Virus record (IMG/VR): IMGVR_UViG_3300024503_000015
Coordinates: 186,001 to 250,000 of that record
Strand: one strand, 5' to 3'
DNA: 64,000 nucleotides
The translations under genes were made by a program, and so were the position numbers. Positions 1 through 64,000 of the stretch are shown piece after piece (within the stretch, counting starts at the first letter, position 1; each line of letters opens with the position of its first letter). The notes under the pieces are model-generated. The model was given only the letters and a program-made list of their open reading frames with translations. It was not told the DNA's origin and did no database searches.

Positions 1-358
1 CACAGTAGCGGAAACCATCTCCGGACTCTTCTGGTCCGTTACCCATGCGGTTGCCATAAATTCTGTTAGCGATTTTCTCTGGTTTCTTTTCATATGCTTG
101 TGCTAATTCATCTGTTGGAAAATACTTAGGAAATACTTTGCGTAAACTTGCGGCTTTGTAATTTAAATTTTCTTTTAAGAATTTGAACCCACCACTTTCA
201 TGAGCGCATTGTGCTAGGAAAGCCGCTACACGTTCTGGAGTATTAATATCATACTCTGGAAGTATTTCGCATAACGCATGATACCAGTGATCCACATAAG
301 GATTGCCATGAATAATATCTGCTAAATGCTCTTTCTTAAAATCAAACGTAAAACTCAT
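1..358 (-). CDS. Glycoside hydrolase family 19 endolysin (N-terminal part; runs off the window)
   Basis: Hand translation from ATG at 358: MSFTFDFKKEHLADIIHGNPYVDHWYHALCEILPEYDINTPERVAAFLAQCAHESGGFKFLKENLNY...IANRIYGNRMGNGPEESGDGFRY. The AAFLAQCAHES and ENLNY/YGNRMGN motifs are typical of phage GH19 lysins. Not in the ORF track. Confidence 0.9.
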   Translation of the reverse strand, partial: MSFTFDFKKEHLADIIHGNPYVDHWYHALCEILPEYDINTPERVAAFLAQCAHESGGFKFLKENLNYKAASLRKVFPKYFPTDELAQAYEKKPEKIANRIYGNRMGNGPEESGDGFRYC

Positions 359-1101
359 TATAGTTTCTCCAAAATAACTGCACGGCCTTTGTTTTCAAAC
401 ATGAACTTGTTGCCCAGTTTGGTAATGTTGTAGTTGCCAATGTACTTGGTTAAAAACATAACTTCGGCCATGTCGTTGTATGAGACAGCAATCCTGTCTT
501 CGACACTTTCTAATACTTCTCTTGTACCGCCGGAAACTAGATATTTGAACTTTAATGGCTCAGCGTACACCTTTTTAAATTCAATAATGTCGCCGTGCAT
601 ACGAACACTTTCTAACATACTATTGTTGAAGAACTGTTCGTAACTATTTAGTTCCTGTTCCTGCATACGTTGTTTGTACAACATAGGATTAGTAGGAATA
701 ATTTCATCTAGTTTTTCTTGATTAGCCTCTAGGCTATCAAAACTCTTATGATATCTAAAAGCAAACTTGTCAATGCCTGCTAGTTTAGAAATACCATATA
801 ACATATCGCTGATTTGTTCTGTAACTTTACTTGTTCTTTGTAATTCTACAAACACACGATATTTTCCATCTTCTAATTCACCGGGACTCATGTCAGCATC
901 TAGAACAAAGTCGTAACCTTTTTCTACAAAACTAACTAAGTCTTCTGCCGGACTGCGACTTTCCACAGTAAAACTTAAAACAACGACATCTTCGTCGTCG
1001 CCCATTTTAGATTTATAATTGTCTACTTCGAATACACGATTTACTAGATTAACTAGATCGTTGGCTAGTAAACTTGTTTCATTAAGCGGCTGGTGGGGCA
1101 C
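358..1101 (-). CDS. Conserved hypothetical jumbo-phage protein
   Basis: ORF track 358..1200. The likely start is GTG at 1101, behind an AGGAGG SD; the 5' extension overlaps the upstream gene. Confidence 0.65.
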   Translation of the reverse strand: MPHQPLNETSLLANDLVNLVNRVFEVDNYKSKMGDDEDVVVLSFTVESRSPAEDLVSFVEKGYDFVLDADMSPGELEDGKYRVFVELQRTSKVTEQISDMLYGISKLAGIDKFAFRYHKSFDSLEANQEKLDEIIPTNPMLYKQRMQEQELNSYEQFFNNSMLESVRMHGDIIEFKKVYAEPLKFKYLVSGGTREVLESVEDRIAVSYNDMAEVMFLTKYIGNYNITKLGNKFMFENKGRAVILEKL

Positions 1102-1648
1102 TTGCTTCTCCTCCTGGTGCTGGAGCGGCTGCGGCCGCTGGTGGTGCGCCTGCTGTGGCTTCACCTGCTGGTGGAGGTGTAAGCTCTGGCGCCTTTTCAT
1201 TATTTGCTGGCTCTAGTTCGTCCATTAATTGGTTATGATATCCACGGAAAATTTCTAACATTAACTTCTTAGGCATCTGTACTTCTACAATCCAAATTGG
1301 ATGCTCGTCTAGTTTACCAAGTTTTGTACCTGGACGAATGTCGTCAGGTTCTTTAATTTCTCTAGGCTTGACTAATGTATCTTTTTTGTAAATTACTCGA
1401 CAGCCGTATTCCATCAAACGCTTTGCGGCCTGCGGGTTAGGCATTTGTTTGTGAGGCCACATAAAACTAGCACTGACCCAATGACGGTCAACGACAGGTC
1501 CTTTGATAAGTTCTCCATCGCGCCAGTTTTCAAATACATACATATCCAACTCGTCAAATACACGCTCGAAATCCTTAAGGATTGCAAGGCTACTATTGTT
1601 GTTATATATGGTGTTGATGTTTTCTATAATATCTAAAATATCGTGCAT
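1082..1648 (-). CDS. Hypothetical jumbo-phage protein with Ala/Pro-rich tail
   Basis: 188-aa ORF with phage-like codon use; ATAAATA late-promoter-like motif upstream (~1672-1678). Confidence 0.7.
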   Translation of the reverse strand: MHDILDIIENINTIYNNNSSLAILKDFERVFDELDMYVFENWRDGELIKGPVVDRHWVSASFMWPHKQMPNPQAAKRLMEYGCRVIYKKDTLVKPREIKEPDDIRPGTKLGKLDEHPIWIVEVQMPKKLMLEIFRGYHNQLMDELEPANNEKAPELTPPPAGEATAGAPPAAAAAPAPGGEASAPPAA

Positions 1649-1806
1649 TTTTCAGTCATCCCTCGATGAAGTATTTATCTAGACGATTTTGATATAGTAT
1701 CAGTTCTATTTTTCTTCTAGATGTTAAATATTTTTGTAGGACCTCTCAGTTGTCCTACAAGAAGTGTGACAATATGACGTCCTACGCCTCAAAAGGAGAG
1801 CAGTTA

Positions 1807-2562
1807 ATGACGACAAAAAGAGCCAAAAAACGTTTTGCCAACGAGGGCTATAATAATCCTCGAGCAAATGTTATTGAGTTTCAACCATTTCAACACACAC
1901 TTCCTCAAAGTCTTCCACAGAAGAAAAAGAGCGTACACGTAATTCCGCGCAACCGTAATCAGGAAGAATATCTATTTAAACTATTAGACCCATCAAAAAA
2001 CATAGTTTTTGCTCTGGGCCCCGCTGGCACGGGCAAGACGCTGATAGCGTGTCAAGTCGGTATTAAACTCTTTAAAGAAGGGTTGGTAGATAAAATCGTG
2101 GTAACACGCCCTGCTGTTTCTGTAGACGAAGATCATGGATTCCTTCCTGGTACCCTAGAGCAAAAAATGGCTCCCTGGACTAGACCCATCTTTGATGTGC
2201 TAGCCGAGTACTATTACGCTCGCGATATCGAGAATATGATCCGAGAAGGTGTTATTGAAATTAGCCCGTTAGCATATATGAGAGGTCGAACCTTCAAGAA
2301 GGCATACATTATTGCAGATGAAATGCAAAATGCTACGCCAAATCAAATGAAGATGTTGCTAACGAGATTGGGAGAAGGCTCTAAGATGGTCGTAACCGGT
2401 GATTTAAGACAAGCCGATAGATTAGAAGATAACGGTTTAATTGATTTCACGGAGCGATTGGCAAATAAACAACTAGATTTGTTAAGCGTCGTGCAATTTG
2501 GTATGAAAGATATCGAAAGACACGAAGCAGTAAAGGAGGTGTTGTCTATTTACGGTGATTAA
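1807..2562 (+). CDS. phoH: PhoH-like ATPase
   Basis: Motifs GPAGTGKT, RPAV, GFLPG, PLAYMRGRTF, ADEMQN and VTGDLRQ; AAGGAGAG SD before ATG 1807. Confidence 0.95.
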   Translation: MTTKRAKKRFANEGYNNPRANVIEFQPFQHTLPQSLPQKKKSVHVIPRNRNQEEYLFKLLDPSKNIVFALGPAGTGKTLIACQVGIKLFKEGLVDKIVVTRPAVSVDEDHGFLPGTLEQKMAPWTRPIFDVLAEYYYARDIENMIREGVIEISPLAYMRGRTFKKAYIIADEMQNATPNQMKMLLTRLGEGSKMVVTGDLRQADRLEDNGLIDFTERLANKQLDLLSVVQFGMKDIERHEAVKEVLSIYGD

Positions 2563-2574
2563 ACCTAGGAGGGG

Positions 2575-3024
2575 TTAATCCCCCTCCACTTGTTTTACTT
2601 CGATGCCCGATGCTTTGAGAAACTTGACCCCCGAGTCATCTCTATAGTTTTCACCATAGTAAACACGATTAATGCCAGACTGATAGATAAGTTTGGCGCA
2701 ATCGAGGCAAGGAGCATGAGTAATAAAAATATTAGCACCAAGCCCAGACTCATTACTACGGGCCAATTTAGCAATGGCGTTTGTTTCGGCATGTAGTACC
2801 TCCGGTTTAGTTTTTAAAACTGTTTCAGGTTCATCGTCGCCGTTATCTTCCCAAATCTCATATTCGCAGTTATTATCCCAACCTGCTGGCATACCATTGT
2901 AGCCAATACTAATAATTCTATCGTCTTTAACTACAATGGCACCTACGTGTAATCGACGAGCATGACTGAGTTCTGCGAATGTTTCCGCAGTTTTCATGTA
3001 TGCTTTTACTAACTTAGGCTTCAT
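2575..3024 (-). CDS. dCMP deaminase / ComEB family
   Basis: VGAIVVKD, GYNG, HAETNAI and PCLDC zinc-binding deaminase motifs. Confidence 0.92.
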   Translation of the reverse strand: MKPKLVKAYMKTAETFAELSHARRLHVGAIVVKDDRIISIGYNGMPAGWDNNCEYEIWEDNGDDEPETVLKTKPEVLHAETNAIAKLARSNESGLGANIFITHAPCLDCAKLIYQSGINRVYYGENYRDDSGVKFLKASGIEVKQVEGD

Positions 3025-3940
3025 TGAGTCTTGCTAATCTAATCAGCGTGGCCGCTAGATTAATTTCAGGATCTGCCATAGATACGTGATCCACTAATCC
3101 TTGTTTAATTACCAGCACAGCATTGTCTTGTGTATGCTCGTCCTTGCCAAACAGAGTAATGTTGTTGTACATCCAAGTGTAGATTTCTTCCATTTCTTCT
3201 GGACGGGCTTGACTACATAACAGTTTACGTGCTTCTTGAATACGGCCTTTCTTAAACAGTTCAACCATTTCAACTCTGTAATCTGCACTACCTTCTACAG
3301 CATCTGGCAGTATTAATTTACCAGCCAAACTGTTCATTTGAACGTTGTTAATACACTTACGCAAATCTGGATATGTACCTTTGACATAAGTGTCCAGTGT
3401 ATCCAAGTCAAATTCGATATTTTCTTCTACAAGAATAGTTGCTACACGAGCAGTAAACTCTGTAATGTCTGTGCGTTCAATTTTAATTTCTTGGCAACGA
3501 CTTTTAACTGGAGTAATAATTCTGTGTGGATAGTTACAAGTAAAAATAAAGCGAACGCTGTTACTGTAATCTTCCATTAAGTTACGTAGTGCTGGTTGAA
3601 CAGAATCTTTGTTCATATAATCTGCTTCGTCGATCAGCACAACTTTATAGTCGCCAAACGGCATAGTTTGACAAAAACCGATTAGTTTATCAATCCATTC
3701 AATTTTACGACCTTCCTTACTGCCGTTAGCAATAAGAATGTCTGTGTCTTCGACACCGATTTCATTTAACAATACTTTAGCCAGTGTAGTTTTGCCTGTA
3801 CCAGCATTGCCGCTAAACAGCAAGTGCGGAATAGCCTTCTGACTAATCCATTTTTCAATTTGCTGTTTTAGTGTTTCATCCTTAAACACATAACCATCTA
3901 CAGTTTTAGGACGATACTTTTCTACCCATAATTCTTTCAT
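3014..3940 (-). CDS. Clamp loader AAA+ subunit (RFC / T4 gp44-like)
   Basis: LWVEKYRP, GNAGTGKTT, IDEAD and SRC motifs. Confidence 0.93.
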   Translation of the reverse strand: MKELWVEKYRPKTVDGYVFKDETLKQQIEKWISQKAIPHLLFSGNAGTGKTTLAKVLLNEIGVEDTDILIANGSKEGRKIEWIDKLIGFCQTMPFGDYKVVLIDEADYMNKDSVQPALRNLMEDYSNSVRFIFTCNYPHRIITPVKSRCQEIKIERTDITEFTARVATILVEENIEFDLDTLDTYVKGTYPDLRKCINNVQMNSLAGKLILPDAVEGSADYRVEMVELFKKGRIQEARKLLCSQARPEEMEEIYTWMYNNITLFGKDEHTQDNAVLVIKQGLVDHVSMADPEINLAATLIRLARLNEA

Positions 3941-4158
3941 TGTAACGATGCCTTTTGAAAAGTTTTAACTTGATCTCTGCTTTCACTAATATTATCCACC
4001 ATAGTGTCATATTCTTCTGGACTTAGCGCAGATTTATAAATGGTCAGTGCCTGTGCAATCATAATAGCCGCTACAGGCAATGGCCCGTATTCTCCAGCCA
4101 TGGTATCTGTGAATGACAGATACGTTCCGTATAATTCTTCTAATCGTTCGTCTGTCAA
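3937..4158 (-). CDS. Hypothetical protein
   Basis: 73-aa ORF coupled to neighbours by ATGA overlaps. Confidence 0.65.
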   Translation of the reverse strand: MTDERLEELYGTYLSFTDTMAGEYGPLPVAAIMIAQALTIYKSALSPEEYDTMVDNISESRDQVKTFQKASLQ

Positions 4159-4403
4159 AATAATTCCTCCGCAATTCCTAATACTTCAGCAATAATAATA
4201 AACACTCCTGCTCCAATTAAATCGCCTTGGATTAATCTATAACCTGCGGCAAATCTCATTCCGCTTTTAACGATGCTGATTCTAAAATGCCACTTACTTG
4301 TATCTTTAGATTGAATATCTATCATTGGTTTGTGGTGCGGACACCTTCCTTGTTTGTAGTCGCAATCTGGACTATATTCTTTTTTACAAATATCACAGTT
4401 CAT
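4155..4403 (-). CDS. Hypothetical protein with N-terminal CxxC and C-terminal hydrophobic segment
   Basis: Likely start MNCDICKK at 4403, directly downstream of a sigma70 promoter. Confidence 0.6.
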   Translation of the reverse strand: MNCDICKKEYSPDCDYKQGRCPHHKPMIDIQSKDTSKWHFRISIVKSGMRFAAGYRLIQGDLIGAGVFIIIAEVLGIAEELF

Positions 4404-4409
4404 TTTTTT

Positions 4410-4438
4410 ATTATACAGAATAAAAAAGGGTCCGTCAA
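4410..4438 (-). promoter_or_regulatory. sigma70-type promoter
   Basis: Minus strand TTGACG-17 nt-TATAAT. It overlaps a hairpin (AAAGGGTC/GACCCTTT) followed by a U-run. Confidence 0.6.
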
Positions 4439-4450
4439 GACCCTTTGGTG

Positions 4451-4822
4451 TTATTTTTTGGTAACAAATGGTTCTAATACTGGAGGAGTCCAACCGAGCG
4501 GTTTAAGTACTTTTCCGTCTTCACGCTTGCGAACCTTGCCAGTTTCTTTGTCGATCTTGGCAAAGTTAGTTTTCATAACTTCTTTCCAAGCACCTTCGGC
4601 ATCTGCTCCCATACTATGTATAGCACCGATGGTAACAACCAAAATATCAATTAAGGCATCCAATTGTTCAACATCATCATTGGCGGCAACTGCAAGTTGA
4701 AGTTCTTTATATTCTTCTTCAATTAATTTTAAGTACATGTCATATTGTGAAAAGTCGTAATCATCTACGCTTTGGTCACAAGCAACCATGAATTTTTCTT
4801 GATCTCGAAATGGGTTTGTCAT
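4451..4822 (-). CDS. MazG-like / PRA-PH family nucleotide pyrophosphohydrolase
   Basis: LIEEEYKEL, DALIDILVV, N.AK and REDGKVLKP pattern typical of phage MazG-like proteins. Confidence 0.8.
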   Translation of the reverse strand: MTNPFRDQEKFMVACDQSVDDYDFSQYDMYLKLIEEEYKELQLAVAANDDVEQLDALIDILVVTIGAIHSMGADAEGAWKEVMKTNFAKIDKETGKVRKREDGKVLKPLGWTPPVLEPFVTKK

Positions 4823-5163
4823 AGGTGTCCAATAATCATGTCTTTAGGTTCTTCGTCGTCCCACATCATAACTGCTTCGTTATCAATCATACGAATAGTA
4901 ATTTCTTCACCGCTTTCATTTTCGTACTTGATACCTCTAGTCCATCGTCCGTGTTCAACTAATATCCAATCACCGACTCCGTATTCTTCATCGTGTTCTG
5001 GACCAACAGCAAATACCTTAGCCCATCTTGGATGGATGCCGCGATCCTTGCCGTCATCGCTTTGAATGATGATACCGCTTTGCGTTTTAGTATCACCGAA
5101 ATCCATATCTGTTACAATGACTTTGTCATGTAACGGTCTAATGGTTCCTTTAACTACCGCCAT
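4819..5163 (-). CDS. groES: Co-chaperonin GroES
   Basis: IRPLHDKVIV, TQSGIII, VFAVGP and VGDWILV Cpn10 pattern. Confidence 0.88.
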   Translation of the reverse strand: MAVVKGTIRPLHDKVIVTDMDFGDTKTQSGIIIQSDDGKDRGIHPRWAKVFAVGPEHDEEYGVGDWILVEHGRWTRGIKYENESGEEITIRMIDNEAVMMWDDEEPKDMIIGHL

Positions 5164-5166
5164 TTA

Positions 5167-5391
5167 TTATTCCTTTTCTTGTGGTAATTCGGATTGTTCG
5201 TAAAAGTCTTTTAGAATATCTTCACGTTTGCGAAGAATTTGACCACCAGGTCCTAGTTCGTCTCCGCGGGCATTAACACGAGCATTACCTACTGCTGGAG
5301 TTAATTCGTTGCGTTGACGCAATAGATCCATATCTACAGTTCTACCGTTGGCTGTACGATAAACTTTCTTTGGTGCTGGTTTCATGGGCAT
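5167..5391 (-). CDS. Conserved hypothetical phage protein
   Basis: 74-aa ORF in an operon context. Confidence 0.65.
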   Translation of the reverse strand: MPMKPAPKKVYRTANGRTVDMDLLRQRNELTPAVGNARVNARGDELGPGGQILRKREDILKDFYEQSELPQEKE

Positions 5392-5417
5392 TTTAATGTC
5401 CTCCTTAATATATGTAC

Positions 5418-5924
5418 TTATCTCAGGAATTCGCGCCAGTCTAAATTATATTTCAAACTGTCAATTTTATGTACACCAATTAAGTATAGTACATAACTGG
5501 CTACGCTACTTCCTCTTCCTACACCCCAAACTATACCTTCCTTACGACAAGTATCTACAAAGTATTTTAGCCAGCGTAGTAGATCCAGCATATTTCTTTC
5601 TCTATACTCTTGTAATTCTTCTATTAGTCTTTGGTAGTTTTCTTTAGGACATTCGTTAACAAGGAACCCTTCAATGTCCATTTGTTTGTATTCCTCAGGC
5701 ATATTCCAATTACTCTGCATTAAGGAATCAAACTCTGTTTTAGAAAGTTGTGGTTCTTGATATTCTCGTATTTTTACAGATTCAGTATGTAGATTAAACT
5801 GCTTAACGTCTGTATCGTCAGGCTCTGCCAAAATATTAGGCAAGACATCCAATTTACCTTGGTAAATTAAATCAAAGATGTCTTTGGCTGAATATACTGG
5901 AATACCTAAATTATCAATCCTCAT
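5418..5924 (-). CDS. Stand-alone fragment of DNA polymerase III alpha (DnaE)
   Basis: The C-terminus WGVGRGSSVASYVLYLIGVHKIDSLKYNLDWREFLR matches the DnaE GRGS motif region; only 168 aa. Confidence 0.8.
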   Translation of the reverse strand: MRIDNLGIPVYSAKDIFDLIYQGKLDVLPNILAEPDDTDVKQFNLHTESVKIREYQEPQLSKTEFDSLMQSNWNMPEEYKQMDIEGFLVNECPKENYQRLIEELQEYRERNMLDLLRWLKYFVDTCRKEGIVWGVGRGSSVASYVLYLIGVHKIDSLKYNLDWREFLR

Positions 5925-5933
5925 GCAAGTATT

Positions 5934-6167
5934 TTAACTTACATTAATGAGGCTGTCAAGATCTGTGTCTCGTTTTTGGTATTGTTCTTCCCAGAGTTTT
6001 TGTCTGCGAATGTTTAGTTCTGCTTTATACATGTCCAACAACATAATAATCTGCTGTTGAACTCCAGAGTTACTAGCGGCCATGAAATATCTTCTACTAA
6101 GATCTTGGATCTTAGTTTCAAGTTCCACATCCTTTAGTTTGGAAAAATCTTCTGCTAGTGGGTGCAT
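5934..6167 (-). CDS. Hypothetical protein
   Basis: 77-aa helical ORF in an operon. Confidence 0.6.
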   Translation of the reverse strand: MHPLAEDFSKLKDVELETKIQDLSRRYFMAASNSGVQQQIIMLLDMYKAELNIRRQKLWEEQYQKRDTDLDSLINVS

Positions 6168-6748
6168 TATAGTGCTGTAAAGTTACCTAAGTATCTTCCA
6201 AATACGTTTACGCCACCATCGTAAGTCCAGAATTCAAAAATCTTTGGACTTGTCGAACTAGTAACGCTTTGTGTACCGGGCCATCCTGATTCTACATAGA
6301 AGTCACCAATGGATTCTGTGTTAAAGGAAAAGAATTGTTCTGTACCATTTCCATATAAATGAACTCTAATAACAGCCAATGTTCCGCTTGCTGGTAAGTC
6401 AGAGAATGTAAGTTCTAAAGGACTTCCTGCGTCAGGATCTGTTGCAGCCAATGTGTACACATGATATGCTCCGCTGGTAAAACTTACGTTTTGACTAGCA
6501 ACAATGTTGCCACCTGCATTAAATTCGAAACTGGCACCTTTTAGGTTTGCATTAGCAATGGTGTTTCCGCTAAGATCTGTTTCTGGACTAGAAATGTCTA
6601 GTCTAGATGCTTGTAAATCTTGAATGTCAGACTTGGCCTGAATTAGCGTATCTTTAATTGCTGAGAAGTTATCACGGAAGCCTTGGCTTTCGTTGTCTAC
6701 GCCCGCTACTGGGAACGCTTCATCTATTTGGGTCTCGCGGTATGTCAT
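6167..6748 (-). CDS. Putative virion structural protein
   Basis: 193 aa; FPVAGVDNESQGFRDNF N-terminus; ATAAATA motif upstream; next to baseplate genes. Confidence 0.6.
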   Translation of the reverse strand: MTYRETQIDEAFPVAGVDNESQGFRDNFSAIKDTLIQAKSDIQDLQASRLDISSPETDLSGNTIANANLKGASFEFNAGGNIVASQNVSFTSGAYHVYTLAATDPDAGSPLELTFSDLPASGTLAVIRVHLYGNGTEQFFSFNTESIGDFYVESGWPGTQSVTSSTSPKIFEFWTYDGGVNVFGRYLGNFTAL

Positions 6749-6777
6749 TTTACTGGGTATCCTTTATTTGATATTTA

Positions 6778-9700
6778 TCATATGTTATAACGTGCATCGG
6801 AGAATTTTAGGTATTTTTCCTGCACATCGTTGATGTCAGAATCTATGATAAATCTGTCAATTTCAAAATCTAACTGATTAAAATCAAAGTTTCTGTTAAT
6901 AATGTTGTCTAAAATATACTGTCCCTCGCCAGGTTTACAGTAGCATAGAGGTACTGCTTTAACAAATCCTGTAGCCGCAGTTCTAGCATCCTGTGGAGTA
7001 GTCATCCAAAGTGGCAGGAATTCATTTTCAGTTAATCCTACTTCTGAGATATTTGCTCTAACATTTTTAATACTGCTAGGGTAAACATATTCTGTATCAT
7101 TGCCACTGACCATAACATTTGCTGTATCGATAGTCACAGGTGTCGACATAGGACTAAATCTGTCAAATGCTTGTTCATTTAGTTTGCCATTAATGTATGT
7201 ACTTCCGTAGGTAACAGTTCCGTTACCGTCAACAGTTCCTAGGGAACCGTCCACTGGATTACGTCTTGCTTGATTAATTTTTGTTGGGCTGTTTACACCT
7301 CTGTCCAACTTAATTCTGCTGGCCGCAGATTTATTAGCAATTTCATAATCATCTAATATTTCAAGATAAATCACTTCATAGACAATGTCGTTAGTGCCCT
7401 GTACTTTAGCAATGGCCTTTTTAAGATTACCAATTCTGTAACGTTTACGTCGAATGTTCTTTGATATGGCAGCAATATATTCTGGCATTGCTTTACTCTC
7501 AATTCCAGCATAGATTAACATTTTTAATTCTGTCTGTAATCCGTAATTAGGATCGCCTAAGCGATAAATTTTTTCTGGAGTAAACACAGTTGTGTCATTG
7601 ATAAAGTTATAAAACAATTCTCTCTTTGATTGTTTAGGCAAAGGTTTGGTATAGATATTACTATACAGAGTTAGTGTACCTTCGCTGATTGTAATTATAA
7701 ATTCTTTACTTACTGAACTATATCTAAATTGATCCTGTGCATTAACAACAAATCTATAAGAACGATCTACGGTTAATAAGTCACCGTCGAATGTGGTATC
7801 GCCACCGTCGAATAATGTAAATCCTGAAATGCTGTTAGCACGGAACTGATTAATTTTTCCTTCAATAATACCAGATGATTTTAATGTAAGTCCTTCAGGC
7901 AATCTTCCGTCTACTAATGTGTATCTTAATTTAGCATTAGGCACGGTTGTAGTTGCTTCCACATAAAAGTTACTTGGGAAACTTGGTTTAATTGATCCTA
8001 GTATTCTATCTGTTGTAAATTGAATTACAGAATCTACTTCGCCTAAGATAGCAATAGTAAATGTCTTCGGAGCAATCTGTGTTGAAAACTCACTAACTGA
8101 TTGGTTATATGTTTTTCTAATAATTAATCCGTCTGTTACATTAGTTAATAATGCATCGGATAGTTTAAGTGTAGCCATTGTTCCGCCTAGCACAGTATTA
8201 CTAATATATTCAGTCATAGTATAGATACTAGGACCAATACGGATAACGTCTCCTATTAGTAAGCCAACATCTTCTTCTGGTAAAGGCAGTATCTTTAAGA
8301 AAGTTTGACCAATAGGTGCATCGTCTGCTACTACAATAGCGACTTCAACTTCTGTTAAATTTTCTTTGTCGTACTTAATGGCATTAACTGTAAATTTAAA
8401 CTCTTTAGTAATTGCTGGCTGATACGGTGCAAATCCAAATACTTCAGCAGTATCGGAATCAATATATAAGCCGTCAGGCAATACGCTTGGAGTCAAATCG
8501 TCATTGAGTGCGGCTAATTCATATCTTACAGGACCAACTTCTGGATTAGGATCGAAAACATCCAATAAAATAGTTACATAATTGTTGGCTCTTCTTAGGC
8601 CAAGGTTGGCGGCACTTAACCATATTGGTGCTCTTAAGTATGTAGAGTCTGCCGTGTAAGCACCGTTACCAACTTGTAAAAGTGTATTGTCGGTTCTTAA
8701 GAAGTCATCGCCTACTACATAAATTCTAAATCTTCTTCTAGCAACAGATTCACCATCGCTGACTGTAACAATAAATTCGTAATTTCGATTTAGTTTTCTA
8801 GGAGTAACAACATTTAAATAATCTTCTTCTCCTATGTTAGGACGCTTACCAAAGTCATAGGCATAGGCATCATACAAGTTTGTATCATAGAATCCTGTAC
8901 GTGCTGTTACGTCTAGGGCAAGGATAGGATCGATAATACCAGTAATTCTTCCTGTGCTACTCATAGACAGACCTGGGGGAAGTTCTCCATCGCCGTCACC
9001 GATAAAATATTCCAAAGTATCTGTTGATGACAAATCTGTATCTGTTGCTTCTAATTGAAAATCTACAGGTGTATTATCTAACACAAATGTTAACGGATCT
9101 TTAATTAATGTAACAGTACCAGAAACAGTTTGTGAACCTAGGTCGCCACCAAGTTTATTAAAGGTAATTGTAGTAGAAATTCTTGTTAGATATTCTTCGT
9201 ACTGTTCTCCGTCTAAAGGCAATGGTTGTAGCACTTCTACATTGGCAGCGTTGAATGCCGCAACGTTGGTAGCAATAGTTACAATATTTCCAAATACAAA
9301 GTTGTGAGCGGATGCAGTAGTTATAGTAACAAGGTTACTTTGACGTTTGGCGCTAACAACTGCCGACACCCTAGTTGTGACTGGACCGACTGGTAGTAAT
9401 CCGGTATCTTCTGTGAAAACTTGATAATATGTACTGTTTGGAGGAGTCACTCCTGAAACAGTAGTTGTAGTTCTGTATAGTGTACTTTCGTTAGACACAG
9501 TATGTCTAATAACAGTATCTGGGATATAAGTTGCTTCTGGATCAAAATCGTAGATTTGAATGTCTGGATTTGGACCAGGAGTGATCCATACAGGTGCGTC
9601 TGGACCTGCAATGGTCATTGTAAATGTTCTGTCGGAAATTTCTGTACCGTTAGATGCACGGATTACAAATGTAGATGTTGTGTTAGTAGAAACTTCTAAA

Positions 9701-9900
9701 GGAGAGCCCTTGATAACCCAAGTGCTTAAATTTGTATCGTAGGCGACTCGTAGCCCGCTGGGCAAATTGCCTGCGATAACTGAAAATGTTACTCCGGTTA
9801 AGTCTGCGCTTGGAATTATAGGCAGAGGTATAGTCTGGGTCTGTCGTTCGTTGTAAGTATTAAAACTGTATCCAGACGGTTGATTCCATATATTAAGCAT
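6778..9900 (-). CDS. Baseplate wedge-like protein with Ig-like repeats
   Basis: 1040 aa; repeated GxLPxGLxLxSxGxIxG Ig-like motifs; late-promoter motif upstream. Confidence 0.7.
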   Translation of the reverse strand: MLNIWNQPSGYSFNTYNERQTQTIPLPIIPSADLTGVTFSVIAGNLPSGLRVAYDTNLSTWVIKGSPLEVSTNTTSTFVIRASNGTEISDRTFTMTIAGPDAPVWITPGPNPDIQIYDFDPEATYIPDTVIRHTVSNESTLYRTTTTVSGVTPPNSTYYQVFTEDTGLLPVGPVTTRVSAVVSAKRQSNLVTITTASAHNFVFGNIVTIATNVAAFNAANVEVLQPLPLDGEQYEEYLTRISTTITFNKLGGDLGSQTVSGTVTLIKDPLTFVLDNTPVDFQLEATDTDLSSTDTLEYFIGDGDGELPPGLSMSSTGRITGIIDPILALDVTARTGFYDTNLYDAYAYDFGKRPNIGEEDYLNVVTPRKLNRNYEFIVTVSDGESVARRRFRIYVVGDDFLRTDNTLLQVGNGAYTADSTYLRAPIWLSAANLGLRRANNYVTILLDVFDPNPEVGPVRYELAALNDDLTPSVLPDGLYIDSDTAEVFGFAPYQPAITKEFKFTVNAIKYDKENLTEVEVAIVVADDAPIGQTFLKILPLPEEDVGLLIGDVIRIGPSIYTMTEYISNTVLGGTMATLKLSDALLTNVTDGLIIRKTYNQSVSEFSTQIAPKTFTIAILGEVDSVIQFTTDRILGSIKPSFPSNFYVEATTTVPNAKLRYTLVDGRLPEGLTLKSSGIIEGKINQFRANSISGFTLFDGGDTTFDGDLLTVDRSYRFVVNAQDQFRYSSVSKEFIITISEGTLTLYSNIYTKPLPKQSKRELFYNFINDTTVFTPEKIYRLGDPNYGLQTELKMLIYAGIESKAMPEYIAAISKNIRRKRYRIGNLKKAIAKVQGTNDIVYEVIYLEILDDYEIANKSAASRIKLDRGVNSPTKINQARRNPVDGSLGTVDGNGTVTYGSTYINGKLNEQAFDRFSPMSTPVTIDTANVMVSGNDTEYVYPSSIKNVRANISEVGLTENEFLPLWMTTPQDARTAATGFVKAVPLCYCKPGEGQYILDNIINRNFDFNQLDFEIDRFIIDSDINDVQEKYLKFSDARYNI

Positions 9901-9948
9901 TGTTTAATCCCCGATACTGTATTTATCGGTACCGGGAAATTAAATTTA

Positions 9949-11178
9949 TTACCAAGTACCGCCAGTAAATGCTACTCTGACCCAAATATCGGCTGCGCCG
10001 GTTGTATAATCTGCAATACAGCGATAAATGTACGAATTTGTAATAATAACAGTTCCGGCAGCATCTCCAGATGCGCCCTTAGATGAAGTAGGTGCAGTGG
10101 CTGTACTTAATATTAAAGAATCGTTAAGTACAAAATTTCCGCTTACTAGTACACCGTCTCCGTCAAAACTTAGGGGAATTAGGTCATATGAGCTGGTTCC
10201 AGTATTGTAAACTTTAAAGTTTAAACCAGGACTTAGTGCAGGAATTAAGTTGGACTGTGTATATGCTTCTAACTTAACTAACTGCTCAGTTGTTGTACCG
10301 TTGTTTACTTTAAACTCCATAGCAGAGCCAGATCCTAGCAAATCTAATGCGCGACCATTAATTTCTAATGCTATAGGACGAGCGCCTGAAGTTGAAGTAT
10401 CAGTAACCTTTAATAATGTAGGGCTACCAGCAGTTGCATTAAACGTACCGACGCCAGTAACTGTTACATTTCCAAATGTAGAAGCACCTGTTACATCGAT
10501 ACCGTTTGAAAAATTAGTGTTAGGAGTTACAGTTAAATCCCCAGAAGTAGTAGTAATGGAACTTGTAACAACACCACCAGTAAAACTAGAACCAGTAATA
10601 GCGCCGCTAACAGCAAGACTAGTCAGCGTACCAACGCTGGTAATGTTTGTCTGTGCGGCAGTTAATACTGTTCCTGTTAAATTGCCTGATACATTACCAG
10701 TTACATTGCCTGATACATTACCAGTTACATTGCCTGTAAACGTACCTTTAACAACTTCTGCTGGAATTCTTCCGTTACCCGAATCAACAAGGAGAGTTGA
10801 GTCGCTTGCAAATACATTACCTTCAAGCCACCCATTAAAACCATTAGCATTAACTAGACCAGTAACATTCACGTTACCAACATAAGGAGTAGATGTTAAG
10901 TTAACAGCGGCACTAAAACTACCAATATTGTTGCCATCGTCAACATATGAAAAGTTTATATTTGTGTGTGTACCTGTTGCAAATACTGCCGCAACTGCAT
11001 CTCTTGCGTTTTCGTCTGAAAACGCAGTTACTGATTTGCCACCGGCTGTTCCGTCGATGCCGTTGGTACTGTCGCCTACATACACTTGCTGAAGTGTTGT
11101 ATCATAAATTAGTTCGCCTTCGAGGAATTTTCTTGCGGTTCTCTCAGCGGTTGTTCCTCTACGGATTTGTAATGCCAT
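9949..11178 (-). CDS. Tail fibre / receptor-binding protein
   Basis: N-terminal MALQIRRGT...GELIYDT...YVGD (Mtd/hyaluronidase-type N-terminal motif); GNVT/S repeats. Confidence 0.75.
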   Translation of the reverse strand: MALQIRRGTTAERTARKFLEGELIYDTTLQQVYVGDSTNGIDGTAGGKSVTAFSDENARDAVAAVFATGTHTNINFSYVDDGNNIGSFSAAVNLTSTPYVGNVNVTGLVNANGFNGWLEGNVFASDSTLLVDSGNGRIPAEVVKGTFTGNVTGNVSGNVTGNVSGNLTGTVLTAAQTNITSVGTLTSLAVSGAITGSSFTGGVVTSSITTTSGDLTVTPNTNFSNGIDVTGASTFGNVTVTGVGTFNATAGSPTLLKVTDTSTSGARPIALEINGRALDLLGSGSAMEFKVNNGTTTEQLVKLEAYTQSNLIPALSPGLNFKVYNTGTSSYDLIPLSFDGDGVLVSGNFVLNDSLILSTATAPTSSKGASGDAAGTVIITNSYIYRCIADYTTGAADIWVRVAFTGGTW

Positions 11179-11190
11179 TCTATTCTCTCC

Positions 11191-11772
11191 TTATGCTATG
11201 GGTCCAGCGTCTATACTTATAGGGCTCGGGTCGGTAAACGTGCCCATGTCCGTTCCAATTTCATTTAACAAATAAGTAATTGGATCGTAGTACGTAGGTG
11301 CAATGGGTCCATAGTCAAATGTATTTACCTGTCTATCTAAAAGTGTTACATCAACAAACGGGTTTTGAGTTGCAGTTCCGCCGTTTCTAATTAAACCTAC
11401 AACATTTCCAGTTAAAGTGCCAGAAAATGTAGTGGCTGTAACAGTACTAATGTTATTAATAGCCTGCCCATTAAAGTCAACTGTAGCCGTTGGATGTAAA
11501 TCTAACTGCAACACATCTCCTACTAATTGTAATCTTAGTGGTCCTAGCGCATCTAGTTTTCTAAGTTCTAGATTGCTGTCTGCGTTCTTTTGTTTAAAAA
11601 CACCTAGTCCTGAAGTGCCTATATTTTCAGCACTAACTGGAGCATAACCGTTGTTGTACAGATATTCAAAGTTAGTTTTAACTTTTTCAAAGGCTGTACG
11701 CAGGTCGTCCCCAGTACCGTCGTTGACGACATTTCCTAGGTTAATCTCTTGTAAATCATCATATAATGCCAT
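11191..11772 (-). CDS. Baseplate/tail protein with T4 gp9/gp10-like N-terminus
   Basis: INLGNVVNDGTGDDLRTAFEKVKTNF motif; start refined to MALYDD. Confidence 0.72.
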   Translation of the reverse strand: MALYDDLQEINLGNVVNDGTGDDLRTAFEKVKTNFEYLYNNGYAPVSAENIGTSGLGVFKQKNADSNLELRKLDALGPLRLQLVGDVLQLDLHPTATVDFNGQAINNISTVTATTFSGTLTGNVVGLIRNGGTATQNPFVDVTLLDRQVNTFDYGPIAPTYYDPITYLLNEIGTDMGTFTDPSPISIDAGPIA

Positions 11773-11782
11773 GTTATTTTCC

Positions 11783-14700
11783 TTAGAATCTACCAACAAC
11801 AATCTCAACTAGGCCTTCGCCTAAATCGTCTTTGTTCTCTAAACTCTTACCAATAATAGTTCCTACAGATGGAGTATTATTAACTATTGCGTAACCTTTC
11901 TTAGCCGCAGTAACTAGAATATCACCTTTCTTAACCTTACCAAGTACTTTACATGGCAAGCGTCCTGTTAGGCCTACTGCTAGTGGATGTTTTCCTGCTA
12001 AATCAGAGTTCATCAAATGCGCTGGTTTTTCAGAAATAACACCAGCAACTCTAGTATCGTTATGTTTGTCAGTGACTGTAATTTCTTCATCACCACCAAA
12101 TACTACAACAGTACCAGTTTCATATTCTGCATCTGACAAGTATTTTTCAGCCAAGTCAGCGTAACGAGCACTTGTAGCAGTACCATTGAATAATGTTGCG
12201 TATAGTGTGTCGGTAAATGGATTACAATAAATGCCGCCTGTGCCATATACACTATTACCGCTACCCCATAACATTTGATATGTGCTGTTACTATCGTTGT
12301 TATAGTTAATTGTAACTGTACTTGCATTACCTGCAATGTTCATTGACTGTCCGCTAATGAACGAAGCAACTTTTGCGGCTGTAGCAGAGCGATAGTAGTT
12401 ATCGCCAAACTTAGCCATTATGTATGTAATGGTGCCACCACTTACATCGTCGCTACTGTTAAAGTAACTGCTGTTAATATAACGTCCGTTGAAGTCACCG
12501 TTAACGTCACGTGCAACTAATGTGCTTCCTGTGGCCGCACTTGTTGCGTTAGTTTGGATTGTACGTGTTGTACTACCATCGTAACTTGAACCAGCAGTGA
12601 AACTTAGGTATGTGCTTAGACCCAGTGTACCAGCCAATGTACCAGTAACAGCACCGTAGATAGTTCCACCAACACGTAGGTCGCCACTGATACCTGCACC
12701 GCCTGTAACCTGTAATGTACCAGTACCGTTGGCAGCACCTGTTACTGCTTGGTTAGCAGTTAAGGTTACTGTATCGTTAGCAGACAACAATTTAAAATAA
12801 CCATTACCTCGAGTAGTTGCACCAATGTTTACGTTGTTTATTGATCCGACACTGGCCGGAGCAATAGTTACAGTACCGGTACCACTTGGACTTAGTGTTA
12901 CGTTAGCATTAGCAGGACTAAATGTTGTAGTGCTTGCTGATGTTATTGCGTTTGCACTTAAAGTACCAACTGTGGTAATAGTTGTGCCTGCTGAAGTAGT
13001 TCCAACTGCTGTTAAGAAGTCTACAGCACCGGGTGTAGTCATAGTCAGTGTAGTTCCGCTGACGCTTAAGGTCTTATAACTACTTGAAGTTAAGTCTAAC
13101 TGTGCTACAGCAACACGGCCGCTACCATCAGATTGTATCAATGAACTAGCCTGAGCACTTGTACTAATGTTTGTTGTACTGTAAGCGTTTGGACCAATAG
13201 CAGTTAAAATCATTGCACGACCATTGCTACCTACTGATCCTGGAGCAAATGACGCATTCTTAATACCATCGCCGTTGGTAACAATCTGTCCAGATGTTAC
13301 TTGACGAGGATATGTAGCACTGCCTGTATTATTACCTAAATAAGTGTCGTTGGCAATATACTGTAATTTAGTTTGTAATACACCTGTAGTTGTTGAACTG
13401 GATGTTTGCAACTCAATCCAACCGTTAGTTGCAGTAAATTCTGTACTCTTGAAACTTGCTAGACCCAAATCTGCCTGTGCAATACTTGTAGCATTTGCAC
13501 GAGTAGTTGCTTTATTCATGTCTAACTTACTTTGTGCAATAGCCGCACTAGAATTAACGTCTGCGTTAATAATTACATTAGACTTGATGTTTAAAGCAAG
13601 ATTTTTAGTTCCAGGAGTCAATGAAGTTTGAATATCGCCTGTGCTAACTGTTTCAGCGTTGATCCATTTAACTCCGTTATAAACTAATAAATCATTTAAA
13701 CTTCTTGCTGGACTTGTTGAAGTATCAACTCTGTCATCGCTTAGTTCTTGATTTCTAACATATAACTTGTTAGCCGCATCTGTATCAGCAGTAGGACTAC
13801 CTAAGTTAGCAATAACAAATCCGCCCATGTCCATTGGATCTGGACCAGTAAATGTTAACAAACCAGCACGATCCATGTAGCCTGGACCAATTAGTGCAGT
13901 TGGATCTAGAACGTTATTTGTACGATCCATTCCAAGACGTCTGTCAATGTAACCTTGTGTTGCCGCTTCAGTTGGTAGCGCATCGTTAGCACCGTCAGTA
14001 AATCTATCATCGTTTGAGAATTCACTAACTGTAACACCACGCTTAAATCCTAGACCGTCTAAGTTTGACAACGCAATAGATGCCGCAAACGTTACACGAC
14101 CAGTACCTTGGTCAACTGTAAAGAATCGACCTACACGGAAAATACCGTCTTGGTCTGTGGTTACATAGAAACAACGTCCTCTTGTACGTTCTGTAACTTC
14201 ACGTGCTTGGTTAGGTTCTTTTGGAGCACCGTAAATCTTGCTTGGGAAGTTAGTATCGTTATAGCCTCCAGTACCAATGTCTAAGAAGTCATGTCCTGTA
14301 ACACGGCAAGTACTAATACGTACAATAACTTCTGCTGGCTCTGTGCTAGATAAACCTGCACGTAATGTTGGAGGTTCAGAAATATCCAAGTTAAAGTCTG
14401 GATCAACTGGTGTATTAATACCGCTAGCAGATGTTCCTGCTAGACACTTATCAGCGACATCTTCTATTTCAACATAAGCGTAACCGGCTAATAACCCCAT
14501 GTCAGTGTAACTTAAAATTTTATGAATCTTGCCATCCCAGGCAGTAATCATATCTCCGGTATTAAGTCTGCTTTCAATGTCAGTTTCGTTTACACGGTCG
14601 ATGGCAATCTTAGTATCACCAGCAGTCGACCCCATAGTCTGTCCAACATTATCTGGATCAGCGTTAGATACATTTTCTGCATTGACTAGTAATTTTACAT

Positions 14701-17700
14701 AATCGTAAGTTGTATCGAAGCCTAGAATACTTTCGTCTACCGCAAGGTCTTCATTTAATGGACCTTTGTTACCGTATGCTAACACACGATAAACAATAGC
14801 ACCTGCATCGGGATCACCGACGAATGTCAATGCAGTACTTGGACGAACCGGGTTAGTGTCATCGACTTCGTAGAACTTAAAGTTTTGGTTACTGCGAATA
14901 ATAATTGGTTGGTCATGTGACAATGCTACGGCCAAGCCGTTTGTAGCAGTATCATTATTACCGCCAGTGTTGATGTTTAGACGTAGAACGTTGCCTAGGC
15001 CCCATAGGCTAGCCAAACCGCCTGCCCATGTTCCAGGATTGGTACTGTACTCTAGTGTAACACTAGATGTTGTACTAGCGGTAGCAGTATATACACCGTT
15101 AAACCCAGAAGTTGTTGATCCACTAACTGTGTAAGGTACACCAATTCTTGGTGTATATGGTTCAGCAGTGAACGAATATGTTACGTAATATTTTCCGCCT
15201 GTTGGCCCAGTCTTAAGTGGTGTTCCAGAAACAGACTGTGCCAAGGTACTTGAAACATCAGTTACACCTGCAACTTCGTAACGAGCAATACCGTTACCAA
15301 TAATAGTTTTAACAGTGATAAAGAAGCCCGAACCTGTTCCGCCTACGTTTGTATTACTGCAACTTAAAATATCACCTTCGCTGTATCTAATACCTGCGGC
15401 AACTAAACCTACAGTAGTTACTACACCTCCTGACACAACAATGTTAGCAGTGATACCACTACCAGTTCCGCCTGTTAACGGAACATTAATATATGTGCCG
15501 TTGGTATAACCACTACCACCGATTAAACTAGTTGCGTCTAGTTCTGTAACAACGCCAGCGCCGTGGTTAATTTCAACTTCAGATACGTTGTATGGTGAGT
15601 AATCATGTTGGTAGAAAAATACCTGTAAATCACCAACATCGTTGTCTGTGCTATAAATTCCTTGTTTGTAAACACGAGCAACCTGCATCATGTTGTCTGA
15701 CAAGTTACACTTATCTGGAACTTCTAATGGATCACTACCTTCAGAAATAATACCATACTCGCCGTGTGCGTTAGAACCGTTCAATGAACGAATCTGTCCA
15801 CCGTTGTTGGCATAATAAGCAGTCCAGCAATAGTAACTGAACACAGAAACTGTTTCAATCAAACCAATGTTTGTAGCAACCAGTCCATAACCTAAGTCGT
15901 TAATCTGTGTAAAGTCATTTGAACACATACTGGTGTTACCAGCACTTAGTAGCATAAAGTCTTTTACATACTCTATGGTAGTAGTGCCAGTGCCAAATGC
16001 ACCCGGGTCACTTGGATAACGTAGTGTCATCGAAGTTAGTGTAGATGCTACACACTCTACAGCATCATTGTTATAGTTAGAGTTGCTGTTGCCAAACACT
16101 CTATAACGTGTTTTAGTTCTAGGAGCAGTAGTTCCAACGGGCGTAACAATGCTGAATACTACATCGTAAGATCCATCCCCGACGCCCGAGTCTGCCTTGC
16201 TAGTGAAGGTAGAAATAGTATATTCTAAGTCGTTAGTTACAGGAGTAGTTGTAGAAAGAACTAATCTGTATGTTGGGTAAACGATAGGTTTGGCACCAGT
16301 TAATACTGTTGAAACATCTACTTCCGGGTCTGTAATAACTTCGTTTAATAAATCAAACAACTGTCCTGCTCGTGTAACAAATGCAGAGCCGTCGTAGTCA
16401 GAACTGAATACCTGTGATACTCTATTCTCTACAGCAACATCGTTAATAACTTGATAATTTAATGTTGGTGGAACTTGATTCAATACAGCCTGTGCAACTT
16501 CCTTGGCATAGGCAAATGAATCTAATGTTTGTGATAATTGATTTTCTAATACAACACGGCTACTAGCAGTACCTACATAGTAACGCTGTGCGGCACGAAT
16601 TGTTAAGTATGTTCCGCCATATAACAAGTCTGCTGAAACTGCGGCAACAATAAAGCCAACGTCTCGTGAACAAATTTCTTCATTGTAAACTAATGTGTTT
16701 GTATAATTAGCATCGATATAATTTGTTACAGCAGTTTGTAAAGTTGACTTAGCACTTTGTAGTGCAGAATTTGCACCAGTTAAGCCAGCACTTACCCAAG
16801 CAGTACTTGGAGTAATTGTTGAAGGAACAGAACCGAGCCCAAGGTCGATAATTGTTAAAATTTCTCCAATACGCTGTCCAGCAGTAGCACTGGCAGAACT
16901 GTTACCTGGAGTACCGCGAACCTGCGCAACACCACCTTGTAATGCAGTAATAGGTAAGTCTAATGCAATGTCTTCAACTAGACTTTGTAGATAACCATAT
17001 GCGGCCAATGTTGCTGGTTTCTCAGGAGCCGCAACTTGTAGAGTTGTGTAAGAATAATAAGCCTTACCAGCAATCAATGTTTGAATGTTACCACCGTAGG
17101 TTAGGTCGTGATATAGTGCATCTAAAATGTATTCTGTATCACGTAAGCATACAGCAGGGTCATAACTTAATCCAACATAGTTGTTAGAAATATATTGAAT
17201 TACTTCTGCTTTAATAAATTCTCTGTTAGATTCAATCAGTGTTCTAGCACGATTATAATTTACATCGTAGCCTGTTGGATCAGGAGTTACGATTGCAGGT
17301 TCTTGAGTTAGTCCGTTAGTAATAACATCTAAGAACATATTCATGTTGGTAGTTACACTAGTAACTGCGGTAGCACTTGCACTAACAACAGATAATATTT
17401 CATCTCTTAAGAAAGTAAATGCGTCAATAGTTGCGGCTTTTTGTACGCCAACAGCCACAGCGGCTGAAGCTCTGTAATAAGATCTTGCCGCTGTAATTGT
17501 CTGGAAGTTGCCGCCAAACATTAAGTCGTAACCAATAGCATCAATTACATAACCCACGTCACGTTGACATGTAGCAGAATCATAGGTAAATCCTACATAT
17601 TTGTTGTTAATGTAGTTAATAACTTCTGCTTTGATAAAATCTTTATTATCGACTAACAATGCACGAGCACCACGAGCACTTGGCGGATTTTCTAAAATGC

Positions 17701-20700
17701 CAATGAACTCGTCAAACAAATCTTGAATAGTTGCTTCTGCTAAGCCGCCATCGGTAATATCGGTATCGATATACTGTAGAACAGATTGTTGATATCGTAC
17801 TGTTGGATCTTCGTTATTAATAACATTTAATATCAATGTTTCAATGTAGTTAATAGCCGCAAGTGTGTTGGCCAACTGCTGGTCAATAACAATCTTAGAA
17901 CTAGCACTAGCATTGAAGTATGCTAGAGCTGCCTGAACTGTTTTTAAATTACCGCTATAATAAATGTCGTGTGCAATAGCATCGCAGATGTATCCAGTGT
18001 CACGAGCACAAGTATCTTGGTTGTAACTATATCTTTGTTGTAGATAAACTAATGTGTCAGACTTGATACTTTCTTTGTTGTTTAACAATAATGTTCTGCT
18101 GTCTGTTAACGAACCAGACACACTATAGAAAGTTGGATATTCAATAGTAGGAGCCGCTTCACGTCCGCTTAAAATAATAGTATTAATGTAGCCCATTAAC
18201 ACACCTACTCTAGCAGATTCAGTTGCGCTACCTGGATTAACTAAATCAAATACCTGTGTTACAGCACTTTGTTTAGGGAACGGAACAGGAGTATTAGTAA
18301 CAACTAACTGTGCAACACCACTGGCATAGGCCAATGCTTCTGTGGTTTGCAATGTTTGTCCAGGAATTTGCAAACTTCCGTTACCATCGTAATATTGATA
18401 TCCGGCTTCTACAGTTGCCGAGTTACCTTCATATAGTAAGTCGTAAACAATAGAATTTAAAATGTATGCCGCATCTCGACGACACTTGTCTTCGTCGTAG
18501 ACAAAGTCTGGATATTCTTCAGCAATCCAGGCAATAATTTCTTCTTTAATAAATTCAATGTTATCTAAAATAAGATTTTTTGCATTTACTCTTGAAGTAG
18601 GAGCACCTGACGGATCTGACCATGTAATTGTATCTGATGAAATAATACCGTTAGCAATGATATCTGTTATCTCATCAAAACTTGCTTCTGCTCTTAGACG
18701 TGCAACAGAGTTACCGGCTAATACATCAGAAATTAATGTTCTTGTATAGATTAACGCATCTAAGTATTCATCTTTTTGGTCTGGAAGAATACTGTATTGT
18801 GTGCCGCGATAGTATGATTGTCCAGCACGTACAGCATTAAAGTTTGTACCTAGTGCTAGATCGTAACCTAGTGCATCAACAATCAATCCAACGTCACGAG
18901 CACATTTGGTTTCGTTGAATGTAAATGGTGGACTTAGTTCTGTATTAATATAACCAATAACTTCTGCTTTGATAAAGTCGATGTTTCGACGAATTAATTT
19001 TCTAGCATTTCCATAGCCGTTGCCGTCATCAGTGTATGCTTCAACTTTAAAAGTTCTTCCGTCAATAACAAATGAGCAAGGAGTTGTTGGAGCACGTTCA
19101 CTGCCTGTTACTAGGAATTCTGTGTCGCTGATTTTTTCTTGAATCTTAAGAGGAACGTTACCAGCAAAGCCGTCAACATACTGTCCACCAGCAAAACGTT
19201 GTTTGTTTAGTGATCCTGCAAAAGAACCGGACTGTTGAATATATGCAGACTTGGTTAAAATTTGACCTTCTGGGTCAAGTACCATCATAAAGCCGCCGTG
19301 GCCTTGACAGGTAATCTGACGAATAATAACAGCATCGTTACATAAGAATACGTCAAGGTCTCTGTTGTTCTTTGGTTCACTTAAAATATCAGACGGGTCT
19401 GTTAGATAGTGATAACCGTATTCTGTGCTGGTTAAAGTTAATCCGTCAAATGTTTTATCTCTACGGAACCAAACGTCAACCCATGGACTGCGACTTGGGC
19501 GGTCCGCTGGACGAACAATACATCTACGCAATTCGTCACCAACGATAGCAACGTTTGGCGGGACACGAATTGGATAGTCTTCAAAATAGATACCAGATTC
19601 AACAACAATACTAATTTGGATATTTTTAACTGCTTGGTCAAACTCTAGGTTTTCGCCAGGCACAAAATCACCAATAACATCCTGCAAGTCAAAATAGTCT
19701 TCGCCGATACTTGAACTACCATCGGAGCCATAGTATTGATAAATGAAACCCTGTGCGCCGCTGGTACGTCCAACAACAATCTTACCGGAGACAATATCTG
19801 GTTTTGGTAATTGACCTTGGTCAACACGAGAACCACCGTTGTTAGTAAAGTAAACACGAGTAGTACCAGATGCACCAGATTCAATTCTTGTAACTTCAGA
19901 GAACGCTTCACCGCCACCGTAGGCAATTAACTGACGATAAGGACCAGTTTCCCATGGTGCATCATTTACTAATTGTTCTGCTTTTTGACAGGCTTTGTTA
20001 ATACTTGCATAAGCATAAGAACGATCGCGTCCTTCTTTTCCACGCGGTGTACGTGCCTGTGTGTCGTCACCGCCTGTGGTAACGTACAAGTTAAATCTGC
20101 TTGAATAACTTGAATTATCTACATAATATTTTGTAGCGGCTTGTAAGTCATCTTCTCCGTTAGGCGTACCAGCACCTGCAAGTCCGCCTGGATGATCTGC
20201 TAAGTTTAGCACACCAGTCATATCGCCGCCAGTTTTTAATACAACTTCTGCGGCACGTGGTGCTTGGTTACCTGTGGCGTTTGCTGGCACATTTAAGTGA
20301 CCAGTCATTGTGTCGCCTGTAATGTTTACATATTTGGAGTCGGCATAACCTTTGTTAATAGCAAAGGAATCTATGCTATAAAGAGTTTCGTGCTGTGTGT
20401 TGAAACTATTAACAGCAGTTTGGAAATCTGTTTGATTAATAGGACTGCGTAAGCCGCCGATTAATTGATTACGTGCATCCAGCGCATATTGTAATTTTGG
20501 TAATGGGTCGTCCTGTAATTTAGAACTTAATGTATCAATTTTAACGGAACCGTAACTGGTAATAGTACCAGTTGCCGCACTAGTTGATAAGTTTGTTCCT
20601 GCGTTTGTATATACTAGAACATTGTCTACTGTGCCAGTTAACAATAGGGCAGAAGTAGTGTTAAATGAAGTATTGTCTGTGGACGCGATTGTAACTCGTT

Positions 20701-21061
20701 GTCCAGGATCTAAATTGTGGTTTGCTGAAAGTGTAATAGTGGCAACGTTGCTACTTCTTGATACACTAACAATATCAAAGGTTTCTTGCTCGGAATAATC
20801 AAACTGGATAGTACCGTTAGGACTGAAAAAGTCTTTGAATACTAAACTAGTACCAATAGAATTAACTACTGGAATCTTATTACCTTGTCCTACTAATGTA
20901 TCAGGAGTATCGCTAAGGTCAGTGAACTTTAAAAATCCGCCTTGACCGAAAACAGCATATAACTCTTGGAAGTTTTCATTCGTTTTTCTAAACGCTTCAC
21001 GGATACTATCACCAGTTCCGTCATTACCTGATACGCCGATGTCGACTATTTTACGTGCCAT
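11783..21061 (-). CDS. Giant (~3100 aa) virion tail/baseplate protein
   Basis: gp9/10-like N-terminus (IGVSGNDGTGDSIREAFRKTNENF); six internal CxRD repeats; beta-rich regions; C-terminal YADLAEKY...GTVVVFGG domain common in tail fibres. Confidence 0.85.
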   Translation of the reverse strand: MARKIVDIGVSGNDGTGDSIREAFRKTNENFQELYAVFGQGGFLKFTDLSDTPDTLVGQGNKIPVVNSIGTSLVFKDFFSPNGTIQFDYSEQETFDIVSVSRSSNVATITLSANHNLDPGQRVTIASTDNTSFNTTSALLLTGTVDNVLVYTNAGTNLSTSAATGTITSYGSVKIDTLSSKLQDDPLPKLQYALDARNQLIGGLRSPINQTDFQTAVNSFNTQHETLYSIDSFAINKGYADSKYVNITGDTMTGHLNVPANATGNQAPRAAEVVLKTGGDMTGVLNLADHPGGLAGAGTPNGEDDLQAATKYYVDNSSYSSRFNLYVTTGGDDTQARTPRGKEGRDRSYAYASINKACQKAEQLVNDAPWETGPYRQLIAYGGGEAFSEVTRIESGASGTTRVYFTNNGGSRVDQGQLPKPDIVSGKIVVGRTSGAQGFIYQYYGSDGSSSIGEDYFDLQDVIGDFVPGENLEFDQAVKNIQISIVVESGIYFEDYPIRVPPNVAIVGDELRRCIVRPADRPSRSPWVDVWFRRDKTFDGLTLTSTEYGYHYLTDPSDILSEPKNNRDLDVFLCNDAVIIRQITCQGHGGFMMVLDPEGQILTKSAYIQQSGSFAGSLNKQRFAGGQYVDGFAGNVPLKIQEKISDTEFLVTGSERAPTTPCSFVIDGRTFKVEAYTDDGNGYGNARKLIRRNIDFIKAEVIGYINTELSPPFTFNETKCARDVGLIVDALGYDLALGTNFNAVRAGQSYYRGTQYSILPDQKDEYLDALIYTRTLISDVLAGNSVARLRAEASFDEITDIIANGIISSDTITWSDPSGAPTSRVNAKNLILDNIEFIKEEIIAWIAEEYPDFVYDEDKCRRDAAYILNSIVYDLLYEGNSATVEAGYQYYDGNGSLQIPGQTLQTTEALAYASGVAQLVVTNTPVPFPKQSAVTQVFDLVNPGSATESARVGVLMGYINTIILSGREAAPTIEYPTFYSVSGSLTDSRTLLLNNKESIKSDTLVYLQQRYSYNQDTCARDTGYICDAIAHDIYYSGNLKTVQAALAYFNASASSKIVIDQQLANTLAAINYIETLILNVINNEDPTVRYQQSVLQYIDTDITDGGLAEATIQDLFDEFIGILENPPSARGARALLVDNKDFIKAEVINYINNKYVGFTYDSATCQRDVGYVIDAIGYDLMFGGNFQTITAARSYYRASAAVAVGVQKAATIDAFTFLRDEILSVVSASATAVTSVTTNMNMFLDVITNGLTQEPAIVTPDPTGYDVNYNRARTLIESNREFIKAEVIQYISNNYVGLSYDPAVCLRDTEYILDALYHDLTYGGNIQTLIAGKAYYSYTTLQVAAPEKPATLAAYGYLQSLVEDIALDLPITALQGGVAQVRGTPGNSSASATAGQRIGEILTIIDLGLGSVPSTITPSTAWVSAGLTGANSALQSAKSTLQTAVTNYIDANYTNTLVYNEEICSRDVGFIVAAVSADLLYGGTYLTIRAAQRYYVGTASSRVVLENQLSQTLDSFAYAKEVAQAVLNQVPPTLNYQVINDVAVENRVSQVFSSDYDGSAFVTRAGQLFDLLNEVITDPEVDVSTVLTGAKPIVYPTYRLVLSTTTPVTNDLEYTISTFTSKADSGVGDGSYDVVFSIVTPVGTTAPRTKTRYRVFGNSNSNYNNDAVECVASTLTSMTLRYPSDPGAFGTGTTTIEYVKDFMLLSAGNTSMCSNDFTQINDLGYGLVATNIGLIETVSVFSYYCWTAYYANNGGQIRSLNGSNAHGEYGIISEGSDPLEVPDKCNLSDNMMQVARVYKQGIYSTDNDVGDLQVFFYQHDYSPYNVSEVEINHGAGVVTELDATSLIGGSGYTNGTYINVPLTGGTGSGITANIVVSGGVVTTVGLVAAGIRYSEGDILSCSNTNVGGTGSGFFITVKTIIGNGIARYEVAGVTDVSSTLAQSVSGTPLKTGPTGGKYYVTYSFTAEPYTPRIGVPYTVSGSTTSGFNGVYTATASTTSSVTLEYSTNPGTWAGGLASLWGLGNVLRLNINTGGNNDTATNGLAVALSHDQPIIIRSNQNFKFYEVDDTNPVRPSTALTFVGDPDAGAIVYRVLAYGNKGPLNEDLAVDESILGFDTTYDYVKLLVNAENVSNADPDNVGQTMGSTAGDTKIAIDRVNETDIESRLNTGDMITAWDGKIHKILSYTDMGLLAGYAYVEIEDVADKCLAGTSASGINTPVDPDFNLDISEPPTLRAGLSSTEPAEVIVRISTCRVTGHDFLDIGTGGYNDTNFPSKIYGAPKEPNQAREVTERTRGRCFYVTTDQDGIFRVGRFFTVDQGTGRVTFAASIALSNLDGLGFKRGVTVSEFSNDDRFTDGANDALPTEAATQGYIDRRLGMDRTNNVLDPTALIGPGYMDRAGLLTFTGPDPMDMGGFVIANLGSPTADTDAANKLYVRNQELSDDRVDTSTSPARSLNDLLVYNGVKWINAETVSTGDIQTSLTPGTKNLALNIKSNVIINADVNSSAAIAQSKLDMNKATTRANATSIAQADLGLASFKSTEFTATNGWIELQTSSSTTTGVLQTKLQYIANDTYLGNNTGSATYPRQVTSGQIVTNGDGIKNASFAPGSVGSNGRAMILTAIGPNAYSTTNISTSAQASSLIQSDGSGRVAVAQLDLTSSSYKTLSVSGTTLTMTTPGAVDFLTAVGTTSAGTTITTVGTLSANAITSASTTTFSPANANVTLSPSGTGTVTIAPASVGSINNVNIGATTRGNGYFKLLSANDTVTLTANQAVTGAANGTGTLQVTGGAGISGDLRVGGTIYGAVTGTLAGTLGLSTYLSFTAGSSYDGSTTRTIQTNATSAATGSTLVARDVNGDFNGRYINSSYFNSSDDVSGGTITYIMAKFGDNYYRSATAAKVASFISGQSMNIAGNASTVTINYNNDSNSTYQMLWGSGNSVYGTGGIYCNPFTDTLYATLFNGTATSARYADLAEKYLSDAEYETGTVVVFGGDEEITVTDKHNDTRVAGVISEKPAHLMNSDLAGKHPLAVGLTGRLPCKVLGKVKKGDILVTAAKKGYAIVNNTPSVGTIIGKSLENKDDLGEGLVEIVVGRF

Positions 21062-21131
21062 TGAATACTCCAAAAAAGACTTTGTATCCAATATTTAGCA
21101 GATAATTTTATAACCTTAATGTAAATAACTG

Positions 21132-21419
21132 ATGTTCATACGTATAGATACAGAAAAAAGTCAGCATACACGAACTAGTAAACTTGGTCGTGAGCATACT
21201 TATGAACGTAAAAAAACTATTGTAGTCCTGCGCTGTGATAACTGCGGTGAAACATTTACTAGGACTAAAGGATCAATGGATCCTAATAGGTTAAACAATA
21301 ATTTCTTTCACTGTTGCCCTAGTTGCGATCCTAAGAGATTTGCACAGAAAAAAGGTGCAGAACGCAAAATCATATGGGATAAGACTGTTTCGAGCCTGGA
21401 TGATATTAGTAAACTATAA
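21132..21419 (+). CDS. Hypothetical zinc-binding protein
   Basis: CDNC...CCPSC motifs; TAAATA motif upstream. Confidence 0.65.
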   Translation: MFIRIDTEKSQHTRTSKLGREHTYERKKTIVVLRCDNCGETFTRTKGSMDPNRLNNNFFHCCPSCDPKRFAQKKGAERKIIWDKTVSSLDDISKL

Positions 21420-21444
21420 ATATTTGCTCATGGAGGACACTAGA

Positions 21445-21663
21445 ATGTTGTCATTATTAAAAAAACTATTTGGCGGTAAGTCTCAAGAAACCGTAGCAGA
21501 AGCACCATACAAGGTTGAAGCACCTAAAGTGGAAGAAACTAAAGTAGAAGCACCTGCTCCAGTTGCTGAGGCACCTAAAGCAGAAGCACCTAAGAAAAAG
21601 GCCGCTGGCCGTAAACCAGCAGCCGCAAAAAAGGCTCCTGCTAAGAAAGCCCCTAAGAAGTAA
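21445..21663 (+). CDS. Small Ala/Lys/Pro-rich protein (histone-H1-like tail)
   Basis: GGAGG SD and TATAAATA upstream; MLSLLKKLFGG...PAAAKKAPAKKAPKK. Confidence 0.6.
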   Translation: MLSLLKKLFGGKSQETVAEAPYKVEAPKVEETKVEAPAPVAEAPKAEAPKKKAAGRKPAAAKKAPAKKAPKK

Positions 21664-22672
21664 TCGCTTGTTTGTGTAGTGCAAACGAGGCTAGATTTTT
21701 AGCCTTGCTTTCGCACATAATATCAAACTGATCCCAAAAACTCAGTGCCCATTCGTTCACTGCTGTGTTCCAGTAGAAGTTCGAATGTGCTCTGAGTTTT
21801 GCTTTTTTGTGTCCACTTTCCATTAGTGAAAGTAGGGAGGGAGCGGAGTCTGTGGCATGGCCATTAAGATGCTCTTCCCGTGAAACACTATAATGTATGA
21901 CAGGGCGCACACCACGCCAACTATCGATAATCCTTTTAACACGGTCGTCAGTTGCTTCAATATATTCTCCAGTATTAATCCAATGATGGTGTATGTCTAG
22001 CACCAAAGCGAGATCTTTGGCAAGTTCGAGGCTTGAGTCGATTCCCCAGGTGATTTCGTCATTTTCGATGGTGATGCAGTTTCTTGCTTCGGGGGAAAGT
22101 CTCGGGAGGGCACTTTTAATACCGGCTGGACCGGCTCTACCGGCGATGTGGACGTTGATCTTAAAGTCCTGAAATCTTTTACCATACCCCATCCATCTCG
22201 CCATATCCGCATGATACTCAAACTCCTCTATAGAACGCTGAACAATATCAGGATTGTCGCTTGCCAACACAGTAAATTGACCAGGATGAAAACTGAGACG
22301 AACGTTGCGGGAACGAGCAATATCTCCCACTTCTGCAAAATGTTTTTGGGCGTATGTCTGCACATCATTTTCACGCCAAAACCAGCACCAAGTAGGCTCA
22401 GTGTAGACAGGAAGAATATCACTGCTAAGGCGTACCATACGTAAGTCATCATCTAATTGCCCTACCCTTTCTACTAATAATTTAGTTGAGTTGATATTTT
22501 GTTCAAGCAAAGACCACAATTTTTCAACAGCCACATCTTTGGTTTGACGGTTAAGCCAAGCCACAGTTGTTGCTCCTGTATTGTATTTCTTACATTCATC
22601 TTTGGGTTTAATACCGTCTACTTGATCTGGACGGTCGATCCATTTACAGGCAAAGCCAATACGTTTGTTCAC
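21653..22672 (-). CDS. uvsE: UV damage endonuclease
   Basis: RIGFAC, RLSSDILP, RLSFHPGQFTVLAS, IENDE, LDIHHH and HSNFY motifs; likely GTG start at 22672. Confidence 0.92.
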   Translation of the reverse strand: MNKRIGFACKWIDRPDQVDGIKPKDECKKYNTGATTVAWLNRQTKDVAVEKLWSLLEQNINSTKLLVERVGQLDDDLRMVRLSSDILPVYTEPTWCWFWRENDVQTYAQKHFAEVGDIARSRNVRLSFHPGQFTVLASDNPDIVQRSIEEFEYHADMARWMGYGKRFQDFKINVHIAGRAGPAGIKSALPRLSPEARNCITIENDEITWGIDSSLELAKDLALVLDIHHHWINTGEYIEATDDRVKRIIDSWRGVRPVIHYSVSREEHLNGHATDSAPSLLSLMESGHKKAKLRAHSNFYWNTAVNEWALSFWDQFDIMCESKAKNLASFALHKQAITS

Positions 22673-22712
22673 AAAACTCTCGATAAAGTTACGATAATAT
22701 ATTATAGCATCG

Positions 22713-23408
22713 TTACTGCCAGTTGTCAACAATGATTTGGTCCTGGACATCTTCGGGATTTGGTGTTCCGTGGAACGCAATTACGCTACAATCCGGGTTC
22801 ATAGACGGGCTACGCACCGTCTTAAACACGTTTTTACCCTGAACCCTAATCAACTCTTCCCGCTGTCTTATTTCCCACTTGTAGCTCTGTATCCAAGTTT
22901 CAGGGAAAAATTTTATAATACTTTTGTGTGACTGCCAAATCCAATCTTGATCACCTGGGAACTTTTTGGTTAACGCTGGATTGTTTTCCAAATCGTCCCA
23001 AATATTGCTGAAATGGTTACTGGGCCAACGCAGTACAGCACTACCTAATTTTGGTGGCACACGTCTAAACACTCTGCCTACATCTTCCAAACCAACAAAA
23101 TTTCCAGGCAGGTACGAAACCAATTTGTCTATATTACCTACAATAACCATATCCAAATCAAAGAACAAATTTACATCACCGTCTGGAAAATGTCCTTGTT
23201 TAAAGATATATGGTTTCCACCACCAACCAGAAAACAGTCCTTTGGGCAAGGGTTTAATTTTAATTGCAGGATTTAAGTTTGTAGGATCTTCAGTAAAGCA
23301 ATAAAAATCAAAAGGCACAGTTAAGTGCCTTGAGACCATATTGTAAAGTTTGTTTACATATTCCGGACCGTACTTTGTACCGTGTTTTAAACTAATGACG
23401 TTTAGCAT
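22713..23408 (-). CDS. Glycosyltransferase-like protein
   Basis: KHGTKYGPEYVNKL, FYCFTED, WWWKP, FFDLD (DxD-like), GDQDWI and FHGTPNP; GT-A-like pattern common in aquatic T4-like phages. Confidence 0.65.
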   Translation of the reverse strand: MLNVISLKHGTKYGPEYVNKLYNMVSRHLTVPFDFYCFTEDPTNLNPAIKIKPLPKGLFSGWWWKPYIFKQGHFPDGDVNLFFDLDMVIVGNIDKLVSYLPGNFVGLEDVGRVFRRVPPKLGSAVLRWPSNHFSNIWDDLENNPALTKKFPGDQDWIWQSHKSIIKFFPETWIQSYKWEIRQREELIRVQGKNVFKTVRSPSMNPDCSVIAFHGTPNPEDVQDQIIVDNWQ

Positions 23409-23569
23409 TACCAGTGCCTTATTACACCCGCTACAATGAATATGTTAGTTATTATATAAGTCAATACAATAACAGTTCGAATCAATGCAATCCTGTCCGC
23501 TTCTTGTTTGGTAACACCGGCTTTCTCTCCTAGTGCCTTGGCCCATAGTCTCCAAAACTTACGTACCAT
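23408..23569 (-). CDS. Small membrane protein (53 aa)
   Basis: Hand translation MVRKFWRLWAKALGEKAGVTKQEADRIALIRTVIVLTYIITNIFIVAGVIRHW; fills the gap between queD and the GT gene; below the ORF-track cutoff. Confidence 0.65.
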   Translation of the reverse strand: MVRKFWRLWAKALGEKAGVTKQEADRIALIRTVIVLTYIITNIFIVAGVIRHW

Positions 23570-24116
23570 CTTTATAAAAAACACTACGACTCTTAGGAGT
23601 TTCCCACCATTCGATGCTGTGAACTTTGACGCCTAATTTTTTCATTTTGACATCAACTAATTCTGCCATCCAACTACTTAGGTGTTCCGATGTTGGAACA
23701 AAGTCTACTACCATAAATCCTTCGTAGTATTCTTGTTCAGGACCAGACATATTAGCATAATAGATTGGATGAATATGCCAACCTGCAACGTATTCGGTTT
23801 CTGGAACATACACTGGAATTAGCTCGACTTTTTCTCCCAGCATCTTAGTAAACAGCGGATCGTTTTTATCAATAATAAATTGATGATCAATATAAGTGTT
23901 GATCCATTTCTTTAGCCATTCTAAATGTCTAAAGTCAGTGACCATTCCAGTTTTATCTAATCCGTCGCCTGTTAAATGAACCTGCATTTTACCTTCGTGT
24001 CCATGTAAATGTCTGCAAGCACATTTCAAGTCTGCCGCATATTCGCCGTTTAGTGTTTGTGTATGAACACGATGTCCATAACAAAATTCAAATGTTTTAT
24101 CAATGATCCAAGTCAT
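23559..24116 (-). CDS. queD: 6-carboxytetrahydropterin synthase (QueD/PTPS)
   Basis: FEFCYGHR, CRHLHGH, DFRHL, DH, PTSE and ETPKS motifs. Confidence 0.92.
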   Translation of the reverse strand: MTWIIDKTFEFCYGHRVHTQTLNGEYAADLKCACRHLHGHEGKMQVHLTGDGLDKTGMVTDFRHLEWLKKWINTYIDHQFIIDKNDPLFTKMLGEKVELIPVYVPETEYVAGWHIHPIYYANMSGPEQEYYEGFMVVDFVPTSEHLSSWMAELVDVKMKKLGVKVHSIEWWETPKSRSVFYKDGT

Positions 24117-24143
24117 CTCTTGCCCTTTTTAAGTTAAGTTTGA

Positions 24144-24187
24144 TGACACGCAGAGTATTTAAAGAGGGGTGAGCGTCTAGTCCTCTA
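24144..24187 (-). promoter_or_regulatory. Riboswitch-like H-type pseudoknot in the queD 5' UTR
   Basis: AGAGG/CCTCT stem with loop ACTAGACGCTCACC; loop ACGC pairs with downstream GCGT; begins at the predicted transcription start. Confidence 0.45.
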
Positions 24188-24194
24188 TTGATAC

Positions 24195-24223
24195 AGTATA
24201 TAGGTATTACATTATACTGTCAA
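24195..24223 (-). promoter_or_regulatory. sigma70-type promoter of queD
   Basis: TTGACA-17 nt-TATACT on the minus strand. Confidence 0.7.
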
Positions 24224-24782
24224 TAGTTTTGAATTTAACATTTGCCAAAAGCCAACTACTGGGCATCTGCCATTCTGTATTGTTAAAAACTACAAAGTAC
24301 TTATCGGGGAAACATTCAAACACGCGAGCAATCTGGTATATCCAATACCTTGGATCCACTGCGGGTTTAGTAGCATCTGCATAGTTAGCAGTATCTTTGT
24401 AAATGTTATTGACAAACTGTGTTGGGCTGTGTAGATCAAAACCAAATAAGTTTACATGGTCGTCTAGCATAGCGGCTAACAAAACAGCATACGGACCACT
24501 GCCCCATTGAAAAGGCTCGTCAGGTCTAGTAGTGCCCTGGTAAGGCAAGTCTGGTAATATTTTTACAGGATTGTTTTTGTAGAAGTGTGCCCAATCTTTT
24601 CTAGTATAGATTGTGCCAGCAAAGTGGCTATCCAGTGCTTCTTGTACCATACGTCTGTCTACACAGACTAAATGGTCGACTGAGTAGTCTCTATGTATGG
24701 CGTTACAGCCAACTTTAGTTTCTGTAAGTGAATTTAAATCTAAATGTTTTCTGGATTCGCCGTTGCCAAATACAGATATCAT
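24207..24782 (-). CDS. Hypothetical protein (possible sugar/pterin transferase fold)
   Basis: Start MISVFGNGESRK; GCNAIHRD, HLVCVD and WGSGPYA; recurrent in aquatic myophages. Confidence 0.55.
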   Translation of the reverse strand: MISVFGNGESRKHLDLNSLTETKVGCNAIHRDYSVDHLVCVDRRMVQEALDSHFAGTIYTRKDWAHFYKNNPVKILPDLPYQGTTRPDEPFQWGSGPYAVLLAAMLDDHVNLFGFDLHSPTQFVNNIYKDTANYADATKPAVDPRYWIYQIARVFECFPDKYFVVFNNTEWQMPSSWLLANVKFKTIDSIM

Positions 24783-26392
24783 CTTCCGCCAATATAACCG
24801 AACGGCTCCCAAGTACCAGGAGTACCGCTCATTACGCAGATCCATCCAACGTAACTAGTTCTTACTGGACTGCTATTCCAAATGATATCGCCTTTGTTCC
24901 AGGCTTTTTCTGTAGGAGCACCTACGCCGTGTGCAAAGCGTTTACCATTGATAACCATCATTCCGTCTACGCTGAATGCCGCATCTTCTTGTGGGTTGGT
25001 AATGTTTACACTTAGTTGTCCATAGATGTTTACATTTCTAGTTGTATTATTTTTGTCACCGATACGGATACTGCCAGCGTTATCTACTTCAAAGTCTTCG
25101 CCAATGCCAAACTTATCTGCTGTAATACCACTGCTGGATAATCTTAATGTGCCCGAGCCGTCTTTGATTGTTACAGAATTGTTAATTGTAACTACGCTGT
25201 CTTGTACAGTAATGCTGTCTGACAAGTTTACTGTTCCAGCAACATCTAATGATGTCAGTGTGCCTAAACGAGTAAGACTAGAGTTAACAACGCTAACTCC
25301 TAGGTCAGTTCTGTTTAATACACTCTTACCGTCGATCCAGAATTCTTTGTTAATTGCTAATTCAAGACTTTCTGAAGAATAGATTCTGTCAGGGTTTGGA
25401 AGCATAATAAACTGACGTGTACCACCTTCGCCCTTCCATTGCATACCCTTGCCAAAAATACTGTTATCCTTACTGGCTATAAATTCTATTGGACTAGTTT
25501 TTTCGATTCTGATGTCAGATACAATGCTGTCTACTTCTAATCTGCCGTGAACTTTGACTATTGCGCCTTTGCTCTTAGCATTGCCAAACTCTGTAGTGTT
25601 TCCTGATACTGTAATACGTCTTGTGTTATCGGTAACAATACTGAAACTGTTACTGCCCCAAGTACCTACAAAACCCACTGAGTCTTGATCCGCACCTAAA
25701 ATTACTTCTACATTATTGTCAACGGCACTGATAACTGCGTTTGGTTCTTCTGTATTGACACCTAGTCTTCCTAGGGCATTAACAAAAACTGTGTCACCTA
25801 GGTTTGTTTCGCCTGTAACACGTAGTTCTTCTAAAGGACCCACTGTGCGTAGGTTACTGTCACGTACTGAATTACCTAATCTTGTGCGCTCTAAAACATC
25901 TGTGCCTTCAATTTGATACTTAGAACCTTTGTATAAATCAATAGATTCTGTGCTGAAAATTCTTTTTGGGTTTGCTTTAAAAACAAACTGATAACTTACA
26001 TCTGGGCTGTCCCATTGCAAGCCTTTACCATCTAAATCGCTGAGTTGTCTGCTGGCAAAAGAAATGGATTTTGTAAATGATTCTAGGCTTTGTTCTGAAA
26101 TAACATTCTTAACTAACAGCGTATCTGCTTCTAATTTGCCGTTAACTTTTAAGTTAGCAAATTCGCTAGTACCTGCGGCAACAATTTTTCCAGCGCCAAG
26201 AACGCCTTCTACGTGAATGTTTCCGCTAATTCTGTCAGCACTTAATACGCCAACCTGTACACCTTTATCTGTAACAATCATCTGCTCACGTGTAGCAGTA
26301 TCAGAAATGCCCTTAGATAGTGTGCCACCGTTAGCGGCTGATTTTAGTGCGTCACCTAAATCTTGAAGAATTTTGTCGATGTTTGAGCTCAT
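24779..26392 (-). CDS. Virion structural / tail-fibre-like protein
   Basis: Start refined to MSSNIDK (ATAAATA upstream); internal duplication (GKGLQW...FKANPKRIFS / GKGMQW...LPNPDRIYS); C-terminal GDIIWNSSP...GWIC...GTPGTW motif. Confidence 0.75.
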   Translation of the reverse strand: MSSNIDKILQDLGDALKSAANGGTLSKGISDTATREQMIVTDKGVQVGVLSADRISGNIHVEGVLGAGKIVAAGTSEFANLKVNGKLEADTLLVKNVISEQSLESFTKSISFASRQLSDLDGKGLQWDSPDVSYQFVFKANPKRIFSTESIDLYKGSKYQIEGTDVLERTRLGNSVRDSNLRTVGPLEELRVTGETNLGDTVFVNALGRLGVNTEEPNAVISAVDNNVEVILGADQDSVGFVGTWGSNSFSIVTDNTRRITVSGNTTEFGNAKSKGAIVKVHGRLEVDSIVSDIRIEKTSPIEFIASKDNSIFGKGMQWKGEGGTRQFIMLPNPDRIYSSESLELAINKEFWIDGKSVLNRTDLGVSVVNSSLTRLGTLTSLDVAGTVNLSDSITVQDSVVTINNSVTIKDGSGTLRLSSSGITADKFGIGEDFEVDNAGSIRIGDKNNTTRNVNIYGQLSVNITNPQEDAAFSVDGMMVINGKRFAHGVGAPTEKAWNKGDIIWNSSPVRTSYVGWICVMSGTPGTWEPFGYIGGR

Positions 26393-26455
26393 AGTGTAGT
26401 ATTTATATAGAATCCAACATAGCATAAATATTGGTAACACAGGAATATACCTAAA

Positions 26456-28390
26456 ATGCCAGCAGCCTTTTACGATTTTTTTAGAAAAATAAGATTTAGA
26501 CCCAGCGAAAGCGTTACAACTATCCCCAACGCAATTACTGTAGATACTGAAATTGAAGCAGACAGCGTCACGGATACTGCTACCATTGTTGCTGGGCAGA
26601 ATATTGCATTTAGCATTGAGGATAGTTCCACAGCAACGCCTGGACAGACAACTGATACCATTACAATTCATGGTCCAGATTATCAAACTTATGTACCGTT
26701 AGGCACAACAAAGTTACGTTTAGAGCGCGACCTAGGCGCAGAGACTAGCGATATCGAATTATATCCAGATCCACTAAGTCCAATTCTTATTACTAGAACT
26801 GGCGCAAATCAGATTACAATTGGTTCTAACAGTCCTAGTTTACCATTTAGCCAAGAACAAATTGAAGATTTATCTGCTTCACTTTTGACTAACGGAACAC
26901 ATACAGAGTTAACAGTTACCTATCAGGATTCCGTTACTTTGCCATCGACATTTGCTCAAAATGCAACTAGCGGCTCGGGCATTAATGCTGTATTCAATAT
27001 TTCAATTATTAACAATACCTATGTGGCCAGCGTTAGCAATGGTGGTACTGGTTTTGCCGCAGGTAATACCGTAACAGTCTATGGAACTAATTTCCCAGGC
27101 GGATTGAATCCGGCCAACAATGTAACAATTACTGTAGGCTCTGTTGATGGTAGCGGAACAATTTTAACTATTACTTCTGCAACAGGAACTCCAATAGCAT
27201 CAGATAACATAGATTTGGCTGTTACATCTACACTACAAAATGTTACAAGCCGCGGTGCAACAACTACATCAGCAATTACGATTAGTAATGCTACAGGCAG
27301 TAGTAATACATCTACTGGCGCATTAAAATTAACCGCCGGCGGCCTTGCTGTATTTGAAAATGCTAACATTGGTGGGTATGTAAAAGCAACAACATTTGAA
27401 AGTACTCAGACAACTGGTACTGCTCCATTTACTGTGGCTAGCACTACCGCTGTGGCAAATTTACAAGCCGCCACTGCAAGTAAATGGCATACTGCTCGTA
27501 CAGTTACATTCACAGGCGATGTAACAGGTTCATTCAGCATCGATGGATCGGCAGATGTTACTAGCGTAGCATTAACAGTTGGCAGTGATACAGTTGCACT
27601 TGGTACAGATACTACAGGTAACTATGTTGCTACAGCCGGAGTAAGCGGTAACGGTCTATCAGGAAGTTCGAGTTCAGAAGGTGGAACATTTACAGTTAGT
27701 TCAAATGCTACTGCAAACAACACAGCATCAACTATTGTATTCCGTGATACTAACGGCGACTTTAGTGCAGGCACAATTACAGCCACAGCGTTTACAGGAC
27801 CAGCAAGTCAGGTAGCATTAACAGCAACATCGACTAATGCCGCACACTATCTAACATTTGTCGATACAACCACAGGTAACGAAAATATTAGAACTGATGT
27901 AGACTTAGCCTACAATCCTAGCACAAATGTTCTTACAGCAGGGACATTCAGTGGTATTATCAGTGGTAGTACAGTCAGTGCAAGTAGTACACTTAGCATT
28001 GGCACTAGCACAATTGAAACGGTTTCAGTTAACCCAGCGGCACTTACTGGCGCAACAACATTAGATTGCAAAACAAATAGTGTGTTTTACTATTCCTCTA
28101 ATGCAGCCGCAAACTGGACACTGAACTTCCGTGGTGACGGAAGTACAACAATGAATACATTCTTAACCACAGGACAGAGTGTAACAGTAGTATTGCTAGC
28201 CACACAAGGCGGCACAGCATACTATCCAACAGCGTTTACTGTCGATGGATCTGCCGTTACTCCTAAATGGTTAGGCGGTGCCGCACCGACAGGCGGTAAT
28301 GCTAGTAGCATTGACTCATATTCATTTACAATTATTAAAACAGCCGCAAGTACATATACAATTATTGCTAGTCAGGCTAGATTTGCTTAA
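26456..28390 (+). CDS. Virion structural / tail fibre protein
   Basis: 644 aa, Thr/Ser/Gly-rich; WHTARTVTFTGDVTGS fibre motif; ATAAATA upstream. Confidence 0.75.
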   Translation: MPAAFYDFFRKIRFRPSESVTTIPNAITVDTEIEADSVTDTATIVAGQNIAFSIEDSSTATPGQTTDTITIHGPDYQTYVPLGTTKLRLERDLGAETSDIELYPDPLSPILITRTGANQITIGSNSPSLPFSQEQIEDLSASLLTNGTHTELTVTYQDSVTLPSTFAQNATSGSGINAVFNISIINNTYVASVSNGGTGFAAGNTVTVYGTNFPGGLNPANNVTITVGSVDGSGTILTITSATGTPIASDNIDLAVTSTLQNVTSRGATTTSAITISNATGSSNTSTGALKLTAGGLAVFENANIGGYVKATTFESTQTTGTAPFTVASTTAVANLQAATASKWHTARTVTFTGDVTGSFSIDGSADVTSVALTVGSDTVALGTDTTGNYVATAGVSGNGLSGSSSSEGGTFTVSSNATANNTASTIVFRDTNGDFSAGTITATAFTGPASQVALTATSTNAAHYLTFVDTTTGNENIRTDVDLAYNPSTNVLTAGTFSGIISGSTVSASSTLSIGTSTIETVSVNPAALTGATTLDCKTNSVFYYSSNAAANWTLNFRGDGSTTMNTFLTTGQSVTVVLLATQGGTAYYPTAFTVDGSAVTPKWLGGAAPTGGNASSIDSYSFTIIKTAASTYTIIASQARFA

Positions 28391-28399
28391 GGTTTAACA

Positions 28400-30481
28400 A
28401 TGCCATTATTAACTACATTAGGTAGCGCAGGCGTACAATCATATGGAACTTCTGGAATACAGCCGGGAGGAAGTTTGTACTTTGTTGGCGGCAGTCAGTA
28501 CTTAACATTTTCGGGAACTAGTTTAACCTACGGTACGGCAAACTTTACCATAGAGTTTTGGTGGAAACCAATTACTAATTTGACTGGTATTAAAGTTTTA
28601 TATGCTCAATGGTTTGGTAACAATAATTATCTTTGGATTTATCAACGTGATGGCCAAATTGTATTTGCCACAGTAGGCGGCGCCATTCGAGCATTTGGTG
28701 GAACATTGACATTAAACACTTGGAATCATATTGCTTTAGTTCGAAACAGTGGTAGTGCTAGATTGTTCGTAAACGGTGTAGCCTATGCTTCTGCAACCTG
28801 TACTAATAACTATGCTACTAATACAACATATAATCCGTGTGTGGGGCAATGGTATCCGGGCAATAGTACTTACCCAGCATTGGGTTACTTAACCAATTTA
28901 AGAATTTCTAAGAGTGCGTTATACACTACAGGATTTACTCCTAGCAAAGTTCCTTTTACTAGAACAAGTCAGGGTGCAACCGCATCTCTATTATTAAATG
29001 TAAAATCTAGTGGAACATTTACTACTGATAGTTCAGCCAATGCGATAGCAGTGACAAACAATCTTGTAACATATATTGCTGAATCTCCATATACTGAAAA
29101 TTATGTAACGCCGCCAACAGTAACAGTAGTATCTGCTACAGTAACTCCATCTACTCTTACAGGCAGCGAGGGTAGTGCAATTACGTTTACTATTGCTGGA
29201 ACAAACGTTACAGATGGAACATACTACTATACAATTGAACAAGCATCCGGTAGTACAGCAATTACTACATCTGATTTTACCTCTGCATCCTTGTCTGGTA
29301 CATTTACAATGACCAGCAATAGCGGATCATTTAATATAACACCTGCAAAGGATTTATTTACAGAAGGTACCGAAACGTTTTCTGTTGCAGTAAGACAAAC
29401 ATCGATTACAGGAACAATTATTGGCGCCAGTGATGAAATAACTATAACAGATATTTCTATTACACCAACATTAACACCTGACGCGGCAACTGTAAACGAA
29501 GGAAGTAGTGTATCGTTCACCGCAGCCAATGTTGGCCCAGACGGAACATACTACTGGACAACATCTGGTATTAGTGCAGGCGATGTAACTGCTACTAGCG
29601 GCTCATTTACAATAAGCGGTAGTACTGGTGGAATAGAAAACGGCACGGGCACATTTAGCATCACTACGTCTTCGGATAGAACAACCGAAGGATCTGAAAC
29701 TATGAACGTACAAGTTCGAAGTGGCAGTACTAGCGGAACTATTATTGTATCAACTAGTGTAACGATACTTGATACCTCATTGACACCATTTACTTCATTT
29801 ACTGCCAATAGTACTATTGCAGAAATGGCAGGCAACATATCCGGGTATGCTACATCGACTACATTACAAGTAGGAAACCTTGGGCCTGCTGGAACATATT
29901 ATTATACATTTAATAACGTATCTGGAACACTATTGACCACAGATATTTCTACAGGAAGTCTATCAGGATCTTTCACAACAACTTCATTAAATCAAACAAC
30001 TACATTAACTATCGGTGCGGCCTCTGATACTGTAGCAGAAACTAATAGTGTCCAAGTGTTTACAGTTCAAATTAGAGAAGGTTCTATATCAGGAACAGTA
30101 TTAGTAACTAGTGGACAGATAATATTATACGATTCATCGATGACAATTTCTGCAGTTTCTCCGAACCCTGCTAGTGAAGGTAACGGATTAAACATTACAG
30201 TAACTACACCATTATCGTCTCCTAACGGAATGGTTCAAGGAACATATTGGTTAACATTTGAAAGCACCAGCTCTGCTGTAGCCGCAGACGTTAGCGGACT
30301 ACCGTATTCGTTTAATATTACCAGCCAAGGAAACTATTTTATTAACGGTATAGTTTCTATTCGTGCCACGGACGGAGCAGAAGCCGCAGAAACATTTAGA
30401 ATTGGTGTGAGACAAGGGTCCACTACCGGAACCCTTGTTGGACTAAGTCCTGTGATTACAATTAACGCTAGTGCTACTTAA
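28400..30481 (+). CDS. LamG/ConA-like plus Calx-beta-like repeat virion protein
   Basis: FTIEFWW...WNHIALVRNSG...LFVNG...GYLTNLRIS (LamG-like), followed by repeats such as EGTETF.V.VR.GS.TG. Confidence 0.75.
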   Translation: MPLLTTLGSAGVQSYGTSGIQPGGSLYFVGGSQYLTFSGTSLTYGTANFTIEFWWKPITNLTGIKVLYAQWFGNNNYLWIYQRDGQIVFATVGGAIRAFGGTLTLNTWNHIALVRNSGSARLFVNGVAYASATCTNNYATNTTYNPCVGQWYPGNSTYPALGYLTNLRISKSALYTTGFTPSKVPFTRTSQGATASLLLNVKSSGTFTTDSSANAIAVTNNLVTYIAESPYTENYVTPPTVTVVSATVTPSTLTGSEGSAITFTIAGTNVTDGTYYYTIEQASGSTAITTSDFTSASLSGTFTMTSNSGSFNITPAKDLFTEGTETFSVAVRQTSITGTIIGASDEITITDISITPTLTPDAATVNEGSSVSFTAANVGPDGTYYWTTSGISAGDVTATSGSFTISGSTGGIENGTGTFSITTSSDRTTEGSETMNVQVRSGSTSGTIIVSTSVTILDTSLTPFTSFTANSTIAEMAGNISGYATSTTLQVGNLGPAGTYYYTFNNVSGTLLTTDISTGSLSGSFTTTSLNQTTTLTIGAASDTVAETNSVQVFTVQIREGSISGTVLVTSGQIILYDSSMTISAVSPNPASEGNGLNITVTTPLSSPNGMVQGTYWLTFESTSSAVAADVSGLPYSFNITSQGNYFINGIVSIRATDGAEAAETFRIGVRQGSTTGTLVGLSPVITINASAT

Positions 30482-31674
30482 GAACTAGCCTTAAGAAGAA
30501 TAATCTCTTCGTTAATGCGTCCATTCATACGAGCCTCTGTAGCATTAATCTCGTCTAAGAACTTACGCAACTGCACCTTACCAGCGGCTTTGAACTCTTT
30601 CATCTTTTCCTCTGGCTTACGCACAGTCTTCATAATGCTGAGTGTTTCGCTAAAGCCGGTAATTGTGGTGCCTTTAACACCTAATTCCATATATTCGTTG
30701 GCAACATACTTGCCCAACTTACGGCTCTTAGTGTTATAAACCCACAACTCCTTGCTACCGATAATGTCAGTAGGATTAATTGACACCAATTTCAATGGCT
30801 CGTCAGTTTTCTTGTACTTGAGTTTAGCAACAAGTTTGTCAACACTGACTGCTTTCTTAGCACGAGGAGCACGATTCACTTTGGCTTCCTGCATTAACAT
30901 AGTACAGGCGTTTTGAATCTCCTGCAAAAATGTAATGAAGTTACGAATCTGCTTTTTGCTACGATGACTGTAACCTTCTTTCAACTGTTCGTCTGCTTTA
31001 CCGCTGGCAAGCTCTTCTAGTTCTGCCAAATCGCGAGCATAAAAGTCACGAATGATACGAGCGTGTGCGGCTTTGGCCTGCTGGCTCTTCAACAAATTAA
31101 GAACCTTAAATGCTTTTGGATCAAAGTTTTCCGGATCGATTTGAAACGACTCATAGGCCTTTTCAATTTCTTCAGTCATATTCAGCGCAACTTCACGCAG
31201 ACGTTCTTGAATGCTAGGAGTGTACACTTCTTTTTTGACTTCAACTTTTTCTTCGCCCTCGGTATCGTCTTTGCCTTCGAGGATTACATTGACAATGGCA
31301 TTACGCAACCAAGCGGCGGTGTCCTTGCCGCTGTTAAAGTCTGCACGTTGCGGAGTCATACCACGTAACAGACAGTGAGCAATGGCGCCCATTGTGGTGC
31401 TGATACGATTGTCTTTGACTTTCTTAATAGCAACAATGTCTTCTTTAGCACAGCCTGCATCAGTCATCCACTTAACAATAATTGGCTTGTAAGTTTTAAT
31501 GTCGCTTTCTAAACGATAGTAGTCCATGCTACTACGAAAGTGTTTATGGAACTTGTCGGCATCCCAAGATTCGCAACCTTCCCAATTTGGGCTAGTATCT
31601 TTGACTGCACGAGTGCGGTGTGCAATAACTTGCTTTTTGGTTACACGGGTTTTGGTTGCTGTCTTAGTAGCCAT
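30478..31674 (-). CDS. Hypothetical protein (398 aa)
   Basis: Long basic ORF with SD (GGAG) and a consensus promoter upstream. Confidence 0.75.
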   Translation of the reverse strand: MATKTATKTRVTKKQVIAHRTRAVKDTSPNWEGCESWDADKFHKHFRSSMDYYRLESDIKTYKPIIVKWMTDAGCAKEDIVAIKKVKDNRISTTMGAIAHCLLRGMTPQRADFNSGKDTAAWLRNAIVNVILEGKDDTEGEEKVEVKKEVYTPSIQERLREVALNMTEEIEKAYESFQIDPENFDPKAFKVLNLLKSQQAKAAHARIIRDFYARDLAELEELASGKADEQLKEGYSHRSKKQIRNFITFLQEIQNACTMLMQEAKVNRAPRAKKAVSVDKLVAKLKYKKTDEPLKLVSINPTDIIGSKELWVYNTKSRKLGKYVANEYMELGVKGTTITGFSETLSIMKTVRKPEEKMKEFKAAGKVQLRKFLDEINATEARMNGRINEEIILLKASS

Positions 31675-31705
31675 TTTTGCTCCTGTTAATTAACTTAATA
31701 AACAT

Positions 31706-31734
31706 ATTATATAGTCACTCTTCCGAAATGTCAA
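31706..31734 (-). promoter_or_regulatory. sigma70-type promoter
   Basis: Perfect TTGACA-17 nt-TATAAT. Confidence 0.75.
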
Positions 31735-32005
31735 CTCCGCTCCAATACAGAACAAACCAATCCAAATCCTTTTTATTCTTAAACCAAAATTGGGTATAGC
31801 TCATTCTGCGAGCTCTTTTGGGCCAAATATACGTCTTAAACGTATTGTAACACCAATTACTTATATTTTGGTAAGTAGATTCGCTAAACGGTTCTTCAAA
31901 CCCGTCCCATTCCGGAAAGAGTTCTTGTTGTCCACTTTGGGTAACATAATAAACGTCAGCAGTCCAAAACCCGTCTCTTTTGTCGATTCGGAACTGTGGT
32001 TTCAT
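31715..32005 (-). CDS. Hypothetical protein
   Basis: 96-aa ORF in an operon. Confidence 0.6.
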   Translation of the reverse strand: MKPQFRIDKRDGFWTADVYYVTQSGQQELFPEWDGFEEPFSESTYQNISNWCYNTFKTYIWPKRARRMSYTQFWFKNKKDLDWFVLYWSGVDISEE

Positions 32006-32310
32006 TACAACATGAAATTTATTTTTTGGATGTTCTCAAACTTAAAACTACGCCAATTGCCAATTACGGTATCCCAAACTGTACAAAGAACTTCTGAAGT
32101 TTTTGGGTTCTCTACTGTAGGGCAAATGCCTTCTTTAAGAGTACACTTCATTTCTCTCAGTGTGCCATCAGTTTTTTTGAATGTTACTTCCACTGTGTCG
32201 TGCATACGTAGAACGTTAATCAACCATTCGCGAAATGACTTGCGTTCATCTTCTGTGGCAGTAGCATACCAATCACTTTGAAACTCTACTAAATCTGTTA
32301 CCTGTGTCAT
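32005..32310 (-). CDS. WYL_2/DUF2693-like Sm-fold protein
   Basis: VEVTFKKTDGTLREMKCTL...VWD...WRSF pattern. Confidence 0.7.
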   Translation of the reverse strand: MTQVTDLVEFQSDWYATATEDERKSFREWLINVLRMHDTVEVTFKKTDGTLREMKCTLKEGICPTVENPKTSEVLCTVWDTVIGNWRSFKFENIQKINFML

Positions 32311-32311
32311 A

Positions 32312-32875
32312 TTAAAACTCCAAATCTGCGGCTAATACATATCTAAATTCTTTACTCTGTGGAGGAGTTGGTCTGTGATATATCTTGCCAGGATATATTA
32401 ACCAATGATTCTGCACAGGCTCTATGGTGATTCGTTCTGGCTGACCGACACCGTTAGGGGCAAACTCTGTACCACTTGACTTATAGTCTGCATCGGTGGG
32501 TATCTTTAAATACCAAATGCCTGATACAGTAGTTTTCCCTTCGGTATAATGGTGCGTGTGCCAAAGATTATCTCGATCCTCGGTAATTTCATTGTTAGTC
32601 ATGAAACTCCAAGCCATTAATTGATTAATCTTTACTTCTTTACCTAAATACATAAACACACTAAAGATAAAACTCATTCTAAATTTCATCCAAAGCGGGT
32701 CAGGCAATCCAAATAAATTAACCTGTGTTTGATACTTGGGACTGTTTTTAAAATACTGTCCAGAATTTACAATGTCTGTAATTCGTTGTATAGCATCGGC
32801 CTGGTCTTGTTCTGTAATTACAGAACTAAAATTATATTTTTCAAATTGCCCAGTATGGTCTACGTATGTGGTCAT
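32312..32875 (-). CDS. 2OG-Fe(II) oxygenase-like protein
   Basis: WHTHH, SGIWYL, GTEF and [11 protein letters not shown] jelly-roll motifs. Confidence 0.6.
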
Positions 32876-33495
32876 TCACGTTTCTCAATTACTTTATCTG
32901 CAAGTCCATATTCAACAGCCTGTTGTGCAGATAAGAATGTATCAAACTTCATGTCGCCAAACATTTCGTCATAGGTTTTACCTGCCGTATTGTGTTTAAC
33001 ATACAATTCAGTTAGACGTTTGTTGATACGCTGACTTTCCTCGTAAGTACGTTTAGCATCTTCGAACTGTAGTTCTTGTACGTGTACGCTACCACGTGTG
33101 CCAGGAGTTCCTGAACTAACACGATGAATCATTGTGCGACTTTCTGGCAATACAAATCGTTTACCTTTTGCACCAGCAGACGCTAGGAATGATCCCATAC
33201 TTGCGGCCTGCCCAACTACGTAAGTGGCAACATCTGGTTTGATAAACTGCATGGTATCGTAAATAGCCAGTCCCGCAGTTACACTTCCACCAGGACTGTT
33301 AATAAACAGACTAATGTCTTTTTCGCTATTCTCACTTTCGAGGAATAGCAGTTGTGCCACAATCACACTGGCTGAATGTTCATTGACGTCGGTGTCTAAC
33401 ATAATTACACGATCCTTTAATAGACGTGAATAAATGTCATAGGCACGTTCGCCTTTGTTTGTGGACTCTACTACCATTGGCACCAAATGTGGCAT
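32872..33495 (-). CDS. clpP: ATP-dependent Clp protease proteolytic subunit
   Basis: [28 protein letters not shown] and AVEYGLAD motifs. Confidence 0.95.
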
Positions 33496-33496
33496 C

Positions 33497-33781
33497 TTAT
33501 TCTACCTTTTCGTAAGTTTGTTCAAAAATATCTGGCTTGCAGGCATAGAACTCGCCCTGCACTCCTTTAATAATCCAATCGCCTTCGGTGGCAATATGTT
33601 TAACTGTTAAACCTATACCGTCTTCTAATGTGCGTATTTCTGCTTCGGCTGGATCATTGTTATGTTCTTTGCGAATGTTGCCTAGAGATTCTCCGCAGAA
33701 TTCTTCTAACTGTGCAACAGATTCGTCTGTGTAAAAAAATTGTACAGCCTCGATAATCACAGGCTTCTTACGAAATTTCAT
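33497..33781 (-). CDS. Conserved phage protein
   Basis: [14 protein letters not shown]...TLE...[25 protein letters not shown], a widespread phage family pattern. Confidence 0.75.
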
Positions 33782-34484
33782 TATGTTCCTTTGCTAACGT
33801 AAAATTAAAAAGTTTATAAAAATACAATTGATCTATCCTGTCAACTTCATAGAAGGTATCAAACGCAACTTCAGTCTTGTCAACAACTAACTGCTTAAAC
33901 ATCTCCAATAAAGGATTATCGCTGGCTACTTCGATGTTGTATAGATAACGGTCATCTGTAAACCAAAAACGATTAATATTTCGCTTCTGTTGTCTGCTAG
34001 AAGTAGTCTTCAAATACTTTAATTTTAGTTGACTCTTAACAGGCTTACCCATACCACGAATTATACGTGGAACATCTGTGGTGTTATATTGTTTTTTGAA
34101 ATCATCGTATATCATATCTTCTTCGTAAAAGTAAGGAAGTTTATAATATATACCTAGGTCTTTGCCTTCGCAGGTATGAATACGATTTTCTAACAAATAG
34201 CAAACACGACTTCTAAAGTCACTGATATTTCTAGCATTAGTAAGATTAGACCAAAAGTATTTCTTACCGTAATATTTTCTAATCTTTTCGGCTAATGTTC
34301 TAGTTTCATCTTTGATATTATTTTTTACACGGTCGTCTTCCATGGAATAAAAAGAACCTGGATTTCCCTCCATAAGTTCTTTTAGACTTACAGACAACAC
34401 CAGTGGATCTTCTTGAAACTCCGTGGCTTTTTCTTTATAAGTTGCGGAAAAAATATTATCAAGATCTGAAACTACAACGTTCAT
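33768..34484 (-). CDS. Hypothetical protein
   Basis: 238-aa ORF in an operon. Confidence 0.65.
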   Translation of the reverse strand: MNVVVSDLDNIFSATYKEKATEFQEDPLVLSVSLKELMEGNPGSFYSMEDDRVKNNIKDETRTLAEKIRKYYGKKYFWSNLTNARNISDFRSRVCYLLENRIHTCEGKDLGIYYKLPYFYEEDMIYDDFKKQYNTTDVPRIIRGMGKPVKSQLKLKYLKTTSSRQQKRNINRFWFTDDRYLYNIEVASDNPLLEMFKQLVVDKTEVAFDTFYEVDRIDQLYFYKLFNFTLAKEHNEIS

Positions 34485-34720
34485 TATCTGCCCTCTGTAT
34501 ATTTTTGACCTTTTGGTCCGTTACTAATAAAATCCATTCCGGCCATACGACCTTCGTAAACTCTGCCATTCCAGTTCATTAATAGTTTAACACTTTTGTT
34601 CATTACCACAGTTAAGTTACGACCTTCATTGAATGCCATAACATCTGCTTGAACAACTCTACCCGAACTTTCCTGTTTAACTTCGCAGGTAGCATCGTAT
34701 CTCACTTTAATATTACTCAT
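34484..34720 (-). CDS. Hypothetical protein
   Basis: 78-aa coupled ORF. Confidence 0.6.
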   Translation of the reverse strand: MSNIKVRYDATCEVKQESSGRVVQADVMAFNEGRNLTVVMNKSVKLLMNWNGRVYEGRMAGMDFISNGPKGQKYTEGR

Positions 34721-35106
34721 GGCGCACTCTGTACTTGTTCTGATTCGGATTCATATTTGCCAGCAATGGCTTCTAATAAATCAAAGTTTTCTTCTGCACG
34801 TTGAATTGCTTCATATGCTTTCTTCAGTGCGGGATTATTTTCTGCGGCATATTTTCTGGCCTGTTGCTTACTACGCTGTTCACGTGCCCACTCTAACAAA
34901 CTTTCTGCTTCTTGTGTAAGTTCAACAGTGGCATAATTCATGTTTAGTTGTTGCCATGAATTGCCATCGTTGACTTCCATAGCACTCGTGTTAGGGTTAT
35001 ACCGCAACATACCTGCACCACTGGAGCCAGGACTAATATAGTTACTGCTGGGCTGGCCACCAGATACAGTAACAAATCTTCCACTAGAATTAATACCTTT
35101 AATCAT
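34717..35106 (-). CDS. Hypothetical protein
   Basis: 129-aa coupled ORF. Confidence 0.6.
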   Translation of the reverse strand: MIKGINSSGRFVTVSGGQPSSNYISPGSSGAGMLRYNPNTSAMEVNDGNSWQQLNMNYATVELTQEAESLLEWAREQRSKQQARKYAAENNPALKKAYEAIQRAEENFDLLEAIAGKYESESEQVQSAP

Positions 35107-35528
35107 TTATACTCCTTATCTAATTCTACATTAGTTAGTCCAGCCACTGTTTGAAATTTATCCCATGCCGCCTTGGCCGCGGGATTAGTAGCCAACTCAC
35201 TGCTAGGCAAAACTGTTTCTAACCAAATCTCTGGGCGACGACTTGGATGTGCGCCAAACTTTCTTGGCTGGTGCATTTTACCCGAATCATACAATTCGAT
35301 GCTAATATCACGAAACTGTTGTTCGTTATGATAACCAGTCCATTCTGGGTTACTCCAGATACTGCCCGCACTACGACCACCGCCGTAGCCTTCCCAAATA
35401 TTGCCCCATTGTTCATCGTTATGCGGATCAAAGTCCGTACGAGTAATGAGAACAAGAACATCATTGATATCTACAACACCATCAACAATGTCTCGAACAC
35501 AACGGCTATAACTTAATCCAACTTTCAT
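35103..35528 (-). CDS. Hypothetical protein
   Basis: 141-aa coupled ORF. Confidence 0.65.
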   Translation of the reverse strand: MKVGLSYSRCVRDIVDGVVDINDVLVLITRTDFDPHNDEQWGNIWEGYGGGRSAGSIWSNPEWTGYHNEQQFRDISIELYDSGKMHQPRKFGAHPSRRPEIWLETVLPSSELATNPAAKAAWDKFQTVAGLTNVELDKEYK

Positions 35529-36379
35529 TATACTTCCAATACTATGTTAGGGTTCCAGCCACTATCTTCGCTGTAACCATCTGATTCGTAACCACGTGGA
35601 TTACACACAACTCTTGTTTCACCAATCATATAATCAAAACAATGATGAGTGTGACCGTGTACCCACAGTTTGATTTGTGGACGATCCAAGATGAACTCAC
35701 TCAAATCACTGTGGTAAGCACCGTTCATTAGTGTTTCACCTCTGTACTGTTCGTGTACACTTTGGAAACTCGGCGAATGATGTCCTACTACAACAAACTT
35801 TTCGTCAGGGCGTTCTGCTACTACATTTTTGATGTAGCCAAGCATATGACGATGACGGATAACAGTATCATGTGGCTTAAGGTTAGTGTAACCTTCTTCT
35901 TCCTTTTTGATAACACGAAAGTCATTCATCATATCCCGCACAGCATGGAGTGTCAAAGGATCACCTTTGTTCATGTCAGTCCACAATGTACCACCAATAA
36001 ATGTTACATCATCAATTTTCTTTGAGCCTGCCTCCAAGAAGTAGACATTAGGGAACTGAGCGCACTCCTCAGATAGTACAGTAAGTGTACGATTCCATTT
36101 ACCGTGATAGAATTCATGGTTACCCGCTACGTAAATTGTATTTGGGAATTGGAAACTGCAACGTTTCAAAAAGTCACGAAAGCGAGCTACCCTTTGTTGT
36201 TTACGTCCAAGGTCAGCAAACGCACCATACTCGTAGATGCTGGGCACAACAGGATGGTCGTAGAGTTCCTCTGCAATCATAATATCGCCGGCAAGAATAA
36301 GCACATCGTAATCCTGATCATTTTGGATATTGATGTCGCTAAACTCTAAATGGAGATCTGACACAAGTTTAATTTTCAT
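35528..36379 (-). CDS. Calcineurin-like metallophosphoesterase
   Basis: SDLH, LAGD, AGNHE, HH and HGHTH motifs; promoter at 36386-36415. Confidence 0.9.
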   Translation of the reverse strand: MKIKLVSDLHLEFSDINIQNDQDYDVLILAGDIMIAEELYDHPVVPSIYEYGAFADLGRKQQRVARFRDFLKRCSFQFPNTIYVAGNHEFYHGKWNRTLTVLSEECAQFPNVYFLEAGSKKIDDVTFIGGTLWTDMNKGDPLTLHAVRDMMNDFRVIKKEEEGYTNLKPHDTVIRHRHMLGYIKNVVAERPDEKFVVVGHHSPSFQSVHEQYRGETLMNGAYHSDLSEFILDRPQIKLWVHGHTHHCFDYMIGETRVVCNPRGYESDGYSEDSGWNPNIVLEV

Positions 36380-36386
36380 ACTAGTA

Positions 36387-36743
36387 TTATACTTGAAATG
36401 TACCGATTCTGTCAATGCTATTGCCCCATTTTAATATAAAAAATGTAGCATCTTGAGCAGTTAGTTTGGCTGTTATAGCATAATCGGTATGATAGTTCAT
36501 TGGAGCCATATGTCTATGCCATATAGGAGTTTCTACAGCGTGACTCATAACCCATTTACCCGATTCGCTTTCCTGCCATTCTAATAATGGTTGTGCGGCA
36601 TACAGGTCTGGATCTTCCACATCTCCCATTTTAAATCGATGTACAATTAGTTCTTTGAACTCTACAACCTTGTCATCGATTAAATTATATTGATGTTTGT
36701 AATGACCCGGAGGATTATTATTGTAATTGTTTGGAGTGGGCAT
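36387..36743 (-). CDS. Hypothetical protein
   Basis: Start refined to MPTPNN (uncertain). Confidence 0.55.
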   Translation of the reverse strand: MPTPNNYNNNPPGHYKHQYNLIDDKVVEFKELIVHRFKMGDVEDPDLYAAQPLLEWQESESGKWVMSHAVETPIWHRHMAPMNYHTDYAITAKLTAQDATFFILKWGNSIDRIGTFQV

Positions 36744-36756
36744 AGTTACAGGCCAA

Positions 36757-37296
36757 TTAAAACGGCCACTTATTGTTCCCATTTTCTTCCTGCCATTTTC
36801 GAACAGACTCAGCAAGTTCTTCTCTAGTACGTAATTTAACGTTTTCTTCAACAACAGTACCGTCATCTTCACAGAGACTGACTTGGAAAGGAGCGTCGAT
36901 AACTAGGTAGTCATCTTCAACTTGCCAATCATGATTGCCTTCAAACAACCAAGCCGCACCACTGCGCTCGTCGTCATCGTCTGGATCGCCTTCTAGGTAA
37001 CACTCTTTAATTTGTTCTTGCTCTTCTTCAGTGATATCATCGCTAAATTCAAACCAACAAGCGTGTTGGTCATCTAATTCAGACCCCCAACCGCAGTCTG
37101 TCTTAGCGTGTGCTTGAGCATCGCCTTCTAAAGGCAAGTTACAATCCATGTCTTCTTCAACAAACCCTTGACCCCAACGATAGTGATCATCGATGTTGAA
37201 CCAACTAATTGAACCATCCGCATTTTCGCGGTACATTTCAATGTGCCAGCAGATACTTTTCTTTTCTAACGGTTTGATCAGATATACTTTGCTCAT
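36757..37296 (-). CDS. Acidic hypothetical protein
   Basis: 179 aa; resembles 37518..38021. Confidence 0.65.
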   Translation of the reverse strand: MSKVYLIKPLEKKSICWHIEMYRENADGSISWFNIDDHYRWGQGFVEEDMDCNLPLEGDAQAHAKTDCGWGSELDDQHACWFEFSDDITEEEQEQIKECYLEGDPDDDDERSGAAWLFEGNHDWQVEDDYLVIDAPFQVSLCEDDGTVVEENVKLRTREELAESVRKWQEENGNNKWPF

Positions 37297-37299
37297 TCT

Positions 37300-37521
37300 T
37301 CAACTCCGAAATGTTCTTGCCACATACGCTTGGGTTCGCTGATTATTGGTTGCCTTGCCATGAAACCATTCAGATTCTACCATTGCATCCAACACCATTC
37401 GTTCCATCAACTCTACATACTTTTCTGCGTATGCTTGACTATACGGCATTGCTGTAGTTTCGTTTTGCTTGACAGCATAGATACGAGCCTGTTGCTCAAG
37501 TTGTTGAATTCGTTCGTTCAT
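37300..37521 (-). CDS. Hypothetical protein
   Basis: MNERIQQL N-terminus; coupled ORF. Confidence 0.6.
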   Translation of the reverse strand: MNERIQQLEQQARIYAVKQNETTAMPYSQAYAEKYVELMERMVLDAMVESEWFHGKATNNQRTQAYVARTFRS

Positions 37522-38021
37522 TCTTCGTCCTTAAAGTCAATAACATTACCGTCTTCATCTGCACAGATGATGCGTACAGTTTCGCCGTCTTCGTTTTTAA
37601 TCTCAATAGGACCCCAAATCCACCATTCAGTTTCATCTTGATACCATGAATCTTCGCGATCTTCTAAATCGTAAATGCTATTCTCGTCGATAAACTCTTG
37701 CAGTTCTTCTTCCTCTTCTTCTGTTAGGCCATCAAACTCGATATCATACCAGCAACCACCGTCGTCCATACTGATAAGTTCAACTTCTTCAATATTATTG
37801 TATGAGCAGTCTAGCATATTGATGCTGTCTTTTCGGCCATCGCCTCCAGGAACTTCTGTAAATTCAAATTCTGGAGGATTGTCGTCACTGGTTTCTACTG
37901 ACCATTCTCCCCAACGGAATCCATTGGTGGTAGTAATTCTGCCTTTACCTTCTCGTTGAACCCAAAATTCAACTTCTTGTACACTCTTTTTGTAATAAGT
38001 TCTTACTGTCCAGGTTGCCAT
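37518..38021 (-). CDS. Acidic hypothetical protein
   Basis: Start MATWTV with AGGAG SD. Confidence 0.65.
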   Translation of the reverse strand: MATWTVRTYYKKSVQEVEFWVQREGKGRITTTNGFRWGEWSVETSDDNPPEFEFTEVPGGDGRKDSINMLDCSYNNIEEVELISMDDGGCWYDIEFDGLTEEEEEELQEFIDENSIYDLEDREDSWYQDETEWWIWGPIEIKNEDGETVRIICADEDGNVIDFKDEE

Positions 38022-38032
38022 GCTACTTCTCC

Positions 38033-38515
38033 TTAAAGTTCTAAACCGTTTTGTTTGGCATAATCCTCGGGTGATTGACGTTTTTTCTGATACTCTGCTT
38101 CGTGCATATCGCATAGCGTACGAATCCATCCGCCATCTCTACGTTTGCCAGGAGCACAACATTCTTCGCAACAAGAGTCTGCCCAGGATTCTGCCATGGT
38201 AACCATGCCGTGAATGTATTCGTCACCGCCTTGATAATAGAAACGAAGCCCGCCAAACTTTTCTTTAATTTGTTCTACAACTACCTGCGGAATAAGTTCA
38301 CGAGCAGGTTCTTTTTTATTTTCAACGTCCCAATCGTGTTGCTTCTTTGCCCAATCAATCCTGCCCTGTATATTGGCACAGAGATTTTCTAGGATAGGCC
38401 ACCAACCTTTACCTACAGCAAATCCGCCGTAGCGTTCCGCAAACATTAATGGAAATCTTTCTTCCATACGTTTAGCAAAGGCTTCGTATTCGTTATACTC
38501 TTGATCTTCTGTCAT
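38033..38515 (-). CDS. Conserved phage protein with C-terminal Cys motif
   Basis: GKGWWPIL...QIKEKFGGLRFY...CEEC...GWIRTLC. Confidence 0.7.
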   Translation of the reverse strand: MTEDQEYNEYEAFAKRMEERFPLMFAERYGGFAVGKGWWPILENLCANIQGRIDWAKKQHDWDVENKKEPARELIPQVVVEQIKEKFGGLRFYYQGGDEYIHGMVTMAESWADSCCEECCAPGKRRDGGWIRTLCDMHEAEYQKKRQSPEDYAKQNGLEL

Positions 38516-38766
38516 TTTATATCATCCGAGGTTTCAGGGAAATGGCTAATAATTAAATCTAATGCTTCAATGGTACGCATATTGATTACAACATCTTCAG
38601 GGTGTAACCAATAGCCGTCTGGATTTGATTCTGTTTTAGGATTCTTTTTCCATTGACGTAATTCTTTTTTCAAGTAAGCACGATAGTCTTTTAGATTAAG
38701 ACTAGTAATTCGATCCGCAGTTTCGCCATCAATCCATTGATAAGGTTTATGCTTTGCTTTACTCAC
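38512..38766 (-). CDS. Hypothetical protein
   Basis: 84-aa coupled ORF. Confidence 0.6.
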   Translation of the reverse strand: MSKAKHKPYQWIDGETADRITSLNLKDYRAYLKKELRQWKKNPKTESNPDGYWLHPEDVVINMRTIEALDLIISHFPETSDDIK

Positions 38767-38984
38767 GACTTCAGTCCTTCTAACGTTTGACGTTTGGCTT
38801 CTTCTTTGACTTCTTGTTTATGAATTGTCTGCAATCCGCGAAACATTTCTTCGACTACATGAATAATAGCATTCTTACCGTCTTCAGTTAAGTGACTGTA
38901 TTCAGGACTTACAGTACTTTCGTGCCAGACTCTACCGTTTTGGCTAAGTTCTAGTAATGCTCCATAGAGCATATCCTTGTGCAT
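38763..38984 (-). CDS. Hypothetical protein
   Basis: Start refined to MHKDML to avoid overlap with the ligase gene. Confidence 0.55.
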   Translation of the reverse strand: MHKDMLYGALLELSQNGRVWHESTVSPEYSHLTEDGKNAIIHVVEEMFRGLQTIHKQEVKEEAKRQTLEGLKS

Positions 38985-38997
38985 ACTTCTGCGGATA

Positions 38998-40320
38998 TCA
39001 AATTTTCTCGCCACTTTGGAACCCTCTAAAATGTAAGAAGCGCGGAAAGCGTAAAGAGTAACTTCCATCCTGGTTTTGTGTGATAGCGTCAGCACGTACC
39101 TCAACGATTTTGCCAACCACCTCTTCACGACCGGACCAATAAGCATCGCGATCAGCATCAGTAAAACCGCTACCAACATTAACAATGATATCACGTCCAT
39201 CGTCTCTGCCTTCGCAAACAAAAGCGCCAAGTTTTCCGACATTTTTACCTGTTCCTTCTTCTACTGCTGTAACAGCCAATGACACTTCGATAAATGGCTT
39301 TAGTTTAAGCCAAGCCACACTACGTTTACATTCATATCCAGCATTAGGATCTTTGATCATAATACCTTCGTAACCGCCATCGATTGCCTTTTGATTAATT
39401 TCTTTGAAACGTTTTTTACCTGCATCAGTATCGAGATCGACAAGTTCGTGTCCAACAACTGCTACATTAGGTAACGCATCTTTATGTTTCTTGTGCCAGT
39501 AGTAGACCATATCGCTACGATCCGATTGGCTTTTATCCCAAGAGCCTTGTTCAAAGTTTGACAAAGGTAGTACGTCAAACAAATTAAGTACAGCATCATC
39601 GCTTTGTACATCACTCTTGCGGTGTACCTGCTTCATCAAATCTTGGAAACTGCTAGACATAACTTCGCCGTCTAGCACCAAATCATATGGCGGAGGATCT
39701 TGTTTAACTACTGCACTAATCTGCTCTGCTATGTGAGGAAAATTGACAAGCTCTTTGCCGTTACGACTAAACATATCAACACGCCCGTCGGCCCTGACGA
39801 TAGTAATAACTCGTACTCCATCAAGTTTGACTTCGATAAGTTTCTTTCCAACCACCTTAGCCTCATGATTTGCGCTATCGTGAGCGAGCTGGCAACTAAA
39901 CACAGGCACACTATAGTGAGCATATTTCTTCTCCACAACTTTGTTGATTGTTTTTTCGCTTACGCCACAACGCAAGTCTTTAATAAGGATACGACGATAC
40001 CAGCCATTCCACTGTTTCTTAGTGGCTGACTTTATCATTGTTTGAATCATATCCCTCGCTGTATTACCGGTGACATTGCGAGTGACAAAGCCAGTAATAG
40101 CGAGAGTAAAACTGCCCCAGTCTAAGCCTGGACCGTCTGCATCTGTTTTCTCTGGGATTTGTTTAAGTCCAAAGGTAATCATTGGATCTAATGCAAGACG
40201 CACACCTTCGAAGAATTCGTTGTTACCTGCCTCCGCTTGTGCAAGAATGATTGCTTCTTTGTTCAAACGACTAGGATGATCTTCTAGTGTACTAATAACA
40301 TTTTGGCATGGATCGCTCAC
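38998..40320 (-). CDS. ATP-dependent DNA ligase
   Basis: Motif I EVKLDGVR, LDGE, EGIMIK and WLKLK; OB-fold VGSGF...LRFPRF. Confidence 0.95.
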   Translation of the reverse strand: MSDPCQNVISTLEDHPSRLNKEAIILAQAEAGNNEFFEGVRLALDPMITFGLKQIPEKTDADGPGLDWGSFTLAITGFVTRNVTGNTARDMIQTMIKSATKKQWNGWYRRILIKDLRCGVSEKTINKVVEKKYAHYSVPVFSCQLAHDSANHEAKVVGKKLIEVKLDGVRVITIVRADGRVDMFSRNGKELVNFPHIAEQISAVVKQDPPPYDLVLDGEVMSSSFQDLMKQVHRKSDVQSDDAVLNLFDVLPLSNFEQGSWDKSQSDRSDMVYYWHKKHKDALPNVAVVGHELVDLDTDAGKKRFKEINQKAIDGGYEGIMIKDPNAGYECKRSVAWLKLKPFIEVSLAVTAVEEGTGKNVGKLGAFVCEGRDDGRDIIVNVGSGFTDADRDAYWSGREEVVGKIVEVRADAITQNQDGSYSLRFPRFLHFRGFQSGEKI

Positions 40321-40352
40321 AATATCTCCTAAAATTTAACTATGCTATTATT

Positions 40353-41066
40353 TTACTGCCAAATTAACTCTTTGTCAATTGGTTTGACATAATTTAATTG
40401 GGTTTCAATGGATTTGGTTGTGTAATTTACACCGTGTGCTTTGACTCTGGCACGTATAGTTTGAGTCTCTCCAGTCTTACCTAGTGCAGACTTATTCAAA
40501 AAGTTTACCAAATGACCGCCATCTGTGACAGCATCGTGGGCATAGCAGTTAAGTTTTTTGACATATCTAGTATTAACATATCTAATATTCAGTAAAATTG
40601 GCTCACCTACTACTCCGATATGCTCTTGTTTGGCAGTTTTGGACTCTGTGATAATACGTTTCTTTTCCATTTCTTTGAAATACAAACTAGGAACGCTGGC
40701 CAAAATACCAAAGTCTTTAAAAATTACTTCAGGTTTTTGAGTACTAGAAAACACTCGTTGCATATAGTCGTTGAGATTGTCTGCAATAACACCAAATGTC
40801 AGTCTACGATAATAATGTATAATAGCACTGGCTGTATCTGTATCTTCCTGAGTAACTTTGACCAGTACTTTATAATCTTTATTCAAGTCCGGAACCATTT
40901 GATAACTCAAATGTTCTTTGCTATTCCAGCGTTCATCGCTGTCAGGATCTGCATTGGTAAAAGCACTAACGCTGGTATAGCCTTTAGTTCTAAAAATAGC
41001 ACAGGCCATAGCCAAAACATTTTCAGCAGGCCATGTACGTTCATTTAATGGAGTAAAATCATTCAT
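40353..41066 (-). CDS. Hypothetical protein (possible C-terminal OB-like domain)
   Basis: 237-aa ORF. Confidence 0.65.
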   Translation of the reverse strand: MNDFTPLNERTWPAENVLAMACAIFRTKGYTSVSAFTNADPDSDERWNSKEHLSYQMVPDLNKDYKVLVKVTQEDTDTASAIIHYYRRLTFGVIADNLNDYMQRVFSSTQKPEVIFKDFGILASVPSLYFKEMEKKRIITESKTAKQEHIGVVGEPILLNIRYVNTRYVKKLNCYAHDAVTDGGHLVNFLNKSALGKTGETQTIRARVKAHGVNYTTKSIETQLNYVKPIDKELIWQ

Positions 41067-41304
41067 AATCGATCATCGTTTGTTGTTGAATAAGAATGTT
41101 TTTGCCTATTTCAAATAAGCCTACCCCGCCAATAAGGTCTTTAACGCTGGCGTGAATGTTTACTTCGCCATCTTTGTCTATACTGGCCATGACAAATTCT
41201 TCCATGCTACCTTCTTCGATACGCTTACGCACTTCTTCGATAACATCCAGCATATTTTCTTTGCGACGTTTTTCGTTGCGGTCGTTGATGTTAATTACTT
41301 CCAT
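41059..41304 (-). CDS. Hypothetical protein
   Basis: 81-aa coupled ORF. Confidence 0.6.
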   Translation of the reverse strand: MEVININDRNEKRRKENMLDVIEEVRKRIEEGSMEEFVMASIDKDGEVNIHASVKDLIGGVGLFEIGKNILIQQQTMIDYE

Positions 41305-41761
41305 TAGATTCTCCTTTATTACCCTTAAGATAATCTTTTTCTTTGTAAGTCTTAATCATGTGACAACGACAGCAGAGTGTTTGAATATTTTCTGCAACAT
41401 CTTTACCACCATCGCTTTGACGTTCTAAGTGGTCGCCGTGCATTACACCACGCATACAACGTAATTTATGGAACGGATCTTCGATATCGTCAAACTGCGG
41501 ATCAACACGAGGATCGTATCCACACTTCTCGCACACCCACCCACGATAGAATGTGTGTGGACGATCCGCTTTGCCCATACCACCGTACTCTGTTAATTGC
41601 AGTTGGTGTTCACGACAGTAACCATCGCTACCAGGACCATCGAAGATTGTAAGGTCATTGTCACAATCTTCTAACTTACATTTGCATTGTAAGCGATATT
41701 GTTCCTTAAGGATACTCTGTCCTTTGAGTTTATCCTTATTAGGATCTCTGAGCTTGGACAT
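41291..41761 (-). CDS. HNH endonuclease-like protein
   Basis: CEKC...HGDH...DGGKD..ENIQTLCCRCH (HNH with zinc ligands). Confidence 0.8.
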   Translation of the reverse strand: MSKLRDPNKDKLKGQSILKEQYRLQCKCKLEDCDNDLTIFDGPGSDGYCREHQLQLTEYGGMGKADRPHTFYRGWVCEKCGYDPRVDPQFDDIEDPFHKLRCMRGVMHGDHLERQSDGGKDVAENIQTLCCRCHMIKTYKEKDYLKGNKGESNGSN

Positions 41762-41762
41762 A

Positions 41763-42908
41763 TTACCACAAGTCTTTCTTAGCAACAGTAAAACCGTTGT
41801 TAGCAGAATATTCTGGTGTCTTCAATTTAGTACTCTTCTTAACCTGTGCAATCAAGAACGGAATACCTGTACGCATTTCTGAAGTAAAGCCACGCAATCC
41901 TGACTCTGCGTATGACTCTGGGTTGGCCTTCTTGTACCATTCTTCATAGGCCATCTTAACCTTATCCCAGAACGGACCGTTGGGGCCAAAGTCACCATCG
42001 AAGTATTCTTTTGTAAATGCCGCAAAGTCTAGCAAGTATTTGTCATCAACAGTAATGCCTTGTTCAAAACACAGATTAAAGTATTCGTATAACTGACGTG
42101 CTTCCTTAGGTTCTACAGGACGTTGTTGGTTTAAGTAAGTCCAGTACTGAGCAAACATACGGGTGACTTCCGGATCCTTACGAGTCTTCAGACTCTTGCT
42201 CATAAGTGTGTCAGCCAACAAACTGAACGCACCAGGTTGGTCTTCGTCACCAAACTTGCTGTGTGTGGCAAACAAGCCAGCGGCCGCAAGATAATCGTTC
42301 TTCTTGGCTGTGTCAGTCCATTCGGTGTCATCTGCACCGTCAACCTTAGAGCCATAAACCATTTGCTTGTACTTGTCAATGAAGTCAAGTTCTTCTTTAG
42401 CATCGCCGTTTAACAAAATAAAGTTACGACGAATTTCTAATTTGTGTTTTACATTATACACAACCACTGGCACCATTGTTTGTGCTGTGCGTTCACCGAA
42501 CACTTTGGTAAGAATAATGTAAAGAGTAATTGCGGTGTGCTGTCCGTCCCAGGCAATGTAATAACCAGGCTTGTCTTCGTCAATATAAACTTGAATAGCC
42601 ATAGTCATTGTGCTACGGAAGTGTTGAAGAATGTTTAGAACATGTCGCAGATTAAGACTGCGTTGCATCGTGGAGTCAATTAGGATCTTGTCCATTGGCA
42701 CCATGATTGCTTGGCACAACAGCAGGTCGGTAAAGGTTGTCCATTCTTTGTGACGACGTTTAAATTCGTCAACTACTCCGGTGAGTAGTCCAACAAACAT
42801 AGGAGCGGTTTTGAGTGCTTCAGCCAAACGTTCTTGTAGAGTTACAAAATGGCTATCCGATTTGAGATATTGCTCGTTGATAATCTGAGCATGGGTTTTT
42901 TGTGTCAT
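41763..42908 (-). CDS. ParB/Srx-superfamily (DUF262/DndB-like) protein
   Basis: MQRSL...YIAWDGQHT resembles the QR...DGQ[QH]R signature. Confidence 0.55.
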   Translation of the reverse strand: MTQKTHAQIINEQYLKSDSHFVTLQERLAEALKTAPMFVGLLTGVVDEFKRRHKEWTTFTDLLLCQAIMVPMDKILIDSTMQRSLNLRHVLNILQHFRSTMTMAIQVYIDEDKPGYYIAWDGQHTAITLYIILTKVFGERTAQTMVPVVVYNVKHKLEIRRNFILLNGDAKEELDFIDKYKQMVYGSKVDGADDTEWTDTAKKNDYLAAAGLFATHSKFGDEDQPGAFSLLADTLMSKSLKTRKDPEVTRMFAQYWTYLNQQRPVEPKEARQLYEYFNLCFEQGITVDDKYLLDFAAFTKEYFDGDFGPNGPFWDKVKMAYEEWYKKANPESYAESGLRGFTSEMRTGIPFLIAQVKKSTKLKTPEYSANNGFTVAKKDLW

Positions 42909-43003
42909 ATAATTTCCTTTCTAGGCCTTCTCTTGGCCACCTACACACAACATTATTATTGTGTATATGGAATATTATACAGTCAAATTATTTAAAAGTC
43001 AAG

Positions 43004-43219
43004 TCAAAGGCGGTATGTAATTCGGCCTTTGGACAAATCGTAAGGGCTCATTTCAATCCGAACTTTGTCGCCCAAGATGATTTTGATTTTATTTTGGCGC
43101 AGTCGGCCATTAGTGTAGCAAGTAAGAACATGCCCATTTTCCAAAGTTACCCTAAACATATTGCTAGGTAATACTTCAGAAATGGATCCTTCCATTTCTA
43201 ATAAATCGCTTTTGCTCAT
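43004..43219 (-). CDS. infA: Translation initiation factor IF-1
   Basis: [24 protein letters not shown]...[33 protein letters not shown], colinear with IF-1. Confidence 0.95.
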
Positions 43220-43389
43220 TCTTTAGTAAAGATCATACGACCATCGGTTACGGAGATATGAATTTTATCTCCTTCTTTCCATCCCATTTTTTCACAGATT
43301 TCAGGAGGAATTTTGAACATGACATTATCTGGATCTCCAGGTATGTCTTCGAATATTTCCTCTACCGTGTACGTTTTTGATTCGTTCAT
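43216..43389 (-). CDS. AbrB/MazE-like small DNA-binding protein (57 aa)
   Basis: Hand translation [57 protein letters not shown]; IP..I....G...GD swapped-hairpin pattern; TGA overlaps the infA ATG. Confidence 0.7.
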
Positions 43390-43428
43390 AATCCTTAGTT
43401 TATTATATTAGTTTAAAAATGTCAACTT

Positions 43429-46083
43429 TTAGTTTACCGATATATTGACATTTGGTGCAGGAAATATCCCCAAACGCACATTCATAGTCAGCGCCGATTG
43501 GGTGTTAATAGTTATTGGTAATGATGCGGTATTACTGCTAACCGTCATTACTCCAGTTAATGGAACACTAACATCACCAGCCGCAAATGGATATGTTGCT
43601 ACAGTAGTAGACCAACGAGCGTTAACTCCTGTATGTACATCAACTTGATTAGGAGTGGCTTCGTAAAAGACTGCTTCGTAAACCATATTAGGTGAACCTA
43701 GTGTGCCAGATGTAGACGCTGTTCCCTCCCAGCGAACACGGAAAGTTCTGTTAGGTGCTGTGCCTTCTGCACCATAATAGATTCGTTGACAACTATTGTC
43801 TGCAGAACTTATCATTATCTTTGGATAAGGAGGGTTAGTACCATTTAACTGACTCCAGTTTGATGAACCAGCACCAAATGTGATATATGTATTTGTTCCA
43901 ATATAAATTGTATTGTATGTTGTACCACAGAATGTTACATTGAACGGCAGTGGAACAGTCCAGTATCCATCGTCTTGACTGCCAACAAAGGTCAACGCTC
44001 CAGGCACAGTAGGTGTTGAACTAGACAATGCTAGGGCACCTAATATACTATTTGTAATAACACTACTGGAACCGTTAGGTAAACCAGTAGTTAAGAATCT
44101 ATTTCCGCTGTTAGGTCTTGTATCTAAAGTTATACCAGTAACTATAGCATCAGCAGTATAAACACCAGAGAACGCAGTAGTAGTCAATGAACCGGACGGC
44201 GCAGGCTTTGCTGTAATAATATAAGGAACCTGTGTACCATTAGCAACGTTAGTAGTAGTTAATGTTACTGTAGCAGTTTGAGTATTTGATACTGTTGAAT
44301 CGTCTACTGCTAGACTAAATGTTGCGGCCTTATTATAACTGTTAAGAGTTTTCTTTCTTGGATATACTTGTCCACTGGTAGGTCTGTACCAGTTGTTTAC
44401 TGTTGGGAAAGGTGTTGGATAATATCCACCGACTTCTTGACCTGGATGTCTTGTTCCTTGAAAGAACAACATCTTTCTACAACTATTTGGATTGTAAGTA
44501 AACCCAGCATCTTTACCATCAAACGTTCCGCCGTTGGTACTTAATACTGTGTCTGTACTAATTGCGGCTATTAATGCACGAGCATCTGCCTGTGTCATAC
44601 GAGGATATTTTTCTGCATAACAGGCAATTACACCTACGGTATTAGGACAACTCATACTAGTGCCAGGACACTTTTTAAAATTATTATTAATTGAGTCAGA
44701 TCCGCCTAATGCAGTAACTCTTGGATCAGTAGCGGCAGTCCCATCATACAACGATGCTCCACTATTCCAAACACTTTGAACACCAGAACCGGGTGCATAT
44801 ACATCAATGCGAGGACCGTAGTTACTAAATTCTGCTTTGTAGTCGCCGACCTCAATACCAGTCGAGGCGTAGATACTAGCATTTGTTGCTTCGTTGTGTT
44901 GTCCTATTGCTCCGCTACAGATAATTTTTGTATCTTCTGTGCCACCATTTGCCGAGCCAGGACTACTACCTCGGTGAATATAGTAACTAACTCCTCCGTA
45001 GACCATATAATTGTCATAGTCAGGACCTCCAGGAACATCTATATACCAATAACTATTTCCTGCGCTGGCTACAATGATGACGCCTTCGCTCATCGCCTCA
45101 ATCATATCTATATCCGTTGCGGAACTTTGTGTTGGCAATGCCGCACCAGTACGGATCCTAAATGTGTCTAAATCTGCTGTAGTCCATCCTGTACTAGGAC
45201 GATTATATGTAACACCTCTATAATACACAGAACTAATGCTAGACTCTGTAATTCCATTTAAACGATATCCCCAACTGTTATTCATAACTGTTGGATTTTT
45301 AACACCAGTCAACGGATTGATTGGTTTATTTTTATGAAATTCTCTTACATAATCTATGCTATCGTAGAATGTAATATTATAGATATTAGCATCGCGAGCA
45401 AACCCTTGTGTGTTACCTGCACAGTTTCCAGTAGTATGTCCACCATGTTCTTGTAATCGGTAACCCGGATAACTGTATTCGCCTGCCGCACCACCAGTTA
45501 CTACAGGATTGTGTTGCTCCCAGTTGTATTCAACCATTCGGCTATAACCAGTACCATCTGGATTCTGTGCATATTCGTACACAGTAGGGTACGGAGTTCC
45601 ATCGTCCATAACAACTACGTCAACATTTTTACCACTGGCATCCATAATAATAGTTGCCGCTTGATTAACTGTGCCAGTAATACCCCAATTACTAATATCT
45701 GTTTTTCTGTTTAGTCGTAACAGGCCCCAGTTGATATCGACGCTGTCGCTGGCCACACGTTTGTCAAAGTTTGAACTAGTTTGAGTAAACCCGTCACAGC
45801 CGATAACCATACCAAGATCTGTATGATTTAATTCAACAGTAAAAACTCTAGGATCGTTTCTAACCTGTGCCGCTTCGTCATAGGTCAACATATAATGTGT
45901 ATTTCGACTAATAGGTCGTCTGTTAACACACTCTACCATTCGATCAGGAATGTATAAATTTCCGCTAGGTGTTTCCATATCTTTATAAAACTCTTCCGAG
46001 TCTTTAAAGTCTTTTAAGGTAACAATGTATTCTTTAAGACTTTGATCTTCTGGATTCCCTAGATGAGGAATTGGTGTTGTCAT
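43429..46083 (-). CDS. Subtilisin-like (S8) serine protease with extra C-terminal domains
   Basis: Catalytic D (VVVMDDG), H (HGGHTTG), oxyanion N (SAGN) and S (GTSMSCP); N-terminal propeptide-like region. Confidence 0.88.
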   Translation of the reverse strand: MTTPIPHLGNPEDQSLKEYIVTLKDFKDSEEFYKDMETPSGNLYIPDRMVECVNRRPISRNTHYMLTYDEAAQVRNDPRVFTVELNHTDLGMVIGCDGFTQTSSNFDKRVASDSVDINWGLLRLNRKTDISNWGITGTVNQAATIIMDASGKNVDVVVMDDGTPYPTVYEYAQNPDGTGYSRMVEYNWEQHNPVVTGGAAGEYSYPGYRLQEHGGHTTGNCAGNTQGFARDANIYNITFYDSIDYVREFHKNKPINPLTGVKNPTVMNNSWGYRLNGITESSISSVYYRGVTYNRPSTGWTTADLDTFRIRTGAALPTQSSATDIDMIEAMSEGVIIVASAGNSYWYIDVPGGPDYDNYMVYGGVSYYIHRGSSPGSANGGTEDTKIICSGAIGQHNEATNASIYASTGIEVGDYKAEFSNYGPRIDVYAPGSGVQSVWNSGASLYDGTAATDPRVTALGGSDSINNNFKKCPGTSMSCPNTVGVIACYAEKYPRMTQADARALIAAISTDTVLSTNGGTFDGKDAGFTYNPNSCRKMLFFQGTRHPGQEVGGYYPTPFPTVNNWYRPTSGQVYPRKKTLNSYNKAATFSLAVDDSTVSNTQTATVTLTTTNVANGTQVPYIITAKPAPSGSLTTTAFSGVYTADAIVTGITLDTRPNSGNRFLTTGLPNGSSSVITNSILGALALSSSTPTVPGALTFVGSQDDGYWTVPLPFNVTFCGTTYNTIYIGTNTYITFGAGSSNWSQLNGTNPPYPKIMISSADNSCQRIYYGAEGTAPNRTFRVRWEGTASTSGTLGSPNMVYEAVFYEATPNQVDVHTGVNARWSTTVATYPFAAGDVSVPLTGVMTVSSNTASLPITINTQSALTMNVRLGIFPAPNVNISVN

Positions 46084-46084
46084 A

Positions 46085-48244
46085 TTATGCTTCCAATTGT
46101 AGTAGTTTTACTGTAACAGTAATAGCCGCTGTTGAGCCGCTTCTGTTAACTACTTTAATTTGTATATCTGTAGTTGGACTAGATTCATCGTTATAGCCAA
46201 ATACACCAGGAGTAAATGTTTGTGTTTGTGCTCCGGTAGTAATTACCTCAGCAATTACTCCACTACCTGGTACTGGATCATCTGTAATTGCACGACTAGC
46301 ATCTGCTGTACGTGCCGCAGAAGATGTATAAACAGTTACCCAAGCCGCCGCACTAGTTTGAATACTTAATAACGCATAACCACTGAAGCCTGTAATTGTA
46401 GCATTAGCACTGGCTAAGTTTGCTATCGAAGAAGTAGTAACAGAACGTGTTGTTCTGGTCGATAGTGTACCACCGCCGCCCCCGCCACCAGTTGCATCGG
46501 TATCATTAACCCATGCACTACCATTCCATTTTAAAACTTGCCCAACACTTGGACTAGAAACAGTCACATCTGCCAGGTCATTAATACTGGCCGTAGAAAT
46601 ATCTGTGCCACCACCTCCGCCGCTAATTGTTGTCCATGCCAATGTTCCTGAACCGTTTGTTGCTAGAACTTGTCCACTGGTTCCGTCTGTGGCTGGGAAT
46701 GTGAACCCTGGAAATCTTGTTGTGCCGTTTTCTTTGAATACCCATGTAGGCTTGGTAATATCGTTGAACGTTTGAATATAGATATCGTTCTCAGCATATA
46801 GCCCCCAACCAATAGTTGGACCTGCTAGGAATTCTTTCCAACCAACTGATGCTTGTCCATTGGCAGCACTGCCTGCATTAATAATACCGTTGTTAGGTAG
46901 TGTTACTGAACCGTCTGTATTAAATGTAAAATCTTTAGTACCGTTTGTAGTTAATTTAACACCGGTATTATTTAAAATAATTTTATTAGTATATGCGCTA
47001 TGACTTACACCCCAGTTAAGTGTAATGCTACCTGCGGTATCGGCAACATTAATGGCAAACGGGTCGTTAGTATTTCTTGTATATCCGTCCACAGCCAATG
47101 TACCGTTGTCAAATGCAATAGTGCCACCTGCTGGTAATGTTAGAGTACCATCGTCTCCAAATATCCAACCATGCACGGTTGCACCATAGTTACCAGTTGA
47201 AATCTTTACTGCCTTTAATCCATCGGAATCAGAATTAAAGCCAATGGTCGCCAAATCGAGACCGTTAGAAGATGTCCAGCCTACTAATATCTGAGAATTA
47301 TTACCCGGTGCCGCAATATGTATTGATTCATTTAGTGCCTGAATCATCATCGTTCCGAGACTTGGGCTATAGTCGCCTAACTTAGCAATTTTTAAATTAG
47401 TAGGAAAATCTAACGCACCGTCTGTACCAAATGACCAAGTATTAGTACTATTAGTAATCGAAGGAGTTGTGACGTCTGCAAATTCTACGCTATCTGTTGT
47501 GTTTAAATTTTGATTAGGTGCATCTAACAAATCGTTATAACTTACACTCTGACCAATAGTTGCACTTAAAGTGGTAGCAGTTGCTTGACAGCGAACAGCG
47601 AAAGGAATCTGTTGCCAATCGGACGCTACAAAGGAGGCAAACGGATCAGTTACGCCACCGATGTAAACATACATATAATCTGTACAGATTGTAGCAACAT
47701 CAACAACTCCATTGATATCGCTGTCAGAATAGTGGTTACCGCCAGTGTCTACGGTGGCGCCGCTGATATAACCATCAGCATCTAATGTTGCAGAATACGT
47801 TGCTCTGATCCATCCATAGGGAACAGTTAGTTGTGTACCACCTAATACTGCCCATGCAAAAGCATCGATTAATTTAACATTTAAAGCGTTCCCCCATGTT
47901 CTGTCTTGTACTGGACCTGCTTTGGGATAGACTTCAACTGCTTGGTGTCCAGTAGGATCATAAACACCAGGAAGAATAACCTGTCCATTAGTAGTTGCTG
48001 ATAGTTTGGCATCGCCAATATACACAGATCCAGAACCAACATATAAACTGTGCCAACGATTTGTAGGGCTACCTAAGTTGTATGTTAAATCACTGTCTGG
48101 AACAATATTTTGTGATACTGCTGAAAAGTCACCTTCTGGAATTGTAGTGTACAATTCTCCGATCATTGTATCAATCTTTTTTAAGGCTGATCCTAACGGT
48201 TCTCTACTAATGCCGTCGCCTAAATTTAATGGTGTATATGCCAT
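46085..48244 (-). CDS. Virion structural / tail fibre protein
   Basis: YNLGSPTNRWHSLYV; repeated W.FGTDG.L..P motifs; INDLADVTVSSPSVGQVLKWNG; CTAAATA upstream. Confidence 0.75.
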   Translation of the reverse strand: MAYTPLNLGDGISREPLGSALKKIDTMIGELYTTIPEGDFSAVSQNIVPDSDLTYNLGSPTNRWHSLYVGSGSVYIGDAKLSATTNGQVILPGVYDPTGHQAVEVYPKAGPVQDRTWGNALNVKLIDAFAWAVLGGTQLTVPYGWIRATYSATLDADGYISGATVDTGGNHYSDSDINGVVDVATICTDYMYVYIGGVTDPFASFVASDWQQIPFAVRCQATATTLSATIGQSVSYNDLLDAPNQNLNTTDSVEFADVTTPSITNSTNTWSFGTDGALDFPTNLKIAKLGDYSPSLGTMMIQALNESIHIAAPGNNSQILVGWTSSNGLDLATIGFNSDSDGLKAVKISTGNYGATVHGWIFGDDGTLTLPAGGTIAFDNGTLAVDGYTRNTNDPFAINVADTAGSITLNWGVSHSAYTNKIILNNTGVKLTTNGTKDFTFNTDGSVTLPNNGIINAGSAANGQASVGWKEFLAGPTIGWGLYAENDIYIQTFNDITKPTWVFKENGTTRFPGFTFPATDGTSGQVLATNGSGTLAWTTISGGGGGTDISTASINDLADVTVSSPSVGQVLKWNGSAWVNDTDATGGGGGGGTLSTRTTRSVTTSSIANLASANATITGFSGYALLSIQTSAAAWVTVYTSSAARTADASRAITDDPVPGSGVIAEVITTGAQTQTFTPGVFGYNDESSPTTDIQIKVVNRSGSTAAITVTVKLLQLEA

Positions 48245-48299
48245 GGGAAATCCTCGCTTATCCTATATTTAGCGAGTTTTGGTATAGATACAATAGTCA

Positions 48300-48323
48300 A
48301 AAAAATACCCGCCGAAGCGGGTA
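48300..48323 (-). terminator. Intrinsic terminator
   Basis: TACCCGC-TTCG-GCGGGTA followed by a T run. Confidence 0.8.
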
Positions 48324-48334
48324 AAGTTTGTAGT

Positions 48335-48928
48335 TTATTCGTCTTCCCAGGGTACAGGAATCCAACCTAGTTTAAGTAAATCTGCTTCTATTTCTTCTGT
48401 AACAATGCCTTCGGGCACATATCCTGTACGCTTTTGCCATTGTTCATTAGTTTCTTTAGCATCGTACTCTTGATTAAGTCCGCCCATACCTGAACAGTAC
48501 CAATCAATGTAATCACCTTCTTGACGCATATCTGCAACAATGCCGCCAGCACTACGCCAACTAGCACTCCACAAATCTTTGTCAGGATCTTGTCGCAGAT
48601 AAGGAAACATTTCTTTACGAACAAAACGCATATTACACATAGCCGCATAAAGATTCTGTGCATAGGCATCGCTGTTACGAACCTTGGCTAGAATCCAATC
48701 TGTACTACGTAGGTCGTATTCTAAATTATTTTCCTGCCATTCGGGGTTAGACATGTTTTCTTCGTCTTGTTCACGAAAGGTTTTAAAAAGATTTAAGTAA
48801 TCTTCTCTAGGCTCTTTACCTTCTTCCGCACAACGTTCGATATATCCGTTTAATTGAAAACTATGACGCTCTGGGCTTGAGCTTATTTTAACGTTTGTAT
48901 CCGGTGAATCCGAGTTTTCTGTAGGCAT
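48335..48928 (-). CDS. Conserved hypothetical phage protein (start uncertain)
   Basis: LEYDLRST...YAQNLYAAMCN...SWRSAGGIVAD...DYIDWYCSG. Confidence 0.65.
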   Translation of the reverse strand: MPTENSDSPDTNVKISSSPERHSFQLNGYIERCAEEGKEPREDYLNLFKTFREQDEENMSNPEWQENNLEYDLRSTDWILAKVRNSDAYAQNLYAAMCNMRFVRKEMFPYLRQDPDKDLWSASWRSAGGIVADMRQEGDYIDWYCSGMGGLNQEYDAKETNEQWQKRTGYVPEGIVTEEIEADLLKLGWIPVPWEDE

Positions 48929-49421
48929 TACGCACTCCTATAGCCTGTCGTTTAGCATCTTCTAACGCATTGTGTTTTGCATCCTGCGGCATTTCAGGAT
49001 CTGCTAGTTCAAACAATGTACGTGTGTCACGCATTTCCCAGAAGTTCCAAGGATATGCACGACCTAATTTTTCGTAGATATTCTGCAAAATCATTAAGTC
49101 AAAAGTAGCACCGTGACTCCAAAAATGACTGCACCCCCATGCTAGTGCATGAAACTGATTAATAACTTCATGGATTGGAATACGATCCCTTGGATCAAAT
49201 GCTTCCTCCATGATGTTAGTATCCTGCTGATTCCACCATTTTAGTGTGTCGTCGCTTACAGTACAACCTAGAGCATCTTGGCTGTCTATCTCCACACGCA
49301 GATAAAGTTCTTTCATGGGTGCATTTGTAAACGGATCAAACCTTACTGCGCCCAAGGTAAGAATAGTTGCTGTAGTCTTTGTGTCAAGAGTTTCCAAGTC
49401 GACCATTAAGTGTTGTGCCAT
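48888..49421 (-). CDS. DEDD 3'-5' exonuclease (Rv2179c-like)
   Basis: MVDLETL, GATFDL, RDTRT and HNALEDA motifs. Confidence 0.85.
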   Translation of the reverse strand: MAQHLMVDLETLDTKTTATILTLGAVRFDPFTNAPMKELYLRVEIDSQDALGCTVSDDTLKWWNQQDTNIMEEAFDPRDRIPIHEVINQFHALAWGCSHFWSHGATFDLMILQNIYEKLGRAYPWNFWEMRDTRTLFELADPEMPQDAKHNALEDAKRQAIGVRNAYRKLGFTGYKR

Positions 49422-49424
49422 ATA

Positions 49425-49787
49425 TTATACCAGAATGAAAATGATTAAAAGATAACCTAGTTGATGAGCCATTTGATCTAGGCCTAAATGATTCCAAAAT
49501 TCCTTAGTAGTAATATCTCTATTACCCCAATTCATTTTAGCCCAGTCTATGTGGTAGTGCATTATAAAATCTAACGCACCCATAGCCAGTGCTACATTAA
49601 GATTGGCCACAGTTAGCACGACTACGGTTGTACCAAAGCCGTGTTTTAGACTGTGTTTAATGCCACGCCAGTCGAGATAAATTCCTTTATGCTTGACCTC
49701 TTCGTCACTTTGATTAACAAAGTCAATGTACCAATGCTTAACCTGAAGTAAAGCCAATAGAATGAGTGCAATAGTTAGATAGTCCAT
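49425..49787 (-). CDS. DUF3307-like membrane protein
   Basis: KHWYIDF...HSLKHG...HYHIDW...GLDQMAH conserved His/Asp pattern. Confidence 0.7.
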   Translation of the reverse strand: MDYLTIALILLALLQVKHWYIDFVNQSDEEVKHKGIYLDWRGIKHSLKHGFGTTVVVLTVANLNVALAMGALDFIMHYHIDWAKMNWGNRDITTKEFWNHLGLDQMAHQLGYLLIIFILV

Positions 49788-49825
49788 GCTTATGATTATA
49801 CTATCTTATTAATGTAAAGTCAAGT

Positions 49826-50011
49826 TTACTTCTTGGGTTTATCGTTCGATTCGTCCAAATCGTAGTATTCGTTTTTCATTATTGCTTCATCAAACTTTTC
49901 TGCATCTGTCTTTTTATTTTTTCGAAAAATGTTATCGTAATTATTACGATAGTTGTCAGTGACTCCTTTGGTTTGAATAGAGTCGCCTGTGATGTCGTTT
50001 CTTGCTACCAT
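49826..50011 (-). CDS. Hypothetical protein
   Basis: 61-aa ORF, ARNDITGD motif, GGAG SD. Confidence 0.6.
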   Translation of the reverse strand: MVARNDITGDSIQTKGVTDNYRNNYDNIFRKNKKTDAEKFDEAIMKNEYYDLDESNDKPKK

Positions 50012-50047
50012 ACCACACTCCTTAAAAGTATAGTTATCTGGAGAAGG

Positions 50048-50506
50048 TCAAGTTCTCCAGATTTCCTTAAAGCCTTCGTCTTCGGTTGGCATTTCAAAAG
50101 TATCAATCATGCTACGCATAACTGAATCTGGAATGTTCTTGCCTGGACGACTGGCTAAACGTCGATCCAATTCTTCCTTTTTAGGAGTTGGAAATACCAC
50201 AGCAATATGTTCATAGTTAGGCAACATATTGAACTTACGCTTACGGCTCTTAATCGAAACACTGGTCTGATCCCAGATGATATCTAAATTATTTGCCTTA
50301 CAAATTTCGACTTGGTTAGCCATCAACTTTACGGCAATAGGCATATATTCATCAAAAACTTCGTTGTAGGTTTTACCCATTTTTTCAGCGTATTCTTCCA
50401 CAAACTTATCTGTGCTAACCACAGGAATATCCTTAGCCCAGTCTTGATTCTTAATCCAAGTGCTCTTACCTGCACCTGGCACTCCGATTAATTGATAACA
50501 CTTCAT
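50048..50506 (-). CDS. Polynucleotide kinase-like P-loop protein (AAA_33)
   Basis: GVPGAGKST, IWDQT and R.ASRPGK.IP motifs. Confidence 0.8.
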   Translation of the reverse strand: MKCYQLIGVPGAGKSTWIKNQDWAKDIPVVSTDKFVEEYAEKMGKTYNEVFDEYMPIAVKLMANQVEICKANNLDIIWDQTSVSIKSRKRKFNMLPNYEHIAVVFPTPKKEELDRRLASRPGKNIPDSVMRSMIDTFEMPTEDEGFKEIWRT

Positions 50507-50736
50507 GGTTGAAAGTTGTCCCTTCCTTTTGTATGCTTACTGATTTCGGCTAAGGTTGCCCTTAGCATTTGAATTTCCATTGCGGCTTCTTCTAACAAGT
50601 TAGCAATCTTGTCGGGCTTACCTTCTGTGACTGCTAACCTGCCAGGAATCTGCCTACGTATCTCTGCTCGTTTATACAAGCGGAACACTAGGCTTTGCTC
50701 TGCTACAGGCAAATGACTTTCATCTTCACATCTCAT
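50503..50736 (-). CDS. Hypothetical protein
   Basis: Start refined to MRCEDES (ATGA overlap). Confidence 0.55.
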   Translation of the reverse strand: MRCEDESHLPVAEQSLVFRLYKRAEIRRQIPGRLAVTEGKPDKIANLLEEAAMEIQMLRATLAEISKHTKGRDNFQP

Positions 50737-51617
50737 ACTGTCTCCATATAGTTGCGTACCCAAGATAAACGAGCTTGCTCGTCCATAGCAGTATACTCCT
50801 CAATGTTAGCACGGATAGCATCCACTAGTGGATAGTATTCTTCGTCTAAATTGTGCTTGATGTCTTTGTTCAAGTCTACTAACTTGTCTGTGCGTGGATT
50901 GCGAGCAACCCACTTTGAAGTCAAGTAGTAAGGTGACTTGATCTTAGAACCAACGCCGTCCTTAGTATAGAATACAAAACCTTCGTGCTTAACAGTCTTT
51001 ACTAGAGCCTTTAACTCGCCTACTGTAGTAGTAAAGATATCCACAGGGAGGCATCCAAGATGCTTGCCCAAAGGTTCTAGCGTAAACTTTTCGTAGTATA
51101 ACTTACCGTTCCAGTCTTTGTGACGGAATCCGATAAAGTACAGTCCAGGTTCTTCAGGTATGATGTGTGGGTCAGTTGGATGAACGCACTCAAACATAAA
51201 AGTAAAATCTGGGGCACATCTTAGTACATCACGGAAGTTATCAGTGATATATTCCTTTGCCATATCGACAAACTCGCCTGAAGTAGAACCTGTTGTTGAA
51301 ACTAGGATATCTCCATTGTGCCAAGTCATAGCAACCATAAAGCCGTTAACTTTACGAAGTGCTGTGATCTCAGTATCGTCGGATAGCACTGGTGCTTCCT
51401 TTTCAATACCATAGTTATAGATCTTTGTGAATGGTCGTTGTACTACATTAAACTCAGAGTCTACAATAGTACCTCGACATTCGGCGATGTATTCGTTCCA
51501 CAAGTTATCGTAGAACACTTTCTTCTTGTACTTTAGCACATAGATACCATCGCCACATTCTTTCATGTTGACTAGGTTACTAGTGTTTACATACTCCTTC
51601 AATTCATCTTTAAACAT
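50733..51617 (-). CDS. RNA ligase (T4 Rnl1-like)
   Basis: ECRG, PFTKIYN, motif I RKVNGF, FE, HEGFV and KIKSPYY. Confidence 0.85.
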   Translation of the reverse strand: MFKDELKEYVNTSNLVNMKECGDGIYVLKYKKKVFYDNLWNEYIAECRGTIVDSEFNVVQRPFTKIYNYGIEKEAPVLSDDTEITALRKVNGFMVAMTWHNGDILVSTTGSTSGEFVDMAKEYITDNFRDVLRCAPDFTFMFECVHPTDPHIIPEEPGLYFIGFRHKDWNGKLYYEKFTLEPLGKHLGCLPVDIFTTTVGELKALVKTVKHEGFVFYTKDGVGSKIKSPYYLTSKWVARNPRTDKLVDLNKDIKHNLDEEYYPLVDAIRANIEEYTAMDEQARLSWVRNYMETV

Positions 51618-52158
51618 GATGACCCTTAATTTCGTTGTTTTTAATTCTGCCAATCGCATATTCCATTGACACAACAATCTCACCGGTTGAATCCATACCT
51701 ACATCGAATGCACGATACTTTTCTAATCCACTAACACCTCCGTGTAAGTGACCATGAAAATGTAATGCTCCTCTGTGCATTTGATCCCACTCAGCAATCG
51801 GATAGTGAAACATGACAATCTTGTGACCATCATATGTAATATCCAAATACTCGTGTACTTCTGCAAACGCACCACGGAACGTTTCGTCCATCAATGTCTT
51901 ACGGTCATGATTTCCTCTAATTAAAATCTTTGTGCCATTCAAACGCTTTACCATTCTACCAGCATCACTACCTGACATGAACGCTACATCGCCTAAGATG
52001 TAGACTGTGTCTTCAGGTTTGACTTTATGGTTCCATTCTTCGGCCATGGCGTTGTTCATATATGCAACGTCGTCTTTAAATCGTGCTCTCGTCACTGGAC
52101 AGAACTTCATGATGTTCTTATGTCCAAAGTGTAAGTCGCTTGTAATCCATGTTTTCAT
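51610..52158 (-). CDS. Metallophosphoesterase
   Basis: SDLHFGH, LGD, GNHD, HYP and HGHLH motifs; promoter at 52183-52211. Confidence 0.9.
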   Translation of the reverse strand: MKTWITSDLHFGHKNIMKFCPVTRARFKDDVAYMNNAMAEEWNHKVKPEDTVYILGDVAFMSGSDAGRMVKRLNGTKILIRGNHDRKTLMDETFRGAFAEVHEYLDITYDGHKIVMFHYPIAEWDQMHRGALHFHGHLHGGVSGLEKYRAFDVGMDSTGEIVVSMEYAIGRIKNNEIKGHHV

Positions 52159-52182
52159 TTTTTCGCTCTTCTTTCTTGTTAT

Positions 52183-52211
52183 ATTATACAGCCAAAAGAA
52201 CGCCCTGTCAA
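52183..52211 (-). promoter_or_regulatory. sigma70-type promoter of the phosphoesterase-ligase-kinase operon
   Basis: Perfect TTGACA-17 nt-TATAAT. Confidence 0.75.
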
Positions 52212-52238
52212 CTCTCGAAGACAGGGCAAATGTTGTTT

Positions 52239-52706
52239 TTATACAACGGGCTTGTATGTGCGCCAATCGTCGATGTTGGGCTTTTCGTCCGCATCGTAGG
52301 TCCAACCCAAGGCTCGCATCATTCTGTGCTTAACGAGCAGATTAGGGCTTCTAAACCGCCCTGTATCCTGAAAGCCCAGCATTACGCCTACTTCGCATAC
52401 AGCACCGCTACGACAAATTCCAGCAAAACAATGAACAACAACGTTCATTTTGTTATCCAAAGCGTGTTGTAAAAGAGCCACAAGTTGATTGGCTTGTTCT
52501 TGACTACACTTCATTGCTTCGTCGTCTACGTGGTCGTTTTCCTCCACGTCCAAAAATTCAAAGTTATGAATTTCCTTGAACTTATGGGCAGGAGTAGGAC
52601 GCCAGCTCGCCGGGTCAACGATACTAATCAGCATACTATTTTCGCCTGCTTCGTGATGAAATCTTTTTGGGATATCATCGGCGGCTACATTTTCAATCCA
52701 AGGCAT
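52239..52706 (-). CDS. Cys-dependent (CX5R) phosphatase
   Basis: VVVHCFAGICRS active-site loop. Confidence 0.82.
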   Translation of the reverse strand: MPWIENVAADDIPKRFHHEAGENSMLISIVDPASWRPTPAHKFKEIHNFEFLDVEENDHVDDEAMKCSQEQANQLVALLQHALDNKMNVVVHCFAGICRSGAVCEVGVMLGFQDTGRFRSPNLLVKHRMMRALGWTYDADEKPNIDDWRTYKPVV

Positions 52707-52715
52707 AATGCCTCC

Positions 52716-53084
52716 TTATTTTTTCATTGCTTCCATCATTCCGAAAAGTTCAGCCCATTGTTCACTAGGCTTTTGACCTTCGTTAAGATTCATAATAGCA
52801 AGAAAATCCTTGTAGTTTTCTGGAACCTTGAAATAGATGTTAGCATAAGTGCAGTCAAATGAGTCGTCCTCATCATGACTGTACCAAGGATGTTCTGACA
52901 TTTCATCAAAAACATCTTCGTAGTCTTCACGGTTACCACCACCATTACGTGTATGAACAACAATGTAACCTTCATCCATATAGACATTACGGAAACGACC
53001 AAAGTCGCTTGCAGTTTTGCCTAGAATTTCAAGTAACTTTCCGCTATCGGGATTCATGCCAAATATCATGTTGTACATTGACAT
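52716..53084 (-). CDS. Hypothetical protein
   Basis: GRFRN...VHTRNGGGNR...DDSFDCTYA conserved phage pattern. Confidence 0.7.
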   Translation of the reverse strand: MSMYNMIFGMNPDSGKLLEILGKTASDFGRFRNVYMDEGYIVVHTRNGGGNREDYEDVFDEMSEHPWYSHDEDDSFDCTYANIYFKVPENYKDFLAIMNLNEGQKPSEQWAELFGMMEAMKK

Positions 53085-53086
53085 AA

Positions 53087-53458
53087 TTACTCCTTTACAA
53101 AATCAACTCTTTCACTGTAATAGCCATTCGATTGACCTAGCCAACGAATGTCCACATAACCCTTGCGAGTTGCAAACTTGTAGAAAGTCCATGTGTAAGA
53201 CTCGTATGCTTCGAAGTCGGCTGGGCTTTCGCCATCAACTTCTTCTGCTATTAGAATCTCTGAACCTACTAAGTCCTGCAAATCGCCGACTATGCTTTCT
53301 ATGCTTACGCTTTCGCAACAGTCTTGCTCGTGATACATACGATAGCGTTCGCCATCTGTGGTTTCAAAAACGATCTCGTCGCCACTCTCGTTGATGTTGG
53401 ACAAAGTCTTGCCCTTCAACACATCAACGTTACAATATTCTCTGTCCCAATATCCCAT
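53087..53458 (-). CDS. Conserved phage protein
   Basis: HEQDCCESV...TWTFY...WLGQSNGYYSE. Confidence 0.7.
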   Translation of the reverse strand: MGYWDREYCNVDVLKGKTLSNINESGDEIVFETTDGERYRMYHEQDCCESVSIESIVGDLQDLVGSEILIAEEVDGESPADFEAYESYTWTFYKFATRKGYVDIRWLGQSNGYYSERVDFVKE

Positions 53459-53467
53459 GATATCTCC

Positions 53468-53686
53468 TTACTGCTTTCGCCGTTTCATCCAGGTGTAATC
53501 TACACCGTCTGGACACTTTCCATCTACAATGCTGTCAGCACCAAACATGCCAACAATTTCGTATTCGCTACTTTTGATAGTTACAAATACTGCCAATGTT
53601 TTTGCCCAATCCATTGCTGGGCCAAGATTATCAAAATCTCGTTCGTAAACATTCTTGTTTACATCTTTCCATATTACTTTATACAT
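53468..53686 (-). CDS. Hypothetical protein
   Basis: 72-aa ORF behind a perfect sigma70 promoter (53693-53721). Confidence 0.65.
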   Translation of the reverse strand: MYKVIWKDVNKNVYERDFDNLGPAMDWAKTLAVFVTIKSSEYEIVGMFGADSIVDGKCPDGVDYTWMKRRKQ

Positions 53687-53722
53687 TCAATTATTATATC
53701 TTCACTTCAATATTTTGTCAAT

Positions 53723-53797
53723 TGGTCCCGCTACTACGAATCGAACGTAGACTTACTCTTTAGGAGAGAGTCGTTCTATCCATTGAACTATAGCGAG
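53723..53797 (-). tRNA. tRNA-Arg(CCT)
   Basis: Cloverleaf by hand; ACTCT-CT CCT AA-AGAGT; encoded CCA. Confidence 0.88.
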
Positions 53798-53807
53798 GGA
53801 GGGAATT

Positions 53808-53915
53808 TGGTGTGACCGGGAGGGTTCGAACCTCCAAGGACGGCATATCGCCTAGTCCCGACCCACGGAGTGTTTCACAACAGTCCTGGAGCTCTGCCTA
53901 TTCGCTCACGGTCAC
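53808..53915 (-). ncRNA. tRNA-like RNA with expanded anticodon arm (108 nt)
   Basis: Perfect 7-bp acceptor stem, ACCA, D-arm and T-arm; ~41-nt branched insert instead of an anticodon loop; no variable loop. Confidence 0.7.
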
Positions 53916-53946
53916 ATACTAAGTATATAACCTTTTCAGCAGTTTG

Positions 53947-54387
53947 TCAACGGGTTATGAGGTATTCGTAGTTCACTGTGTTGTCGTTTTCTTGCAACAC
54001 ACAGGCACCATTTCTGATATGGAACTTGTAGGCCATTTCAGTTTTTGGGCTAAGTGTTACAAAACGATTAACAGTTGGGAAAAGTTCTTTTATTTGATCC
54101 ACTACACCAAAAAGTAGCTCTGCGGCCGCACCCGGCGCATAACTCCAAATTGTATAGAAGATTGCTGTAGTTGGTTCTGTGGGTGTTTTAGCCAAATCTT
54201 CAACAGTTGTTGGCACAAAATCGTGCAGACTAACACAGACCATTGCACGTGGTTTTTCGCCTTCTACAGTGGTGGCGACAAATCTGCTACCGCTAACACG
54301 AAATTCTTTGGGAATTTCTGGACGTACTGGATCATCCTTGATATAGTCAAGTAATGGATTAGTAGTTTCTCTGATTAATGTTAGCAT
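53947..54387 (-). CDS. GNAT-fold protein resembling the malonyl-CoA decarboxylase C-terminal domain
   Basis: AIFYTIWSY...FVTLSP compared with the MCD AVFYSI...TLSP motifs. Confidence 0.5.
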   Translation of the reverse strand: MLTLIRETTNPLLDYIKDDPVRPEIPKEFRVSGSRFVATTVEGEKPRAMVCVSLHDFVPTTVEDLAKTPTEPTTAIFYTIWSYAPGAAAELLFGVVDQIKELFPTVNRFVTLSPKTEMAYKFHIRNGACVLQENDNTVNYEYLITR

Positions 54388-54425
54388 ATAACTATTTAGC
54401 ATTTAGTGGGCAGATTATGGTGTTA

Positions 54426-54500
54426 TGGTGGTAACGGTGAGATTCGAACTCACACCTTGCTCCGTATGAAGGAGGTGCACGACCATTATGCTACGTTACC
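54426..54500 (-). tRNA. tRNA-Met/Ile2(CAT)
   Basis: Cloverleaf; loop TT CAT AC; CCA. Confidence 0.85.
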
Positions 54501-54502
54501 AG

Positions 54503-54739
54503 ATTATTAGTAAGATGTCCCGAGAGTTTTGGTTTGGGTAAGGCCATCCGACGGTGCGATTCGTCCCTCTCTTTGTCTAGCCCAACATGAAGTTCTTGTA
54601 GTCTCAATCCGCTCACCTTGCACCGGCGCTTGATACATATACTCTACAGCATTAAAGTTTATAACTTCAATTAACAAAAACTTCCGATCTTTGTTAACTC
54701 CTTGCGGATGCTTTTAGAACCTTAACTACTTACTAATAA
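54503..54739 (-). ncRNA. Candidate ~235-nt structured RNA
   Basis: 11-bp terminal stem; GCAA tetraloop; G-U-containing hairpins favour the minus strand. Confidence 0.5.
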
Positions 54740-54741
54740 AA

Positions 54742-55010
54742 GGGGTGGAGAGAGAAAGGCAAGTAATAGACTGGACAATGTACAAGCGGGCTCTATAAAG
54801 ATACCCTTAACAAGTCACAAGGCGCAAAGCACAGGGACCTGTATATTTCCAGTTAGCAACTCACAAAGTCGATTAATATATAGAACTGGTTCACACAAGC
54901 ACGAAACGTTTTCAAGACGTTTTGCCAGTAGTTGATGTTCGGTCTCTATAAGAGATCAAACCTTAGGCATGTAGCCTAAGTCTGTCTATCCTAATCTCCT
55001 TCTCTACTCC
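54742..55010. ncRNA. Candidate ~270-nt structured RNA
   Basis: Terminal 11-bp stem with three G-U pairs on the plus strand; several internal hairpins. Confidence 0.4.
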
Positions 55011-55039
55011 AGGCTCGGGCTTTCGCCTTTGCCAAAACT

Positions 55040-55113
55040 TGGTTGCGGGACCTGGAATCGAACCAGGATCTAGAGCTTATGAGACTCTTGAGTTACCGTT
55101 TCTCTATCCCGCG
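55040..55113 (-). tRNA. tRNA-fMet(CAT)
   Basis: C1:A72 mismatch; CT CAT AA; CCA. Confidence 0.85.
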
Positions 55114-55120
55114 ATAACTT

Positions 55121-55249
55121 TATAGGTGCTCTCTGTTCGACTCGAACGAAACCTGCTGAGCTCCTTATCTTCCTGGCACTTTCGGTGGGTAGTCGACTTA
55201 GCACCTAACTCGTGTTATCCAGTGTAGTTCAGCTCAGAGAGCATTTATA
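55121..55249 (-). ncRNA. Candidate tRNA-like structured RNA (~130 nt)
   Basis: TGCTCTCTG/CAGAGAGCA stem; T-loop TTCGAGT just before the 3' strand; no CCA. Confidence 0.45.
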
Positions 55250-55250
55250 A

Positions 55251-55449
55251 AGTGTCTAGCCACTCCCACCACAGGAGCCCTAAACCGAGCTGTTACTCTG
55301 TCCACTAGCCTTTCCATTTAGACGGTGCTGAGGTCCGCCTTTGTGATTTCTCAAGTCGCTTTAAACAAGCCTTGCGGTAGATCCAATGCACCGAGCCATT
55401 AAGGTGTAGCAATTACCTAACTCTATCACGCTGAGTTAACGCGGGGTCT
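55251..55449 (-). ncRNA. Candidate ~200-nt multi-hairpin RNA
   Basis: Non-coding; hairpins TAACTC/GAGTTA, AGGT/ACCT, CC-GCAA-GG, GGCGG/CCGTC and CTCC/GGAG. Confidence 0.4.
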
Positions 55450-55450
55450 G

Positions 55451-56023
55451 TTACAGTAAACCTTCTGCTTGCAGAACTGCTTCTGTTTTGTCAGACAATT
55501 GGATAGTTGTCTGAACATTTAACTCTAGGATTTCATCCTGAAGTTTTTGTTTCTGCTTTTTAGCAGTTGCCACTCTACGACGGAATCCGTCTAGATCTTC
55601 ACGAGTGAGCACACTAGTGTCTACTGTGTCGTTGTAGCCATAGATGCTACGACGGTTTTCGCTTTTGTCGTTACGGATCTTGTCCAAACGACCTGCTACA
55701 ACCTTTGCGCTTTCGCGAACGGTCTTACTAGCCAATCCGTTGTAGAATTGGATTTGTTTTTCTAGATGTGCAACATCGGCCAATCTAGTGTCGATTCTAA
55801 CTTCTGTGTTAGCACCGCTGACACTTTTACGAATCTCGTAAAGTGCTTCCACTAACGCATCTCTGCGTGTAAGGTTGTCGCAGAGTGTTCCTGCAACTTT
55901 GGAAATTTCTTGTTCCGCTTCTTGGAACTCGTTGATTTTTACTGTGGTCTCAAACTGGAAACCTTTGACGGTATCGTTGATACTGTTCTGAAGTGCATTT
56001 GCCTTACGTAGGGAGATATTCAT
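55451..56023 (-). CDS. Coiled-coil hypothetical protein inside the tRNA array
   Basis: Start refined to MNISLRKA (AAGGA SD); 190 aa, helical. Confidence 0.7.
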   Translation of the reverse strand: MNISLRKANALQNSINDTVKGFQFETTVKINEFQEAEQEISKVAGTLCDNLTRRDALVEALYEIRKSVSGANTEVRIDTRLADVAHLEKQIQFYNGLASKTVRESAKVVAGRLDKIRNDKSENRRSIYGYNDTVDTSVLTREDLDGFRRRVATAKKQKQKLQDEILELNVQTTIQLSDKTEAVLQAEGLL

Positions 56024-56089
56024 TTGTTTTTCCTTTAATGTTTCTATTATACAATCTTTTAAATCTAAATCAATGCCTTTTGGCAAAAC

Positions 56090-56165
56090 TGGAGCGGGAG
56101 ACGAGGTTCGAACTCGCGACATTTACCTTGGCAAGGTAATGCTCTACCAACTGAGCTACTCCCGC
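56090..56165 (-). tRNA. tRNA-Gly(GCC)
   Basis: Canonical cloverleaf; U73; CCA. Confidence 0.95.
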
Positions 56166-56213
56166 ATATGAAGAACCTAAGGCAAAGTTTATAACTTATC
56201 CAAAGGCCATATA

Positions 56214-56289
56214 TGGTACACGGTACGGGAATCGAACCCGTCTTACTGACGTGAAAGGCCAGTGTCCTAAACCGATAGACGAACCGTGC
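56214..56289 (-). tRNA. tRNA-Glu(TTC)
   Basis: Canonical cloverleaf; CCA. Confidence 0.93.
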
Positions 56290-56295
56290 ATTACT

Positions 56296-56371
56296 TGGCT
56301 CCCCAGGGTGGGATCGAACCACCGACACCCTGATTAACAGTCAGGTGCTACTACCGCTGAGCTACTAGGGA
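56296..56371 (-). tRNA. tRNA-Asn(GTT)
   Basis: Cloverleaf; G73; CCA. Confidence 0.93.
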
Positions 56372-56378
56372 ATAAACT

Positions 56379-56453
56379 TGGTACCTGGTGACAGTTTCGA
56401 ACTGCCGACCCTCTCGGTGTAAACGAGACGCTCTACCACTGAGCTAACCAGGC
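56379..56453 (-). tRNA. tRNA-Val(TAC)
   Basis: Canonical cloverleaf; CCA. Confidence 0.93.
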
Positions 56454-56463
56454 AAACTAACAT

Positions 56464-56540
<77 letters not shown>

Positions 56541-56545
56541 AATGA

Positions 56546-56621
56546 TGGAGCGGGAGGCGAGAGTTGAACTCGTCTATTTCAGTTTGGAAGACTGACGTGT
56601 AACCACAAACACTTCACCCGC
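56546..56621 (-). tRNA. tRNA-Gly(TCC)
   Basis: Cloverleaf; U73; CCA. Confidence 0.9.
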
Positions 56622-56627
56622 ATATTT

Positions 56628-56711
56628 TGGTGCCCCAGGAGAGACTCGAACTCTCACGGCTCTCGCCACTGGCTTCTAAGACCAGCGTGTCTACCATTCC
56701 ACCACCAGGGC
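56628..56711 (-). tRNA. tRNA-Leu(TAG)
   Basis: Class II with long variable arm; CCA. Confidence 0.92.
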
Positions 56712-56712
56712 A

Positions 56713-57516
56713 TTAACTGACAATACTATTTAAGTATTCCTGAATTGTCGTTGCAATTTTTTCTTGCACAGACAATTTAATTTTTGCATTCTCACCATTA
56801 GCACTCATATACTGTTTTCCGTATTCAGTACAATCTATACCAGTGTGCATAAACTCTTTAAAAATTTCTGAGTTGTCAGGATTAGGATCTCCAAACCTAA
56901 CAGTCGTCCATTTAATATTTTGAGAATCTAAAAACTTAATTAACATATTGTAACCATTTCTATGTCTACGAATATGCCAATCTTTGCTTTGACTTTTTTG
57001 AAAAGCAATACCGTTTAATCGCTTTTTATGAACTTCAATTGGATATCTATCTGGATTCCATTCTCCGTCTACATAATTTTCACGTTCAAATACATATCGT
57101 TGATTGTTATATTTGAAACTGTGTGCTATATGACTAAACGTGTAATCTGTAACTAATACATGATCCGGTTTAGGATTCTCTGCTAGGTACTGTTTTAATC
57201 TTTTGTGATGACCTATAAAATGTCCACCGTTAATAGATATATTAACTACATTGGAAACATTTAAGAAATTAGGCCATGCGGCTTTTTGTTCTTCTTCCCA
57301 TAGATAATGCCAAACAACATTTTCCATATTGCCATTGGGCATAGGTGTTGTAACATTGTTTTCTTTTCTATGTTTTAGATACCATTTAAAAACACTTCTA
57401 AAATCATTATGGAAACGTAGACTCCAAGTCCTCGGAGCATCGTCGTTGACTATGTCACCAGCCAAACAATTATTGCCATTACTTTGGCAATCTCCTAAAA
57501 TTAAAAGTGTTTTCAT
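56713..57516 (-). CDS. Hypothetical protein with SGNH-like N-terminus inside the tRNA array
   Basis: LLILGDCQS N-terminal block; 267 aa; more AT-rich than the flanking tRNAs. Confidence 0.65.
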   Translation of the reverse strand: MKTLLILGDCQSNGNNCLAGDIVNDDAPRTWSLRFHNDFRSVFKWYLKHRKENNVTTPMPNGNMENVVWHYLWEEEQKAAWPNFLNVSNVVNISINGGHFIGHHKRLKQYLAENPKPDHVLVTDYTFSHIAHSFKYNNQRYVFERENYVDGEWNPDRYPIEVHKKRLNGIAFQKSQSKDWHIRRHRNGYNMLIKFLDSQNIKWTTVRFGDPNPDNSEIFKEFMHTGIDCTEYGKQYMSANGENAKIKLSVQEKIATTIQEYLNSIVS

Positions 57517-57530
57517 ATTAATAGTTATCT

Positions 57531-57607
57531 TGGCGCACCGTAGGGGACTTGAACCCCTGGCCTCCGACGTGACAGGCCGGCGCTCTGACCAACTGAGCTA
57601 ACGGTGC
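57531..57607 (-). tRNA. tRNA-Asp(GTC)
   Basis: Canonical; G73; CCA. Confidence 0.95.
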
Positions 57608-57612
57608 AAATT

Positions 57613-57692
57613 CTATTCTGAAACACACTAACCAACTACCAGAAGCATTTATAATGCCGTTATTCGGTTCGAGCTAATGTGTTTTAGAATAG
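57613..57692 (-). ncRNA. Candidate small stem-closed RNA
   Basis: ~19-bp terminal stem with one A-C mismatch. Confidence 0.35.
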
Positions 57693-58572
57693 TGCTAACG
57701 CTGAGATTATACGTTAGCCAATAGTGCCTCTAGCATTATAGTCAGCCTTGCGAGCCAACCTTCTCTAGACATCCACATAAGCCATTACTGTACCTATGTC
57801 CACTATCAGCATCGCCGTTTTTAAAGACAGGCAGTAGTCTTGTCGCCATATGCTATTCTACGCTATCTACTCCGTTGACCTTGCGAGCCATTCAGCGGCG
57901 CTAACCACTTACGAAACTTCCAGCATAAACAGATTTCACCTTGCGAGCTACGTCTGACTCGATTACCTTGCGGCTCGAGTATTAGATGCTTTTCACATAT
58001 GACCGAGGCAGTCTTTGCATTTTATAATCGATAGTTGGGATCGAACCAACAGTCCATTGCTTAAGAGGCAATTGCGTTACCATTACGCTATATCAAACCT
58101 ACCGCGATGAGCTGCCTCTGTTGCTCAATAACCTTTTGGATTACTGAATACAACTCACCACATACCTTTTGTCTCGCGGACTACTCAGTGATATTTCACG
58201 ATCAATGTCCTGCATCAAAACAGTCCACTAACCATTAATATTGCATACAAGCCCTTAGGAGCGACCCCTTGGACAAATACACTACCCTTTCTCATACCAA
58301 TTCGCAAGTTGGTTTTGTTAGGAAGTCAGCACCACCCGTTACTTTTCATGCACCCTGGTTCCCTTGCGGGCCAGTCGATACACATTCTTTCCCTAACACT
58401 TGCTTCATTGTTACATCCACCGGTCTTCTCAGTGAACGCTACCTCGCGGTAGTGAGCAGGCTTGTTTACATGAACCATTACTGGCGGAGTTGCGTAGGCT
58501 TACCTCCTTTGGGTTGATCACTCAACTTATTCTTCGTCAACGGCGAACCGCCAACAGGATAATAAACTACCC
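57692..58572 (-). ncRNA. GOLLD-like giant ornate RNA (~880 nt)
   Basis: No credible ORF; five C(GCAA)G, three GCGA and one UUCG tetraloops on the minus strand; embedded tRNA; located in a tRNA array. Confidence 0.65.
58027..58097 (-). tRNA. tRNA-Lys(CTT)-like module embedded in the giant RNA (no CCA)
   Basis: GCGT/ACGC D-stem; ATTGC-CT CTT AA-GCAAT; GTTGG-TTCGATC-CCAAC; 6-bp acceptor stem; enclosed by GAGGCAG/CTGCCTC. Confidence 0.75.
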
Positions 58573-58582
58573 TTAAATTTTT

Positions 58583-58751
58583 ACCATTAAAAAATAACAT
58601 TACACCCTATGGGATGAAACGTATTTCTGAGTGGAGTTCGATTCTCCTCATAAGCCATTGTTCACGGTTTTCTCAGAAGGGTAAGATGGCCTTATCCTTC
58701 ATAAGTCTATGCGTCCATAGACGATACCCGTCAATGCTATTTCTTAATGGT
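58583..58751 (-). ncRNA. Stem-closed RNA whose 5' strand starts in the ACCA of tRNA-Tyr
   Basis: 19-bp stem (58733-58751 with 58583-58601) including two G-U pairs on the minus strand. Confidence 0.45.
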
Positions 58752-58833
58752 GGATGCGGCTGGAGTCGAACCAGCAGTGCCGTAAGGCGGCGGATTTACA
58801 GTCCACTGGGGTTACCAATTTTCCTACACATCC
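58748..58833 (-). tRNA. tRNA-Tyr(GTA)
   Basis: Class II cloverleaf; CCA. Confidence 0.92.
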
Positions 58834-58884
58834 ATATCTGCTTGAAATTTTTAAAGAACTAGGTTAATTTCTTAACTAGTCTCT

Positions 58885-58913
58885 ATTGTATATGAACTTT
58901 AGAAACTAGTCAA
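58885..58913 (-). promoter_or_regulatory. Internal sigma70-type promoter
   Basis: TTGACT-17 nt-TACAAT upstream of tRNA-Tyr and the giant RNA. Confidence 0.6.
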
Positions 58914-58920
58914 GACATTT

Positions 58921-59015
58921 TGGCAGTGAGTAAGGGATTCGAACCCTTGATCCCCGTTTTTGCAGGAATGCCTTCTTAGCAGGAAGGTGCCTTCGACCAG
59001 CTCGGCCAACTCACT
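58921..59015 (-). tRNA. tRNA-Ser(GCT)
   Basis: Class II; G73; CCA. Confidence 0.9.
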
Positions 59016-59023
59016 ATATTTGT

Positions 59024-59052
59024 ATTATACGATCAACTGTTAAACAAGTCAA
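59024..59052 (-). promoter_or_regulatory. Internal sigma70-type promoter
   Basis: TTGACT-17 nt-TATAAT upstream of tRNA-Ser(GCT). Confidence 0.65.
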
Positions 59053-59059
59053 CACCTTT

Positions 59060-59149
59060 TGGCCGAAGCGGTGAGATTCGAACTCACGGACCCTTTCGGA
59101 TCGTCTGTTTTCAAGACAGGTGCAATAAACCGGACTCTGCCACGCTTCG
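59060..59149 (-). tRNA. tRNA-Ser(TGA)
   Basis: Class II; G73; CCA. Confidence 0.92.
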
Positions 59150-59195
59150 TTGTTTTACTTGTATAATTCGTTGTAGATAGAATCTGCTACAAATG

Positions 59196-59273
59196 TGGTA
59201 CCCCTGCTCCGATTCGAACGGAGAGAACTTCTCCTTTTGAGAGAGACGACTTTACCAATTTGTCCACAGGGGT
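59196..59273 (-). tRNA. tRNA-Leu(CAA), short variable loop
   Basis: TCTCT-CT CAA AA-GGAGA; 6-nt variable region; CCA. Confidence 0.85.
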
Positions 59274-59278
59274 ATATC

Positions 59279-59352
59279 TGGTGCTCAAGGAAAGAATCGA
59301 ACTTTCGATTGTGTCGTACCAAGACACTGGTATACCATTTACCTACAAGAGC
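59279..59352 (-). tRNA. tRNA-Thr(GGT)
   Basis: Cloverleaf with two U-U mismatches in the acceptor stem; CCA. Confidence 0.8.
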
Positions 59353-59354
59353 CT

Positions 59355-59426
59355 TGGCGCCTCTGAGTAGATTCGAACTACTATAACCTGGTTTAGAAGA
59401 CCTGGCACTGCTCCATCAGCAGAGGC
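59355..59426 (-). tRNA. tRNA-Arg(TCT), degenerate D-arm
   Basis: CAGGT-CT TCT AA-ACCAG (4 of 5 bp); perfect acceptor and T-arm; CCA. Confidence 0.65.
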
Positions 59427-59427
59427 A

Positions 59428-59504
59428 TGGTACCCTTGGTTGGATTCGAACCTACACACAACGGATTTTAAATCCATTCGCATTACCAATTAGCGTACAA
59501 GGGC
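59428..59504 (-). tRNA. tRNA-Leu(TAA), short variable loop
   Basis: ATGGA-TT TAA AA-TCCGT; 5-nt variable region; CCA. Confidence 0.85.
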
Positions 59505-59511
59505 ATAATTA

Positions 59512-59587
59512 TGGTGCCGCCCCTTGGGATCGAACCAAGTTCCTCGGTGCTTCAAACCGGTGCAATGACCACATTTGCTAAAGCGGC
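59512..59587 (-). tRNA. tRNA-Phe(GAA)
   Basis: Cloverleaf; CCA. Confidence 0.9.
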
Positions 59588-59593
59588 GATATT

Positions 59594-59668
59594 TGGGGTG
59601 AAGCCGGGAATCGAACCCTGCCTTACTGTTTCACAGACAGCCGTGCGGACCACTACACTAGCAACACC
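59594..59668 (-). tRNA. tRNA-His(GTG)
   Basis: G-1:C73; anticodon GTG; imperfect acceptor and T-stem. Confidence 0.8.
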
Positions 59669-59670
59669 AT

Positions 59671-59747
59671 TGGCCGGCCCTGAGAGACTCGAACTCCCAA
59701 CCTCCAGTTTCGAAGACTGGCACTCTAATCCATTGAGTTAAGGACCG
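59671..59747 (-). tRNA. tRNA-Arg(TCG)
   Basis: CCAGT-CT TCG AA-ACTGG; CCA. Confidence 0.88.
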
Positions 59748-59754
59748 TTAAAAT

Positions 59755-59828
59755 TGGCAGGCCTACCAGGACTCGAACCTGGAACGACTGAGTCAAAGTC
59801 AGTTGTGTTACCATTACACCATAGGCCA
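59755..59828 (-). tRNA. tRNA-Gln(TTG)
   Basis: Unpaired 1-72; G73; CT TTG AC; CCA. Confidence 0.9.
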
Positions 59829-59838
59829 ACAGATTGAA

Positions 59839-60051
59839 TTTGTAAGTAGTTGCCCCATCGTTATAGCAACCATTCACCCATGTATATAAAGCCGGCTGGG
59901 ACTCGGTACGTCACTTGGGATACTAGTCCAGTTAGCAACCAATCTGCAGGGATCTTCCGATCCCCCGGGAGTTGAACCCGTCCCCTTTTACTATTAAGGT
60001 AGTTCGAACTTACCTACAATAGCGTGACATTCTCTTGCTGACACTTACAAA
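59839..60051 (-). ncRNA. YrlA/Y-RNA-like RNA with a circularly permuted tRNA domain
   Basis: Order T-arm (CGGG-TTCAACT-CCCG), 7-bp acceptor-like hairpin capped by GGAA, D-like arm with TGG, all inside a long terminal stem (TTTGTAAGT/ACTTACAAA). Confidence 0.6.
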
Positions 60052-60054
60052 ACT

Positions 60055-60129
60055 TGGTGCCCCAGGATGGAATCGAACCACCACACCCTGCTTACAAAAC
60101 AGGACCTCTACCACTAAGGATACAAGGGC
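60055..60129 (-). tRNA. tRNA-Thr(TGT)
   Basis: Cloverleaf; CCA. Confidence 0.9.
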
Positions 60130-60134
60130 AAAAT

Positions 60135-60212
60135 TGGTCTCCACGGTACGATTCGAACGTACAGCCTCCTGACTCCAGATCAGGCCGTCTACCAGATTGA
60201 CATTACGCAGAG
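60135..60212 (-). tRNA. Non-canonical tRNA-Pro(TGG)
   Basis: C1-G72, A73; anticodon loop TC TGG AG (C33, A37); CCA. Confidence 0.65.
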
Positions 60213-60222
60213 ATAAAAATAA

Positions 60223-60298
60223 TTGCGACCGAAGGACTCGAACCTTCGCGGTAATCTAGAATGCCCCGGCAAGGCCGGTTAACCCACCATTGTCGCAA
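60223..60298 (-). ncRNA. tRNA-like remnant without CCA or a normal anticodon arm
   Basis: TTGCGAC/GTCGCAA stem; GAAGG-TTCGAGT-CCTTC T-arm; CCGGC-CTT-GCCGG hairpin. Confidence 0.5.
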
Positions 60299-60301
60299 AT
60301 T

Positions 60302-60376
60302 TGGTGGAGGCCGAGGAAATCGAATCCTTCTAGACATCTTCCTTGCAAGGGAAGACCGTAGCCCACTACTGCCCCC
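60302..60376 (-). tRNA. tRNA-Ala(TGC), minimal D-arm
   Basis: G3-U70; CT TGC AA; D-arm GTAG-TGGG-CTAC; CCA. Confidence 0.8.
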
Positions 60377-60380
60377 AAAT

Positions 60381-60416
60381 TGGTGTTAGTTTCTATACCA
60401 CCCATTGAAACTAACA
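60381..60416 (-). ncRNA. CCA-terminated minihelix candidate
   Basis: TGTTAGTTTC-13 nt-GAAACTAACA-CCA. Confidence 0.35.
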
Positions 60417-60461
60417 AACATTGAGAGAACATGGATGAACCCACAAGATCTCTATTTGCTC

Positions 60462-60536
60462 TGGTATAGCGTACGGGGATCGAACCCGCCTAGTCACCTT
60501 GAAAGGGTGATGACCTCCCCAGAAGTCGAACGCTAT
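60462..60536 (-). tRNA. tRNA-Glu(TTC), second divergent copy
   Basis: TCACC-CT TTC AA-GGTGA; CCA. Confidence 0.82.
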
Positions 60537-60542
60537 GTAAAT

Positions 60543-60616
60543 TGGTTCCTGGACCGAGAATTGAACTCAGAATGACCGGTTATCAGCCGATTGTTATACC
60601 ATTTAACTATCCAGGA
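60543..60616 (-). tRNA. tRNA-Ile(GAT)
   Basis: Cloverleaf; CCA. Confidence 0.92.
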
Positions 60617-60625
60617 ATAATACTA

Positions 60626-60701
60626 TACAAAAAGAAACTAACGACAATGCGCTATGCACCCAGAGTCTATAGTTCCTGGCTGTGGTTAGTTTGTTTTTAT
60701 A
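60626..60701 (-). ncRNA. Candidate small stem-closed RNA
   Basis: 17-position terminal stem with one C-C mismatch; inner CCAGG/TCTGG and GC-ATA-GC hairpins. Confidence 0.35.
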
Positions 60702-60703
60702 CA

Positions 60704-60804
60704 CTACCATATGGAAGCACTCTTATGCCTTTTTCGTCATAAGATGGTGGCCCGTCCTTACTACTGACGCTATGCGACCAGTTAAGAATGCTTTCATATG
60801 GTAG
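60704..60804 (-). ncRNA. Stem-closed RNA whose 5' strand includes the CTACCA end of tRNA-Lys(TTT)
   Basis: 22-position stem with one A-C mismatch and one G-U pair. Confidence 0.45.
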
Positions 60805-60873
60805 GGGCACAGAGAATCGAACTCTGATTTACGGGTTAAAAGCCCGCTACTTTAACCATTAAGTTATACCCCC
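60799..60873 (-). tRNA. tRNA-Lys(TTT)
   Basis: Cloverleaf; CCA. Confidence 0.92.
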
Positions 60874-60876
60874 ATA

Positions 60877-60952
60877 TGGTCCCTGCTGTGAGATTCGAAC
60901 TCACACCTCATTGATTAAGAGTCAAGTGCGCTACCATTGACGCTAAACAGGG
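60877..60952 (-). tRNA. tRNA-Lys(CTT)
   Basis: Cloverleaf; CCA. Confidence 0.9.
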
Positions 60953-61014
60953 TTGTACGTATTGATTTGATTTTACGTGCCAACCCTAGACCATACGGGA
61001 GATCTAGAGTGACA

Positions 61015-61035
61015 CTAACGTTTAGCACGTTTCAT
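61015..61035 (-). CDS. Micro-ORF MKRAKR ending in TAG, followed by a long hairpin
   Basis: AAGGAGAG SD 4 nt before ATG; ATG AAA CGT GCT AAA CGT TAG. Confidence 0.5.
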   Translation of the reverse strand: MKRAKR

Positions 61036-61047
61036 GCTACTCTCCTT

Positions 61048-61110
61048 TTAATATTTTTTCAAAACTTGATACAACACGAACATTATAACTAACACTACAA
61101 GTACTGCCAT
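61048..61110 (-). CDS. 20-aa hydrophobic peptide
   Basis: AAGGAGA SD; MAVLVVLVIMFVLYQVLKKY. Confidence 0.55.
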   Translation of the reverse strand: MAVLVVLVIMFVLYQVLKKY

Positions 61111-61123
61111 AATATTCTCCTTA

Positions 61124-61213
61124 TGGTCCCCCGTTGAGGAATCGAACCTCATCCTGGACCTTATCTAGATTAATCGGTTATAAGCCGACCTGCTCTCCAT
61201 GAGCTAACGGGGG
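61124..61213 (-). tRNA. tRNA-Ile(TAT) with enlarged variable region
   Basis: GTCGG-CT TAT AA-CCGAT; 21-nt variable region; perfect acceptor and T-arm; CCA. Confidence 0.75.
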
Positions 61214-61221
61214 ATATAACC

Positions 61222-61299
61222 TGGAGCAACGGGTCAGATTTGAACTGACGGTTTTACGGATTTGCAATCCGTTGCATTGGGCCTCTCTGCCACCGTTGC
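61222..61299 (-). tRNA. tRNA-Cys(GCA)
   Basis: U73; TT GCA AA; CCA. Confidence 0.92.
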
Positions 61300-61304
61300 A
61301 TTAT

Positions 61305-61379
61305 TGGCGTACCCCCAGGGACTCGAACCCCGACTAGCAGTTTTGGAGACTGTCGTGCTGCCATTAACACTAGGGATAC
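61305..61379 (-). tRNA. tRNA-Trp(CCA)
   Basis: G73; CT CCA AA; CCA end. Confidence 0.92.
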
Positions 61380-61400
61380 ATAACACTCTCTTTCGAAAGT

Positions 61401-61466
61401 GTGTATTAAAGCATACTACTCATCGGCTACTGCCATTTGATTGTTCGGCAGTATGCTTTAATACGC
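61401..61466 (-). ncRNA. Long hairpin element
   Basis: GTATTAAAGCATACT/AGTATGCTTTAATAC 15-bp perfect stem; alternative TACTGCC/GGCAGTA pairing. Confidence 0.4.
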
Positions 61467-61579
61467 TACCTTTTTACACATTCTAGTTATCGCCTAGAAC
61501 TTACCATCCGGTAGGCCGCCCACATTAAGCCCATGTTTTACGTGCAGGCAGGGTCGCGTTCCCTATAACACGTTTGAGA

Positions 61580-61750
61580 TTAGTCTTGCTCTACGAGCTC
61601 AACTTCTCTCTTGTAAAGTGCTGTGTGATAAGCACGAGCACGATTAAACTTTTCTTCGATGAGTTTTTCAAAAGCATCGTCGTCCAGTTCATGCTCACTT
61701 AGCACTTTGGCACTTTTCTGTTTTCTAAAATCTTCAAAATTCATTTTCAT
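61580..61750 (-). CDS. 56-aa charged helical protein, first gene after the attenuator
   Basis: Hand translation MKMNFEDFRKQKSAKVLSEHELDDDAFEKLIEEKFNRARAYHTALYKREVELVEQD. Confidence 0.6.
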   Translation of the reverse strand: MKMNFEDFRKQKSAKVLSEHELDDDAFEKLIEEKFNRARAYHTALYKREVELVEQD

Positions 61751-61763
61751 TTCCAAATCTTAC

Positions 61764-61800
61764 AAAACAAAAAACCCTGGGTTTTTAGTCCAGGGTTCTT
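61764..61800 (-). terminator. Intrinsic terminator (attenuator) upstream of the tRNA array
   Basis: AAGAACCCTGG-ACTAAAAAC-CCAGGGTTTTT followed by TGTTTT. Confidence 0.85.
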
Positions 61801-61852
61801 AAAAGTTATTGTGTATGTTACTGTTAACTTACACGATCCTCCAAGAACCCTA
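61791..61852 (-). promoter_or_regulatory. Antiterminator hairpin mutually exclusive with the terminator
   Basis: TAGGGTTCTTGGAGG pairs at all 15 positions (including G-U) with CTTTTAAGAACCCTG; inner GTGTA.GTTA/TAAC.TACAC hairpin covers the leader stop codon. Confidence 0.75.
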
Positions 61853-61985
61853 CGATAATCTCAGGTGTACGATCATTACCTAGACCTAGCCCGACATTAC
61901 TAAACTGTGACCAATAGGCGGACATACATGCCGGCGCTTTGGCTTGTTTAGATATCGTTTGTCTATGTAAACTAATCGTTTGCAT
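61824..61985 (-). CDS. 53-aa leader peptide containing all 20 amino acids
   Basis: Hand translation MQTISLHRQTISKQAKAPACMSAYWSQFSNVGLGLGNDRTPEIIVGFLEDRVS; its last codons form the antiterminator. Confidence 0.7.
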   Translation of the reverse strand: MQTISLHRQTISKQAKAPACMSAYWSQFSNVGLGLGNDRTPEIIVGFLEDRVS

Positions 61986-62043
61986 TTTGTTTCTCTTTTT
62001 CTTACCTTCTTAAAAGTTGTAGCGGAATTGCTACTGTCTTTGT

Positions 62044-62072
62044 ATTGTAATGCCTTTCAACATCTTTGTCAA
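62044..62072 (-). promoter_or_regulatory. sigma70-type promoter P2 of the tRNA operon
   Basis: TTGACA-17 nt-TACAAT. Confidence 0.7.
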
Positions 62073-62136
62073 CATCTTTTTGTCTTTTTTGGACAACCTA
62101 ATGTTTTGTGGAAAGTGATTGCTTTACAATATTTGT

Positions 62137-62165
62137 ATTATATGAGTATTTATAAAACTTGTCAA
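62137..62165 (-). promoter_or_regulatory. sigma70-type promoter P1 with an embedded TATAAATA late motif
   Basis: TTGACA-AGTTTTATAAATACTCA-TATAAT. Confidence 0.75.
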
Positions 62166-62222
62166 TACCTATGTTGAAATGTGGCGATTTTGCAACATTT
62201 TGAAAACCGCCACACTTTTGTA

Positions 62223-62741
62223 TTAACCGTTTAGTACTTTTGCTAGACTATTGATCACTGCGGCAATACGTCCGATGTCACGAAGTTGTTCTACGGTGTA
62301 GCCTTCCTTCTTCAATGTTTCGTAGTGCGCCTTAACACAGAAATGACACTTGCCAACAATACTTGCGGCAAGACTGTATGCTTCAAAGCGAGCCTTGGTA
62401 GTTCCGCCATGGCTTGCGATAGCGTTCATGCGTAACTGTGCTGGCAAGCCCTTTAGTTGCTCATCGTCTGCCATCTCAACATATGGATACCAAACGTTGT
62501 TCTGTGCCATAATTGAACCAGCGGTCATCGCGGCATCACGTTCTTTTTCGTCTGTGATGTTGCTCATGATGAAACTAATCAATTTTCCATTGCCGGTGCT
62601 CATAGCCGCGGCCAATGCACAACCTTCTGCTTCTACAACATCTGATAGTGTACTACGCTTGATTACTGCATCCAGATTTAGTTTTGTGTCCTTGGCGTAT
62701 TCTGGTAAACCTTCTTTTAATTGATCAACCCATTGTGTCAT
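62223..62741 (-). CDS. ahpD: Alkylhydroperoxidase reductase AhpD
   Basis: LPEYAKDTKLNL, MAQNNVWY and SIVGKCHFCVKAH (CxxC); downstream of ahpC. Confidence 0.9.
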   Translation of the reverse strand: MTQWVDQLKEGLPEYAKDTKLNLDAVIKRSTLSDVVEAEGCALAAAMSTGNGKLISFIMSNITDEKERDAAMTAGSIMAQNNVWYPYVEMADDEQLKGLPAQLRMNAIASHGGTTKARFEAYSLAASIVGKCHFCVKAHYETLKKEGYTVEQLRDIGRIAAVINSLAKVLNG

Positions 62742-63160
62742 AGTGTGTCTCCTTTAGTTGCTTTGGCTATGCTTTTATAGCCTTTGTAAGTTGGGTGTAC
62801 GTGATCCGGGCTAGTTTCGTGCTTTCTAGCATCTATTACAAAGTCCTTGTATTTTTCTGCTACTGCAAGAACTGCCCGTCTCTTATCGTCCTTGATATTA
62901 GGTACAATCCAATAAACACGAGTGGCGTCTACTAGTTGTCTTAGACTGTCTAGTTCCTCCACTGTGTTTATTTTTGCTGTATCGTTTGACCCTAGACTAA
63001 TGATTACATTTTTTGCCTGTGTAGTGCCCTGAGTGTGTAACACATGACGATTAACATAGTCATAACTGTTAATGCCACTCTTAGCACGAGTAACACATTC
63101 TGTACGAACTTGTCCTACTCCTACTGCTAGGCTATCGCCTAGGATTAAACAATCAAGCAT
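62738..63160 (-). CDS. SGNH/GDSL hydrolase
   Basis: ILGDSL, SLGSND and DHVHP blocks. Confidence 0.85.
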   Translation of the reverse strand: MLDCLILGDSLAVGVGQVRTECVTRAKSGINSYDYVNRHVLHTQGTTQAKNVIISLGSNDTAKINTVEELDSLRQLVDATRVYWIVPNIKDDKRRAVLAVAEKYKDFVIDARKHETSPDHVHPTYKGYKSIAKATKGDTL

Positions 63161-63171
63161 AATTGATCCTA

Positions 63172-63711
63172 TCAAAGAGTTTCGCCGCCTACTGTACGGT
63201 TACAAGCGCACAACTCACCAGTTTGTAGCGCATCAAGAATACGTAAAGTTTCTTCTGGGCTACGACCAACGTTCAAGTTGTTGACAGTAACGTGCTGGAT
63301 AACGTTCTCTGGGTCAACAATAAATGTAGCACGTAGAGCCGCACCTGCTGGAGCATAAAATACACCCAACTGCTCAATCAATGACAACTCGCCACGCTGT
63401 GTGTCTGCAAATTGTGTATGTGTAATTTTCTGTAAGTCTGGGTGTGCTTTTTGCCATGCGATTTTACAAAACTCGTTATCTGTGCTACCTGTTAGCAATA
63501 CTGCGTCACGGTCAGCAAAGTCACCTGCTAGTTTATCGTAGGCTACAATCTCTGTAGGGCAAACGAATGTGAAGTCCTTTGGGTAGTAAACGATTACTTT
63601 CCACTTGCCAGCAAAACTTTCATCTGTAATGTCAAAGAAAGCATCTTCTGGTTGTCCTGGCTTAACACCAGTAATTGCGAATTTTTCTAATTTATGTCCA
63701 ACTGTTTTCAT
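63172..63711 (-). CDS. ahpC: Peroxiredoxin AhpC
   Basis: YYPKDFTFVCPTE, RATFIVDP, VGRS and GELCACN motifs. Confidence 0.95.
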   Translation of the reverse strand: MKTVGHKLEKFAITGVKPGQPEDAFFDITDESFAGKWKVIVYYPKDFTFVCPTEIVAYDKLAGDFADRDAVLLTGSTDNEFCKIAWQKAHPDLQKITHTQFADTQRGELSLIEQLGVFYAPAGAALRATFIVDPENVIQHVTVNNLNVGRSPEETLRILDALQTGELCACNRTVGGETL

Positions 63712-63845
63712 TTGTTTCTCCTTGTGTGTGTTTGAAAACTATAACAACTCTTCGTTGTATGTGTATATTATATATCCTATTAAAATGCAAAATCAATAGG
63801 TTTTTCCAATAATTATTTTAATAACGCTTATAGGTTTTTTCAATA

Positions 63846-63868
63846 ACAAAAGGGCCCGAAGGCCCTTT
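63846..63868 (-). terminator. Intrinsic terminator
   Basis: AAAGGGCC-TTCG-GGCCCTTTT. Confidence 0.8.
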
Positions 63869-63884
63869 ATTAATTTTGGTTTGA

Positions 63885-64000
63885 TTAGAAACCGTACTTG
63901 TAACCAACACTTACTACGTTACTGTTGATATCACCTTCCTGGCGATCAAATCCAAGAAAGGCTGTACCATTTTTAGTAACACCGTAGTCAGCACCAATTC
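63885..64000 (-). CDS. C-terminus of an outer-membrane beta-barrel (porin-like) protein, partial
   Basis: Hand translation ...IGADYGVTKNGTAFLGFDRQEGDINSNVVSVGYKYGF*; amphipathic beta-strands ending in Y-x-F (BAM signal pattern). Confidence 0.6.
   Translation of the reverse strand, partial: IGADYGVTKNGTAFLGFDRQEGDINSNVVSVGYKYGF

What the first reader, a model, noticed from the sequence alone, without database searches (positions are those of the whole stretch)
24117..24223. Riboswitch-like pseudoknot at the very start of the phage queD transcript
Seen: a sigma70 promoter puts the start ~1-2 nt before AGAGG-ACTAGACGCTCACC-CCTCT-TTAAATACTCT-GCGT, an H-type pseudoknot ~25 nt upstream of the SD. 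Established: preQ1-I riboswitches are small H-type pseudoknots with an AGAGG...CUAG...CACC...CUCU pattern and regulate que genes; phage QueD feeds 7-deazaguanine (preQ0) DNA or tRNA modification. The 3' tail here departs from the A-rich preQ1-I consensus. Inference: a phage-borne variant riboswitch, possibly sensing preQ0, a pterin or GTP.
Basis: partly seen in the sequence, partly recalled or inferred. Interest (0 to 1): 0.62.

Follow-up and report, generated by a model that had tools for sequence, protein, structure and literature searches.

The report
Phage queD pseudoknot riboswitch candidate
The short RNA in front of this phage's queD gene is one copy of a conserved pseudoknot found before queD in at least about 190 distinct leader sequences from uncultured phages; it looks like an undescribed riboswitch class that turns translation on, but its ligand is unknown.

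Summary
On its own it is not remarkable (fold z-score -0.5). Comparison changes that.

It is an H-type pseudoknot with strong covariation: on 99 distinct copies 93% of cells pair and 8 of 10 pairs show compensatory changes.

- **P2** is not ACGC:GCGU. It is GACGC:GUGUC, then a U.C mismatch, then CA:UG.
- **Unpaired nucleotides** stay fixed: L1 N-C-U, L2 Y-C, L3 nUAnAnAYUC.

Rfam's preQ1-I model does not find it in six viral records, and no other Rfam family matches it.

The 3' strand of P2 overlaps a helix that sequesters the start codon or Shine-Dalgarno sequence in 89 of 95 leaders, across at least six different platform designs. Pseudoknot formation should therefore free the ribosome site, which makes this an ON switch, unlike known preQ1 switches.

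The ligand is unknown. A guanine-faced pterin or 7-deazapurine is the inferred best guess.

I rate it a new variant of a known kind, with high interest.

The parts
24195..24223 (-). Sigma-70-type promoter: -35 TTGACA 24223-24218, 17-nt spacer, -10 TATACT 24200-24195. The predicted transcription start is near 24188.
   Evidence: Consensus scan, 11 of 12 matches. Of 189 distinct copies, 54 have a sigma-70-like -10 box 3-12 nt before P1 and 59 have a T4-late-like TATAAATA box 2-13 nt before P1; the two groups overlap, and 100 have neither by these strict criteria. The start site itself was not measured.
24145..24186 (-). Whole aptamer: an H-type pseudoknot of 42 nt.
   Evidence: Covariance model R1 scores 70.4 bits here (E 1e-21), and this is the only copy in the 270-kb record.
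24182..24186 (-). P1 5' strand, AGAGG.
   Evidence: Pairs with 24167-24163. Fully paired variants seen elsewhere: AGUGG/CCACU, AGCGG/CCGCU, UGCGG/CCGCA, ACCGG/CCGGU, AGACG/CGUCU, AUCGG/CCGAU.
24178..24181 (-). L1, ACUA. The consensus is N-C-U followed by 1-7 variable nucleotides.
   Evidence: In 92 distinct copies not selected by the RNA pattern, the C is present in 92 and the U in 91.
24170..24177 (-). P2 5' strand: GACGC (outer 5 bp), U24172 (opposite C24150, a mismatch), then C24171 and A24170 (inner 2 bp).
   Evidence: All 5 outer pairs covary, for example GGCAU:AUGCC, GACUU:AAGUC, GACAG:CUGUC. Inner pairs: A:U changes to G:C in L417, L422 and L484, and C:G changes to U:A in L361. None is broken in 102 distinct sequences.
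24168..24169 (-). L2, CC. The consensus is Y(U)C, and the final C next to P1 is invariant.
   Evidence: The final C is present in 92 of 92 unbiased copies. That it acts as a ligand-pairing base, as in preQ1-I (PMC10622847), is inference only.
24163..24167 (-). P1 3' strand, CCUCU.
24153..24162 (-). L3, UUAAAUACUC. The consensus is nUAnAnAYUC.
   Evidence: A at positions 3, 5 and 7, U at 9 and C at 10 are present in 92 of 92 unbiased copies. That it contacts the P1 minor groove is inference.
24145..24152 (-). P2 3' strand: U24152 and G24151 (inner pairs), C24150 (mismatch), GUGUC 24149-24145 (outer pairs).
24142..24147 (-). Anti-start strand GUCAUC. It shares G24147, U24146 and C24145 with the P2 3' strand.
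   Evidence: It is the perfect complement of GAUGAC 24117-24112 and pairs with it in the MFE fold.
24123..24127 (-). Shine-Dalgarno-like AAGGG, lying in the upper part of the sequestering hairpin.
   Evidence: Read from the sequence and the fold.
24112..24117 (-). GAUGAC: the G at -1, the start codon AUG (24116-24114) and the next 2 nt. This is the target of the anti-start strand.
   Evidence: The G at -1 is present in all 20 GUCAUC-type leaders among the 22 window-type motif-bearing sequences, but not in relatives that lack the motif.
23559..24116 (-). queD: a PTPS/QueD-like gene of 185 aa, carrying a C-x3-HGH motif.
   Evidence: PF01242 at 95.7 bits; TIGR03367 QueD at E 2.7e-16, below its cut-off; phrog_2389 at E 2e-34. 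The closest solved structure is 3JYG, an uncharacterized protein (E 2e-47).

Best explanation
This is one copy of an undescribed, apparently phage-restricted class of small cis-regulatory RNA, a riboswitch candidate that controls translation of queD (6-carboxytetrahydropterin synthase, the second step from GTP to preQ0).

**Structure.** The aptamer is a 42-50-nt H-type pseudoknot near the 5' end of the mRNA. It has a 5-bp P1. P2 has 5 outer pairs, a U.C mismatch and 2 inner pairs. About a dozen unpaired nucleotides are invariant.

**Mechanism.** The last 2-5 nt of the P2 3' strand are also the first nucleotides of a local hairpin that pairs with the start codon (here GUCAUC with GAUGAC) or, in other phages, with the Shine-Dalgarno sequence. 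By nearest-neighbour energies that hairpin wins (-10.4 kcal/mol against about -4 for P2), so the default state is OFF. A ligand that locks the pseudoknot takes those nucleotides away from the hairpin and exposes the ribosome site, turning translation ON.

**What is shown and what is inferred.**
- Shown: the structure, its conservation, the link to queD, and the strand sharing.
- Inferred: that the trigger is a small molecule, and that it stabilises the pseudoknot.
- Best guess for the ligand: a heterocycle with a guanine-like face from the same pathway. Candidates are the QueD substrate 7,8-dihydroneopterin triphosphate or a related pterin, or GTP (feed-forward), or else preQ0, preQ1 or CDG.
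For: 1. **Covariation.**
   - 22 distinct copies: 96.8% paired, 7 of 10 pairs compensatory, 0 of 500 shuffles as good, slid controls 31-67%.
   - 99 distinct copies: 93.4% paired, 8 of 10 pairs compensatory, 188 double-change cells against 53 in shuffles.
   - The inner P2 pairs covary and are never broken in 102 sequences.
2. **Conserved unpaired nucleotides** in copies found through the protein or through the expression platform, not through the RNA core.
3. **Gene association.**
   - 110 of 116 pattern hits lie directly upstream of a QueD-like ORF.
   - QueD is gene 1 or 2 in 152 of 163 loci.
   - 66 of 78 loci fetched by a divergent QueD protein carry the motif.
   - There is one copy per genome in the window's record and in five other large records.
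4. **Pathway context.** The phage also encodes FolE, a QueE-like and a QueC-like protein. QueE follows queD in 20 loci. folE lies directly upstream of the motif in two large records.
5. **A conserved aptamer with varied platforms.** At least six platform designs were seen. In 89 of 95 distinct leaders, 2 or more nt of the P2 3' strand pair into the -14..+6 ribosome window. Duplex energy is -8.8 against -3.9 kcal/mol for shuffled strands.
6. **Energies** for the window's copy: P1 -4.1, sequestering hairpin -10.4, P2 about -3.7.
7. **Not a known family.** No Rfam family matches, and eight literature searches found no description of it.
Against: - No ligand, no binding data and no expression data.
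- An ON switch on a biosynthetic gene is unusual and needs a feed-forward or positive-feedback rationale.
- The energy comparison ignores tertiary contacts, so the pseudoknot could be stable without any ligand.
- About half of the copies lack an obvious promoter box just upstream by strict criteria.
- The 120 pattern-derived copies cannot vary at the positions the pattern fixed. I therefore used only the protein-anchored and platform-anchored sets for conservation claims.
- None of the six cultured phages I checked has the motif, so no ready experimental system is known.
Confidence: 0.6

Rival explanations
1. It is a true, highly diverged member of the preQ1-I riboswitch family. It still binds preQ1 or preQ0 through the L2 cytidine, an L1 uridine and an L3 adenine, and it has acquired a longer P2, a 5-nt insertion (UCUGC) in the tail and an inverted platform.
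For: - Same topology and similar dimensions: P1 of 5 bp, and the loop plus L2 of 13-19 nt.
- An invariant C ends L2 next to P1, a U is conserved in L1 and adenines are invariant in L3. These match the three recognition elements described for preQ1-I types I-III in PMC10622847.
- The controlled gene is in the preQ1 pathway.
- From my memory of the B. subtilis sequence, the 5' half looks alike (AGAGG..CUAG..CACC.CUCU).
Against: - RF00522 gives no hit at the site in six viral records. The best score elsewhere is 13.8 bits against a cut-off of 39.
- Part of what would be L2 and L3 in preQ1-I is base-paired here (CA:UG).
- The CUAG of the window's copy is not conserved in relatives.
- The platform logic is ON rather than OFF.
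Confidence: 0.2
2. The pseudoknot is an operator for a protein: a phage translational regulator, or QueD itself. The known parallel (from memory) is the 5' pseudoknot of the T4 gene 32 leader, which nucleates gp32 binding.
For: - It is a 5'-terminal H-type pseudoknot in T4-like and jumbo phages.
- T4-late-like TATAAATA boxes precede many copies.
- Invariant single-stranded nucleotides could equally be protein contacts.
Against: - The element stays with queD while QueD diverges to 22-35% identity and the surrounding genes differ. No conserved partner gene was seen.
- A protein that stabilises the pseudoknot would activate translation, and positive autoregulation by an enzyme is unusual.
- The compact pocket-like pattern of conserved nucleotides at a helix junction is typical of metabolite aptamers.
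Confidence: 0.1
3. It is a ligand-independent structure, for example a 5'-end cap-like fold that protects the mRNA from 5'-end-dependent decay, a folding timer, or a thermosensor or Mg sensor. The sequestering hairpin would then simply set a low translation rate.
For: - It lies at the predicted 5' end.
- P2 has 7 pairs and could be stable by itself.
- No ligand is known.
Against: - A stabiliser would not need about 12 invariant unpaired nucleotides.
- It would not be restricted to one gene family, with one copy per 270-380-kb genome.
- The sharing of the P2 strand with the ribosome-site hairpin was reinvented in at least six designs, which argues for a regulated choice between two folds.
Confidence: 0.08

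Closest known systems
preQ1-I riboswitch (Rfam RF00522; types I-III)
   Same: - A small H-type pseudoknot with a 5-bp P1.
- A conserved U in L1, an invariant C at the 3' end of L2 adjacent to P1, and adenines in L3 (family features from PMC10622847).
- It controls a gene of the GTP-to-preQ1 pathway.
- The 3' strand of P2 is the element that talks to the ribosome site.
   Different: - Rfam's model does not recognise it.
- P2 is 5 + 2 pairs around a U.C mismatch instead of 3-4 weak pairs.
- L2 is only 2-3 nt.
- L3 has alternating rather than consecutive adenines, plus an invariant UC.
- The Shine-Dalgarno sequence is not part of P2. Instead the P2 strand is shared with an anti-RBS hairpin, giving ON rather than OFF logic.
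- It was found only in viral contigs and phage-like MAG contigs.
THF-II (folE motif) and THF-I riboswitches
   Same: cis-regulatory RNAs on the neighbouring step of the same pterin branch (folE). They recognise a pterin through its guanine-like face (PMC6800512 abstract; recognition detail from my own knowledge).
   Different: - No Rfam match to either family.
- Those are hairpin or three-way-junction folds.
- To my knowledge they are OFF switches in bacteria.
T4 gene 32 leader pseudoknot (protein operator)
   Same: An H-type pseudoknot at the extreme 5' end of a phage mRNA that governs translation of the downstream gene (from my own knowledge).
   Different: - That element nucleates cooperative binding of gp32 and represses translation.
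- Here the element is tied to a metabolic enzyme gene.
- Its strand sharing predicts activation.
Riboswitches already reported in phages (glutamine/glnA RNA, preQ1 in phage Seurat)
   Same: Phage-borne cis-regulatory aptamers (PMC9004378; PMC4342423).
   Different: Those are copies of bacterial classes present in Rfam. This motif has no Rfam model.

Membership tests
preQ1-I riboswitch (RF00522) | Scores at or above the family's covariance-model gathering threshold (39 bits). | tested here: not met
   There is no hit at the site even at E<=10 in the window's genome. The best hit elsewhere scores 13.8 bits. The same holds for five other motif-bearing records. cmscan at E<=10 on the region and on 20 further copies returns no preQ1 family.
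preQ1-I riboswitch (RF00522) | H-type pseudoknot with a short P1 and a P2 formed by the hairpin loop and the 3' tail. | tested here: met
   Both P1 and P2 are supported by covariation. P2 is longer (5 + 2 pairs) than in preQ1-I.
preQ1-I riboswitch (RF00522) | A conserved cytidine in L2 as specificity base, a conserved U in L1 and a conserved A in L3 (PMC10622847). | tested here: inconclusive
   An invariant C ends L2, L1 has an invariant C-U, and L3 has three invariant adenines. Whether they occupy the equivalent three-dimensional positions cannot be told from sequence.
preQ1-I riboswitch (RF00522) | An A-rich, single-stranded L3 tail leading directly into the P2 3' strand. | tested here: not met
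   L3 is nUAnAnAYUC, and the following UG is base-paired with the CA of the former 'L2'.
preQ1-I riboswitch (RF00522) | Ligand-bound pseudoknot sequesters the Shine-Dalgarno sequence or favours a terminator (OFF switch). | tested here: not met
   The Shine-Dalgarno sequence lies 18-25 nt downstream of P2. The P2 3' strand is shared with an anti-RBS hairpin in 89 of 95 leaders. No terminator-like site was found.
preQ1-I riboswitch (RF00522) | Binds preQ1 (and preQ0) with high affinity. | not testable with these tools
   Needs in-line probing, ITC or SPR.
Riboswitch (generic: metabolite-sensing cis-regulatory mRNA element) | A conserved structured aptamer supported by covariation, with conserved unpaired nucleotides. 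| tested here: met
Riboswitch (generic: metabolite-sensing cis-regulatory mRNA element) | Consistent location in the 5' UTR of genes of one pathway. | tested here: met
   It lies upstream of queD in 152 of 163 loci. QueE is co-transcribed in 20 loci.
Riboswitch (generic: metabolite-sensing cis-regulatory mRNA element) | An expression platform that shares nucleotides with the aptamer, so that two mutually exclusive folds exist. | tested here: met
   At least six platform designs, with strand sharing in 89 of 95 leaders.
Riboswitch (generic: metabolite-sensing cis-regulatory mRNA element) | Direct, protein-free binding of a small molecule that changes gene expression. | not testable with these tools
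   No biochemical data. RNA-seq evidence was also unobtainable.

The most novel reading that the evidence does not exclude
This would be a riboswitch class known so far only from viruses: a translational ON switch. It would let phages open the branch from GTP cyclohydrolase product to 7-deazaguanine (QueD, often with QueE) only when a guanine-faced pathway metabolite has accumulated. The likeliest such metabolite is the FolE product 7,8-dihydroneopterin triphosphate, or a pterin derived from it. The effect would be to protect the folate supply the phage needs for DNA synthesis. It would add a new ligand or a new fold to the riboswitch catalogue. It would also point to a function of the phage preQ0 pathway that does not need a canonical DpdA, since no Pfam TGT domain was found in 30 motif-bearing records.
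Probability: 0.3. Interest if true: 0.88.

Novelty: new variant of a known kind. Interest (0 to 1): 0.8.

Why it matters
- **A possible virus-only class.** The phage riboswitches I found described are borrowed bacterial classes. A widespread class found so far only in viral contigs would show that phages evolve or retain their own metabolite sensors.
- **An inverted output from a preQ1-I-sized RNA.** It is about as small as preQ1-I, the smallest known aptamer, yet appears wired for the opposite output. That makes it a compact natural ON switch of interest for RNA structural biology and synthetic biology.
- **A handle on the phage pathway.** It gives a way to ask what the FolE-QueD-QueE-QueC pathway does in large aquatic phages that lack a recognisable DpdA, and which intermediate the phage monitors.
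- **A caveat on the metagenomic bins.** The four true hits among 120 bacterial-collection hits are all in MAG bins. The one I examined, binned as Rickettsiales, is a phage contig.

Tried and rejected
Only 56% of cells pair and there is no consistent covariation. Rejected in favour of GACGC:GUGUC plus CA:UG.
2. **Membership in preQ1-I or any Rfam family.** There were no hits at the gathering threshold over the whole window, at E<=10 on 601 nt around the site, or at E<=10 on 20 further copies. RF00522 searched alone in six viral records also found nothing.
3. **MAFFT alignment of the leaders.** It misplaced gaps in P1. I replaced it with model-guided alignments.
4. **Other copies in the same genome,** for example before folE, queE or queC. 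None found.
5. **Bacterial copies.** Almost all were chance matches with unpaired P1 and P2. Four true hits are in MAG bins, and one of them (L285) is a phage contig syntenic with the window. Absence from bacteria is therefore not shown.
6. **Cultured phages.** BLAST of two leaders against INPHARED gave only noise. Six cultured phages with QueD homologues (ACP17, R5C, Me-ZS1, BUDD, PA5oct, CPt10) have no motif, and four of them have no intergenic space before queD.
7. **A second 'leader family'** that shared the class C hairpin pattern. It turned out to be an ordinary intrinsic terminator hairpin followed by UUUU. Rejected.
8. **RNA evidence.** I did not try another route, and read laying was not used.
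9. **Literature.** Eight searches found no description of this motif. Subscription-only papers are not covered.
10. **A co-regulated partner gene.** The phrog_1962 glycosyltransferase follows queD in the window and in L285, but in only 27 of 142 loci overall. It is not a constant partner.

Full report
**1. What is in the window**

The finding lies on the minus strand. Reading 5' to 3':
- TTGACA (24223-24218), a 17-nt spacer, TATACT (24200-24195).
- Eight nucleotides, then AGAGG (24186-24182).
- ACUAGACGCUCACC, then CCUCU (24167-24163).
- UUAAAUACUCUGCGUGUCAUC (to 24142).
- A 25-nt linker holding AAGGG (24127-24123), then AUG (24116-24114).

The promoter scan scores the two hexamers at 11 of 12. 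The ORF (23559-24116, 185 aa) is a PTPS/QueD-family protein: PF01242 at 95.7 bits, phrog_2389 at E 2e-34, with a C-x3-HGH motif.

The window is part of a 270-kb IMG/VR virus record. That record also encodes:
- FolE (133 bits);
- a QueE-like radical-SAM protein (phrog_2076, E 2e-54);
- a QueC-like PP-loop protein (PF06508 at 28 bits; phrog_1550).

No TGT/DpdA domain (PF01702) was found.

**2. Is it more than chance?**

Taken alone, no. The 86-nt leader folds no better than shuffles (z -0.50). No Rfam family matches it, at gathering thresholds or at E<=10. The preQ1-I model searched alone over the genome finds nothing at the site.

**3. Comparative evidence**

I fetched 80 viral loci through the QueD protein. 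In 36 of them the same element sits before queD, giving 22 distinct sequences.

P1 changes by compensation: AGAGG/CCUCU, AGUGG/CCACU, UGCGG/CCGCA, AGACG/CGUCU.

It is GACGC:GUGUC, with variants GACAG:CUGUC, GGCAU:GUGUC and GACAU:GUGUC. On the model-guided alignment:
- 96.8% of cells pair;
- 7 of 10 pairs have compensatory changes;
- no shuffle out of 500 reaches this;
- sliding the partners drops pairing to 31-67%.

I then scanned IMG/VR for the invariant letters. On 99 distinct copies:
- 93.4% of cells pair;
- 8 of 10 pairs are compensatory;
- there are 188 double-change cells against 53 in shuffles.

P2 shows GGCAU:AUGCC, GACUU:AAGUC, GACAA:UUGUC, GGUG:CACC and others.

A pattern scan fixes the letters it asks for. 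I therefore took conservation only from copies found independently of the RNA core:
- the 22 above;
- 43 distinct copies from a second, divergent QueD protein query, where 66 of 78 loci carry the motif;
- copies found through one type of expression platform.

In 92 such sequences the following are fixed:
- L1: N-C-U (C 92/92, U 91/92);
- the last base of L2: C (92/92);
- L3: nUAnAnAYUC (A3, A5, A7, U9 and C10 all 92/92).

These sets also revealed two more base pairs. The 'CA' after the P2 5' strand pairs with the 'UG' before the P2 3' strand. A:U becomes G:C in L417, L422 and L484, and C:G becomes U:A in L361. Neither pair is ever broken in 102 sequences. P1 position 2 also covaries (G:C to C:G, ACCGG/CCGGU).

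The refined structure in the window is:
- P1: 24186-24182 with 24167-24163;
- L1: 24181-24178;
- P2: 24177-24173 with 24149-24145, then U24172.C24150, then C24171-G24151 and A24170-U24152;
- L2: 24169-24168;
- L3: 24162-24153.

**4. Gene association**
- Of 116 pattern-found copies, 110 are directly followed by a QueD-like ORF that is only 22-35% identical to the window's.
- Clustering the first four downstream genes of 163 loci puts QueD first in 148 and second in 5.
- The few first genes that are not QueD are a cupin, a DUF1698 methyltransferase, an unknown protein and a 306-aa PTPS-like protein.
- Genes that follow queD include a QueE-like radical-SAM enzyme (20 loci), two glycosyltransferase families, a methyltransferase, UvdE, a KdsA-like enzyme and a sugar epimerase.
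- The model finds exactly one strong copy per genome in the window's record and in five other large records, three of them 93-100% complete.
- In two of those records folE lies directly upstream of the motif.
- None of 30 long motif-bearing records has a Pfam TGT domain, while 20 have FolE.

**5. How it probably works**

Downstream of the aptamer the leaders differ, but always in the same way. The 3' end of the P2 3' strand runs into a sequence complementary to the start codon or to the Shine-Dalgarno sequence:
- GUCAUC with GAUGAC or GAUGGC (the window's type);
- CCAUUG with CAAUGG;
- CCUAUG with CAUAGG(AG);
- GUCUUC with GGAGAC;
- UGUCU with AGACA.

When the region after UCUGC is folded, 2 or more nucleotides of the P2 3' strand pair into the -14..+6 window in 89 of 95 distinct leaders. 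Usually 3-4 nucleotides do. The duplex is 5 kcal/mol better than with shuffled strands.

In the window, G24147, U24146 and C24145 belong both to P2 and to the anti-start helix (24147-24142 with 24117-24112). Nearest-neighbour energies give -10.4 kcal/mol for the sequestering hairpin, about -3.7 for P2 closed as a helix, and -4.1 for P1.

The plain reading is this. Translation is OFF by default. It turns ON when something stabilises the pseudoknot.

A conserved aptamer joined to several independently built platforms that all share the same strand is the usual signature of a riboswitch. That the stabiliser is a small molecule is inference. So is its identity.

The invariant C next to P1, together with a U in L1 and adenines in L3, recalls the preQ1-I pocket (PMC10622847) and suggests a ligand with a guanine-like face. 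For an ON switch on the enzyme that consumes the FolE product, a feed-forward signal makes the most physiological sense to me. That signal would be 7,8-dihydroneopterin triphosphate, a related pterin, or GTP. preQ0, preQ1 or CDG would imply positive feedback. The U.C mismatch inside P2 is an alternative place for a pocket.

**6. Comparison with known families**

The closest is preQ1-I. They share the topology, the size, the three kinds of conserved loop nucleotides and the pathway. They differ in these respects:
- no match to RF00522 in six records;
- a longer, partly different P2;
- a 2-3-nt L2;
- alternating adenines in L3;
- the Shine-Dalgarno sequence is not in P2;
- the logic is inverted.

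I therefore do not file it as a preQ1-I member. It works like a small pseudoknot riboswitch, and whether it is a distant relative is open (I give that 0.2).

Other rivals:
- A protein operator like the T4 gene 32 pseudoknot (0.1).
- A ligand-independent 5' structure (0.08).

Against both, the restriction to one gene family, the dozen invariant unpaired nucleotides and the repeated reinvention of strand sharing all weigh heavily.

**7. Novelty**

No Rfam 15 family matches the window's copy or 20 other copies. Eight full-text searches found no description.

The motif was not found in six cultured phages with QueD homologues, nor by BLAST in INPHARED. The one I examined (L285, binned as Rickettsiales) is a phage contig syntenic with the window. 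So it is a new class candidate, so far seen only in uncultured viruses. I rate it a new variant of a known kind.

**8. Limits**
- There is no RNA-level evidence.
- The transcription start is predicted only. About half of the copies have a recognisable -10 or T4-late box just upstream.
- Energies ignore tertiary structure.
- The ligand and the direction of regulation need experiments.

Noticed in passing
window 57698-58161 (-), and 53726-61379 (-): A GOLLD RNA (RF02032, 207 bits, E 4e-57) with a tRNA embedded at 58026-58097. It sits inside an array of 30 tRNA genes, all on the minus strand.
   Followed up: no
window 11783-21091 (-): A single ORF of 3102 aa, ending about 560 nt before the UvdE-like gene. 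It was not annotated here.
   Followed up: no
window 22713-23408 (-); L285:814-1527 (-): A 231-aa protein (phrog_1962 'glycosyltransferase', no Pfam hit) lies downstream of queD, after a 58-aa ORF (23408-23584) whose end it abuts. The same order, phrog_30607, then motif-queD, then phrog_1962, recurs in a very distant marine contig. However, a homologue lies downstream in only 27 of 142 motif loci.
   Followed up: partly
30 motif-bearing viral records (G006-G035), and G000: None has a Pfam TGT/DpdA domain, including three 330-380-kb records estimated 93-100% complete. 20 of the 30 have FolE. Either DpdA is too divergent for PF01702, or the preQ0 pathway serves something other than DNA modification, for example queuosine in tRNA, given the large tRNA arrays.
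   Followed up: partly
G030:C1:81985-83304 and G025:C1:106817-107988: In these two large records folE lies directly upstream of the motif-queD unit on the same strand, so the element occupies the folE-queD spacer. In the window's genome folE is 56 kb away, next to the QueE-like gene.
   Followed up: partly
window 23559-24116 (-): The closest solved structure to this 185-aa QueD subfamily is PDB 3JYG, deposited as 'Uncharacterized protein' (E 2e-47, aligned over 181 residues). Classical PTPS structures match only at E about 1e-4.
   Followed up: no
window 24207-24223 (-): The upstream ORF (24207-24845, phrog_30607, function unknown) ends at 24207. The -35 box of the queD promoter therefore lies inside its last codons.
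   Followed up: no
L285 (NZHE01000025.1); L243 and L291 (CAIJZG01): These contigs carry the motif but are binned as bacterial MAGs (Rickettsiales MED657, and Bacteroidetes YR_bin-4742). L285's genes are phage-like (an exonuclease, QueD and PHROG families of unknown function). The L285 contig looks like a phage contig mis-binned into a bacterial MAG; L243 and L291 were not checked.
   Followed up: partly
L415:140-300, L430, L435, L447, L452, L496: A conserved intrinsic terminator hairpin, CUCCUAUGC-loop-GCAUAGGAG-UUUU, lies between two genes of related phages. It resembles the class C Shine-Dalgarno-sequestering hairpin of the motif, but it is not linked to the motif.
   Followed up: yes
L018, L024, L027, L040 (about 30 nt upstream of P1): In one subgroup the -10 box lies about 25-30 nt further upstream. 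An extra segment (for example GGCAUUAUAUAGGC) precedes P1, and P1 has only 4 pairs. It was not analysed further.
   Followed up: no

What the first reader, a model, noticed from the sequence alone, without database searches (positions are those of the whole stretch)
57692..58572. ~880-nt GOLLD-like giant RNA carrying an embedded tRNA-Lys(CUU)
Seen: a long non-coding stretch dense in GNRA/UUCG-capped hairpins on the minus strand. A CCA-less tRNA-Lys cloverleaf is inserted at the tip of a GAGGCAG/CTGCCTC helix, while a separate canonical tRNA-Lys(CTT) exists at 60877. Established: GOLLD RNAs occur in phage tRNA clusters, can host tRNAs in their variable region, form large RNA-only assemblies, and have unknown function. 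Inference: a GOLLD variant or a new ornate class; the embedded tRNA may be a display module or a processing signal. Family assignment is by architecture only.
Basis: partly seen in the sequence, partly recalled or inferred. Interest (0 to 1): 0.7.

Follow-up and report, generated by a model that had tools for sequence, protein, structure and literature searches.

The report
Phage GOLLD RNA with embedded tRNA
This is a real, very highly expressed member of the known GOLLD family of giant phage RNAs that build RNA-only cages, and its built-in tRNA-Lys-like module looks like a swappable tRNA mimic, not a source of working tRNA.

Summary
The observation and the family guess both hold. Rfam's GOLLD model (RF02032) matches window 57698..58161 (-) at 207 bits against a cut-off of 150. 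The tRNA-Lys(CUU) cloverleaf (58025..58098) lies in the model's variable linker.

54 non-redundant relatives from viral contigs support a structured RNA of about 876 nt (58573..57698): 234 predicted pairs, 149 with compensatory changes. In four river metatranscriptomes this stretch has contig depth of 1,000-40,000, against 0-10 on the flanks. Contigs bridge both tRNA junctions at the same depth as their neighbours.

GOLLD and linker tRNAs are already published, so this is a new member of a known kind.

Possibly new points:
- Embedded tRNAs in this freshwater subfamily never encode CCA (0/90, against 97% of 1,319 free tRNAs).
- Their acceptor tops are degenerate.
- They are mostly Asn(GUU), Lys(UUU) or Lys(CUU).
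- They move between scaffolds like cassettes.
- A conserved hairpin follows the 3' end.

I favour a tethered tRNA mimic, perhaps a decoy for anticodon nucleases. That step is inference.

The parts
57698..58573 (-). Whole GOLLD RNA, about 876 nt (5' end about 58573, 3' end about 57698-57714).
   Evidence: Conservation and covariation in 54 relatives. RNA contig depth of 1,200-41,000 inside, against 0 outside, in runs X20 and X22. In 11 relatives a TTGACA-N17-TAyAAT promoter ends 8 nt before the conserved start.
58162..58573 (-). 5' domain, not covered by the Rfam model. It contains many covarying hairpins.
   Evidence: RNAalifold on alignment A2 predicts helices across columns 52-534 with many compensatory pairs, for example 114-118/123-127, 202-206/211-215 and 254-262/359-374.
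58100..58161 (-). Long hairpin at the start of the Rfam model (positions 1-62). Its 3'-side bulge carries the 5' strand of the linker-closing helix. It is followed by the invariant GUAGGUU joining segment.
   Evidence: Rfam alignment. Covarying pairs 541:587, 550:571 and 555:566.
58112..58118 (-). 5' strand (GAGGCAG) of the pseudoknot helix that closes the linker.
   Evidence: 100% paired with 58005..58011 in 54 relatives, with compensatory changes; 0 of 2000 shuffles reach this.
58025..58098 (-). Embedded tRNA-like module with anticodon CUU (Lys). It has no CCA and a U1.U72 mismatch.
   Evidence: ARAGORN. Rfam tRNA 62.5 bits. D, anticodon and T arms covary across relatives. Acceptor-stem and CCA statistics.
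58005..58011 (-). 3' strand (CTGCCTC) of the linker-closing helix.
57698..58004 (-). Conserved 3' domain of GOLLD. It includes the Rfam pseudoknot 58004..57995 with 57853..57844.
   Evidence: Rfam alignment. In the pseudoknot, 9 of 10 pairs are at least 98% paired (8 of them 100%), with several pair types; 0 of 1000 shuffles reach this.
57610..57695 (-). Conserved long hairpin directly 3' of GOLLD. Its arms are CACUAUUCUAAAACAC and GUGUUUCAGAAUAG, around a variable loop. It is probably a 3'-end processing element, because it is not part of the abundant RNA.
   Evidence: Fold of -30 kcal/mol, z -4.9. Arms pair at 15 or more of 18 positions in 40 of 54 relatives, with covarying arm sequences. 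RNA depth is about 0 here.
58574..58616 (-). Upstream control region. It holds a terminator-like hairpin with a U run (58616..58603), then an A/T-rich -10-like stretch just before the start.
   Evidence: terminator-like site; sequence. No clear -35 element in the window itself. A 10-fold weaker read-through contig, 58484-58728, occurs in X20.
60877..60952 (-). Free, canonical tRNA-Lys(CUU) of the same phage, listed for comparison. It makes the embedded copy redundant for decoding.
   Evidence: 7/7 acceptor pairs, discriminator A and encoded CCA.

Best explanation
SHOWN. Window 58573..57698 (-) encodes a genuine GOLLD RNA (Rfam RF02032) of about 876 nt. It lies in the tRNA array of an uncultivated freshwater jumbo phage. 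It accumulates to very high levels, with the tRNA-Lys(CUU)-like module still joined to both flanks.

FROM PUBLISHED STRUCTURES. GOLLD RNAs self-assemble into closed 10- to 14-mer RNA-only cages. Their variable linker points into the cage interior.

INFERRED.
- This RNA forms such a cage, with one tRNA-shaped module per chain tethered inside. The module is held at the tip of the covarying GAGGCAG/CTGCCTC helix.
- The module is a tRNA mimic that stays in the RNA. It is not a precursor of a working tRNA (my estimate about 0.7).
- Its selected part is the elbow plus an Asn/Lys-type anticodon arm. It is exchanged between scaffolds like a cassette.
- My committed but weakly supported mechanism (about 0.2-0.25) is a decoy. 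The abundant cage would present many copies of this arm to a factor that recognises such tRNAs. The most plausible factor is a host anticodon nuclease of the PARIS-AriB or PrrC kind. This would spare the phage's free tRNAs.
- The 5' end is probably a transcription start.
- The 3' end is probably made by cleavage at the conserved downstream hairpin.
For: Identity:
- Full-length CM hit at 207.2 bits against a cut-off of 150.
- 234 predicted pairs, 149 with compensatory changes, in 54 relatives.
- The Rfam pseudoknot and the linker-closing helix both covary.
- The setting is a phage tRNA array.

Expression:
- Depth is 1,800-37,000 over 57670..58654, against 0-150 on neighbouring tRNAs and ORFs, in four metatranscriptomes.
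- The adjacent ORF is present at depth 6 on a 738-nt error-free contig, so the phage itself is in those runs.
- Probable DNA runs are nearly flat, 8-14 on the flanks and 13-78 inside.

tRNA retained:
- Contigs 57994-58125 (depth 2,787), 57994-58124 (2,083) and 57968-58124 (1,142) bridge both junctions.
- Neighbouring pieces of the same run have similar depth, 2,458-3,601.
- A Mycobacterium GOLLD pseudo-tRNA gave no separate northern signal (PMC6582537).

Not built as a tRNA:
- 0 of 90 embedded tRNAs encode CCA, against 1,275 of 1,319 free tRNAs in the same loci.
- Mean acceptor pairing is 5.46 of 7, against 6.78.
- Pair 1:72 forms in 46%, against 92%.
- RNAalifold finds D, anticodon and T arms but no acceptor stem.
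- No CCA-adding enzyme was found in the phage record.
- The phage has free Lys(CUU), Lys(UUU) and Asn(GUU) tRNAs.

Cassette behaviour and anticodon class:
- Embedded identities are Asn(GUU) 46, Lys(UUU) 17, Lys(CUU) 14 and Arg(UCU) 5 of 90.
- Embedded tRNAs resemble each other (median best identity 0.90) more than any free tRNA (0.71).
- The anticodon changes at least 20 times on a 54-tip scaffold tree.
- Identical tRNA cores carry different anticodons, and 94%-identical scaffolds carry cores that differ at 18 of 63 positions.
- A co-occurring strain has an Asn module between near-identical flanks, in DNA and RNA runs.

Cage and interior linker: PMC12286853 and PMC12990946.

Decoy lead:
- AriB targets are tRNA-Lys(UUU), Thr(UGU) and Asn(GUU).
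Against: - The window's own module is a good cloverleaf: 62.5 bits and 6 of 7 acceptor pairs. Cleavage by RNase P or RNase Z followed by host CCA addition cannot be excluded for it.
- Logan contigs show presence, not stoichiometry, and they give no strand or exact ends. Free tRNAs are poorly captured in such libraries.
- About 90% of a broad GOLLD sample has no linker tRNA. Two members of this same subfamily have a 40-nt linker without one. The core GOLLD function therefore does not need the module.
- A second sample, not selected through the linker flank, holds Gln(UUG), Gly(UCC) and UUA anticodons besides Asn, Lys, Thr and Arg. The anticodon restriction is a strong bias, not a rule. Part of it is shared ancestry and my first search pattern.
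- A module inside a closed cage may be hard for a nuclease to reach.
- The host and its defences are unknown.
- Cage formation by this sequence was not tested.
Confidence: 0.7

Rival explanations
1. Stored pro-tRNA ('inhibited storage'). The embedded tRNA-Lys(CUU) is a real tRNA precursor kept inside the cage. It is released by RNase P and 3' processing when needed, then CCA-tailed and charged.
For: The window's module scores 62.5 bits as tRNA and keeps its D, anticodon and T arms and its tertiary-contact nucleotides. The idea is published for Mycolicibacterium GOLLD (PMC12990946) and drawn in PMC12286853. Anticodons stay sense anticodons in nearly all copies.
Against: - 0 of 90 embedded tRNAs encode CCA, against 97% of free tRNAs in the same phages. 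The top three acceptor pairs are near chance.
- The phage already has a canonical tRNA-Lys(CUU).
- No phage CCA-adding enzyme was found, although the record is only about 71% complete.
- Junction-spanning RNA contigs are as deep as their neighbours.
- No free tRNA was seen in M. aubagnense.
- Identical bodies carry anticodons of different amino acids.
Confidence: 0.15
2. Passenger or structural filler. The tRNA-shaped module has no ligand. It is either a compact, well-folding spacer that helps the linker fold, or a selfish tRNA cassette that recombines into a permissive site.
For: Most GOLLDs lack it, and two subfamily members have a 40-nt linker instead. The module recombines freely among scaffolds. 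The linker is the one region of GOLLD that tolerates anything.
Against: All three arms are kept by compensatory changes. The anticodon loop stays YU-NUU-AA in 50 of 54 non-redundant copies, while the stems turn over. Copies too degenerate for ARAGORN to call still keep a CUUUUAA loop. About 87% of this large subfamily retains the module.
Confidence: 0.12
3. Not GOLLD, but a new ornate RNA class or a chance cluster of hairpins. Alternatively, a coding region read as RNA.
For: The Rfam model covers only 57698..58161. The 5' 410 nt have no database model. A sequence HMM of this subfamily does not find most other GOLLDs. Mechanical ORFs of 82 and 50 aa overlap the region.
Against: The full-length CM hit is well above the curated cut-off. 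The same model hits relatives in Sinorhizobium phage Phosso, Caulobacter phage Magneto and contig L041 at 169-189 bits. Substitutions are compensatory in helices, not codon-patterned. A variable 5' domain is itself a stated property of GOLLD.
Confidence: 0.01

Closest known systems
GOLLD RNA (Rfam RF02032); solved examples env-38 14-mer (PDB 9MEE) and Streptococcus agalactiae 12-mer (9L0R), as listed in PMC12990946
   Same: Full-length match to the family model and a conserved 3' domain with its pseudoknot. A larger, more variable 5' domain. Total length over 800 nt. A phage origin inside a tRNA array. The variable linker sits at the same place: about nt 475-548 here, against nt 497-538 in env-38.
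   Different: The linker holds a complete cloverleaf instead of about 40 disordered nucleotides. The 5' domain could not be matched to P1-P13 by sequence. Assembly was not tested. A conserved 3'-flanking hairpin is described here.
Mycobacterial GOLLD with a (pseudo-)tRNA in J13/15 (PMC6582537; Morgado 2020, cited in PMC12990946)
   Same: A tRNA-like gene inside the GOLLD linker, within a horizontally acquired tRNA array. No separate tRNA was detected by northern blot.
   Different: That tRNA is reported as tRNA-Phe or a pseudo-tRNA in actinobacterial genomes. Here it is Lys(CUU), within a freshwater phage subfamily dominated by Asn and Lys modules.
GOLLD loci of Caulobacter phage CcrMagneto (phiCbK group) and Sinorhizobium phage Phosso
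   Same: RF02032 hits of 169 and 187 bits with a homologous embedded tRNA. Magneto's is annotated tRNA-Lys (AAG). Phosso's anticodon loop reads UCU by eye. Both have the same linker-closing helix with compensatory changes.
   Different: Only about 42-47% identity to the window over the full length. They are cultured phages with known hosts, so they are usable as experimental stand-ins. GOLLD is not annotated in either record.
ROOL RNA
   Same: A phage-borne, tRNA-island-associated giant RNA that forms a closed RNA-only cage with an interior disordered linker.
   Different: Unrelated sequence and fold. There is no Rfam ROOL hit in the window.
Phage T5 tRNA variants that neutralise PARIS (PMC11464382, PMC12409363)
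   Same: Phage-encoded Lys, Thr and Asn tRNAs involved in a conflict with a host tRNA nuclease. This is the same anticodon class as most embedded modules.
   Different: T5 tRNAs are free, functional and cleavage-resistant replacements. A role of GOLLD modules in defence evasion is my inference only.
tRNA-like structures used as mimics (plant-virus 3' TLS; the tRNA-like domain of tmRNA, including permuted two-piece tmRNA)
   Same: A cloverleaf or L-shape embedded in a larger RNA and used for binding, not decoding. The permuted module in L041 recalls permuted tmRNA genes.
   Different: Those mimics keep a chargeable CCA end. The GOLLD modules, except the one in L041, have none.

Membership tests
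GOLLD RNA (RF02032) | Covariance-model score at or above the curated gathering score. | tested here: met
   207.2 bits against 150, E 4e-57, model positions 1-416, no truncation.
GOLLD RNA (RF02032) | Conserved 3' domain helices and pseudoknot, kept by covariation. | tested here: met
   In the Rfam pseudoknot 58004-57995/57853-57844, 9 of 10 pairs are at least 98% paired (8 of them 100%), with up to 5 pair types. 3'-domain helices have many compensatory pairs.
GOLLD RNA (RF02032) | Large, less conserved 5' domain, giving a total length of about 700-850 nt or more. | tested here: met
   A 410-nt structured 5' domain with covariation, 876 nt in total. Correspondence to published helices P1-P13 was not established.
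GOLLD RNA (RF02032) | Variable linker between the 5' hairpin and the 3' domain, sometimes holding a tRNA. | tested here: met
   The tRNA lies at model positions about 63-140. Literature.
GOLLD RNA (RF02032) | Encoded by phages or prophages, usually beside tRNA genes. | tested here: met
   IMG/VR viral contig of 270 kb. 31 tRNAs on the same strand. Phage structural proteins and a T4-like cyanophage affinity.
GOLLD RNA (RF02032) | Self-assembly into a closed homo-oligomeric cage. | not testable with these tools
   The RNA exceeds the complex predictor's 300-nt limit per RNA chain. It needs native gel, mass photometry or cryo-EM.
GOLLD RNA (RF02032) | Abundant transcript during phage growth. | tested here: met
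   It is 100- to 1,000-fold deeper than flanking phage sequence in four river metatranscriptomes. Timing within infection is not testable.
Functional elongator tRNA-Lys | Cloverleaf with D, anticodon and T arms and conserved tertiary-contact nucleotides. | tested here: met
   ARAGORN score 116 and Rfam 62.5 bits. The arms covary.
Functional elongator tRNA-Lys | Fully paired 7-bp acceptor stem. | tested here: not met
   U1.U72 mismatch in the window. Across the family, mean pairing is 5.46 of 7 and 1:72 is paired in 46%, against 92% in free tRNAs.
Functional elongator tRNA-Lys | 3' CCA, which is encoded in this phage's other tRNAs. | tested here: not met
   No CCA. 0 of 90 embedded tRNAs against 97% of free tRNAs. 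Post-transcriptional addition is not testable.
Functional elongator tRNA-Lys | Released as a species of about 76 nt and aminoacylated. | not testable with these tools
   Only contigs of RNA runs were available. They show intact junctions but cannot exclude a processed fraction.
ROOL RNA and other Rfam giant RNAs | Covariance-model hit. | tested here: not met
   In the whole window, only GOLLD and tRNA models pass their gathering scores.

The most novel reading that the evidence does not exclude
The linker tRNA of this freshwater GOLLD subfamily is a rapidly exchanged decoy cassette. The cage would display 10-14 uncleavable-by-design or sacrificial Asn/Lys/Thr/Arg(UCU)-type anticodon arms at very high copy number. 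These would soak up host tRNA-targeting defence nucleases (PARIS AriB, PrrC or RloC-like enzymes). If so, at least this branch of GOLLD is an RNA-only anti-defence device. That would give the family its first assigned function.
Probability: 0.2. Interest if true: 0.85.

Novelty: new member of a known kind. Interest (0 to 1): 0.5.

Why it matters
GOLLD is among the largest structured bacterial and phage RNAs. Its cage structure was solved recently, yet its function is still unknown.

This locus adds no new class, but it offers several handles on that question:
- Environmental evidence that a phage GOLLD with an embedded tRNA is one of the most abundant phage transcripts in river water, and that it stays in one piece.
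- A large, diverse subfamily of at least 60 lineages in which the embedded tRNA has lost the features needed for charging. It keeps an Asn/Lys-type anticodon arm and is shuffled between scaffolds.
- Cultured stand-ins, the Caulobacter phiCbK-group phages and Sinorhizobium phage Phosso, in which mimic or decoy ideas can be tested genetically.
- Defined ends: a promoter-proximal start and a conserved 3' hairpin. These help in designing constructs.

Tried and rejected
- Near-identity search of 12 kb of the window against cultured phages found nothing. A distant search of the locus found only tRNA pieces, apart from Phosso and the Caulobacter phages.
- A sequence HMM of this subfamily's domains failed to detect most other GOLLDs: 65 of 87 gave no hit. 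I therefore could not show by sequence that the 5' domain is homologous to the canonical P1-P13.
- RNAalifold proposed two structures that I do not adopt. One is a local hairpin at 58013-58001. The other is a long-range pairing of the invariant GUAGGUU with AGCCUG in the 5' domain. Neither has any covariation. The first competes with the covarying pseudoknot. The literature assigns this joining segment to an intermolecular kissing loop.
- The apparent tRNA-skipping joint 58023->58096 looked at first like excision. It also occurs in probable DNA runs at phage depth, and the loose ends read into the Asn(GUU) module of L049/L077. It is therefore a strain variant, not processing.
- No CCA-adding enzyme (PF01743) or RNA ligase (PF09414) was found in the 270-kb record. 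The record is about 71% complete, so their absence is weak evidence.
- Two papers were not held in the library: Weinberg 2009 (looked up under the id I recalled for it) and Morgado 2020. I could not check whether the anticodon bias was already noted there. Among searchable papers, only four contain both 'GOLLD' and 'anticodon', and none reports the bias.
- I did not run the count of structure pairs on the 1,050-column alignment, to avoid sending a very long typed structure string. I made the same counts in scripts.
Full report
WHAT IS THERE

The window is bases 186001-250000 of a 270,181-bp linear IMG/VR viral contig, estimated about 71% complete. GC content is about 40%. It carries phage structural genes. 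One 884-aa protein has its nearest cultured relatives in T4-like Synechococcus myoviruses, at about 40% identity.

ARAGORN finds 31 tRNA genes on the minus strand between 53723 and 61379. The finding lies between tRNA-Tyr (58748..58833) and tRNA-Asp (57531..57607).

FAMILY ASSIGNMENT

A scan of the whole window against Rfam 15 gives one non-tRNA hit. It is GOLLD (RF02032) at 57698..58161 (-), 207.2 bits against a gathering score of 150, E 4e-57, covering model positions 1-416. The tRNA-Lys(CUU) at 58025..58098 falls inside the model's unstructured linker.

The same model hits three relatives:
- Sinorhizobium phage Phosso, 186.6 bits
- Caulobacter phage CcrMagneto, 169.4 bits
- viral contig L041, 188.5 bits

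Phosso and Magneto each have a tRNA at the same place. GOLLD is not annotated in either record.

EXTENT AND STRUCTURE

A 22-nt pattern taken just 3' of the linker retrieved 100 viral contigs. 80 loci contain the full length, and these collapse to 60 clusters at 93% identity. I aligned 54 of them, at 63-83% identity to the window (alignment A2).

- RNAalifold predicts 234 pairs, 149 of them with at least one double compensatory change. The pairs are spread over both the 5' 410 nt that Rfam does not model and the 3' domain.
- The Rfam-annotated pseudoknot (58004-57995 with 57853-57844) has 9 of 10 pairs at least 98% paired (8 of them 100%), with several pair types. 0 of 1000 shuffles reach this.
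Two more occur in Phosso and Magneto. 0 of 2000 shuffles reach this, and slid controls pair at 21-35%.
- The 5' strand of that helix lies in the bulge of the hairpin that opens the Rfam model. It is therefore a pseudoknot that closes the linker. It is probably P14 in the published numbering, but that is my inference.
- Conservation starts at 58573, and the last helix ends at 57698.

ENDS

5' end. 13 of the 54 relatives have a TTGACA-N16-18-TAyAAT promoter. In 11 of these the -10 element ends exactly 8 nt before the first conserved base. The 5' end is therefore most likely a transcription start. The window itself has only an A/T-rich -10-like stretch, preceded by a terminator-like hairpin at 58616-58603.

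3' end. Directly after the 3' end there is a long hairpin at 57695-57610.
- It folds at -30 kcal/mol, z -4.9.
- Its arms are conserved and covary around a variable loop. They pair at 15 or more of 18 positions in 40 of 54 relatives.
- It is not part of the abundant RNA (see below), so I read it as a processing element. This is inference.

EXPRESSION

Riverine runs hold the sequence. Logan contigs from four metatranscriptomes gave the following summed contig depths:

| Region | Depth |
|---|---|
| 57670..58654 (GOLLD) | 1,800-37,000 |
| Adjacent ORF | 0-10 |
| Neighbouring tRNAs | mostly under 150 |

A 738-nt error-free contig of the neighbouring ORF, at depth 6, shows that the phage itself is in these runs.

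At finer scale and 97% identity:
- RNA depth is 0 at 57400-57654 in both RNA runs, and from 58573 upward in run X22.
- RNA depth is 1,200-41,000 between those edges.
- Two probable DNA runs are nearly flat, at 8-14 on the flanks and 13-78 inside.

The abundant species thus matches the conserved 876 nt.

Contigs bridge both tRNA junctions: 57994-58125 at depth 2,787, 57994-58124 at 2,083 and 57968-58124 at 1,142. Neighbouring pieces of the same run have depths of 2,458-3,601. So the tRNA is largely still inside the RNA.

Limits of this evidence: contigs give no strand, no exact ends and no stoichiometry.

THE EMBEDDED tRNA ACROSS THE FAMILY

Embedded tRNAs compared with free tRNAs in the same loci:

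| Feature | Embedded (n = 90) | Free (n = 1,319) |
|---|---|---|
| Encoded CCA | 0 | 1,275 (97%) |
| Mean acceptor pairs, of 7 | 5.46 | 6.78 |
| Pair 1:72 formed | 46% | 92% |

In the window, the embedded copy is the only tRNA without CCA apart from a parsing ambiguity for tRNA-His. It has a U1.U72 mismatch. A canonical tRNA-Lys(CUU) with CCA sits at 60877..60952.

Across relatives the D, anticodon and T arms covary strongly, but no acceptor stem is recovered. The first 2-3 'acceptor' bases belong to the invariant GUAGGUU segment.

Identities in the first sample are Asn(GUU) 46, Lys(UUU) 17, Lys(CUU) 14, Arg(UCU) 5, a few Ile, Thr and Gln, and some oddities. Flanking free tRNAs are of all kinds. 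Several copies that ARAGORN does not call still show a CUUUUAA loop.

A second sample was drawn with a 3'-end motif and so was not selected through the linker.
- Only about 10 of 116 GOLLDs have a linker tRNA. All of those checked belong to this sequence subfamily.
- Identities there are Asn x2, Lys(CUU) x2, Thr(UGU), Arg(UCU), Gln(UUG), Gly(UCC) and UUA x2.
- Two members have a 40-nt linker without a tRNA.

The Asn/Lys preference is therefore a strong bias, not a rule.

The module also behaves as a cassette:
- Embedded tRNAs resemble each other (median best identity 0.90) more than any free tRNA (0.71). Their best free match is usually of another isotype.
- On a scaffold tree with the tRNA columns left out, the anticodon changes at least 20 times among 54 tips. 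Shuffled labels need 21-24 changes.
- Identical 63-column tRNA cores carry GUU against UGU, or GUU against UUU, in scaffolds only 75% identical. Scaffolds that are 94% identical carry cores differing at 18 positions. The correlation between scaffold identity and tRNA-core identity is r = 0.20.
- In the river samples, a strain with near-identical flanks carries the Asn(GUU) module of L049/L077 instead of Lys(CUU). This shows in both DNA and RNA runs.

HOW IT MOST LIKELY WORKS

From the literature:
- GOLLD forms closed 10-, 12- or 14-mer RNA-only cages.
- The unresolved linker lies in the cage interior.
- Linker tRNAs are known.
- A mycobacterial pseudo-tRNA in GOLLD gave no separate transcript.

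Combining this with the data above, I conclude that this RNA is a cage-forming scaffold carrying one tethered tRNA-shaped module per chain. I also conclude that the module is a retained mimic and not a tRNA precursor, with probability about 0.7.

What the mimic binds is unknown. The class of anticodon arms it keeps overlaps the known targets of the PARIS nuclease AriB, which are Lys(UUU), Thr(UGU) and Asn(GUU) (PMC12409363). [quoted passage not shown]

An abundant multivalent decoy is therefore my preferred specific mechanism, at about 0.2-0.25. It rests on resemblance only. Storage of a pro-tRNA (0.15) and a passenger or structural role (0.12) remain open.

NOVELTY

GOLLD, its phage and tRNA-array context, its cages and its occasional linker tRNAs are all published. 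This locus is a new member of a known kind.

- the acceptor and CCA decay of the embedded tRNAs
- the Asn/Lys bias
- the cassette-like exchange
- the conserved 3' hairpin
- the very high abundance in the environment

Noticed in passing
window 59837..60033 (minus-strand tRNA array, between tRNA-Gln 59755..59828 and tRNA-Thr 60055..60129): A second RNA-depth peak of 578-2,105 in four metatranscriptomes, against under 150 nearby. The stretch holds a T-arm-like GACGGGUUCAACUCCCG but has no Rfam hit, and its fold is not exceptional (z -1.1). It may be another abundant small RNA or a tRNA-like fragment.
   Followed up: partly
L041:7590-7712 (IMGVR_UViG_3300009154_000117), linker of a true GOLLD (188.5 bits): The linker appears to hold a circularly permuted tRNA. 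The order is T arm, 3' acceptor strand, discriminator and CCA, then a 9-nt loop, then the 5' acceptor strand (a perfect 7-8 bp helix), D arm and a GAU anticodon arm. The GOLLD chain would therefore enter and leave on the variable-loop side. This recalls permuted two-piece tmRNA genes.
   Followed up: partly
L003:1198-1517 (Caulobacter phage CcrMagneto, about 500 nt upstream of its unannotated GOLLD): Rfam finds a permuted tmRNA (70.3 bits) on the opposite strand, next to the GOLLD locus. Neither RNA is annotated in the record.
   Followed up: no
window 60139..60211 (-) and 60257..60341 (-): An extra tRNA-like match (Rfam 31.6 bits) that ARAGORN does not call, and a weak partial beta-tmRNA-like match (14.3 bits, E 0.03), both inside the tRNA array.
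   Followed up: no
window about 58640..58700, between tRNA-Tyr and the GOLLD start: Read on the plus strand, this stretch looks like the 3' half of a tRNA: a GGAGTTCGATTCTCC T arm followed by an acceptor-like strand and GCCA. It could be an inverted tRNA remnant. The same sequence precedes GOLLD in relatives L062, L074 and L103.
   Followed up: no
window 57610..57695 (-), and the same position in 40 or more of 54 relatives: A conserved, covarying long hairpin sits between the GOLLD 3' end and the next gene. It is absent from the abundant RNA. It is a candidate processing site, possibly of RNase III type.
   Followed up: yes
window 11783..21091 (-): An open reading frame of 3,102 aa, very large for a phage protein. 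It was not examined.
   Followed up: no
L172 and L180 (viral contigs), GOLLD linker: The embedded tRNA has anticodon UUA, which would read the UAA stop codon. ARAGORN labels it 'Stop'.
   Followed up: no

What the first reader, a model, noticed from the sequence alone, without database searches (positions are those of the whole stretch)
59839..60051. Y-RNA (YrlA)-like circularly permuted tRNA mimic
Seen: within a ~210-nt terminal-stem RNA, the order is T-arm (CGGG-TTCAACT-CCCG), then a 7-bp acceptor-like helix closed by a GGAA tetraloop, then a D-like arm (CAG...TGG...CTG). This is the permuted arrangement described for bacterial YrlA RNAs, which bind Ro60/Rsr. An extra hairpin with GTTCGAAC and large insertions make it longer than typical. 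No Ro60 gene is in this window. Inference: a phage Y RNA acting with a Ro60 encoded elsewhere or by the host, alongside the adjacent RNA-repair genes.
Basis: partly seen in the sequence, partly recalled or inferred. Interest (0 to 1): 0.68.

Follow-up and report, generated by a model that had tools for sequence, protein, structure and literature searches.

The report
Phage RNA shaped like permuted tRNA
A large freshwater phage carries, inside its block of tRNA genes, a well-conserved and abundantly transcribed 218-base RNA whose core folds like a tRNA with its parts in rotated order; it belongs to a new family, not the known Ro-binding YrlA RNAs, and it probably pairs with copies of itself.

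Summary
On the minus strand, between tRNA-Thr and tRNA-Gln, lies a ~218-nt RNA (60052-59835) closed by a terminal stem. Its core is a circularly permuted tRNA cloverleaf: T arm, then a 7-bp acceptor-like hairpin capped by GGAA, then a D arm.

Over 190 copies occur in freshwater phage and metagenome contigs. Covariation supports every core helix: 98.7% of cells are paired, 24 of 33 pairs changed on both sides, and 0 of 500 shuffles did as well. In four river metatranscriptomes its contig depth is mostly above the neighbouring tRNAs, up to about 100-fold.

It fails every testable YrlA criterion:
- no Rfam match, even at E<=10;
- no GNCGAA(N)G Ro motif;
- no Ro60 gene in 47 phage records, four of them complete;
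- about twice the size of YrlA.

It has extra parts: a long hairpin with an invariant UUCGAA loop, and a 3' domain whose loop carries a covarying 6-10-nt palindrome. Such a palindrome can only pair between molecules. One RNA contig joins its two ends head to tail, so it may be circular.

Best reading: a new family of stable, self-associating tRNA-mimic RNAs of phage tRNA islands. Its partner is unknown.

The parts
59835..60052 (-). Whole RNA (218 nt). The ends are taken from the head-to-tail joint in an RNA-library contig. Sequence conservation also fades at these points.
   Evidence: alignments
60043..60051 (-). P1 terminal stem, 5' strand (UUUGUAAGU)
   Evidence: Pairs with 59839-59847. 96.8% of cells are paired and 8 of 9 pairs changed on both sides.
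59839..59847 (-). P1 terminal stem, 3' strand (ACUUACAAA), followed by the conserved overhang UUCA
60039..60042 (-). P2, 5' strand GUCA. It pairs with UGAC at 59910-59913.
   Evidence: C-G changes to U-A in 6 distinct sequences, and U-A changes to C-G or A-U. 100% of cells are paired (helix 1).
59910..59913 (-). P2, 3' strand UGAC
   Evidence: helix 1
60029..60038 (-). Conserved joining strand GCAAGAGAAU (GCAAG is invariant). With 59914-59925 (UAGUAUCCCAAG) it forms a large conserved internal loop.
60026..60028 (-). Helix I, 5' strand GUC. It pairs with GAC at 59926-59928.
   Evidence: U-A 71, A-U 10, plus C-G, G-C, G-U and U-G (helix 2)
59990..60023 (-). P3 long hairpin with an invariant UUCGAA loop. 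It sits where the long variable arm of a class II tRNA sits.
   Evidence: 9 of 10 pairs changed on both sides (helices 3-4). The loop is UUCGAA in 84 of 84 distinct sequences, and no search pattern required it.
59966..59980 (-). T arm CGGG-UUCAACU-CCCG, with a canonical T-loop
   Evidence: Closing pair C-G 55, U-A 29, A-U 2, G-C 2. This is the only part that matches Rfam tRNA-like models.
59948..59965 (-). Acceptor-like 7-bp hairpin capped by a GGAA tetraloop, stacked directly on the T arm
   Evidence: 5 of 7 pairs changed on both sides (helix 7). The same compensatory variants appear in RNA contigs (table 3).
59935..59947 (-). D arm GCA-GAUUGGU-UGC. The loop always contains GG.
   Evidence: (helix 8)
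59930..59931 (-). Helix III, 3' strand (CU of the invariant CUGG). It pairs with GG at 59984-59985 and closes the four-way cloverleaf in place of the anticodon stem.
   Evidence: 100% of cells are paired, but changes occur on one side only (helix 5). The flanking pair N81-N132 covaries (C-G, U-A, U-G) in minority types and is G.A in the majority. This is the weakest helix.
59877..59900 (-). P5 hairpin of the 3' domain
   Evidence: Pairs 166-185 (C-G 48, U-A 39) and 167-184 (G-C 63, A-U 22, U-A 6)
59890..59897 (-). Palindrome AGCCGGCU at the 5' side of the P5 loop; proposed symmetric kissing site
59849..59870 (-). P6 hairpin with a conserved 10-12-nt loop (UAUAACGAUGGG)
   Evidence: 99.3% of cells are paired and 3 of 5 pairs changed on both sides
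60055..60129 (-). Upstream tRNA-Thr(UGU). Its encoded CCA lies 2 nt from the RNA's 5' end.
59755..59828 (-). Downstream tRNA-Gln(UUG), 6 nt after the RNA's 3' end

Best explanation
This is one member of a previously undescribed family of phage non-coding RNAs that live inside tRNA gene arrays ('tRNA islands') of large freshwater phages.

**How it is made.** It is transcribed with the tRNAs on the minus strand and cut out of the precursor. The 5' end lies at AG|UUUU, 2 nt after the CCA of the upstream tRNA. The 3' end lies 4 nt past the terminal stem. It then accumulates as a stable 218-nt RNA.

**What it looks like.** Its core is a four-way junction that copies a tRNA cloverleaf in rotated order. 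It has a T arm with a canonical T-loop, an acceptor-like stem sealed by a GGAA tetraloop, a D arm with the invariant GG, and a short helix in place of the anticodon stem. It has no anticodon and no free CCA end, so it cannot be charged or decode.

**How it most likely works (inferred).** It presents a tRNA 'elbow' to a protein or RNA that recognises tRNA shape, and titrates or recruits that partner. The extra 3' domain joins two or more copies through a self-complementary loop. The terminal stem holds the ends together, so they may be sealed into a circle.

It works in the manner of a tRNA mimic such as YrlA, but it is not a YrlA and shows no sign of depending on Ro60.
For: **Shown: context.** The RNA lies in a 31-tRNA minus-strand array that also holds GOLLD.

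**Shown: a real, widespread family.**
- The family has 194 matches in 140 distinct contexts, from IMG/VR and freshwater or river metagenomes.
- There is one copy in each of 4 complete 235-367-kb genomes, 0.1-1.8 kb from GOLLD in the 3 that have GOLLD.
- The flanks differ between loci. 18 different tRNA identities occur upstream and 17 downstream, so it is a discrete module.

**Shown: structure.**
- On 88 distinct sequences 98.7% of cells are paired, against 84.6% in shuffles. 24 of 33 pairs changed on both sides, and 0 of 500 shuffles did as well.
- P1, P5 and P6 are supported likewise.
- The T-loop is UUCAACU or UUCGACU, all D loops contain GG, and the P3 loop UUCGAA is invariant.

**Shown: palindrome.**
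- Loop positions 168-173 covary as a palindrome. The pair counts are 168-173 CG38 GC37 UA8 AU1, 169-172 CG69 UA20, and 170-171 (adjacent bases) CG88.
- A palindrome of 6 nt or more is present in 96% of sequences, against 40% of shuffled loops.
- Pairing of adjacent bases is impossible within one chain. The same argument was used to support the kissing loops seen by cryo-EM in GOLLD and OLE.

**Shown: expression.** In four river metatranscriptomes the two bins holding the element have contig depth 113-1517 in three runs and 10-33 in the fourth. The four tRNA bins just downstream (59167-59757) have 4-57, the four bins from 60349 to 61136 have 0-22, and the coding bins (61531-62900) have 0-36 (table 2). 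RNA contigs carry the same compensatory acceptor-stem variants seen in DNA (table 3).

**Lead only.** One RNA contig (depth 131, 44 nt on the shorter side) joins 60052 to 59835 (table 5). No such tandem arrangement exists in the DNA loci held.
Against: - No partner is identified and nothing here tests binding.
- The elbow (T-loop/D-loop contact) is inferred from invariant residues, not shown.
- Helix III has only 2-3 bp and no change on both sides.
- Homologues were gathered with sequence patterns. Part of the invariance is therefore by construction: GCAGATTGG, and CAGCAAG, the T arm and GGAAG.
- RNA evidence comes from assembled contigs, which give neither strand nor true ends nor level. Depths sum related phages, and one of the four runs shows no excess over the flanks.
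- The head-to-tail joint rests on one contig in one run. The tool reports the letters between its two sides as 'not known'.
- Single-sequence folding energy is unremarkable (z = -1.1).
Confidence: 0.55

Rival explanations
1. It is a true, very divergent Y RNA. The tRNA-like module and the basal stem bind a host-encoded Ro60/Rsr and tether it to an effector, as YrlA is thought to do, possibly in concert with the phage RNA-repair enzymes.
For: - It has the same module order as YrlA: T arm, capped stem-loop, D arm between paired 5' and 3' ends (the Rfam consensus; PMC4201824).
- A conserved single-stranded GUCAGCAAG sits in the 5' strand, where YrlA has its Ro motif.
- An RnlA-like ligase, a Pnkp-like kinase and a phosphoesterase lie 7.5-10 kb away. 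This echoes the rsr-yrlBA-rtcBA operon of Salmonella (own knowledge).
- Chen et al. state that more divergent Y RNAs remain to be found.
Against: - No YrlA model match at E<=10.
- GNCGAAN0-1G is absent from 113 of 114 members.
- No TROVE gene in 47 phage records, 4 of them complete, nor in 3 MAGs. Published phage YrlAs lie next to a phage Ro60.
- It is twice the size of known Y RNAs and has an extra domain.
- The ligase is present in only 2 of 4 complete relatives.
Confidence: 0.12
2. It is an RNA-only architectural particle of the GOLLD/ROOL/OLE kind. Its two self-complementary loops (the variable P5 palindrome and the invariant UUCGAA of P3) and the invariant GGAA cap build a defined homo-oligomer. 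The tRNA likeness then serves assembly or cargo (tRNA) handling, not protein decoy action.
For: - Palindromic covariation of the same kind supports the kissing loops seen by cryo-EM in GOLLD and OLE.
- UUCGAA is itself a palindrome and is invariant.
- The GNRA-type cap is conserved while its stem covaries.
- It occupies the same genomic niche as GOLLD and ROOL, and 10 of 16 larger records hold both RNAs.
- RNA abundance is high.
Against: - It is only 218 nt, against roughly 580 to over 800 nt for the known cage-forming RNAs.
- A predicted 6-bp UUCGAA duplex is weak (-4.1 kcal/mol), and a 6-nt loop cannot pair fully.
- No structural data exist.
- Dimerisation alone does not exclude a protein partner.
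Confidence: 0.2
3. It has no function in trans. It is a cis-acting processing or 'punctuation' element, or a decayed and rearranged tRNA gene, that merely helps the tRNA array transcript to be cut or stabilised.
For: It lies between tRNAs, with a same-strand tRNA within 25-30 nt in 65-73% of loci. The array also holds several odd tRNA-like genes.
Against: - About 140 positions are under strong structural constraint, and long invariant single-stranded blocks and loops span many phage lineages.
- The RNA outlasts its flanks in most RNA libraries.
- There is exactly one copy per genome regardless of the number of tRNAs.
- Some members are not flanked by tRNAs and have a long terminal stem of their own.
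Confidence: 0.08
4. It is chiefly a substrate or regulator of the phage RNA-repair system. The terminal stem presents a nicked loop that the RnlA-like ligase seals, giving an exonuclease-proof circular tRNA mimic.
For: - A head-to-tail joint lies exactly at the stem ends.
- The 5' site AG|UUUU fits the RNase E preference, which would leave 5'-P/3'-OH ends that suit an ATP-dependent ligase (inference, own knowledge).
- The RnlA-like ligase gene is at 50733-51683.
Against: - It rests on one contig in one run, with the letters between its sides 'not known'.
- The ligase is absent from 2 of 4 complete genomes that carry the RNA.
- No RtcB occurs in any of them.
Confidence: 0.1

Closest known systems
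YrlA (bacterial Y RNA-like, Rfam RF02553; Chen et al. 2014, PMC4201824; structure preprint 10.1101/312249)
   Same: Its 5' and 3' ends are paired in a basal stem. It has a permuted tRNA-like module in the order T arm, capped acceptor-like stem-loop, D arm. It has a canonical T-loop and a D-loop GG, no anticodon and no free CCA. Some YrlAs are phage-encoded.
   Different: - No covariance-model match.
- No GNCGAA(N)G Ro motif.
- No adjacent or genome-wide Ro60 gene.
- 218 nt against 80-130 nt.
- An extra variable-arm-like hairpin, two further helices (P2, helix I) around a large conserved internal loop, and a 70-nt 3' domain with a palindromic loop.
- Embedded in a tRNA array, not beside rsr.
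Canonical tRNA, especially class II (long variable arm)
   Same: It is a four-way junction with the T arm stacked on the acceptor stem with no linker. It has a 3-4-bp D stem with GG in the loop, and a long hairpin at the place of the variable arm. It is co-transcribed with tRNAs.
   Different: The strand order is rotated, the acceptor end is closed by GGAA, and there is no anticodon loop. It is not found by ARAGORN or the Rfam tRNA model.
GOLLD / ROOL / OLE ornate RNAs (bioRxiv 10.1101/2024.12.08.627333)
   Same: GOLLD and ROOL are phage-encoded and lie near tRNA islands, and this RNA sits 1.7 kb from a GOLLD RNA in this window. It is abundant and of unknown function. Its loop palindrome covaries in the way that marks intermolecular kissing loops in GOLLD and OLE.
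   Different: It is much smaller, shares no sequence or model similarity, contains a complete tRNA-like cloverleaf, and has no shown multimer state.
Two-piece (circularly permuted) tmRNA genes
   Same: The gene order places the T arm and 3' acceptor strand before the 5' acceptor strand.
   Different: The acceptor is sealed by a 4-nt loop, with no CCA and no excised spacer. There is no tag reading frame. ARAGORN finds no tmRNA, and only the 15-nt T arm aligns to the tmRNA model.
Stable 'species 1 and 2' RNAs (rnaC, rnaD) of the phage T4 tRNA cluster (own knowledge, not tested here)
   Same: They are small stable RNAs of unknown function, encoded among phage tRNA genes and released by tRNA-precursor processing.
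   Different: No sequence relation was tested, and they are not known to have a permuted cloverleaf or a palindromic loop.

Membership tests
YrlA / bacterial Y RNA | Scores at or above the gathering threshold (69 bits) of Rfam RF02553 | tested here: not met
   No match on the element at E<=10 in 781-nt and 226-nt searches. The 19.5- and 24.8-bit hits lie on the tRNA-Arg/tRNA-Gln junction.
YrlA / bacterial Y RNA | Encoded next to, or in the same genome as, a Ro60/Rsr (TROVE) gene | tested here: not met
   PF05731 is absent from the 270-kb record, from 46 related viral records including 4 complete genomes, and from 3 MAGs. Controls were positive in Deinococcus and Bacteroides. The host genome is unknown.
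YrlA / bacterial Y RNA | Ro-contact motif GNCGAAN0-1G near the 5' end (PMC4201824) | tested here: not met
   Absent from 113 of 114 distinct family members. The one match lies in the 3' domain.
YrlA / bacterial Y RNA | tRNA-like module with T arm, capped acceptor-like stem and D arm in that order, between paired termini | tested here: met
   Covariation in all three arms and in the terminal stem; loop sequences.
YrlA / bacterial Y RNA | Length 80-130 nt | tested here: not met
   218 nt between the joint-defined ends, and ~213 nt between the stem ends. A ~110-nt relative exists in other phages.
YrlA / bacterial Y RNA | Physically bound by Ro60/Rsr; carries tRNA modifications | not testable with these tools
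   Needs co-immunoprecipitation and modification mapping.
tRNA | Anticodon arm, and free 5'/3' acceptor ends with CCA | tested here: not met
   ARAGORN and Rfam tRNA give no call on 59829-60054. The acceptor is closed by GGAA, and a 2-3-bp helix replaces the anticodon arm.
tmRNA (one- or two-piece) | tRNA-like domain with a CCA end plus a tag reading frame and pseudoknots | tested here: not met
   ARAGORN finds no tmRNA. Only 15 nt of the T arm align, at 9 bits.
Self-assembling ornate phage RNAs (GOLLD/ROOL/OLE kind) | Symmetric intermolecular kissing loop marked by palindromic covariation | tested here: met
   Pairs 168-173, 169-172 and the adjacent 170-171 stay complementary through 4, 2 and 2 Watson-Crick pair types. 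At least 10 distinct palindromes occur at the same loop site. The criterion is as stated.
Self-assembling ornate phage RNAs (GOLLD/ROOL/OLE kind) | Defined homo-oligomer observed in solution or by cryo-EM | not testable with these tools
   No RNA 3D or oligomer tool was available.
Self-assembling ornate phage RNAs (GOLLD/ROOL/OLE kind) | Match to the GOLLD, ROOL or OLE covariance models | tested here: not met
   No such hit on the element. GOLLD itself is a separate gene at 57698-58161.

The most novel reading that the evidence does not exclude
A DNA-encoded tRNA mimic is cut out of a phage tRNA precursor, and its ends are sealed into a 218-nt circle. It then assembles through two self-complementary loops into a defined RNA-only oligomer that displays several tRNA elbows. 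This would be a new class of phage 'tRNA-island' RNA particle, a small counterpart of GOLLD and ROOL, used to trap or organise a tRNA-binding host factor.
Probability: 0.15. Interest if true: 0.9.

Novelty: new variant of a known kind. Interest (0 to 1): 0.72.

Why it matters
- Phage tRNA islands are now known to hold large RNAs of unknown function (GOLLD, ROOL). This adds a third, compact and very well-defined family, abundant in freshwater viromes and metatranscriptomes.
- It shows that the permuted-tRNA design known from Ro-associated YrlA has been used, or reinvented, in a setting without Ro60. The design may therefore serve a more general purpose: presenting a tRNA elbow without an anticodon or a chargeable end.
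- The palindromic loop gives a direct, cheap test for RNA-RNA assembly.
- The possible circular form would be a rare case of a gene-encoded circular RNA in a bacterial virus.
- At 218 nt it is small enough for structure determination and for genetics in any cultured relative.

Tried and rejected
- **blastn against phage isolates.** A search of the element against 50,697 phage records found nothing. The family is therefore unknown in cultured phages at roughly 65-70% identity or more.
- **RNAalifold consensus.** It paired GUCAC (60028-60024) with GUGAC, and UUGG with CCAA. Both were rejected. Variants with AA at the first two positions keep AC in GUGAC but change the partner at 59927-59926. The true partner of UGAC is the other GUCA copy at 60042-60039.
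Rejected.
- **A K-turn or loop-E reading** of the GAGU/UGAAU internal loop below P5. Dropped, because one subfamily replaces it with UUGA/AAAAU.
- **All-against-all column covariation.** Swamped by subfamily structure. It was replaced by observed-minus-expected pairing and by hand inspection.
- **Six-frame Pfam searches** for RtcB, RNA_lig_T4_1 and RNA_ligase. They found nothing in this genome. The ligase was found only by PHROGs and NCBIfam on the ORF. It has no PDB relative by sequence.
- **The element's palindrome in GOLLD.** It does not recur there, so a specific GOLLD-element duplex is not supported.
- **A published catalogue of IMG/VR candidate RNAs (PMC10690425).** It has no held supplement, so I could not check whether this motif is listed there anonymously.
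- **Host identification.** It failed. The nearest cultured relatives are Pseudomonas jumbo phages (PA5oct group), at 49% clamp-loader identity.
- **Tools not needed and limits kept.** The large protein searches, structure prediction and complex prediction were not needed.

Full report
**Where it lies.** The window is part of a 270-kb IMG/VR phage record estimated 71% complete. From about 53.7 to 61.4 kb the minus strand carries 31 tRNA genes and a GOLLD RNA with an embedded tRNA-Lys. The finding occupies the 226-nt gap between tRNA-Thr(UGU) at 60055-60129 and tRNA-Gln(UUG) at 59755-59828. No ORF of 70 aa or more crosses the gap.

**A real family.**
- A 31-nt core is identical in 8 other viral contigs.
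- In all there are 194 matches in 140 distinct contexts.
- Same-strand tRNAs lie within 25-30 nt in 65% (upstream) and 73% (downstream) of contexts. They have 18 and 17 different identities, so the element is a self-contained module that moves within tRNA arrays.
- Each of four complete 235-367-kb genomes has exactly one copy, 0.1-1.8 kb from GOLLD in the three that have GOLLD.
- Nothing similar occurs in 50,697 phage isolate records.

**Structure.** I number from the 235-nt extract, where position p equals window coordinate 60064 minus p. Hand analysis of 114 distinct sequences and a covariance-model alignment (model R1, alignment A3) give these parts:
- P1, 13-21 with 217-225.
- P2, GUCA 22-25 with UGAC 151-154.
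- A large conserved internal loop, GCAAGAGAAU opposite UAGUAUCCCAAG.
- Helix I, 36-38 with 136-138.
- A three-way junction that carries the long hairpin P3 (41-74, loop UUCGAA).
- Helix III, 79-80 with 133-134.
- Inside helix III, the T arm (84-98), the acceptor-like hairpin (99-116, cap GGAA) and the D arm (117-129).

The formal count on 88 distinct sequences gave 98.7% of cells paired. Shuffles gave 84.6% and slid registers 20-44%. 24 of 33 pairs changed on both sides, and 0 of 500 shuffles reached any measure. P1, P5 (164-167 with 184-187) and P6 (194-198 with 211-215) are supported in the same way.

Two earlier models were discarded. Helix III is the weakest element, being short and varying on one side only.

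**How tRNA-like is it?** Read from helix III, the order is: variable-loop-like linker (3-4 nt), T arm, acceptor stem with no linker, D arm with 0-2 nt, 2-4-nt linker, helix III. That is a tRNA cloverleaf rotated so that the anticodon stem is the entry point.
- The T-loop is UUCAACU or UUCGACU.
- All eleven D-loop variants keep GG.
- The cap is GGAA in 83 of the 84 distinct aligned sequences. L046, cut off by its contig end and left out of that set, has a longer, differently capped stem.
- P3 sits where class II tRNAs have their long variable arm. Its invariant UUCGAA loop was never part of a search pattern.
- There is no anticodon loop and no free end, and tRNA and tmRNA finders ignore it.

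**Is it a YrlA?** The topology is the same as the Rfam YrlA consensus and as Chen et al. describe. Every other testable criterion fails:
- No model match at E<=10.
- The Ro-contact motif is absent from 113 of 114 members.
- No TROVE gene in 47 phage records, 4 of them complete, nor in 3 MAGs.
- It is about twice the size.

So it may work like a YrlA, but it should not be filed as one. The host is unknown, because the nearest isolates are Pseudomonas jumbo phages at 49% identity. A host Ro60 therefore remains possible.

**The 3' domain and self-pairing.** The P5 loop begins with a 6-10-nt palindrome whose sequence changes while its symmetry is kept. Examples are GCCGGC, CCCGGG, CUCGAG, GUCGAC, UCCGGA, ACCGGU and CGGCCG.
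- Pair 168-173 shows four Watson-Crick types.
- Pair 169-172 shows C-G or U-A.
- Pair 170-171 consists of neighbouring bases.

Such pairs cannot form within one chain. The same reasoning was used to support the kissing loops seen by cryo-EM in GOLLD and OLE. The predicted 8-bp duplexes are worth -14 to -18 kcal/mol. I infer a symmetric kissing dimer. The palindromic UUCGAA of P3 could add a second contact, but that is speculative.

**Expression and ends.** Contigs of four river metatranscriptomes cover the element.
- The two element bins have depth 113-1517 in three runs and 10-33 in the fourth.
- The four tRNA bins just downstream (59167-59757) have 4-57, the four bins from 60349 to 61136 have 0-22, and the coding bins have 0-36.
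- GOLLD has 1,700-32,500.
- Contigs also carry compensatory acceptor-stem variants.
- One contig in run X19 (depth 131, 44 nt on the shorter side) goes from 60052 back to 59835.

The joined points are U12, 2 nt after the upstream CCA at AG|UUUU, and A229, 4 nt past P1. This is just where conservation fades. No head-to-tail arrangement occurs in the DNA loci held. The joint suggests a circular form, or at least it marks the mature ends. But it is a single contig, and the tool does not know whether letters lie between the two sides. I rate a true circle at about one in three. Contigs cannot give strand, level or termini, so these points need raw reads.

**RNA-repair genes.** A distant RnlA-family ligase lies at 50733-51683 (phrog_562 at 3e-50; TIGR02308 at 8e-8). 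A Pnkp-like kinase lies at 50048-50506 and a metallophosphoesterase at 51610-52305. A DSP-type phosphatase lies at 52239-52706 and an Rv2179c-like 3'-5' exoribonuclease at 48888-49421. All lie 7.5-11 kb downstream on the same strand. The ligase occurs in only 2 of 4 complete genomes that carry the RNA, and no RtcB occurs in any. The link is therefore not obligatory.

**Mechanism.**
- Shown: a conserved, structured, transcribed RNA with a permuted tRNA cloverleaf and a covarying palindromic loop.
- Inferred: release by the tRNA-processing machinery, since the 5' site fits the RNase E preference (own knowledge).
- Inferred: a folded elbow, action by shape mimicry on a tRNA-recognising partner, dimerisation, and possible end-sealing.

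Rivals are listed with their odds. The Ro60 reading is the weakest of the trans-acting ones.

**Novelty and caveats.** It is not in Rfam 15 and not in the literature I could search. It may sit unnamed among 8,495 IMG/VR candidates of PMC10690425.

Homologues were found by patterns, so some invariance is by construction, and more distant members are surely missed. A shorter ~110-nt relative with the same layout (P1, P2-like AACA/UGUU, GCAAA, short hairpin, T arm, GAAA-capped stem, D arm) occurs in ten other viral contigs, two of which (the contigs of L023 and L177) also hold the long form. It also has no Rfam match. This suggests a wider superfamily of permuted tRNA mimics in phage tRNA islands.

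Noticed in passing
window 57698-58575 (-): A GOLLD RNA (207 bits over 57698-58161) has tRNA-Lys(CUU) embedded at 58025-58098. RNA-library contigs reach depth 1,700-32,500 from about 57788 up to about 58575, so the transcript is about 880 nt. Two runs hold a contig that skips 58024-58095, the embedded tRNA. Other contigs carry a different tRNA-like sequence (a GGAATCGAACC T arm) at the same point. This is either strain variation or removal of the tRNA from the RNA.
   Followed up: partly
window 60130-60461 (-): The 332-nt gap upstream of tRNA-Thr holds tRNA-like genes that ARAGORN misses. One at 60139-60211 is a 31.6-bit Rfam tRNA with a UGG-like anticodon loop. A second at 60226-60300 has a T arm and 5-bp acceptor ends. 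A third at about 60303-60385 looks like tRNA-Ala(UGC), with G3:U70, a 4-nt D loop and an encoded CCA. In two RNA runs this stretch is also deep (141-208).
   Followed up: partly
L023:165-276 (+), L177:5339-5450 (-), L210-L217: A ~110-nt short relative of the element lies in tRNA arrays of ten other viral contigs, two of which also hold the long form. It has a terminal stem, AACAGCAAA, a short hairpin, the T arm GCGG-UUCGACU-CCGC, a 4-bp stem capped by GAAA, and the D arm GUG-UAACGGUAG-CAC. It is YrlA-sized but has no Rfam match.
   Followed up: partly
L115:7578-7716 (-) and L115:9203-9338 (-): One metagenome contig carries two diverged copies of the long form 1.6 kb apart. One is flanked by tRNAs. 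The other has a ~20-bp extended terminal stem, a T-loop UUCGAUG and a different D loop. Members with the long stem (also L012, L018, L045) may be processed differently, for example by RNase III.
   Followed up: no
window 48888-52706 (-): A cassette of RNA-end-healing and sealing genes: an Rv2179c-like 3'-5' exoribonuclease, a Pnkp-like P-loop kinase, a distant T4 RnlA-family ligase, a metallophosphoesterase and a DSP-type phosphatase. It is probably a tRNA-repair system against host anticodon nucleases. The ligase was missed by six-frame Pfam searches.
   Followed up: partly
window 61571-61864: Two metatranscriptome runs each hold a contig (depth 40-51) that skips 292 nt (ends GT..CA) in the ORF-poor stretch between the tRNA array and the next genes. 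This is either a strain deletion or an excised segment such as an intron.
   Followed up: no
window 53798-53880 and 55114-55200 (-): More T-arm-like sequences lie outside called tRNAs. GGAGGTTCGAACCCTCC followed by ...CACCA lies near 53831, and GTTTCGTTCGAGTCGAAC near 55147. These may be further unrecognised tRNAs or tRNA-like RNAs in the array.
   Followed up: no
window 59694-59806 (-): The Rfam YrlA model gives weak hits (19.5-24.8 bits) across the junction of two adjacent ordinary tRNAs: the T arm of tRNA-Gln, the two acceptor strands, and the D arm of tRNA-Arg. Tightly packed tRNA arrays are a systematic source of false YrlA-like matches.
   Followed up: yes
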